NCBI RefSeq assembly: GCF_006345805.1
Contig: NC_043007.1
Coordinates: 62,682,001-62,746,000, forward strand
Length of the DNA stretch: 64,000 nt
Direction: 5' to 3'
Source of the DNA: Octopus sinensis
Taxonomy: Eukaryota
Shown here: positions 1 through 64,000 of the stretch, piece after piece
Layout: every line of letters begins with the position of its first letter
Position numbering within the stretch: the stretch's first letter is position 1
The notes under the pieces: model-generated
What the model saw: only the letters and a program-made list of their open reading frames with translations
Told to the model about the DNA's origin: nothing
Database searches by the model: none
Position numbers and translations under genes: made by a program

Positions 1-1620
1 TGTTGGGTAGGAATTCCAATATTTTGACACTCAAGGTGAGGAAGGGAGTTAGACCTTGGAGAGAAGCATGCTGCATGGATTTGATATGCAAAGAGCTTGC
101 TCTAAGAAGCAGAGAACATTGAAGTAACTGTAAGTAGATAGAAAAAACATAGTGAGGATACACATTTGTGAACAAGAGCCTCAAGTGCATTGGTGGCAAT
201 GTAAATAAGCTGGGTGGGTTTTTTAGGATGTTGTATCTGTGAAGAGATGTGGCTTAGTGGTTAGGGTGTCAGGTTTACAGTTATAAAGTCATGAGTTTGA
301 TTCCTGGATTGAGCAGTGTATTATATCCTTGGGCAAGACGCATCATTTCATGTTACACCTGTCTAATCAGCTGAAAATCGTTATCATCCTAGTGCTGGTG
401 CAATTCTCTCTCCCTCTAGCTATTATAGTCTCAAGGTTCTGCTGGGCCAAGAGTGGGAGAGATGAGAAGATGTCTACATCTCTTCATGACAACATAAGCA
501 CCTAAAACAATCAATGAAAATATGGTAGTCTTACTCATTTGCAAGTAATGGCTAAGCTTAAGCTTAAGTGTATGTATGTGTAGTAGCAGCACCATCATAG
601 GTGTGGGAGCAGTAATCTATCATGGACCTTGCTAAAGTTTTATAGAGTCAGTAGCTGTTGAGATCTGAAGTTTTCCTGGGTCTGAAGAGAAAGATTTGTC
701 TTTGGGAGGCAATTTTTTCTAAGATTTTGAATGTAGGATCATCAGTTTAAGATCTATAGCAACTTTGGGATTTTTAGTTGTGTTATTAATGATCAGGTAA
801 TAGTGGATGAAGATCATACAAGATCGTTTCCTTGTGTGAAGTTACAACATCTTTATGCTGTATAAGGAAACAAAAACTAAAAATATTATCTCCTGGAATG
901 TTTTCATAGCTTCTCTTCAAAAAGTTAGCATTGTTTTGGTATGATGAGGACACTTGTTTGAAAAAGATTAGGAAGGTGTGAAGGGTATTAATATCTGCAT
1001 AGGAGTAGGTGTCAATGGAAGTACTGGTAGTAGATTGTTGATGTACAGAAGGAAGACTATGGGGTCCATTCCAACAGATGCAGTGTGCGTTAGAGTGAAT
1101 AACATTAGTTCATACTATAGTGCTGTAAACTGAAAGGAATCTTCTACTCCAAGAGTCTAGAGATGTATGGATCCCATAGGTTGGCAGCTTAAATAGGATA
1201 CTAACATGCCAAACAAATTGAAAGGCTTTGCTGATGCTAAGCACAATGACATTGCTTTTATCAAACTTCTCAATGACAAAGAACTATCCTTTGATCTTAT
1301 GTGTTGATGTCGGGACCTGAAAACCTTTTCCTGTCATTCACACATAAGATCAACTGATGGATAGTAAAGAAAAGAAAGAAAGAAAATTAAAAACAATGGA
1401 AATGATATCAAATATCCTATATGGAAACAGGACTTCAGATTTGGATCTACAAAAGTCTTTTTGATGGTCACTGAGGAGAGCAATACAAGATGTTAGATCA
1501 GAGGATTGTTAATGACTTTTCCCATCTTTCAAAAGGGATGGGGAAATGCAAGTGATAGTCAACAAGACCAGAGAGGTGGCTCTTCTTTGAAATGAGACAA
1601 ACTGTAACATTTTCCAATAT
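1..1620 (-). mobile_element. Highly degraded non-LTR retrotransposon (CR1/L2/Jockey-group) RT and 3' region, interrupted by a SINE
   Basis: Minus strand ~1070-975 reads PIVFLLYINNLL..TSIDTYSYADINTLH (degenerate RT motifs including YADD). A 'WNS' 3' motif lies at ~10-30 and a VSSLCF-like segment at ~140-170. Many stops and frameshifts; upper boundary approximate. Confidence 0.6.
246..390 (+). mobile_element. Old tRNA-derived SINE head
   Basis: A-box gtggcttagtggtt, degenerate B-box gagtttgattcc, then tccttgggcaagac. The same head occurs at 12435, 15390(-), 36785 and 47575. Confidence 0.65.
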
Positions 1621-1664
1621 GTATATGTAAAGTCAAGATAGCAGGCTCACAGAATCATTACTGT

Positions 1665-1845
1665 GCCAGGCGAAATGCTTAATAGCATTTCATGTCTCTA
1701 CGTTCTAAGATCAAATGCCACTGAGGTCAACTTTGCCTTTCATCAGGGTTAATAAAATAAGTACCAGTTGAGTATTGGGGGTCAATGTAATCAACTTAGT
1801 CCCTCCCTTGAAATTGCTAGCCTTGTGTCAAAATTTGAAACCAAT
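1665..1845 (+). mobile_element. tRNA-derived SINE with Meta-domain-like core (most abundant family in window)
   Basis: Core gaggtcaactttgcctttcatc...ataaaataagtaccag. Other copies at ~2890-3101(+), 7033-7510(+), 7929-8130(+), 13944-14158(-), 14461-14686(-), 17925-18548(-, three), 19417-19630(-), 28677-28792(-), 33270-33480(-), 45050-45200(-), 54605-54800(-), 60670-61075(-, two). Confidence 0.85.
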
Positions 1846-2889
1846 ATGTATTGGTAAAGTATCAAGCAAAAACAAATTCCTTGTAGTCTTTAGTTACATC
1901 CAGCTTGACTTTACTCTTCCACTTCGAGGGTAGGGGCAGTAAAATCAATGCCAGATACAGTACTGGGGTCAATATAATTGATTAAAAACTTTGAAGGTAA
2001 TGCTCTAGTATGATTGCAATGACTGAATAACCTGTGCAAGAGTAAAATAAAGAATTGTTGAATAAATGAAATAAGCTAAAAATAACTGAAAATATCCCAA
2101 AATAGCAGAATTGAAGGTGGAACAACAGCATTGAAGGGATATGTAATGGGAGAATTCTAATCCATTTTTGCAGAATAGAATAATTCAGCACAACTAATAA
2201 TGCCATCAGTTTCTACAACATTGTATGTTTAATGGAGATGAGTGCCTGGCCCAAGGCTTATTCTTCTGAAGTAGGGTGTTTTTCACACAAGAACATCTAC
2301 ATTCAGAATTGTGAACCATTAAAACATGTTTGCATCAAAACATTATACCACCCTGAGATATCTATTTAGAAATAGATGAATTTAGTCATATCAATGACAG
2401 AATACGAATAACTAGTCTGGTTATTTGTTGTTTCAATCATGCTTTTTTAAAGGAGGAATTGTGTTATTCTAAAAGAGGAGAGGATGGTCTGTTTTGTAGT
2501 TGCAGAATGTGTAAAGTTTGATAATGGATAAATCAGACCGAACAAGGAGAGAAACATGTGAAATAATTGATTGAATCAAATTTGATAGACTCTGGGAAAA
2601 AATGCTGAAAAAATGCCCAGAAGAACTAAAGCTTAATCAATATAAGAATGAAACATTGCAGTGTACAACATTTAACAGCTTAGATATTAAAAAAGAAAAT
2701 GAGATGAAAATGCTATGGATATTACTAAATCTTGTTCCACCATCCATGCATAAGATCAAAGAGTAATAGAAACTAAAGAATAATAATAGAAATGATATCA
2801 GATGTGCATAAGATTGTGCAAAAGGAATGATCCATCCTTTACTGTCTGGAAATAAGAGTGCTTGCTGGCATTTTTTTATTTTATATATA

Positions 2890-3101
2890 AGGCAGTAAGC
2901 TGGCAGAAGTGTTAGTATAAGAAAAAATACCTTGCAATATTTGTTCTGGTTCTTTACATTCTGTGTTCAAATCCTGCAGAGATCAGCTTTGACTTTTGTC
3001 TTTATGTGGACCAATAAAATAAAGTAACAGTCAAGCACTAAGGTGAATGTCAACAACTAACCCCTCAAAATTGCTGGCCTTGTGCCTAAATTAGAAACCA
3101 A
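2890..3101 (+). mobile_element. Meta-type SINE, near full length
   Basis: Head aaggcagtaagctggcagaagtgttag, B-box gttcaaatcc, tail ggccttgtgcctaaattagaaacc. Confidence 0.75.
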
Positions 3102-3361
3102 ATCATTATTTATTACCAGCATGTAAAGCACAATAGTCTTTGCTAGCTGTTATAGCTTGAATAAAAAAATACTGATAGACAAAGCAAGATGAAAAATAGG
3201 GGACACATTGGAAGACATACTATTGTTCTTTTAGTACCAAATATATGACTGTAAAGAGAAAGCAATATTTAATTTTAGAAGATAAGTCAGTTATTATCAG
3301 TAACCAATGTTTGAAATAGATAAAATCTGGAGATGTAAGTATGAATATAAGGATGTATATA

Positions 3362-3434
3362 TGGATGGATGGACAGATGGGCGGGTGGACGGACGGATGG
3401 ATGGATGGATGGATGGATGGATGGATGGATGGAT
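3362..3434. repeat. (GGAT)n/(GGAC)n tetranucleotide microsatellite
   Basis: Directly visible. Confidence 0.95.
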
Positions 3435-3444
3435 ACATGTGTAT

Positions 3445-3827
3445 ATTAGGTGAAGGTATGCTTCTATGGAAAGAAGTTTGCTCCCCAATCACATAGTTTT
3501 GGGTTCAGTCCCACTGCATAGCACCTTGTGTAAGTGTCTTCTACAATAGCCCTTGGTCAACCAAAACCCTGTGAGTGTGTGGGTGTGTGTGTGTGTGTGA
3601 GTATGTGTGTTTTGCTGTTACATGATAGTTGTAAGCAAATGTCACTGTCGTGCAAGTGGTGTTCATTCTAAATCTTCTGCAGAAAATATCTGGTCCTGGG
3701 GAAATATTACCTTACTTCAAAACAGGAAAGGGTTGGTGTCAGGAAAGGCATCCAGTTGTAGAAAATCCACCTGAACACATTCTGTCCAACCCATGCAAGC
3801 ATGAAAAAGTGGGCATTAAAATGACAG

Positions 3828-3857
<30 letters not shown>
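3445..3857 (+). mobile_element. tRNA-headed SINE (CORE-like block) with RTE-type 3' tail ending in (ATG)n
   Basis: Head gggttcagtcccactgcatagcaccttg, a (TG)n linker, then the tail ggaaaggcatccagttgtagaaaa...aacccatgcaagcatg shared with RTE 3' ends. Similar copy at 25800-26240. Confidence 0.75.
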
Positions 3858-3858
<1 letters not shown>

Positions 3859-3860
3859 AT

Positions 3861-3902
<42 letters not shown>

Positions 3903-4094
3903 CATTATATAAAAGAGCTTAGTAAAATAAATTACTTTGCCGCATACTGAACTCATTAGAAATAGTAGCTAAAAAAACTTTTTTAAAAACTATTTCTAAT
4001 ACTTAAAGAAAACCTCTCTCATATAGTGTTTGCTCAATTCAACTCACGAAAGTATGGGGGTAAAGACATTAAAAAATCAAATGCAAAGGTTATT

Positions 4095-4146
4095 TGAGAA
4101 CGTACGTTTCAAGATTAGTCAACTCGACATTTCTATCATCAGCTCA
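4095..4146 (-). ncRNA. Minimal type I hammerhead ribozyme motif
   Basis: Reverse complement: TGAG CTGATGA t-AGA..GTC gagtt GAC..TCT-t GAAAC gtac GTT CTCA. Stem I TGAG/CTCA, palindromic stem III loop GTAC. Confidence 0.8.
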
Positions 4147-4838
4147 GAACTCCTTGGTTTGGATTTGAAAACACTGAAAGTGGGAGCATACCCTTTCGGC
4201 TTCTTATCGCTTCTGAAGATCTGCTCGAAACTAACAGTGTCAGCAAACTCAAATATGCAAGCGAAGAATTTCTGCTCTCCCCTTTCCACCAGCGTGGGTT
4301 AAAATCAGTAAACACTATGCTTTTTTCGGTAAAATCCGAGGCATTAAATAGAGAGAGATGAATTTCAACAATTGAGGGTAAAATTAATTAATTATTAATC
4401 AATTTCACCAAGTATTCAGTATGCAAAGGGACCATTTAAGGCGAATTCAAATTATTACATTATATAAAAGGGCTTAGTAAAATAAATTACTTTGCCGCAT
4501 ACTGAACTCATTAGAAATAGTAGCTAAAAAAACTTTGAATTCGCCTTAAATGGTCCCTTTGCATACTGAATACTTGGTGAAATTGATTAATAATTAATTA
4601 ATTTTACCCTCAATTGTTGAAATTCATCTCTCTCTATTTAATGCCTCGGATTTTACCGAAAAAAGCATAGTGTTTACTGATTTTAACCCACGCTGGTGGA
4701 AAGGGGAGAGCAGAAATTCTTCGCTTGCATATTTGAGTTTGCTGACACTGTTAGTTTCGAGCAGATCTTCAGAAGCGATAAGAAGCCGAAAGGGTATGCT
4801 CCCACTTTCAGTGTTTTCAAATCCAAACCAAGGAGTTC

Positions 4839-4890
4839 TGAGCTGATGATAGAAATGTCGAGTTGACTAATCTTGAAACGTATGTTCTCA
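4839..4890 (+). ncRNA. Minimal type I hammerhead ribozyme motif (second arm)
   Basis: TGAG CTGATGA(4843-4849)...GAAAC(4875-4879) gtat GTT CTCA. Loop GTAT is a one-base variant of GTAC. Confidence 0.78.
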
Positions 4891-5719
4891 AATAACCTTT
4901 GCATTTGATTTTTTAATGTCTTTACCCCCATACTTTCGTGAGTTGAATTGAGCAAACACTATATGAGAGAGGTTTTCTTTAAGTATTAGAAATAGTTTTT
5001 AAAAAAGTTTTTTTAGCTACTATTTCTAATGAGTTCAGTATGCGGCAAAGTAATTTATTTTACTAAGCCCTTTTATATAATGTAATAATTTGAATTCGCC
5101 TTAAATGGTCCCTTTGCATACTGAATACTTGGTGAAATTGATTAATAATTAATTAATTTTACCCTCAATTGTTGAAATTATATATATATATATATATGGA
5201 ATAAGCAGGACAAGAGGAGATACATTGGATAGAGTCACTGAGGAGGTCACAGAATGTGTGATGAGAGAACTTTGACAGACATATAAGCTAAAAATAATAT
5301 GAATAAAAACTAAAGTGAGGATCAAATAATGCATGTGTTTAATTGGTAAAAAGACAGAGAAAAAATTACCAGTACAAAGTATAACAACACACACACACAC
5401 ACACATGCTCACATACATACACAGTTACTTGTGATTATTTGCTAACGTACAAGATTTATAGAAGGTGGAGGACAATTGTGCAAGATAATAAATGTCCCAA
5501 TATCACACATCACCAAACTTCCACATCTGCTTAAATACTTGCTCTGGTGTGATGAGCGAAAGTGGAACAATATTGAATTGGTAACATATTGGAATGTCCA
5601 AACAGGCTGAAATCTCTTTTTTACTTAATTTTTTTTTTCTTTTATGTATTTCAAAAAATAAACTAACTCTTTATAACCTGCTATGTTTTACTTTACTTCA
5701 AGCTTTTGAACAGTAATTG

Positions 5720-5721
<2 letters not shown>

Positions 5722-5784
<63 letters not shown>

Positions 5785-5790
5785 GCTGCT
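5722..5790. repeat. (ACT)n microsatellite
   Basis: Directly visible. Confidence 0.95.
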
Positions 5791-6139
5791 TACCTCTCAC
5801 AGTCTGGATAGGTGGCACTGCGAGCTAATTTAGGTGTGTTTACACAATTTGTCTACAGTGAGAAATTTTTTTCATGGCATAATATGGTGAATGGTTTGCT
5901 TATGAGTTTGGACATGTCACAAGCATATTTGAACTGGTAATAAGAACATTGCAGTATAATTTCTGTAAAAACTAGATCCATAACTGGCCTAATCTCTTCC
6001 TTTATAGGTTTAACAACTACTTGATTCTTGGGTGGTAAACTTAATACATTACCTGGTTTAATACTACCATCTGGTTCTTGGTGCCCTTTGCGGAATTTAT
6101 CCTGCTGCATGCATTCAAAGCAGGTTTTTGGTCTAAGGA

Positions 6140-7020
6140 GCGCCCATGCTGATGAGCTTGCTCTAATAGCTGAGTCACCAACAGAACTAGAGATGAGGTT
6201 TAGTGTGTGGAAGCAAGGTCTGAAATCAAAGGGCCTTAAGGTTAACCTAGTGGATAGAGAACCCATGCAATGTACCCAGTGTAAGCTGTGAACACACAAA
6301 AGGTGCAGCAATATTAAAAGAAAGTTAACCAGGAAGGTAGTTTTTGTGTGTGGCAGATGCACAGGGGCAATAAACACTGAAGATGTACAGAAAACAGATT
6401 TCATCACATACCAGGGGGAAAAAACTAGAAGTAGTTGATAGCTTCTGCTGCCTAGGCAATAAAGTCTGTAATGGGGTGGTTACTTTGAGATTGTAGCAGC
6501 TAGAATAAGAATAGCCTGGGCAAAATTCAGCTGGCAAAGTTCTGCTGGCAACTAAGGGCCTCTTGCACAGGATGAAAGGTAGACTGTATGATGCATGGGC
6601 CATGACTGCTGAGGGCATGTGTAGGCTTGAAAGAAATGAAGCTAGGATGATCTGCTGGATGTGTAATGTCAGTGTGCATACACAACAGAGAGTGAGCACC
6701 CTGAGAGAAAAGTTAGACATAAGAAGCATCAAATGTGTTGTGCAAGAGAGACGACTGCACTGGTATGGTCATATGTTACGTATGGTTGAGGACAGCTGTG
6801 TGAGGAAGTGCCACACCCTAACTGTGGAAGGAAGCTGTGGAAAAGATAGACCCAGGAAAACATGGGATGAGGTGGTGAAGCATGATCTTCAAATGTTGGG
6901 CCTCACAGAGGCAATGACAGGAGACTAAAACATTTGGAGATATACTGTGCTTGAGAAAACTCAGCAACTAAAGTGAGATCGCAGCCATGACCGATGCCAG
7001 TGTTGCATGTCTGGCCCATT
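6140..7020 (+). mobile_element. RTE-clade LINE, 5'-truncated, degraded (RT end to C-terminus)
   Basis: HADELALIAES (YADD-like) and RRLHWYGHMLRM...GSCGKDRPRKTWDEVVKHDL, a typical RTE C-terminus; frameshifted. Confidence 0.9.
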
Positions 7021-7079
7021 TAAAAGTACTGCTTGGCTGAATAGTTAGCATGCCAGGTGAAATGCTTAGCAGTATTTCA

Positions 7080-7151
7080 TGGACATATGGCATAGTGGTT
7101 AAGAGTGTAGGCTACTAACCCCAAGATTCTGAGTTCAATTCCAGGCAGTGA

Positions 7152-7214
<63 letters not shown>

Positions 7215-7408
7215 CAACAACAACATCATAAAAAAATACCTTAGGAATGAGAACACAAGTTCGAAATTTACCCAAGACACCTGATGAAGGCTGGAGGGTA
7301 TATCAGCCGAAACGTGTTAACAACAAACAAGATGAGGACAAATATCTGTCAAATGTAAATAATGTAAATAATGTACATAATTCCTCATCTCTTAAATATA
7401 GAACTGTT
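7080..7408 (+). mobile_element. tRNA-headed SINE with internal (AAT)n and hammerhead-like motif, inserted in a Meta-type SINE
   Basis: A-box tggcatagtggttaag and B-box gagttcaattcc; ACAC CTGATGA a GGCTG..CAGCC GAAAC GTGT at 7277-7317. An 8 bp TSD gtatttca lies at 7072-7079 and 7409-7416. Confidence 0.8.
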
Positions 7409-7569
7409 GTATTTCACTTGTTGCTACATTTTGAGTTCAAATTCTGCCAAGGTCGACTTTGCCTTTCAGGGTCGATAAACTAAGTACCAGTGAAACACTG
7501 AGGTTGATTGAGGCCTTTTGCCTCCAGTATAAAGGATTATTATTATTGTTGTTGTTGTTGTTGTTGTTA

Positions 7570-7917
7570 TGTGAGAGAATAGTCCATGCCATCAAAGTGA
7601 CACTAGATGCAAATATACGAAGCTGAATATACCCATCATGACTACTCATGTGATAAGGGTACACTAAGCATATGCATCCATATGCACTTGACATGATAAC
7701 TTCATATTAAGATAAACAATGCATGATTTTGTAGGTGGGGCCCTGTTAGAATTTTCTTTTGGTTAAGTAGCCCATCATGTTCAAAAGGTCCCTGAATAAA
7801 GGTTGTTTAAGGATGTTGAACAAAACAGAGGCAAATTATTCAACATGCTCAACTGGTTATGGTCAAACAACTGACAAACAAATCTGTGGTATTGAGCAGA
7901 ATATTTGCTGTAGCCCT
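7570..7917 (-). mobile_element. ~550 bp non-coding element family embedded in (TAA)n; internally deleted older copy
   Basis: Homologous to 8254-8450, 18857-19357 and 57511-58070; flanked by (TTA)/(TTG) repeats. Confidence 0.8.
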
Positions 7918-8253
7918 ATTATTATTATTGGCAGATTCATTAGCATGTCAGGCGAAATGCTTAGCGGAATTTTATTTCTCATTATGTTCTGAGTTCAAAT
8001 TCTGCTAAGGTCAACTTTACCTTTCATCCATTTGGGGTTGATAAAATGAGTATCAGTGAAACACTGGAGTCAATGTAATCGGTTCATCCTCTCCCCCGCA
8101 AATTTCAGGCCTTGTGCCTATAGTAGAAAGAATCATCATCGTCGTTGTCATCATCGTCGTCATCGTCATCATCATCATCATCATCATCCTCATCATCATC
8201 ATCATCATCATCATTATTATTATTATTATTATCATTATTATTATTATTATTAT

Positions 8254-8450
8254 TGAGTGAGAGAGCAGTTCATGCCATCAAAGTGACACTGGGGTAAAAT
8301 ATACGAAGCCCAATATACCCATCATGACTACCCGTCTGATAAAGGTACACCAGGCACATGCATCACAACCATATGTGCGCGACATGGTGATCTCATATCA
8401 AGATAAACAGCACATGACCTTGCAGGTGGGGCCCAGTTAGAATTTTCTTC
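8254..8450 (-). mobile_element. Same (TAA)n-embedded family, young truncated copy
   Basis: Near-identical to the reverse complement of ~19160-19357; lies between (TTA)n and (TCA)n/(TTA)n tracts. Confidence 0.85.
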
Positions 8451-8460
8451 ATCATCATCA

Positions 8461-8521
<61 letters not shown>

Positions 8522-9168
8522 ACTAATAATATTGTCAATCCAACTGGAAAATAGCCAGAGAATGTCTTAGAAAATATTTTTGTTGTGTCTATTGTTCTGT
8601 ATCCAAATTGCTAAAATACCAGTTATTAAATTTAAAAAAAAAATCAATGAATTTGCTGTGGTTTAAGTCTGTATGTAACCTTTTATCAAGAGCAATAGTA
8701 GAGTAGCTTGGGATGGTAGAATGATGAATTGGGCCACGGATGGACACACACACACACATGCACACGCATATGCACACACACACACACACACACTCATGCA
8801 CATACACACACAAACACATATACACGTAATACACGTATATAAAACATGCCCTGTCTTTCATTTACTGTCATGGTTATTTGTCTGGTTGCTGTGTCAGATG
8901 GAGGGTGGCATTAAATGCCAACCTTAAAAGTGCAATTTCTGCCATTTTAATATGTAGCAGCAGCAGCAGTAGTAGTAGTAGTAGTAGTTGTTGTTGTTTT
9001 TGTTTACGTTGATGAGAAACTTGTTGCTGATGATGATATAATCTTTCTGTGTTATTGCTCTGATACTGATACTGTCATTGGTTGTTACTGGTGTTTTTTT
9101 GCCAAGTATTGGTGTCTTTTTGCCAAGTATTGGTGTCTTTTTTCCCTTGTATTTTAGTTGGATGCCAA

Positions 9169-9735
9169 TGTGGGCTTATGACATAGATACCTTGACAATA
9201 TAGTATATAACTGACATAAATAAAAAGAAATCGCTTACCAGGCCAGGTCCTTGCTAAGAACGTACCTTTGGATCTACACTGCATACAAAAACAAAAAGCG
9301 ATCTTTTTCTTTTTATAGTTTTATCATAGCTTAACCTCTGCTCAACTCTGATTCAGTGATCCTATAAACAAAAACAGACAAGTTTCAACCATTCTGTATT
9401 TTACCTTTCCCACACATAGTGCATCTAGAATTATATTATCTAATATTTTTGGAGGAAGTTCTTGTGGGGTTATGACATAGATTCCTTCACAATATAGTAT
9501 ATTACTGACATAAATAAAAAGAAAACGCTGACCAGACCCTTGCCAAGAACTTACCTTGGTTTCTACAGCTCTGTAGTTAAAAAGACACTGATTTTTTTCT
9601 TTTTATGGTTTTGTCATAGCTTAGCCTCAGCTTAGCTCTGATTCAGCAGATCTATATACAAAGAGAGACAAGCCATAACCATCCTGTATTTTTCTTTTCC
9701 CACACATTGGGCAAATAAGATTATAGTATATAATG
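9169..9735. repeat. Diverged tandem duplication, period ~294 bp
   Basis: tgtggg(c/g)ttatgacatagat..caatatagtatat..actgacataaataaaaagaaa occurs at ~9169 and ~9463, colinear to tttcccacacat. Confidence 0.85.
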
Positions 9736-10264
9736 TGACCTTTTTTGAGATAGTAGGGCTGCGTATTTCCAACAGAATAGTGAGACTGTGATTCATGGCA
9801 AGGGACATCTATTTGGGTTGTACATTTTTAAAAGTATAGCTTAAGGTTTTAGAAATTCCATAATAATAGTTGAACTCCTCTATGGCTGGTTGAGGAAGAA
9901 AGAAGGTGGTAGATGTAAGGTGAGCAGCCCTGAACTATCAAATTTTCTGCATTACCAATGAAATGCTAACAAGAGGACATATGAAACTGGTCCTAGTATC
10001 TGGAGGTAGTTTACAGAAATGGCATATAAAGCAATGGAGTGAAATCTGGAAGGAAGCTCATTTGTAGAATAATCTTCTCTCAGCATGGAAAAACAAGGAG
10101 AAGGTCCATAGAGGCTAAAGCACTGGCAGGCAGTTACATCTGGGGACAAGTATGATAAATATAATTCTTCGAGGTGGCACCCCTGCATGGTCACAGTCTA
10201 ATGACTGAAACAAGTAAATGATAAAAGATAAAGACGTTATTCGCAACTTTAATATACACAAATT

Positions 10265-11293
10265 ATCATCATCATCATCATCATCATTTAATATCTGTTG
10301 TCAATGCTGGCATGGGTTGGATGTTGTGACCAGGGTTGGCAAGCTGGAAGGCTGCACCAGACTTCAGTCTGTTTTGAAATGGTTTCTACAGCTGGATGCC
10401 CTTCCTAATGCCAACCACTCTGAGAGTGTAATGAGTGCTTTTATGTGCCACCAGCATGGGTGCCATATGCATGATATTGGTATCTGCCACGATTGCGGTT
10501 TTACTTGGCTTGATGGGTCTTCTTCTCAGCATGGCATAATGCCAAATGGACTTGATCATTGCCTCTGTGAGGCTCAACACTTGAAGCACAGCTCAATGCC
10601 AAATTGTCTTGGTCCATGCCTCCATGAGGCCCAACACTTGAAAGGCACTTTATGTGCCATTAGCATGGGTGCTATTTGTATGACACCAGTATCTGCCAGA
10701 CTGCAATTTTACTTAGCTTGATGGGTCTTTTTCTCAAGCACAACATAATGCCAAAAGATCAAGCAGGGTTATCTACCTAAAGGGACTTGTGGTTTGTCTG
10801 CCTTTGTAGTTCCTAAGACTTTGGTTTTTGCTAGGTTAACTCTATGGCCCTTTGATTCTAAACTTTGCTTCCATACCTGGAACTTCTTTTCTAGTTCTGG
10901 AAGTGATTCAGCTATAAGAACTAGGTCATCAGCATAGAGGAGCTCCCAGGGGCAGCCTGTCTTGAATTCCTCTGTTATTACCTGGAGGACTATGATGAAC
11001 AAGAAGGGGTTTAAGACTAATCCTTGGTGAACCTGTACCCTGAATTCTTAGCTGTACTCATTACCATTTCTCACCTTACTGGTAGCATCTCTGTACATGG
11101 CTTGTACAGCTCTCACCAGCCACTCATCTATCCCTAGTTTCTGCATTGACCACCAGATAAGGGATTGGAGGACTCTGTCAAAAGCTTTCTCCAAGTCAAC
11201 AAAAGCTAAGTACAGAGGTTTATCTTTGGTTATGTATTTCTCCTGCAGCTGCCTTACCAGAAATATAGCATCAGTGGTGCTTCTCCCTGGCAC
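10265..11293 (-). mobile_element. RTE-clade LINE fragment (RT core) joined to its repeat-containing 3' UTR and (ATG)n tail
   Basis: MPGRSTTDAIFLVRQLQEKY...AFVDLEKAFDRV and PWELLYADDLVLIAES. The 3' UTR ~10290-10760 matches the tail after the RTE ORF at 62750-63020. Confidence 0.9.
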
Positions 11294-11594
11294 AAGTCAA
11301 GTAGAAATTTTCAACCATTTTTACTAAATCATAAAACTTTAAAACAAATTTTTTCTTCAATTATTTTTTCAAGATGTAGAAGCAAGTTTATAATTTCATC
11401 CCCTGTGTACTAGAGTCAAAAATAACTGTTGCAGTAACATGTCATTGGAGAGAAATTTGGCTGGTAAGTCTAGTAGGTTGAGTAACTGCAGAGAGGCTTC
11501 TTTGGTAGTTCACTTTTTAGGCATTTTTTTTTTTACTATTGTTTGTAAATGTGTTCATGACATTGTTGATAATGTTATTGCTAATTATTGTTAG

Positions 11595-11700
11595 GCACAG
11601 GCATCATTGTGTGGCAAGAAGTTTGCTTCTCAACCATATAGTTCTAGATTCAGTCCCAGCTTTATGAGTAGATTTGATAGATGGAACTAAAAGAAGTCTG

Positions 11701-11744
<44 letters not shown>

Positions 11745-11783
11745 TCATACGATGGACTTCTTTTAGTTTCTGTCTACTAAATC

Positions 11784-11827
<44 letters not shown>

Positions 11828-12066
11828 TATATACATATATATGTGTGTATGTGTCTTTGTGTCTGAGTTTGTCTCCCACCACCATTTGACAACTTGCATT
11901 GGTTTGTTTACATCCCCATAACTTAACGGTTTGGCAAAAAGTGACTGACAGAATAAGTATCAGGTTTAAAAAAAATTAATCCTGGCGATTGATTCATTCA
12001 ATAAAAAGTTCTTCAAAGTGGTACCTCATCATAGCCACAGCCTAATGACTGAAACAGATAAAAGAT
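11595..12066 (+). mobile_element. tRNA-headed modular SINE with (TA)n linker
   Basis: Head ggcacaggcatcattgtgtggcaagaag, tail ttgacaac..catccccataacttaacgg..taatgactgaaac. Family copies at 31937, 46457, 50795 and 51950. Confidence 0.8.
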
Positions 12067-12969
12067 ATTTTATGTTGATACTTTTATTGTTGATATGTTA
12101 AGGTGTTTTTGAGTTTTAATATATTTACCATTATTTGAGATTGAATCATTATTAAGAAAATGCATATTGTATAGCTTATTGTATAGTAAAAAACTCTAAA
12201 AACAACATGGCCAGACTTTCATACTATATACTATATACCATATCTAGATTGCTGTACTACTTACCAAATAACATGTGCAGACTGTCATACTACATGCTAA
12301 ATAATATACCCATACTGTCATACTGTACACCATACAATATGTGAAGACTGTCATATGGCATACCATACAAGAGGTATGTACAACATTACATACACTATTA
12401 TACTACACCCTATACGCCATGAGTTCATATGTGAAGGCACATGGCTTGATGGTTGGGGTAATCAGCTCAAAATTGTAAGGCTGTGAGCTCAATTCCTGGC
12501 AGTGTGTCGTGTCTTTGAGCAAGACATTTTATTTCATGCTGCTCCAGTCCACTCAGCTGGCAAAAATGAGTAGTACCTGTAAATTCAAAGGGCCAGCTTT
12601 TTCGCATTCTGTGCCATGCTGAATCTCCCAGAGTGGAGGAGTGGATTCTTCAGATTCCTGGTTGACTCCTAGAACTGAGGATAAGGTGATAACCCAGTGT
12701 TGCCCTATGAATTGCAGCTTGTTTTTGTTGTTGCTGTTTATTGCTTAACCTTCCCAGAACTTCTCGAAAGAAAACCTTCAAATAACCAATTTAAAATCTT
12801 TGGTCATCTTTTATAAGCACAGGATTTAAATTGCAAATGTTAAAGGGATGTAACTATGTTATAATTTCTAACATTGGCATGAGAGCTTTTTGGCTCATTG
12901 CACTACCAATTCTGCTGTCCACTGCCCTAAAATAGTGAAAATAATAATAAAATAAAAAAATAAACAGAT

Positions 12970-14425
12970 GCCAATGGTAACACCAACAAGTCATTGACAA
13001 CAATAACTACAGTTTCAGCAATGCCATTTTCATCAATAACAGCAGAAATTGCATCAACATATGTATCAGCAACAAAAGCTGTAGCAGCTGCACAAATCAC
13101 AATATCAACAATAACAACTACAGCAATAGCATCAATAACATGATCAACAGTAGCTGCAACAACTACAGCAATGTCTATATATTAGCAACAACAACTGTAG
13201 CAACTACTCAATGTCAATAACAACAACAGAAGCAGAGATTGCAGCAAACTGCACCATTGTTAATAACAATATCAACAACTACAGCAACTACTATGATGTT
13301 AATATCAACAACTGCAGCAACTGTGCTAGTGCCAATATCAAAAACAGTTGCAGCAGCAACTACTGTCATGTTAATTTCAGGAACAACAGCTGCAGCAACT
13401 GCACCAATGTCAACCACAACAATTGCACCAATAATAATCAGCAGGGATTGCATCTATGTCAAGCTCAACAGCAACAACATGAATGTGAGTATCAACAACA
13501 ATTGCAGTAGTGTCAGTAACAACAACAACAATAACTGCAGTAATGTCAATATAAAGAGCAGCTGCAGCAATATCAATACTGGCAACAACAACAACTGTAG
13601 CAATGTCAATATTGAAAACAACAACTTCAGGAATGTCAATATTGACAACAACAACAACAACTGCAATAATGTCAATATGGACGATAACAACTGCAGAAAT
13701 GTCAATCTTGACAACCACAACAGCAACTGCAACAATGTCAATGTTGACAACAATAACAACTGCAGCAATGTCGATATTGACAACAACAACTGCAGCAATA
13801 TCAATATTGACGACAACAACAACAACTGCAGTAATGTCAATATTGTCAACAACAACAACTGCAGTAATGTCAATATTGTCAACAACAACAATTGCAGCAA
13901 TGTCAATATTGGCAACCACAACAACTGCAGCAATTTCAATATTGGTTTCAAATTTTGGCACAAGGCCAGCAATTCAAGGGAAGGGGTGTAAGTCAATTAT
14001 ATTGATCCCAGTGCATAACTGGTACTTATTTTATCAACCTCAAAAAGATGAAAGGCAAAGTCAACGTTGGGGAAATCTGAACTCAGAACGTAAAGACAGA
14101 TGAAATGCTACTAAGCATTACACCCGGCGTGCTGATGATTCTGCCAGCTCACTCCCTTCAGCAATGTCAGTATTGACAAGAGCAACAATTGCAGTAATGT
14201 CAATAGGAGCAACAGATGCAACAGCTATAGCAACATCAATGTTAACAACAACATATACCAACAGCTGCAATGTCAGTGCCCACAACAACAACAGCAGCCA
14301 TTGCACCAATGTCTTCAACAACAATTGCAACAATAATATTCAACACTAAGAGCACAATGTCAACAGCAACAGCTACACTAACCGCAGCAACAGTACCATT
14401 ATCGATAACAATAGCAATAGCTGTA
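12970..14425. repeat. (AAC)-derived minisatellite, unit ~aactgcagcaatgtcaatattgac(aac)n, interrupted by a SINE
   Basis: Regular 30-36 bp units at 13530-13943, degenerate flanks, and a Meta-type SINE at 13944-14158. Confidence 0.9.
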
Positions 14426-15094
14426 ACAAAAAAAGGCAATGTTCTCACACATGAAATATATTTCTTTATTATCCACAAGGAGCTAAACACAGGGGGGACA
14501 AACAAGGACAGAAAAATGGATTAAGTCGATTACATCAACCCCAGTGCGTAACTGGTACTTAATTTATCGACCCCGAAAGGATGAAAGGCAAAGTCAACCT
14601 CAGCGGAATTGGAACTCAGAACGTAATGGCAGGCAAAATACCGCTAAGCATTTTGCTTAGCATGCTAACGTTTCTGCCAGCTCACTGATACATGAAATAA
14701 ACTCCAAAATAAGAAATAATAACCAAATTCCTTCTAATCATACCATATTGTTTCAGAAATAAAGAAGTAAATTGAAAATCTAGTTATAGATATAAAAAAT
14801 ACATGATGGTCATGGCTGGAAAGCCTTCAGACATAGGTACACTCAGTCTAGGCTGCCTGGAGCAAAGCAACAAGACCATAAAGGAATATTTACAAGCCTT
14901 CTCCTGAAGCTGCTAGAAATAGCAGTTAAATCCATCTTTAAGAAAGGATGTTTTGGATAATATAGTCCTACATTGGATATTACTGAAAAATGATGGGATA
15001 TTCACAGAAAGGACACTTTTGGCCATAAATCTGCTTAATTGGAGCAGACATGTCATTAAACAACAGTAACAGCAACAATCATTAACTAGCACTC

Positions 15095-15393
15095 TATCAG
15101 TTATATTGAGTGTTCCAATCAATGGAACAGCCTGCTCGTGAAATTAACATGCAAGTGGCTAATCACTCCACAAACACATGTACCCATAACATAGTTCTCA
15201 GGGGTAGTCAACATGACAGACTGTGACAAGGCTGGCCCTTTGAATTACAGGTACTACTCATTTTTGCTAGCTGAGTGGACTGGAACAACACGAAATAAAA
15301 TGTCTTGCTCAAGGATACAACATGCCACTAGAAATCAAACTCGTGACCTTATGATCATGAGCTGAATAACCTAACCACTAAGCCATGTGCCTT
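15095..15393 (-). mobile_element. tRNA-derived SINE with Deu/Nin-like central domain
   Basis: tRNA-like head (rc of aaccactaagccatgtgcctt) and conserved block gtggctaatcactccacaaacacatgtaccc. Related pieces at 12435-12630, 19700-19840 and 52510-52670. Domain name assigned from memory. Confidence 0.65.
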
Positions 15394-15732
15394 AACAACA
15401 GTAACAATAACTGAAACAGTACCACTAACAACAACAACAACTGCAGTAAAAACAGTAGCACCAGCAACAACTACACCAGTAACATCAGTGGCAGTTAACA
15501 ACTGTAGCACCAATAGCAGAAGTAACAACAATAATAGTAAAAATAGAAACAGTAATAACACCACCACCAACAAAAGCAGTTACAACATAGCTTTAGCAAC
15601 AGACACAACAGTAGCTCTAGCTACAACAACTCCAGTAGCAACAACAACACCAACAACAGTAGTACCAGCAACCATAACAGCTCCGACTACAACAACAACA
15701 CTAACAACAACAGCAACAACAACAACAATATT
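15394..15732. repeat. Degenerate (AAC/AGC/AGT) trinucleotide low-complexity tract
   Basis: Directly visible; source of the Thr/Val-rich ORFs. Confidence 0.85.
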
Positions 15733-16149
15733 AACATTTCCGGTAGTATTCTGCTGCTTTCCCATTGTGATTACTGGAATGTTTTCTTAAGACTTTAGAC
15801 TTAAATACATGGCTACTTCTTTGAAAGCAGTTTTATGTTGAAGGTGCTTAGTTGCTTGTTTGAACAGGGTGAATGACTACATAGAATCTCTCTCCACTGA
15901 CATCCTCTGCATGGCTTTACTGTACAAGATAATTCCAGAACAGGCTAGAGCATGGCAACATACCCAGGATGCCAAACCTATGATCCATTCCCTAAGTCAA
16001 ACATCTTTATGCAATCAGTCTTCTCAAACAAAATTTGAAAGGATTATTCAATAATAGCCACTTCAGTAGCAAGGAAATACTGATGAAGATGATGATGATG
16101 ATTGCTTTTTTCTGGTCCAAGATGATACATTGTGGGATTACATAAAAGA

Positions 16150-17760
16150 GCATGTAAAAATGAGAATAACAGTACCAAAAAAATTTTAAGCATAATTCTT
16201 CAAAAGTGGGGAAGCCTCCAAGGGCTACTTATAGGAGTCCCATCAAGTTATGGTCACTCTGACCTTTAAGGCAAGTGCATTTTCCCTGTTTTCCTTCAAT
16301 CCACAGATGTATGCCAAAAGCAGGCTCATTTACTCAAACAAATTTGCTGGGTGGTAGTACTTCCTTCTCTGCCCCTTTACTTCTTTTTTTTTTTCCAGGT
16401 AAAACTTGAGAAAGTTGATAAAGACTTAGCCAAAGGGGAAAGGGTCTTTGCTAAAGCCACCAAACAGATAGGCACTGCCTGTCCTTCCCAGCCAAAGGAA
16501 GGTGAAGGGATGAAACTCACAACGAAGTCAGCTGATAGCAGGATATGTCCCACATGTTGCAGTAAGTATTCAACATAATTTTATGAGGTCGCAATATCTG
16601 GGCACTGGACCAGATGTGCAGAACAAACTTGTCACTTTGCACACATCTTCTATAAGCATTTTCATGCTTGTAGAATTTATCTCAAAGTGGCAATGTTCCC
16701 TGGTATCACTGTCAGGTCAGAACTTACCTTGAATTTATCCCTGGGCCTCAACCTGAAAGTCCTCTACCACATACTAGCAAGTTGCTTTTTGTCAATGATC
16801 TGAATTTCTTCAAGAATGTCATTGCTTTTACCTGCCATCAACCCTCTGTAGAATGCCAACATTAACCACATTGCTCAACTGGTAGAGGGCTGTGAGCACT
16901 TGATGACATTCCAGATTCCAAATGTTTAGCTCTCAGCTAACACCTTGGCCAAAATCTTATAATTTACATCTAGCAAAGTCATAGGTCAAAATTTGATATG
17001 ATCTCACTTGTTTGGATCCTTTCTTAGCAGTACTACCACTCGTCAACTCACAGAACTAAGGATTCTCCTATTCTGCTGCTAGTTCTGGTAGACAACTGCC
17101 AAGAAATCTGCCAAGATACGTACCAAGAGGTCTCCAAACAAATCTGGCAAGTAAAGCTTGTAGAGCAGACCATCTAAACTAGGTGATTTGTCCATTGTGC
17201 AGTCAACTGTCACTTCCTGTATTTCCACAGTTGTTATTGACCTTCCACAACACTTCACCTCTCTTGCTAAGAGTTGAGGCAAGCTATGAAGGTAGACACT
17301 GAGATTCATTCTGTGACCCAGCTCACTACTTCTCCTGAACAGCCAAGAGAAGTGCTGCTGCAAAACCATATACATCTTATGAAGTTTGAGAAGCATATTG
17401 CCTTCAGGGTCTGTCAAAGAACAAATTGTGGTTTTGTTGCCTCATTGCATCTCAGCCATTTCATCCCATGAAACAGCTGTCATCTTTTCATGTCTTAGAA
17501 CATGCACCTTTACTTGAACACTGCAGCTTTCATGCTTTGCACTGAAGAATTGGTCAAGGGTTAATTTTGCCATTAGCACATGTGTTGTGATTCTTTCCTC
17601 AACACCTCTTCTAAGTTTCTAACTAGATCTCCCTTTTAATCTAGTTTTCTGTATTGCTACTTTCTTATTTAATATATATCAATTCTACTTTAATTGGCCT
17701 TTTCAGAGCACTATTTGTTGTTCATGACAGTCATAGCAATATCTCAAAGTCCCCTTACAC
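16150..17760 (-). mobile_element. Degraded L1/Tx1-clade LINE ORF2
   Basis: DKSPSLDGLLYKLY (KSPGxDG motif) and VVLLRKDPNK...PMTLLDVNYKILAKVLA (RPITLL..YKILAK motif) at ~16940-17040. Many disruptions; ends approximate. Confidence 0.75.
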
Positions 17761-18639
17761 CAGTGAGTCATGTGTGTTATATATTATATATTATCTAAAG
17801 GTAGATGTTCTCCAATAGCGAAAAACAGCAGTGATCAGATATTCACATTTGAATCTGCTAGAACATATTTTGAATAAATAGGCCACTATTTCTAAATAGG
17901 CCTCTTTCTAAATCGGCCTCTATTACAGGCCTGAAATTTGTGGACAGGGGAACAGCTGATTAGATCAACTGGTACTTATTTTATTGACCCCAAAAGGATG
18001 AAAGGCAATGCCAATCTCTGTGGAATTTGAACTCAGACTGCCAAGCATTGTGCCCAGCATGCTAACGATTCTACCAGCACACTGCCTTCACCACCTTCAT
18101 GATAATAATTTTTTTCTATTATAATACAAGCCAGCAGTTTCATTTTTGGTGTGGAGTTAGTTGATAATATCAACACTAATACTTGACTAGTACTTTATTT
18201 ATCAACCCTAAAAGAATGAAAGGTAAAATTGACCTTGGCAGGATTTTACCTTAGTGCATAAAGAGCTGGAAGAAATGCTGCTAAAATTTTTGTCCAATAT
18301 GCTCGCAATTCTACCTTTGATAAGAATAATAATCTTTCCTATTATAGGCACAAGGCCTGAAATTTTTCAGGAGGGAGCTTGTAAATTATGTTGACCCAAG
18401 TATTTGATTGGTACTTATTTCATTGACTCCATAAGGATGGAAAGCAAAGCCTATCTTGGTTGAATTTGAACTGAACATGTAAAGACGGACAAAATGCTAC
18501 TAACCATCTTGTCCATTGTTCTAAAAATTCTGCCAGCTTGTAGCCTTCATAACAACAACAACTACAATAATAATAATATCATCTTAAGATCACACTATCA
18601 TCTTATCATCAAATTACTATTAAAACAAACTTTTAATTT

Positions 18640-18802
18640 TCTTATGTTTTGACAGACACTCTCTAGAACAATACTCTGTGCAAAACCAAAAACATGGTAC
18701 CCTAGTTGTAATGCCAACTTGAACTTCTAACTTGTTGCCTCTTGAGATCTCTTGGTGAGACTAGGAGACAATTTGTACAAATACAAAGTAAAAGCCAAAC
18801 AT

Positions 18803-18803
<1 letters not shown>
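18640..18803 (+). mobile_element. Short 3'-end fragment of a (TAA)n-associated retroelement
   Basis: Homologous to 58180-58332 (gaacttc.aac.tgttg.ctcttgag..ggtgagact.ggag.caa.ttgtaca); both run into (TAA)n. Confidence 0.65.
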
Positions 18804-18856
<53 letters not shown>

Positions 18857-19357
18857 GAAGTGTTATCATGTACATTGTTTTGTCTTGGTATAAAAGATGG
18901 GCTACAGCAAATATTCTGCTCAATACCACAGATTTGCTTGTCAGTTGTTTGACCATAACCAGTTGAGCATGTCCCTTAGTGGCTGACGATATGTGCATCT
19001 CTGATCACGAGCAGAAGTAGTGGGGGAGCAACATAGCCATGTGTTGAGAGGGATTCTTTGGGGTTTGAATAATTCACCTCTGGAAACATGGGTGGTTCTT
19101 TCAACATCCTTAAACAACCCTTATTCAGGGACCTTTTGAGTGGGATGGGCTACTCAACCTGAAGAAAATTCTAACTGGGCCCCACCTGCAAGGTCATGTG
19201 CTGTTTATCTTGATATGAGATCACCATGTCGCGCACATATGGTTGTGATGCATGTGCCTGGTGTACCTTTATCAGACGGGTAGTCATGATGGGTATATTG
19301 GGCTTCGTATATTTTACCTCAGTGTCACTTTGATGGCATGAACTGCTCTCTCACTCA
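18857..19357 (+). mobile_element. (TAA)n-embedded ~550 bp non-coding element, young copy
   Basis: Flanked on both sides by (TAA)n, ends ctctctcactc-aataataa, CpGs retained. Confidence 0.85.
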
Positions 19358-21595
19358 ATAATAATAATAATAATAGTAATAATAATAATAATAGTAATAA
19401 TAGTAATAATAATAATGGTTTAAAATTTAAGCACAAGGCCAGTAATTTCAGGGCAGTGGATTAGTCAATTACAGTGACACCAGTGTTCAACTGGTACTTA
19501 TTTTATCGACTTCGAAAGGATGAAAGGCAAAGTCAACCTTGGAAGAATTTGAACACAGAACGTAAAGACCAATGAAATGCCGCTAAGCAATTTGCTCAGT
19601 GCGTTAATGATTCTCCCAGCTTGTCACCTTAATAATATTAATAATAGTTAATAAATGGATCACTGCCAGTTTCAATGATAGGTAATCAGTAGTTTAGTCA
19701 ACTGAACTATCTGCTCATTGAATTAGCCTATAAGTATCTGAGTTTTCCACAGACATGTTTAACCTCAATGTAATGTTCAAGCAGGATTAACATGGCACAC
19801 TGCATGCCTGACAAGGCCAAACCTTTGAATTACAAGTAGAATCCATCTGATAGGCTTTCACACCGTTTTTGTCTTCCCACTTCCTTTCACAAGGCTAGGA
19901 TTGATCTGAGTATACAGTAAAAAATACTTGCCCAAGATACCATGCAGTGAGATTGAACCTACAACCCCATGATTGGGAACCAAACTTCTTAACCATTCAG
20001 TCATACTAAGTCCACTTCTTCCCTTGCTGTTTTTCTTTCTTTTTTTTTTTCTTTTTCATAAAGAAACATGAAAAGAAAGAGAACTAGTGATCTGAGCTGA
20101 ATGCTAGCAGTAGAAGAATTTCTGATAAAAACACCCAAGGACCAGGTAGCAATATTAAACTAAATGATGTGTTAGGGGTTACTATTGAATACTTTAACAG
20201 ACCTTTAACATATCCATGTGCATTATCCCTTTTGGCATGTAAACACTACAGTACAATTCCTACTTCATAATTAAAGCGATTAGCACTTAAATTGGGGAAT
20301 CAACTGAAGCACAATAAGTAACTGAATTGTTCCTCAGTATATCACTAGCACTTGTTATACCCATAATTAGTTTTAATCAGTAATACACCCCAATTTCTGA
20401 ACCAGAGTGAGAGAAAGATCATAACATAAACTTATACATTGTTTTATAAAATAAATCTCAAGTGTTCAAGTGATACGATGATATTCTTATGTAATCAAAT
20501 ATGGTATAATCAATATAGTGTAATCAATATGATGTAATCAATATGGTAAGAATATATCCTCAACAAACCAAATCTTTGGCCTGATTTTGAATCCCAATAT
20601 AAATATCTCATTTGACTAATATTGTAAATCTATAACTCAAGCCATCATCTCTCCAAGACTGTCTTGCTCTTGTCACACTTTATAATGTCAAATTCTTAAG
20701 TGGTGCTCTAATAACCTAATAAGAGTTGCTGGATTTTTTTTCTCACGCTATATTTACAAATAGTGCAAAGTACATGATATAAATATAAATAATGACTTAG
20801 ATTCTTATACTAAAAGTATTTCATTAGCTATGATGCATATAGATCTGAGAAATGTAAGAAACCAAAACAGATACTGTAAATATTTTGTCTGGTGTTCATA
20901 TTATCTCTACAAAAAACCAAAACCACAAGATAAATAAAAATGAGAAAACAAAATTGAAAAATGGTAACTCAAAATCAAAAAAGAAAGGAAAAAAAAACCT
21001 CCAAAATAAATCAGTAAACAGGATACAGTTCTTGAATGTTCTCTAGTCAAATTTAAAATAAACCTTATCTTAAATCTGTATTTATAAACTTCTCATGTTG
21101 ACCTACTTCTTTCTTATTTGTTTTGTTTTATATCTTTTCTGAAGAGTGAAACCTGTTGTCAAAAGCAGGATGTCAGACCAATATGGTAATGGAAAATTGG
21201 TTCCAGTTCTTCATGAATTTCTCTTTTATTAGTGGGTAATTCTTTCCTAACTTCTGTAGTGATTCTTCTCTCATCAGTTACTTATTGATACTTTATGGAA
21301 GAAGAGTCGAACTCATGTAAAGAAATTAATTATGTTACTGTGAGTTTGATAAATGCACAAATTTTAAAGTATTTAAATGAATTATTTTTATACCATCACA
21401 CACATACATATACATACTTATACATACACATGGTGGTTTATTCTTCAATCAACTTGTATATACATATACATAATCACATATACACATACATGTTTATTCC
21501 TCTTTTACACTAATCCACAAATATGAACATACTCTCACACATATACATCATGATGGCTTCTCTTTGACACCAGCCCACATATAGAACACATACAT

Positions 21596-21596
21596 A

Positions 21597-21670
<74 letters not shown>

Positions 21671-21775
21671 TTTCTCTAGTCAGAGAAGATACACAAACCA
21701 TTGTTCACAGTGAATTATTTTCTGATATTTCCTTTGTTTTAAACATTTGTGTGTGTGTATGTGTGCATGCATGCA

Positions 21776-21858
<83 letters not shown>

Positions 21859-21900
21859 GTGTGTGTGTGTGCATGTGTGTGTGTTTGTACACACATGTAT
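21596..21900. repeat. Opposed (CA)n and (TG)n microsatellites
   Basis: Directly visible. Confidence 0.9.
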
Positions 21901-24900
21901 GTGTATATGTGGTCTATAAATTTACAAGTTGACATAGGGGAGGTGGAGCAGAAAATATATTAGACAGAAGATGTATTAAACTCAGCGAACCACAATATTT
22001 GGTTTTGTCAGTATACTTTCCAAGTTAAAATCCCATTAGAATAGTAGTGATCAATAAAATAAATAACAGTAATATTCTAAAACTTAGCCAAATATCTGTA
22101 ACCTTTCCCTTTCAAAAGTTTCTCTTGTAACCTCATCAACAGAAATTGTTGGATCTCTGGCTACTTTCAGCTGCACTCATGAGACTATACGTACAGTGAA
22201 AGCCCATCTTTGACTCTGTTAAGAAAGCTACATGAAACATATGCCTGGATTATTCCCACAGCTGTTGAGGCATGTCTTGATCTGCATGGTCATGGTTCAA
22301 ATCATTGCTTATAATATGCACTAGTTCTGTTACAAACTATGAGAGCCTGATAGAACATATTTATATTTCAAACTATGGGAGCCTGGCAGAGCATGTGTAT
22401 TTATCTCTATGACTTCCTGTTGCTAGATGGGTATCCAAAGACTTGACATTCCATTTCTATGCTTCTGGTTATCTCTGACTTTAAAATGGAGCAGAGACCA
22501 ATCAGCTAAATGTAGGTCATTGATATTTTATCCAGATATGTTCTGAACTCACCCACACACACTCCACATTTTAGCTGTGGCCAGAGTGGGTTTTGTATCA
22601 ACTTGGTATTTAAAATAATTATATACACTGCAAAATAAAAGTTTAAACATCCAACCAGCATGTAGACTGTGAAATACTGTTGGGAAATATCAATAAGGCA
22701 TCGGACAAATGTCCTAACCTAACTTTAAACAAAAGCACTATTCTTTGGACTAAATTCAAAACAGAATGTCAATTTTTTTAATTGAGAAAAAATAAAATAA
22801 TTGAAATCAGGTCAAAACTAAATTGATTAAAAAAAAACAGAAAGTAAAAAAAGACAGAACAAAAACAAATGCAAAAAAAAAACAATTGAATAGAAGAAAT
22901 TTTACAAATTCATTATCATGTTTAAGAACCTGATGCTTTAAGAATTTATCACTTGATAATTTCAAATACCAAGCATTAAATACAGAGTGAATAACTGAAA
23001 TACTGCATTTCTCACGTTTAATGTTTTGGTCGTCTTTGACCCAACTAATGCTTGCATTGACATTTGTGAGTGAGCTAGGAACTGTGTATTCTTGCTTTTG
23101 TGTCACTTTACTTCACAGTGGTTTGACCTCATTTGAGTGGAAATGACATAACAAAGGCTATTTAACAGTGAGGGGCAAGTGTAAGCTATTTAAGAGATAA
23201 ATGTGAGTGGTGACTGTCTCATAATGTCTCTCTTCAGTTATTACAGGAAGCTAACTTTGGTGTTAAAAAGATACACATTAGATAAAACACAGTTAACATC
23301 ACACAAGGGAGAAGTCATTGTTGTACGTGATCAGTGAGGAAGGAAACAAAACAAAAAATAAAAGTCAAAATATTCCCATTTATACAAAAAAAAATCAAAA
23401 ACACAAAAGAAACAACCCAGATTGGCTGTTTTATTTTATTTTACTGATTCATGAACAATATATATCAGGAGACTTAGTTTTATATTATGTTTTTATTCTT
23501 TCTATTTTTCTATTTTATTCTGAATTATTACTTCCCATTTTTCCCTCAATCAAACATAAATTTCAAAGTAAATTTAAATCTAAATTTTTTTAATATAGAT
23601 TTATAATCTATAGAGTAACAAAAAACAAAATTAGAGAAAAAATAGTTGATAAAACAATGAAATAAATGTAATTTTATCAAAATATGATTAACATATAAAT
23701 CTAAAAAAAAAATAAATGAAAGTTTGACGTGCAGCGACTCAACAGATGTGAAAAGTATGAACATAAACTGAATAGAAAAAATATTTTTATCAGCTTTTAT
23801 CTGTAGTTGGTGAACTGAGTTGACACTATGATTTATTTGGAAACGGTTTGATTAAGAAAGAGAAAACCAATGGAACTCAAATGTAAATGTTCTACACTCC
23901 TAATATGGCATCCTGCAATTGACCAAGATAACAAAATCTTAACACATCAGCTGTGGGGTCAATGATTCAAGAGTCAACAGGTTACATTTCATCACCAGTA
24001 TATTAAGTCATAATCGTCACTTTTATGTTCACTTTTCCATACTTATGTGGCACAGACAGAATTTATTGAGGTAGATTTTTCGATGGATGGATGATTTTAC
24101 TATCACCAACCATCGCATGTTTCCAAGTAAAATAATATTTCCTTATGACAAGACATATCTTCCATTGAATCGTGGAAATGAATAAAATTTGTATGATGGT
24201 GATACTTGTTTGCAACAATTACATGATGTCAAGACAAGGTAACATGCACGCACACCTACTCGGTCTGTCTGTCTGTCTTTTTCTTTCTCTCCCTCACACC
24301 TCTCTCTCTCCCTCACACACATGTATGCATGCACACACAAACACACACATGTTCTATTTTTTTTAGCTTCTGTCTACCAATTCTACTTACAAGGCTTTGG
24401 TGAGCTTGGAGCAATAGAAGACACATGCTCAAAATGCCACACTGTCGAACTGAACCTGGAACCACATAGTTGGAAAGTGTACTTCTTAACCATAAAGTCA
24501 TGCTTGTACCTATAGCCATGCTTGGGCATTAATAATGAAACAATTTAGATCTATCTGGCTCAGGGACATAAAACTATGTATTTGCATGTATTATATCTAT
24601 AATTGTCACAGTCTATGCATGTATTAACACCAGATTTACTACATTTCACCCAATGAGAAATACATTTCCCCAAAATTAAGTCCAGTTGCTGAACTTTGTC
24701 TATCTAACTGAATATGAAATGAAGATATATGAGAGAAACAGTTCAGTACAGTAAACAATAGTTGGTTATATGTTCATATGTTCACTTTTATTGCTGGATG
24801 TTATATTTCTTCTTCTTGAATTCAATAGAGCCAATCCTTCACTGCTAGAGACTAGGAAAGGTTGAGCAATGGCCTCTATTTCTCATACGTATGAAATAAA

Positions 24901-25687
24901 TATGCCATTGAACAAAATTCCAATGTTGACTAACAATACCAAAAGAAACAGAAGTGGGTGGAAAGGCCACAAATTCATACGGGTTGGGTATGGTTGACTT
25001 TATATTAATACTCATTATAACACTTGGATTTATTTGTATTTGAATTTGTAAATATCTAAAGTTCATTCACTGGCTTGTTGTTTTGTTGATGAGGTTCTCC
25101 TTTTTGATTTTTCATGTTTGTGCCAATTTTTTCTTTAGTTTTGTTTTACTGTTATTGTTTTTCATTGGAACGCAAAAAGAAGAAATTCTAGAAGCTCCTG
25201 TGCAACAGCAGCATCACCATATAATGGAAAAGTTCTCAGTAAAGTGAAGTACTTCTATACCATTTTTATTAGTTACAAAGATTATACAACAATACATAAA
25301 CACATTCAACACATTAATTACAAACAAACCCAAATTAAACATGAATGAATCTAACATAAAATATATTACAAAAATCAAATGTACCCCAGGTATAAAATAG
25401 CAGAACCTCTTCCTTGTCCTCCTTTTGTTTTACATCGATTTTTTCCTATACTAGCATGGGTTGGATAAATATATTACTGAGGCAATATTTTACAGTCAGT
25501 TACCCTTCTTGTCACAAACCCTTGCCTGTTTTTCAGTTTAGGGGTATCTAATTTCACAGATCTTTGAAGATTACCATTTGACAGGGGAAATGACAGAAAT
25601 GTCACTGCAATAGGTGAGCAATTTTTCAGAGAAATGCAAATACAAACAAACACATAAACATACACATAGGCACTTTCTTTCTCTCTC

Positions 25688-25722
<35 letters not shown>

Positions 25723-25726
25723 AACA

Positions 25727-25792
<66 letters not shown>

Positions 25793-26432
25793 ATATAGCT
25801 GTGCAGGCATAGCTGTGAAGTGTAGGCTTAGCTCTGTGGTAAGAAGTTTGCTTCCTAGCCACATAGTTTCAGGTTCAGTCCCACTGTGAGGCACCTTGGG
25901 TAATTGTCTTCTACTACAGCCCTAGGCCAACCAAAACTTTTGCGAGAGAATTTAGTATGTGTGTGTGTGTGCATGTGTTACTTTGTCCTTGCCATGAGTT
26001 AGTGTGATAGTCGGAGACAAGTGTCATCATCATGCAAGTAATGTCCTTCATTTCTAATCTTCTGTGAAAGCATGTTTGGTCATGGAGAAATATTATCTTA
26101 CATTGAAGCAGGTGAGTGTTCATGACAGGAAGGGCATCCTGCTATAGAAAATCTGCCTCAACAAATTCTGTCTGATCCATGCAAGTGGACATTAAAAACA
26201 ATGATGATGATGATGATGATGGTGATGACGATGATGATGGTGATATATATCTGGGGTTTTTTTTTCATTATTTTATTACTTATTTTTTAGGAATTATTTC
26301 TCTTACCTTTGATTTAAATGATTTGATCTTTTACATATTTCCATGCATATTTTTTTCCACATCCATACAAGTTTTGAAATTGAATTTTACGTTTTATTTT
26401 GATCAGGATTTTTTTCAGTGTATGTTTGTGTA

Positions 26433-26472
<40 letters not shown>

Positions 26473-26739
26473 TTGTATTTTTAAAATTTTTTTTATTTTC
26501 TTTCTACCTTCCATCAATAATACCTTTAGTTCTCTCTCTATCTAATATCTCAATCTACTACATGCTTTCTAATTGTGTCCACCTTCCCCGTAAACTGTGT
26601 TTGTCTAACCATAGTAGATAAAAATTGTCAGTTGTAGCCATTAACATCTTTTAACTTAGTTCCCGACTCCTCTTCTTTCCCTTTCTTTTTCTTTTTCTTC
26701 ACTCTTTCTTCTTGTCTTTCTCTTTCTTCCTCTTTTTTC

Positions 26740-26990
26740 TCTGCTTGCATATTTGTCACTCCACCCTATCATCAAATTTCTCCATTAGGACGTCCCTAAA
26801 TCTCTGACCATATGAAGGGTCCTTAAGCTTCCAAATCCTTCTTTTCCAGATCGGTCTGCTTCTTGGTATCCTTCTGGTCTGAAATCTAAAGTTGCTAATG
26901 ACTAGTCTATGCTGGGGGTACATTCTTCACCCAGGGAAGGTCTTTTTATTTAAGAGCAACCATGCATTCCGCTGTCTGGTGAGAAAGAGG
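26740..26990 (-). mobile_element. RTE LINE fragment (endonuclease end/linker)
   Basis: Minus strand reads ECTPSI/QHRLVISNFRF..IWKRRIWKLKDP..QRFRDVL; homologous to 38865-39230. Confidence 0.75.
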
Positions 26991-27197
26991 TAAATGTATG
27001 TATGTATTATGTATGTATGTATGTATGTATGTATGTATGTATGTATGTATGTATGTATGTATGTATGTGTGTATGTATGTATGTATGCATTATGTATGTA
27101 CGTATGTATGTATGTATGTGTATATATATATATGTAACTATGTATGTATGTATGTATGTATGTGTGTATGTATAGGTATATATTTGTGTGTGTGTGT

Positions 27198-27365
27198 ATA
27201 GTCAATTCAATGAATAAACAATTCAAAAGACAAATAAAAAACGAAAAAAATAAAAATAGGAATGTGAGAATGTGCACAAAAGTGATATTAGTTTGATACT
27301 TGGTGAAAGGAGAGAGGTTTTAACATTTCTAGCATGGCTCTTCATCAGAAGGGAGAAGAAATATC
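27198..27365 (-). mobile_element. Short Penelope-like 3' end with hammerhead motif
   Basis: rc of 27318-27351: ctt CTGATGA a GAGC cat GCTa GAAA tGTT aaaa (CpG-decayed). A second family copy at 39660-39790 is truncated before the HHR. Confidence 0.7.
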
Positions 27366-27567
27366 ACCAACGGCCCAGGTGTGGTTACATTTCTGAAGTG
27401 ATCGGAAGTGAAAGAAGATAAAGTGGATTTTTGGAACAGGAGAGTGTGAAGGTGGTAGGATCTGTGTATGTGTGTGTTAGTGATTGTGTTTATATTGTGA
27501 AAGGTGTGTGAATGGGTGGGTGTGGCTGTGTGTGTGTGTGTGTGTGTATGTGCATGTGGTAGCATGT

Positions 27568-27598
<31 letters not shown>

Positions 27599-27753
27599 GT
27601 AGGTTCTGAGTGCATGTGTGTTAGTGTTTGTGTTTATGCGGCAGTTGTGAAAAGTGTGTGAATGGGTGGGGTGTGGCTGTGTGTGTGAGTGTCTACATGC
27701 ATATGGGTGTGTGTGTGTCTCTCTCTCTGTATCACGCTCTCTCTCTCTCTCTC

Positions 27754-27789
<36 letters not shown>

Positions 27790-27792
<3 letters not shown>

Positions 27793-28300
27793 TCATCATC
27801 ATCATCATCATTTAACGTCCGCTTTCCATGCTAGCATGGGTTGGACGGTTCAACTGGGGTCTGGGGAGCCCGAAAGCTGCACCAGTCCAGTCAGATCTGG
27901 CAGTGTTTTCACAGCTGGATGCCCTTCCTAACGCCAACCACTCCGAGAGTGTAGTGGGTGATTTTATGTGCCACCGACACAGGTGCCAGACGAGGCTGGC
28001 AAACGGCCACGCTCGGATGGTGTTTTTTATGTGCCACCGACACAGGTGCCAGACGAGGCTGGCAGACGGCCACGCTCGGATGGTGTTTTTATGTGCCACC
28101 GACACAGGTGCCAGATGAGGCTGGCAAACGGCCACGATCGGATGGTGTTTGTTACGTGCCCACAGCACGGAGGCCAGTCGATGCGGTACTGGCTACGGCC
28201 ACGTTCGGATGGTTTTCTTGTGTGCCACGTGCCACTGGCACTAGTACCACAAAGATACAAATTCCATTGATGTTCATCTATTTTGATTTGTTTTGATTTT
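27790..28300 (-). mobile_element. Young RTE-type 3' UTR/SINE with ~63 bp internal tandem units
   Basis: tttaacgtccgctttccatgctagcatgggttggacgg... is near-identical to 49803-50055; repeated gtgccaccgacacaggtgccagacgaggctggc. Confidence 0.85.
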
Positions 28301-28329
28301 CACTTATATATATATATATATATATATAT

Positions 28330-28638
28330 ACGAGAAAGAAGCAACAAGAATGGATTAGTTTTTAGTACAATTGTTTCATACAAAGACAGGCTTTATTAAA
28401 AGTTGCAAATATTGCAGCAGATAAAAGTGTCCCGTATCTGCTGCAATATTTGCAACTTTTAATAAAGCCTGTCTTTGTATGAAACAATTGTACTAAAAAC
28501 TAATCCATTCTTGTTGCTTCTTTCTCGTTTATAATCACCCCACATTACTGTATGGTTAACACCATATAGTTTTCTGGTGCATCTAAGTTAAGTACCGCAT
28601 TCAAGTAAATTCATTAGAATTGACTTGAATCTTAATTG

Positions 28639-28644
<6 letters not shown>
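28330..28644 (+). mobile_element. Fold-back (94 bp perfect arms, 11 bp spacer) Penelope-like fragment in (TA)n
   Basis: 28330-28423 is the reverse complement of 28435-28528. Contains the HHR half GAAAC aatt GTA at 28481-28492; (TA)n on both sides. Confidence 0.8.
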
Positions 28645-28678
<34 letters not shown>

Positions 28679-29072
28679 TCTTTATTACCCACAAGGGGCT
28701 AAACATAGAGGGGACAAACAAGGACAGACAAACGGATTAAGTCGATTACATCGACCCCAGTGCGCAACTGGTACTTAATTTATCGACCCCGAATATGGCA
28801 CTTAAGTTGAATATGGCACTTAAATGGCACCAGAATTTAGTATGGTATTATCCATACAATTTCAAAATAAGGTGATTAAAATCAAAATAAGCAACAAGGA
28901 TATCCTTATTGCTTATTTTGATTTTAAATATATATATGTGTATGTGTGTGTGTGTGTGTGTGTCTGTGTGTGTGTGTATCTCAGTACTACAGACTCACAT
29001 TATCACTATTCCAGGAGTGTAGCAGTACATATATCACAACCATTATGAACACTCCTGAATCAAACCTTTATT

Positions 29073-29076
29073 ATCT

Positions 29077-29153
<77 letters not shown>

Positions 29154-29199
29154 GTCTGTCTATCTATCTATATATATATATATATACATACACATACAT

Positions 29200-29279
<80 letters not shown>

Positions 29280-29303
29280 TATACATACACACACACACAC
29301 ACA
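29073..29303. repeat. Compound (CT)n(CTAT)n(TA)n(CA)n microsatellite
   Basis: Directly visible. Confidence 0.95.
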
Positions 29304-29997
29304 TGGGTCTATCAGCCGCTACTAAATTCAAACCCCAACGAACAGAGAAGATGGCTTTGAAGTTGACAATTTTTAAACTAACAGAGACAAGACGCATATA
29401 TTGCCTGAGGAAACACAGCTAGATCTCATTATGCAAACAAGCAATTGCATAATCAAATACCTGTATTCTTGGAAAACTATGTTGCATTGAAACAATTGTA
29501 GCAAATAATAAATAAATGACCAACCATGTGTCTTCTTCACTCCACTTTCTTCAATTTTACATTCACACACGACAAATGCCCAAACTTAAAATTGGTAGTA
29601 TATAGTAATACTATCAATAGTAGTAGGTAATTCTGAAGGTGAATGTGTTTTATACTATACTCTACCACATTCTTAATGGAATATAACATAACTATATACA
29701 TACATACATACATACATACATACATACATACACACACACTCACACACACACTCACACACACACACACACAACACACACACACACACACATATAAGAGTAC
29801 GTGTGTTTGAAAAGGTTAAACAAAAGAGCTTACATGCTAGAAAAAAACGTCTTCCTAAAAAAGTTCAGTAACATCCTCATAATAGATTTCATTACATTTT
29901 CTTAAATAATTTTTTTTTAAAATCACCTGTACACTTAAAAAACTGAATTCAGTAATTCTCATAGACTTTCATATATATATATATACATATATATATA

Positions 29998-30180
29998 TAA
30001 AGGGAAAGTTTACGAAAATAAACAAAAGACGAAGGCAGGTGGAGTACAAACAAACAACTGTATTAGTATAGTGCTCAGGAATAGAAAAAGTCTTTTACGT
30101 TTCGAGCCTACACTCTTTGACAGAAAGATACACAGAAAAAAAACAAGCAGAGAAAAAAATGCGTGTAGGAGCTAACGATG
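29998..30180 (-). mobile_element. Short microsatellite-embedded element with variant hammerhead motif
   Basis: rc of 30092-30127: CTTT ctgtcaa a GAGt gtag GCTC GAAAC GTA AAAG. Related copy at 50075-50232(+). Confidence 0.65.
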
Positions 30181-30520
30181 TGTGTGTGTGTGTGGGTGTA
30201 GATATATGGCTATGTAGTTGTGTTATTTGGGTGTGTCAAACAAATATTGTGGAAGTTGAAAGATTAGTAAAGGTAAAAGCAGAAAGCAAAGGTATTGAAT
30301 TTATGGCTAATTTGAGAAAGGAGTTTAAAGTCAATGTAGTTTGATTATTAACATTGTTATCTAGCAAACAAGAAATAGTCAGCATGCTATCTGCCAAAGG
30401 TCTGTTATTGTTCTCTGATCAGAAAACTGGTATTTACATAGATAAAGTGTTTAATAGTGTATATTTCCAAATTTCTAAATATATACATATATGTGTATGT
30501 GTGTGTGTGTGTGTGTGTAC

Positions 30521-30565
<45 letters not shown>

Positions 30566-31285
30566 TAGACAGACAGACAGACAGACAGATAGATAGATAG
30601 ACAAACAGACAGACAGACAGAGACAGACAGATATTTACATATATCATCACTATTATCATTGCTTGCATGGGCCAGGAACAATTTGTTGAGATAGATCTTT
30701 TACAGCTGGATGCCTTTCCTGTTATCAACTTTCACCAGTTTCCAAACTAGATAATATTTCTCGATGGTCCAGAAGACTGGAAAAGAAAAAGCTTTGCTTT
30801 CTTGAGCATAACTGTCTTGTGACGTCAAAACAAGGAGACCTATACACATACATACACAAATACACACACACACACACACACACATACACACACATCCATA
30901 TACAATGGACTTCTTTCCATTTGCATGTACCTAATCCACAGACAAGGATTTGGTCAGGTTGTGGTTATAGAAGACACTTGTTCAAGATGACACACAGTGG
31001 GAAACCATGTAGTTGAGAAGCAAACTACTTAATCAGACAAAAATATCTATGCATATATATACAACACTTGAAGTTTTGTATTGTTTGTTAAATAACCTAC
31101 AAAAACATTTTTTTATGCAGTTACTTCAGGTCATTATACAATAAAATCTTTTGAAATATTCAATCAAGTAAAAATAAAATATGCAAATTGTAAAGTATTT
31201 ACAACTATGATTAACAAAAAAGTATTCATTCAGACTTTTCCTATTCGAAATTTGAAATTAAATTCTAGCCTTAAACCCTGATAAT

Positions 31286-31480
31286 CTATATATATAAAAC
31301 TGAGAATGTGTGTGTGTGAGTGTATCTGTCTATCTGTCTGTATGTGTGAATCCCTAAAACTCGAGAAGTACCCTACCATTTTCATTCAAATTTTACACAT
31401 GCATTACTTAGGCTCCATGGAGTGTCATGGGCCAAAAAAATTTTCAACTTCTTGCCTAATGCGAGCCTAGAGAAATCTTT
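31286..31480 (+). mobile_element. Non-autonomous Helitron-like 5' portion
   Basis: Starts a/TCTATATATATAAAA followed by an internal (TG)/(TCTG) microsatellite, typical of animal non-autonomous Helitrons. Confidence 0.55.
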
Positions 31481-31791
31481 TACACTGGTTTGGTATTATG
31501 TGTCAAAAGTGAAAACATAAGATCTATATTGTAATGTGGTATAATATTGTTTCACTTTTATTATTTCACTATTAATTCTAATGTGATAACACAAAGATCT
31601 CGTAGCTTCAAGATTTTGATGATGTGATTTATTTTTAAAATGACATTGTAGGGTAAGATATCAGAGGCTAAATCTGACCAGTTTGAACATAAAACAGGTA
31701 GACTATTTTGTCCACATATGGCTGGTTTAAATGTTTAAGGGTTAAAGTATGAGAGAAGAAACCAGAGCCAAATGGGTTTCTTGCTCTAGAG

Positions 31792-32560
31792 CAGTGATTC
31801 TCAACCAGGGTCCATATGACTCCTGGGGTGCCTATATAAGATTTTTGTGGAGTCCACACAAGCAAAGTAGTAAATTTGTTACATACAACAGTATATTAAG
31901 GGCACATGAAAAAGTTTTGATTTAGATGTATTTATTGGTGCAGGAGCGGCTGTGTGGTAAATAGCTTGCTTAACAGCCACATGGTTCTGGATTCATTCCC
32001 ATTGTGTGGCACCTTAGGCGAGTGTCTTCTACTATAGCCTCGGGCTGACCAAAGCCTTGTGAATGGATTTGGTAGATGGAAACTGAAAGAAGTCCGTCGT
32101 ATATATGTATGTATGTATATATATATATATGTATGTATATATGTATGTATGTGTGTGTGTGTTTGTGTCTGTGTCCTCCCAACATTGCTTGACAACCGAT
32201 GGTGGTGTGTTTACATCGCTGTAGTTTAGCGGTTCGGCAAAAGAGACTGATAGAATAATTACTAGGTTTACAAAGAATAAGTCCTGGGGTCGATTTGCTT
32301 GACTAAAGGCAGTGCTCCAGCATGGCCACAGTCAAAATGACTGAAACAAGTAAAAGAGTAAAAGAGTAAAGAGTATTGGAAAAACACCTAGGTTTCTTTC
32401 TCTAACGTGTTGCATAGTTCAATCTACACAAGTTAATGTGAGAAAAACAATGAAGGAATTTTGAAAGAAGTATCTATAAAACTAATTTTTAAACACCAAG
32501 AGGCTATAGCGGTCCACCACAGTAAAACAAAAGGGTGCATTGATAGAAAATACTGTTGAG
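31792..32560. mobile_element. hAT/Charlie-like MITE remnant interrupted by a SINE
   Basis: Left end cagtgattctcaaccagggtcc; degenerate right end ~gttgagggacta; SINE inside at 31937-32372. Confidence 0.45.
31937..32372 (+). mobile_element. Well-preserved tRNA-headed modular SINE
   Basis: A-box ggctgtgtggtaa, CORE-like gtggcaccttaggcgagtgtctt, microsatellite linker, and a tail ending in (gtaaaaga)n. Confidence 0.85.
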
Positions 32561-33225
32561 GGACTACATAGCTATTCACATTTTAGGAGAGGGGTTGGGG
32601 TGATTTGGGTGGGGCAGGAAAGAGAGGAAAAAGCAGTGATGAGGTGTCTATGAATTCTTGAAGCATGAGGTGAGTAGAAGTGAATGAGAGCAGAAGAATC
32701 AGTGGAAGTTGCAAGATTGTAAGGGAGAGTGAAAGATGGGGAGTAGGTGAGGGTGGGTGGGTGAACATAATGAATTAAGAACAAGTGTGGAGTGGATGAT
32801 AAGTAGGGGAAGTAGGTAATAACTATAGAGATTGGATTGAGTTGACAGGGTGCTGATGTAGTGAAGAGCAGCAAAACTGTAATAATGATGCAGAGGACAG
32901 GGGAAAAATTGGAGAGAGAGAGAGAAGGACAGATAGACAGAGATAGAAAGACAGAGACACAGAAACAGAGAACCACAGAGAGAGAGGAAGAAATAAAAAG
33001 AGAGAGAGATGATGATGATGATGATAATGATGATGTGATTGGAGAAATCATGAGAGTGTGGAGAAACTGGAGAGAGAGGTAGGTGGAGAGCATGAAGTGG
33101 GTGAGAGGTATATGGCAATGCAGAAGGTGAGATGATTTGGTGTTAGAGATCAGGTCAATGAAGAATGTATGTGGAAAGAGCAATATTGAGGATGAGGGAT
33201 GTATATCAAGTGAAACACATACATG

Positions 33226-34255
33226 TACGCAATGGTATCAAAAAGTTCCAAGACTAGTCATGTTTAATGTTTTCTACTATAGGCACAAGGCCCGTAATTT
33301 TTGGAGAGGGGGCCAGTCGATTAGATCAACCCCAGTATGCAACTGGTACTCAATTTATTGACTCCGAAAGGATGAAAGGCAAAGTTGACTTTGGTGGAAT
33401 TTGAACTCAGAATGAAAAGAGAGACAAAATACCACTAAGCATTTCACCCAGCATACTAACGTTTTTGACAGCTCACCACCATACTGGTCGTATTTAATAA
33501 AAAAAAAACTTATTTACATAAGTCTTAATATCATCCTCTTCAAAATAGTCGCCTTGTACAGCAATACACCAGTCCCAGCATTCCTGCCACTTTTGTAATC
33601 AGACTCAGAAGTCCTTTTCCATAAGTGAGTTGAGGACCTTCTACAATTCGCTCTGAGTCTTGACAATGGTGTTAAAACAGCAACCTTTGAGCTGCTTTTT
33701 CATCTTGGGGAAGAGACTAAAGTCTGTAGGTGCTAAATCTGGTGAATGGGGTGGGTGCAGAAGTGATATCAGATGTTTTTGATGAGAAACTCATGAGTGA
33801 GGAGAGCTTGATGACAGAGTTCATTGTCATCATGAAGAACCCAATTTTTCACACTCCACAGATCTGATCGCTTTTGCTGAATGTCGTACCTCAAACACTT
33901 CAAAACGTCACAGTAAACCTCTTGATTATTGGTCTGGCCCTGGGGATGAATTCTAGATACACAATATCACATTTCTGGGGATGATGTTCATGGCAGGTCT
34001 TCTAGATCATTCATCATCTTCCAGAGATGTTTTTCCACTTTTCAAGCACCTATGTCACTCAAAACATTGCATATGGCCCATTACCTCATCGCTGTAAGCT
34101 TTCTGAAGCATGCTCAATGCCTCTGTAGCAGACTTCCCAAGTTTAACACAAAATTTCACGTTGGTTCTTTGTTCCTGTCCATACAAAATCCTTGACTACA
34201 GCATTCATGTGATAACAAAAACACAAATTTCACAACTTGCAAAGTAAACACAGTG
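33226..34255 (-). mobile_element. Degraded, internally deleted mariner transposon with SINE insertion
   Basis: Minus-strand C-terminus KWQECWDWCIAVQGDYFEE, PDLAPTD-like and DN-like segments. The SINE at 33270-33480 is flanked by a diverged TSD actagtcatgtttaat/actggtcgtatttaat. Confidence 0.75.
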
Positions 34256-34397
34256 TGTGCGTGTACATGTATGTGCATGTTTGTGTTTTATGTATGTGTT
34301 TGTACGTATGTGTATGTATATATATTTGCATGTATATGTGTATATGGTTGTATATGTGTGTGTATGTATGTGTGTATATGTATATATATATATATAT

Positions 34398-34679
34398 ATT
34401 TAATGTAGGATAAAACTTTTTTCGAAAAAAAAAATTTTATCAATGGCCAGCATATTAAAAAATACCTTTAAAGGTTAAAATTATAAACAACTTATAAATA
34501 AGGGCAAACGACAAAATTTCTAATGCCAAATATGCTGAAAGTTGGACATATTGTCCATAACCATATAATTTTTCACAATAGCGTGATTATTGTGAAAAAT
34601 GTTATGGTTATGGACAATATGTCCAACTTTCGGCATATTTGGCATTAGAAATTTTTTCGTTTGCCCTTATTTATAAGTT
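34398..34679. mobile_element. Fold-back (~92 bp arms, 7 bp spacer) element in (TA)n
   Basis: 34489-34580 is the reverse complement of 34588-34679 with few mismatches; (TA)n on both sides. Confidence 0.75.
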
Positions 34680-35468
34680 ATATATATATATATGTTTATT
34701 CATTTATATTTATATATGTCTTATGTGAATATGTACTTCTTTATTTTACTTGTTGTATCTTCCTTCACACTTCCACCCCTGTATGTGCATGTGTGAGTGT
34801 ATGCATGTTTTTTTTTGCGTATATGTGTGTGTTGTGTATGTGTGTATGTATGTATATGCGTATGACTATATCCTTATGTATTAAGTGTTTATGTTTTTTT
34901 CTGTCACTTATAATTTTATAATAATTTTCTCCTTCATATATTCATTTTTTGTTCCTACTTTTCTCTGATTGTCTCACCTACCATGGGCTAGTTTTTGAGT
35001 AAGATAACTTTCTTGAATTACACTGGTTGGTCTTGTCTGATCGATGTTTTTTCCTTGTTAAGTTCTCTTTGGTTTTTTTCTTTGCATGTGTGTACATTTT
35101 TACTTTAATATTGTAATTTTTTTCAAACATAGTCTTGCCTATCACTTTTTAGCCTCGTGTAAAATATTTTGTTTATTATACTTTGTCTCGACCTGTTACC
35201 ATTTTTTAAAACATAACTGTTAGATTTTTATTCTTATTTTTACATTATAGTTTACTTCACATTTAGATGTGCATACACATTGATATGTCTTTTTTTTTTC
35301 TTTCGTCTCTCTTACTATTAATTATTACTGTTATTTTTTACCCTTTTACAACTTGCTTGTAAATACCAGATTTTTTTCCTATTACCCCATTTGTATCCCC
35401 CCTTATTGTATCTTATTTTAATTTACTTTATTTTATTAAACCTTTTTTGATGTCCTTACAAAAATTAC

Positions 35469-35573
35469 TCACACTGATGAAAATGACAATCCATAAATTT
35501 AATTATAATTACTATGGTTATAAATTTATTCTTACATATTTGTATTGTCCTTTGAAACACACATATGTATTGA
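35469..35573 (+). ncRNA. Degenerate hammerhead-like motif with long AU-rich stem II, in a probable Penelope-like 3' remnant
   Basis: CTGATGA at 35474-35480; aaatgacaat/attgtccttt and ataaattta/taaatttat pairings; GAAAC at 35554, GTA at 35567; region ends in (TA)n at 35815. Confidence 0.5.
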
Positions 35574-35968
35574 ATCCTATTTTGTATTAAATCTAATTTT
35601 GGTGCAACATCTTTTTCTTCTCTATTTTTCTATAATTTTTTTATGGTATATTTATACCTATAACGATATTTTCCAACTACTATTTTCATATGCTTATTAC
35701 TTGCTCTGGCTGTTTTTTATGAATATGATGAATCTTTATTAGAAATCATTCTTTCTCCCTTTTTGGACTTCTCAAAAAGTTTGAATTGTTCTCTTTTGAA
35801 CTTATTTTTTCCCATATATAATATATATATATATATGGGGAAAAATACACTACACACACACACACACATATAAATAGAGAGAGAGCAGGACAGATAGACA
35901 GCGAATGATATGGGTAAGAGCGGAAGCTAGTTTTTAATATTCCTGAAACTACAGGTATGCTCTGTTCT

Positions 35969-35975
35969 GTGTGTA

Positions 35976-36028
<53 letters not shown>

Positions 36029-36048
36029 ATGTTGTGTGTGTGTGTGTA

Positions 36049-36081
<33 letters not shown>

Positions 36082-36262
36082 TTGTGTGTGCATTGGTGTG
36101 CATGGTTGTGTGTGTGTGTGTGTTTGTGTGTGTATGTTTGTGTGTGTTTATGTTTGTGTGTGTGTGAGTGTGGAGTGTGTGTGGAATGTTTGGGGAGTGG
36201 AGAGTGTATGCATGGGGCGGTAATGGTGGGATGTGAGTGTGTGTATGTCTGTGTGTGTGTAT
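35969..36262. repeat. Long imperfect (TG)n tract
   Basis: Directly visible. Confidence 0.95.
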
Positions 36263-36496
36263 TAATGCAAAATCCCTCAACTGATAAGCCAAAGCACAAC
36301 TATCTTATCTACTTATTGATTGATAGGGGCATAATGATTACAGCACCACTGCAGGTTTGAACTTATGACCTACACTTTGGCTGTCATGTGTAGTAGCAAT
36401 CAATAATTTTAGCTCTTAAATCAGCCTGCTGTTCTGGAAAACACCCTCATATCAGATCTCTTCCTCACCTCTCTCTCTCTCCCTCTCTCTCTATCA

Positions 36497-36527
<31 letters not shown>

Positions 36528-37088
36528 TACGTGCATACACACATACATATTCCTCATCATCATCATTATCATTCAACATTCATCTTCTATCCTGGCATAG
36601 GCTGAATGGTTTGACAGGAGTTGGCAAGTCAAAAAACTTCACTAAGCTCCAGTGTCTGCTTTGGCATGATTTCTATGGATGGATACCCCTCCAAATGCCA
36701 ACCACTTTACAGAATGTACTCAGTGCCTTTTATGTGGCACCAGCACTGGTACCTCTTATGTGGCTCTAGTACCACATATGTGAGGGCATGTGGCCTAGTG
36801 GTTAGGGTGTTGCACTCACAATCATGAGATCATGGTTTCAATTCCTAGACTGAGTGATGTGTTGTGTTCTTGAGCAAAACACTTCATCTCACACTGCTCT
36901 GCGATCACTTGAACACCTGACACAGGTACACAGTGCACCTGCTCAGACAACATCGATTTGATGGAGAGAGTGAACTAATGTGCAGCATGAACATTTGATC
37001 ACTATAAACACATTTGTGCAGGTTGTTCAGTAAGCTGAATGCTCATACATCGTCTTGGACAGGAGAGTCCATCATATGTATATATATA

Positions 37089-37272
37089 TTAATGTTTGTT
37101 ATTATGTAGACTTATAATAAAAACAATTTTACATTAACCTGATGTATACTCTATACTTTTTGTAACGTAAATATTTATTGTTCTTTAACAAGCCTTCATT
37201 GGACTGGCTAATGAAGGCTAAGCAGGCTGAAACTGTGAAGTCACTACCAACACTATTCTTACTACAGAATAA
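37089..37272 (+). mobile_element. Short element with degenerate hammerhead, family copy 1
   Basis: Homologous to 38289-38448; CTaATGA aggct aagc aggct GAAAC tgtgaa GTC at 37208-37242. Confidence 0.6.
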
Positions 37273-37303
37273 TGTGTGTGTGTGTGTGTGTGTGTTTGTG
37301 TGC

Positions 37304-38448
<1,145 letters not shown>

Positions 38449-38569
38449 ATCATCATCATCATCATCATCCTAAGTAGACCGAGTGCAGGTATGAATGGTA
38501 TAGGGGAACCGGTATTGAGGAAGGATAGGAAAATATTATAAGCCCTAAATTTCACTCCATAATTGCCCA

Positions 38570-64000: not shown

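Follow-up and report, generated by a model that had tools for sequence, protein, structure and literature searches.

How does a near-perfect palindrome with a hammerhead ribozyme in each arm come to stand between two (TA)n tracts of the Octopus sinensis genome, and from what template was it copied? We addressed this question for a fold-back within a stretch of 64,000 nucleotides (contig NC_043007.1 of assembly GCF_006345805.1, positions 62,682,001 to 62,746,000; hereafter the window). The locus belongs to a dispersed non-coding hammerhead family, which is a non-LTR retrozyme with an insertion anatomy as in Penelope-like elements (PLEs). Its informative feature, overlooked in a first-pass annotation of this DNA, is that the 3′ ends of the arms fall on two fixed sites of the unit, one per arm.

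Anatomy of the fold-back

Arm 1 (3899–4536, reverse strand, 638 nt) spans unit positions 471–555 and then 1–553 of the next unit, with its 3′ end at 3899. Arm 2 (4534–5179, forward strand, 646 nt) contains one unit (4534–5088) followed by positions 1–91, with its 3′ end at 5179; position 1 of the unit corresponds to 4534. The 5′ ends of the arms are joined through an overlapping TTT (4534–4536), and the outer ends abut (TA)n target tracts at 3858–3898 and 5180–5197. We designated the 3′ end of arm 1 as site A and that of arm 2 as site B. The 93 nt from site A to site B (5087–5179, forward strand), hereafter the tail, are present only at the end of arm 2. Arm 1 extends 85 nt further in the 5′ direction and arm 2 extends 93 nt further in the 3′ direction, and a template of only 731 nt, spanning one hammerhead site, is required for the whole structure.

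Exactly two substitutions separate the arms (4102 versus 4883, and 3916 versus 4471/5069). The arms of 638 and 646 bp, the two substitutions, the TTT join and the (TA)n flanks were all confirmed as first described. The inter-arm divergence of 0.28% agrees with the initial impression of a very young insertion, but it is nothing unusual, as 42 loci whose arms overlap have a median of approximately 0.66%. The A arms of two separate loci, the window (3916) and L026, have an identical C>T change 12–17 nt away from their site-A ends.

Relative to the family, both arms lack ATAATT after position 91 (4624/4625 on the forward strand in arm 2, and 4360/4361 in arm 1). This deletion was found at only one of 116 scanned loci; the deletion form occurs twice, both times at the window locus, and the common form occurs 131 times at 68 loci. 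The monomer length of 555 bp proposed earlier is therefore valid for the window arms but not for the family unit, which is approximately 561 bp. Further short near-perfect palindromes are located at 28325–28533 and 34482–34686 of the window, with self-matches of 95% and 91%, respectively.

Hammerhead ribozymes

A motif search located the pattern TGAG-CTGATGA-25 nt-GAAA-CGTAYG-TT-CTCA once in each window arm. The motif and its conservation confirm that each arm has a minimal type I hammerhead. In arm 2 (4839–4890, forward strand), stem I is formed by TGAG/CTCA, the core consists of CTGATGA (4843–4849) and GAAA (4875–4878), and loop III is CGTATG. The hammerhead consensus numbering predicts a cut after 4886, which is unit position 353. 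The hammerhead of arm 1 (4095–4146, reverse strand) has the palindromic loop III of the family, CGTACG, and its predicted cut is between 4099 and 4098. The palindromic loop initially attributed to both arms is thus present in arm 1, but in arm 2 it is broken by C>T at 4883. No Rfam hammerhead family matched window positions 1–20000 at E ≤ 1, and two sub-threshold Rfam matches (mir-2513 and CRISPR-DR50), which fall on hairpins, were discarded.

Sister families retain the hammerhead with a covarying stem I and differing self-complementary loops, and one of them has a U3-A8 core, a functional variant of the hammerhead core. Hammerheads outside these families were also encountered. At L115 (4964–5040), the 5′ end of a single A arm adjoins a different same-strand hammerhead with a U3-A8 core. 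Others, with palindromic loop III and a stem II of 50–65 nt, lie in a tandem of approximately 472 nt and in inverted pairs at L088 (6696–8577), L114, L145, L181 and L184. Many more hammerhead families of the palindromic-loop-III kind are present in the genome.

A dispersed non-coding family

The hammerhead with the palindromic loop has 2,059 exact matches in the O. sinensis genome, and a 26-mer near site A at the 3′ ends has 7,312; reversed-pattern controls gave no match to either. The first 100 listed matches to the 26-mer represent 47 loci across 21.5 Mb. If that ratio holds, there are approximately 3,400 loci genome-wide, subfamilies included. We analyzed 116 distinct loci, consisting of the best 39 hits, 44 loci that matched the hammerhead pattern and were taken in order on contig C1, and 33 further loci selected by the 26-mer. 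The best-hit and contig C1 sets are biased to long copies, and the 47-locus set is unbiased. Duplicate loci (L002, L015, L019, L024, L029, L031–L060, L285, L300, L304 and L307), arms with less than 82% identity (less than 88% in a 78%-identical subfamily), and columns near indels or within 455–484 were left out.

The unit has a GC content of 34%. Twenty-seven of 71 arms in the unbiased set are longer than one unit and 10 are longer than two. Arrays reach 8 units, with a type I hammerhead in each of the tandem units, and 105 cut-to-cut units were obtained (overlapping loci included). Six-frame translation of the circularized unit revealed no long reading frame, and neither a tRNA (ARAGORN) nor a B-box match was found in it. 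Such a dispersed, high-copy distribution is characteristic of retrozymes. We rejected a plant-type LTR retrozyme, which has a type III hammerhead, two LTRs and a 4-bp duplication, because the family instead has type I hammerheads and a tandem and inverted layout.

The sister families are 60–92% identical where compared. Their units are 545–600 nt long; the hammerhead is kept, as is its distance from the start structure, a structured region common to them approximately 120 nt downstream. Sister non-coding loci include L122, L128 and L146 (564 nt), L191 and L188 (566 nt), L188 at 829–2168 (587 nt), L209/L251 and L341 (approximately 599 nt), L218 and L117 (approximately 644 nt), L326–L333, and L331. 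The motif around the start sites is common to these families, with 6,856 further exact matches, and their hammerhead, in one family with a U3-A8 core, lies 110–130 nt upstream of it. At L209 (4528–9001) with L251 (1–2178), an arm of the family passes, with no TA spacer, into a sister array of approximately 10 units; this joint, compatible with template switching or to later insertion with deletion, was left uncounted.

Two fixed 3′ ends, one of each per fold-back

Tabulating the copy ends and permutations, as the first-pass annotation had suggested, revealed that the 3′ ends are at either site A (546–560, mostly after ...TATAAT) or site B (90/91), while the 5′ ends vary. The arms of the window do end at different permutation points, as noted at the outset, but their 3′ points are two sites fixed throughout the family. 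A TA-rich flank is present at 176 of 185 arm ends. The 114 elements comprise 71 fold-backs and 43 single arms (26 B and 17 A). The A+B combination accounts for 67 of the 71 two-arm fold-backs. A single one is B+B and the remaining three have an untyped end, so that the typed fold-backs are A+B in 67 of 68 cases (binomial p = 5e-19 versus independent choice). The 3′ ends face outward in all 71, and inward in none. Both left-right orders occur (35 BA and 32 AB), and an overlap of 1–15 nt between the arms was observed in 39 of the 67 A+B fold-backs. The 78%-identical subfamily (27 loci) has 14 A+B fold-backs, no A+A or B+B, 5 complex loci and 8 single-arm loci. In an autonomous family of the same genome, with a 784-aa RT/GIY-YIG frame, the pattern is A+B in 5 of 5 cases, with a tail of 33–36 nt.

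The lengths of the two arms show no significant correlation (rho = 0.19, p = 0.12). Target-site duplications were found in only 7 of 113 elements compared with 1–5 in shuffled controls, and are weakly resolvable; direct repeats of 16–17 nt are present on both sides of L023, L114 and L079. The family has the fixed 3′ ends, optional tail, variable 5′ truncation and head-to-head inversion of PLE-mobilized copies, together with an AT-rich or microsatellite target and a short or absent duplication. The window locus is thus an ordinary family member, a PLE-type non-LTR retrozyme insertion, and not a one-off.

These counts also bear on whether the palindrome could be an assembly artefact. Its own junction was absent among the arm-to-arm joints listed from sequencing runs, but many joints of the family occur in contigs of an independent run, the two arms differ in their ends and flanks, and 71 fold-backs have junctions of their own. 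We consider an artefact extremely improbable.

What the two arms copied

The units of a locus share their haplotype: 6,409 of 6,492 informative cells are concordant and 83 are discordant, compared with approximately 2,067 expected. In 16 of the 67 A+B fold-backs, including the window, neither arm lies within the other in any register, and neither can therefore be a snap-back copy of the other. This geometry counts against a scheme in which one cDNA primes on itself and copies itself, after which the endonuclease trims the second end. Self-priming has been put forward from the palindromic junctions of PLE inversions (PMC3846280). It would be permitted by the geometry in the other 51 fold-backs and is compatible with the clustering of 5′ junctions at an internal hairpin near 446–465. 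It is, however, impossible in the 16 and contradicted at the window, and it does not predict that A+B occurs in both left-right orders. At L062, moreover, the A arm reaches approximately 555 nt beyond the B arm, yet an in-register variant is shared (one site). We regard self-priming as an unlikely origin of the fold-backs.

Two priming events on the same template are indicated by further comparisons. Both arms end near the same template point (a B arm longer than the A arm by 75–110 nt) in 9 of the 67 fold-backs, against a permutation mean of 2.0, and none of 20,000 permutations was as high. Equal arm lengths, which a simultaneous stop would give, were observed in 6 of 67 (3.3 expected, p = 0.11) and are unsupported. 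Eleven variants are carried by two units of a fold-back; for seven of them, the two units belong to different arms and have the same register when counted from the 3′ ends (1.6 expected). The clearest case is L096, where four substitutions absent from 85–97 other loci are matched B0=A0 and B1=A1; the register holds when counted from the 3′ ends but not when counted from the center. This register excludes a monomer circle as well as gene conversion within a hairpin at L096, although it is compatible with self-priming because the A arm is inside the B arm. The template of L096 was one heterogeneous multimer that both arms copied in register. In both arms of L096, unit 1 is mutated in the core (GAAA to GAAT).

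Reading of a heterogeneous multimer in order is weakly indicated at L062, L064, L104 and L341, with one in-register event each, that of L341 being ambiguous. The in-register signal depends on a few loci, as most have singleton differences only: pooled mismatches are 0.55% versus 0.89%, and the per-locus Wilcoxon test gives p = 0.30 (of 25 loci, 14 lower and 10 higher). No in-register excess was detected in the 78% subfamily. The original idea of a circular or concatemeric RNA copied twice is upheld in that more than one unit was copied, and copied twice, but it fails for a monomer circle at L096. At L106, an 8-unit arm has variants recurring with a period of 3–4 units, which might reflect a multimer circle or later duplication.

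Template topology and the hammerhead cut

It is possible, although somewhat doubtful, that the template at the window and most loci was a closed monomer circle, formed by hammerhead cleavage and ligation and read round repeatedly. This alternative changes only the topology of the template and leaves two-site priming unaffected. The hammerhead site was passed 240 times compared with 19 stops overall (62 and 10, respectively, in the unbiased set). Twenty-six private variants are fixed throughout the covering units of their locus, the internal divergence of an 8-unit arm is 0.09%, and a sister array of approximately 10 units has no shared substitutions across eight intervals. Near-identical arrays with fixed private variants suggest a frequent bottleneck of a single unit, as a circle would give; however, homogeneous arrays could equally arise from young source arrays, template jumping or duplication at the DNA level. 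The circular fold of the hammerhead strand is more stable than shuffled sequences (z = −3.4 to −7.1, 12 shuffles each), and circles are formed by other animal retrozymes (PMC7229834). On the other hand, distinct units were read in order at L096, and weakly so at the four loci named above, and the 731-nt template of the window suffices without a circle. Judging from the sequence, circularity is plausible, but the window copy does not need it.

The distribution of 5′ ends also argues against templates that were exclusively circular. They are enriched just past the cut site, with 18 of 182 at 351–370 compared with 6.6 expected under a uniform hazard (p = 2e-4), and 10 of 71 in the unbiased set. 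This enrichment fits linear cleaved templates or stalling of the RT at stem I. Because a similar peak of 5′ ends is present at the 446–465 hairpin, structure alone can produce such stops. The family unit was not found in any sequencing run recorded as RNA; contigs of three runs guessed to be RNA and of one untyped run cover most of the unit, but they are uninformative on strand, level, ends and circularity.

Predicted RNA structure around sites A and B

An alignment of 14 sister sequences predicts a conserved RNA structure around both 3′-end sites (4984–5163, forward strand). One hairpin is predicted at 4984–5031 and another at 5131–5163, immediately before site B. A predicted helix of 5033–5046 with 5116–5126/5067–5069 encloses site A in an AU-rich multiloop, and both sites fall in unpaired AU-rich stretches. 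The predicted structure is more stable than shuffled sequences (z = −6.9, 0 of 200 as stable). Pairing is kept in 97.9% of 574 cells in the 14 sequences, and both-side changes occur in 5 of 41 pairs. This covariation is only suggestive support for the prediction, as it comes from the same alignment of related sequences from which the structure was derived.

Proposed mechanism

The dispersed (TA)n copies, the 3′ ends fixed at A and B with one of each per fold-back, the arms longer than a unit and the conserved hammerhead make it probable that the family is a retrozyme, likely mobilized in trans by a PLE, and that both ends of one (TA)n cut primed at sites A and B of an RNA longer than one unit. 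Under this mechanism, tandem copies would be transcribed into multimers, which the hammerhead, probably acting as a dimer via the palindromic loop III, would cut partially to give multimers, linear monomers and possibly circles. The PLE protein, probably also a dimer, would bind the three-hairpin structure, and both strands of the (TA)n target would be cut. Priming at A and B would occur through AU microhomology of a few bases. Both cDNAs would extend toward the 5′ end of the RNA and halt at variable points, and their free ends would be connected through microhomology or with a few additional bases; after fill-in, the product would be a head-to-head element with the 3′ ends outward. Where a single cDNA survived, a single arm would result.

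For an Anolis PLE in vitro, cutting and extension of both strands, two internal start sites on the RNA and a predicted dimer have been described (PMC11167929). Frangieh et al. detected no strand difference in the start site in vitro, and their main text does not report pairing within single insertions (PMC11167929).

More tentatively, PLE retrotransposition in general could be an asymmetric two-site reaction of a dimeric RT that is exploited by a non-coding hammerhead clade. The two RT subunits might then obligatorily start at different sites, one per cut DNA end. By the same conjecture, the clade would comprise units of 545–644 nt in more than 10,000 copies with one shared three-hairpin start signal, and it might cycle between genomic multimers and circular monomers.

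Comparison with known systems

In L1 twin priming, a single RNA is likewise primed by both ends of the target cut, and joining of the two cDNAs produces an inversion; the second primer acts at upstream positions that vary, and there is no overlap between the arms. In the present family, by contrast, the second site is fixed at a distance of approximately 93 nt, and each arm duplicates the other.

EN+ PLEs (Penelope, Poseidon PAc, Neptune and Naiad) resemble the family in having 5′-truncated tandem and inverted copies with a one-ended tail, AT-rich or microsatellite targets, a minimal hammerhead with a palindromic loop III, and two internal RT start sites that bound the tail. The family differs in lacking an ORF and in having a tail of approximately 90–100 nt, compared with 30–40 nt in these PLEs. 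Published accounts term the tail "optional" or "often only at one end"; in the present family there is one per fold-back in 67 of 68 cases. The presence of the PLE tail at one end only has been reported with its mechanism left open (PMC3846280, PMC8557442), self-priming being favored in the former, and the PLE activity seen in vitro needed no cleavage (PMC11167929). Chlamys elements such as MRC1 are non-autonomous PLE parasites, as our family would be, and likewise occur in multiple head-to-tail copies at microsatellites (PMC8557442). MRC1-type elements, however, have a 3′ end similar to that of their autonomous partner, and the Chlamys clade lacks canonical hammerheads (PMC8557442). For our family, no partner was found among the PLEs sampled, and the hammerhead is conserved.

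Animal non-LTR retrozymes, like the family, are non-coding tandem units with a type I hammerhead and low GC content, ranging from monomers to multimers, and a PLE has likewise been proposed to mobilize them. The unit length is inside the 51–972 bp range of Li, Clavereau and Pollet (2026, preprint), and is larger than the RNAs of 170–400 nt reported by Cervera and de la Peña (2020; PMC7229834). Circular RNA has been demonstrated for the latter, whereas our family is known from DNA. What is resolved here is the anatomy of the insertions, namely the fixed A and B 3′ ends, the fold-backs and the (TA)n targets. The words "inverted", "target site" and "microsatellite" do not appear in the main text of PMC7229834, and the main text of the 2026 preprint gives no description of ends. 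Minimal dimeric hammerheads were described, and circular templates proposed, in 2014 (PMC4209133).

The class of element, the one-sided tail and both-strand extension are thus known (PMC4209133, PMC11167929, PMC3846280, PMC8557442, PMC2377424, PMC9977147). In the literature searched, open-access rather than subscription papers, we found no published two-priming or A+B rule, no precedent for a counted one-A-one-B rule with same-template evidence, and no mention of the family for cephalopods. The origin of the tandem and inverted structures and one-sided tails of PLEs has been described as undefined (PMC8557442, PMC2377424). Retrozymes have so far been linked to PLEs by co-occurrence and pLTR similarity. 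As the family is short and young, with more than a single unit in an arm, one can read from every insertion which unit of the template went into which arm. The family thereby provides a rule that can be counted (an A end, a B end and one template in common) and a predicted RNA structure of 180 nt that can be tested with purified PLE protein, and it opens the origin of PLE inversions to direct testing. A further implication is that the genome has acquired thousands of near-perfect DNA palindromes measuring up to several kb.

Relation to autonomous PLEs

Mobilization by a PLE is likely, judging from the anatomy that the family has in common with autonomous PLEs of the same genome. None of the 116 loci, with flanks of 1.5–4.5 kb, has a family unit contiguous with a PLE RT/GIY-YIG ORF, and no PLE protein match was found within window positions 1–12000. 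The reported absence of RT and GIY-YIG sequence at the locus is therefore confirmed in that region, the sampled copies are not ordinary attached pLTRs, and the first assignment to a non-coding retrozyme-like family with PLE-type insertion marks is supported. A comparison of 57 GIY-YIG/RT and 30 RT loci with the family units (blastn), together with a profile search, yielded only more non-coding sisters, and no PLE family in this sample, a small part of 5,029 GIY-YIG and 12,443 RT candidates, shares the 3′ structure.

The same results weigh against the view that the units are debris left by the pLTRs of an autonomous PLE and amplified locally through unequal crossover. Xenopus retrozymes are related to pLTRs and local amplification has been proposed (bioRxiv 10.64898/2026.07.22.740005), the quasi-periodic array of L106 suggests duplication at the DNA level, and approximately 116 of roughly 3,400 loci were sampled here. 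No unit, however, enters a PLE ORF, and where a PLE match is nearby (12 of 116 loci), a TA run always lies between the match and the element. Nor does the unit show coding similarity to eight PLE frames (no tblastn match at E < 0.26). Debris is further disfavored by the constancy of unit length, hammerhead and spacing to the start structure in the sister families, and by the multi-unit arms on both sides of dispersed fold-backs. We consider this origin quite improbable, and prefer a non-coding retrozyme mobilized in trans.

Several candidate connections to coding sequence were examined and set aside. At L076, the ORF between two arms belongs to a distinct PLE, which has inverted pLTRs itself and is bounded by TA tracts; the ORF at L092 is an unrelated fragment. 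At L271 (4136–7100), a sister-family fold-back continues near site A directly into a 5′-truncated PLE RT/GIY-YIG copy, which could result from template switching or from later insertion with deletion. At least two young PLE families with intact RT/GIY-YIG frames of 781–784 aa and (TA)n targets are present at L214, L216–L219 and L256–L259. They have an additional open frame upstream of the RT/GIY-YIG frame, and the first of them has a U3-A8 hammerhead and the A+B fold-back pattern.
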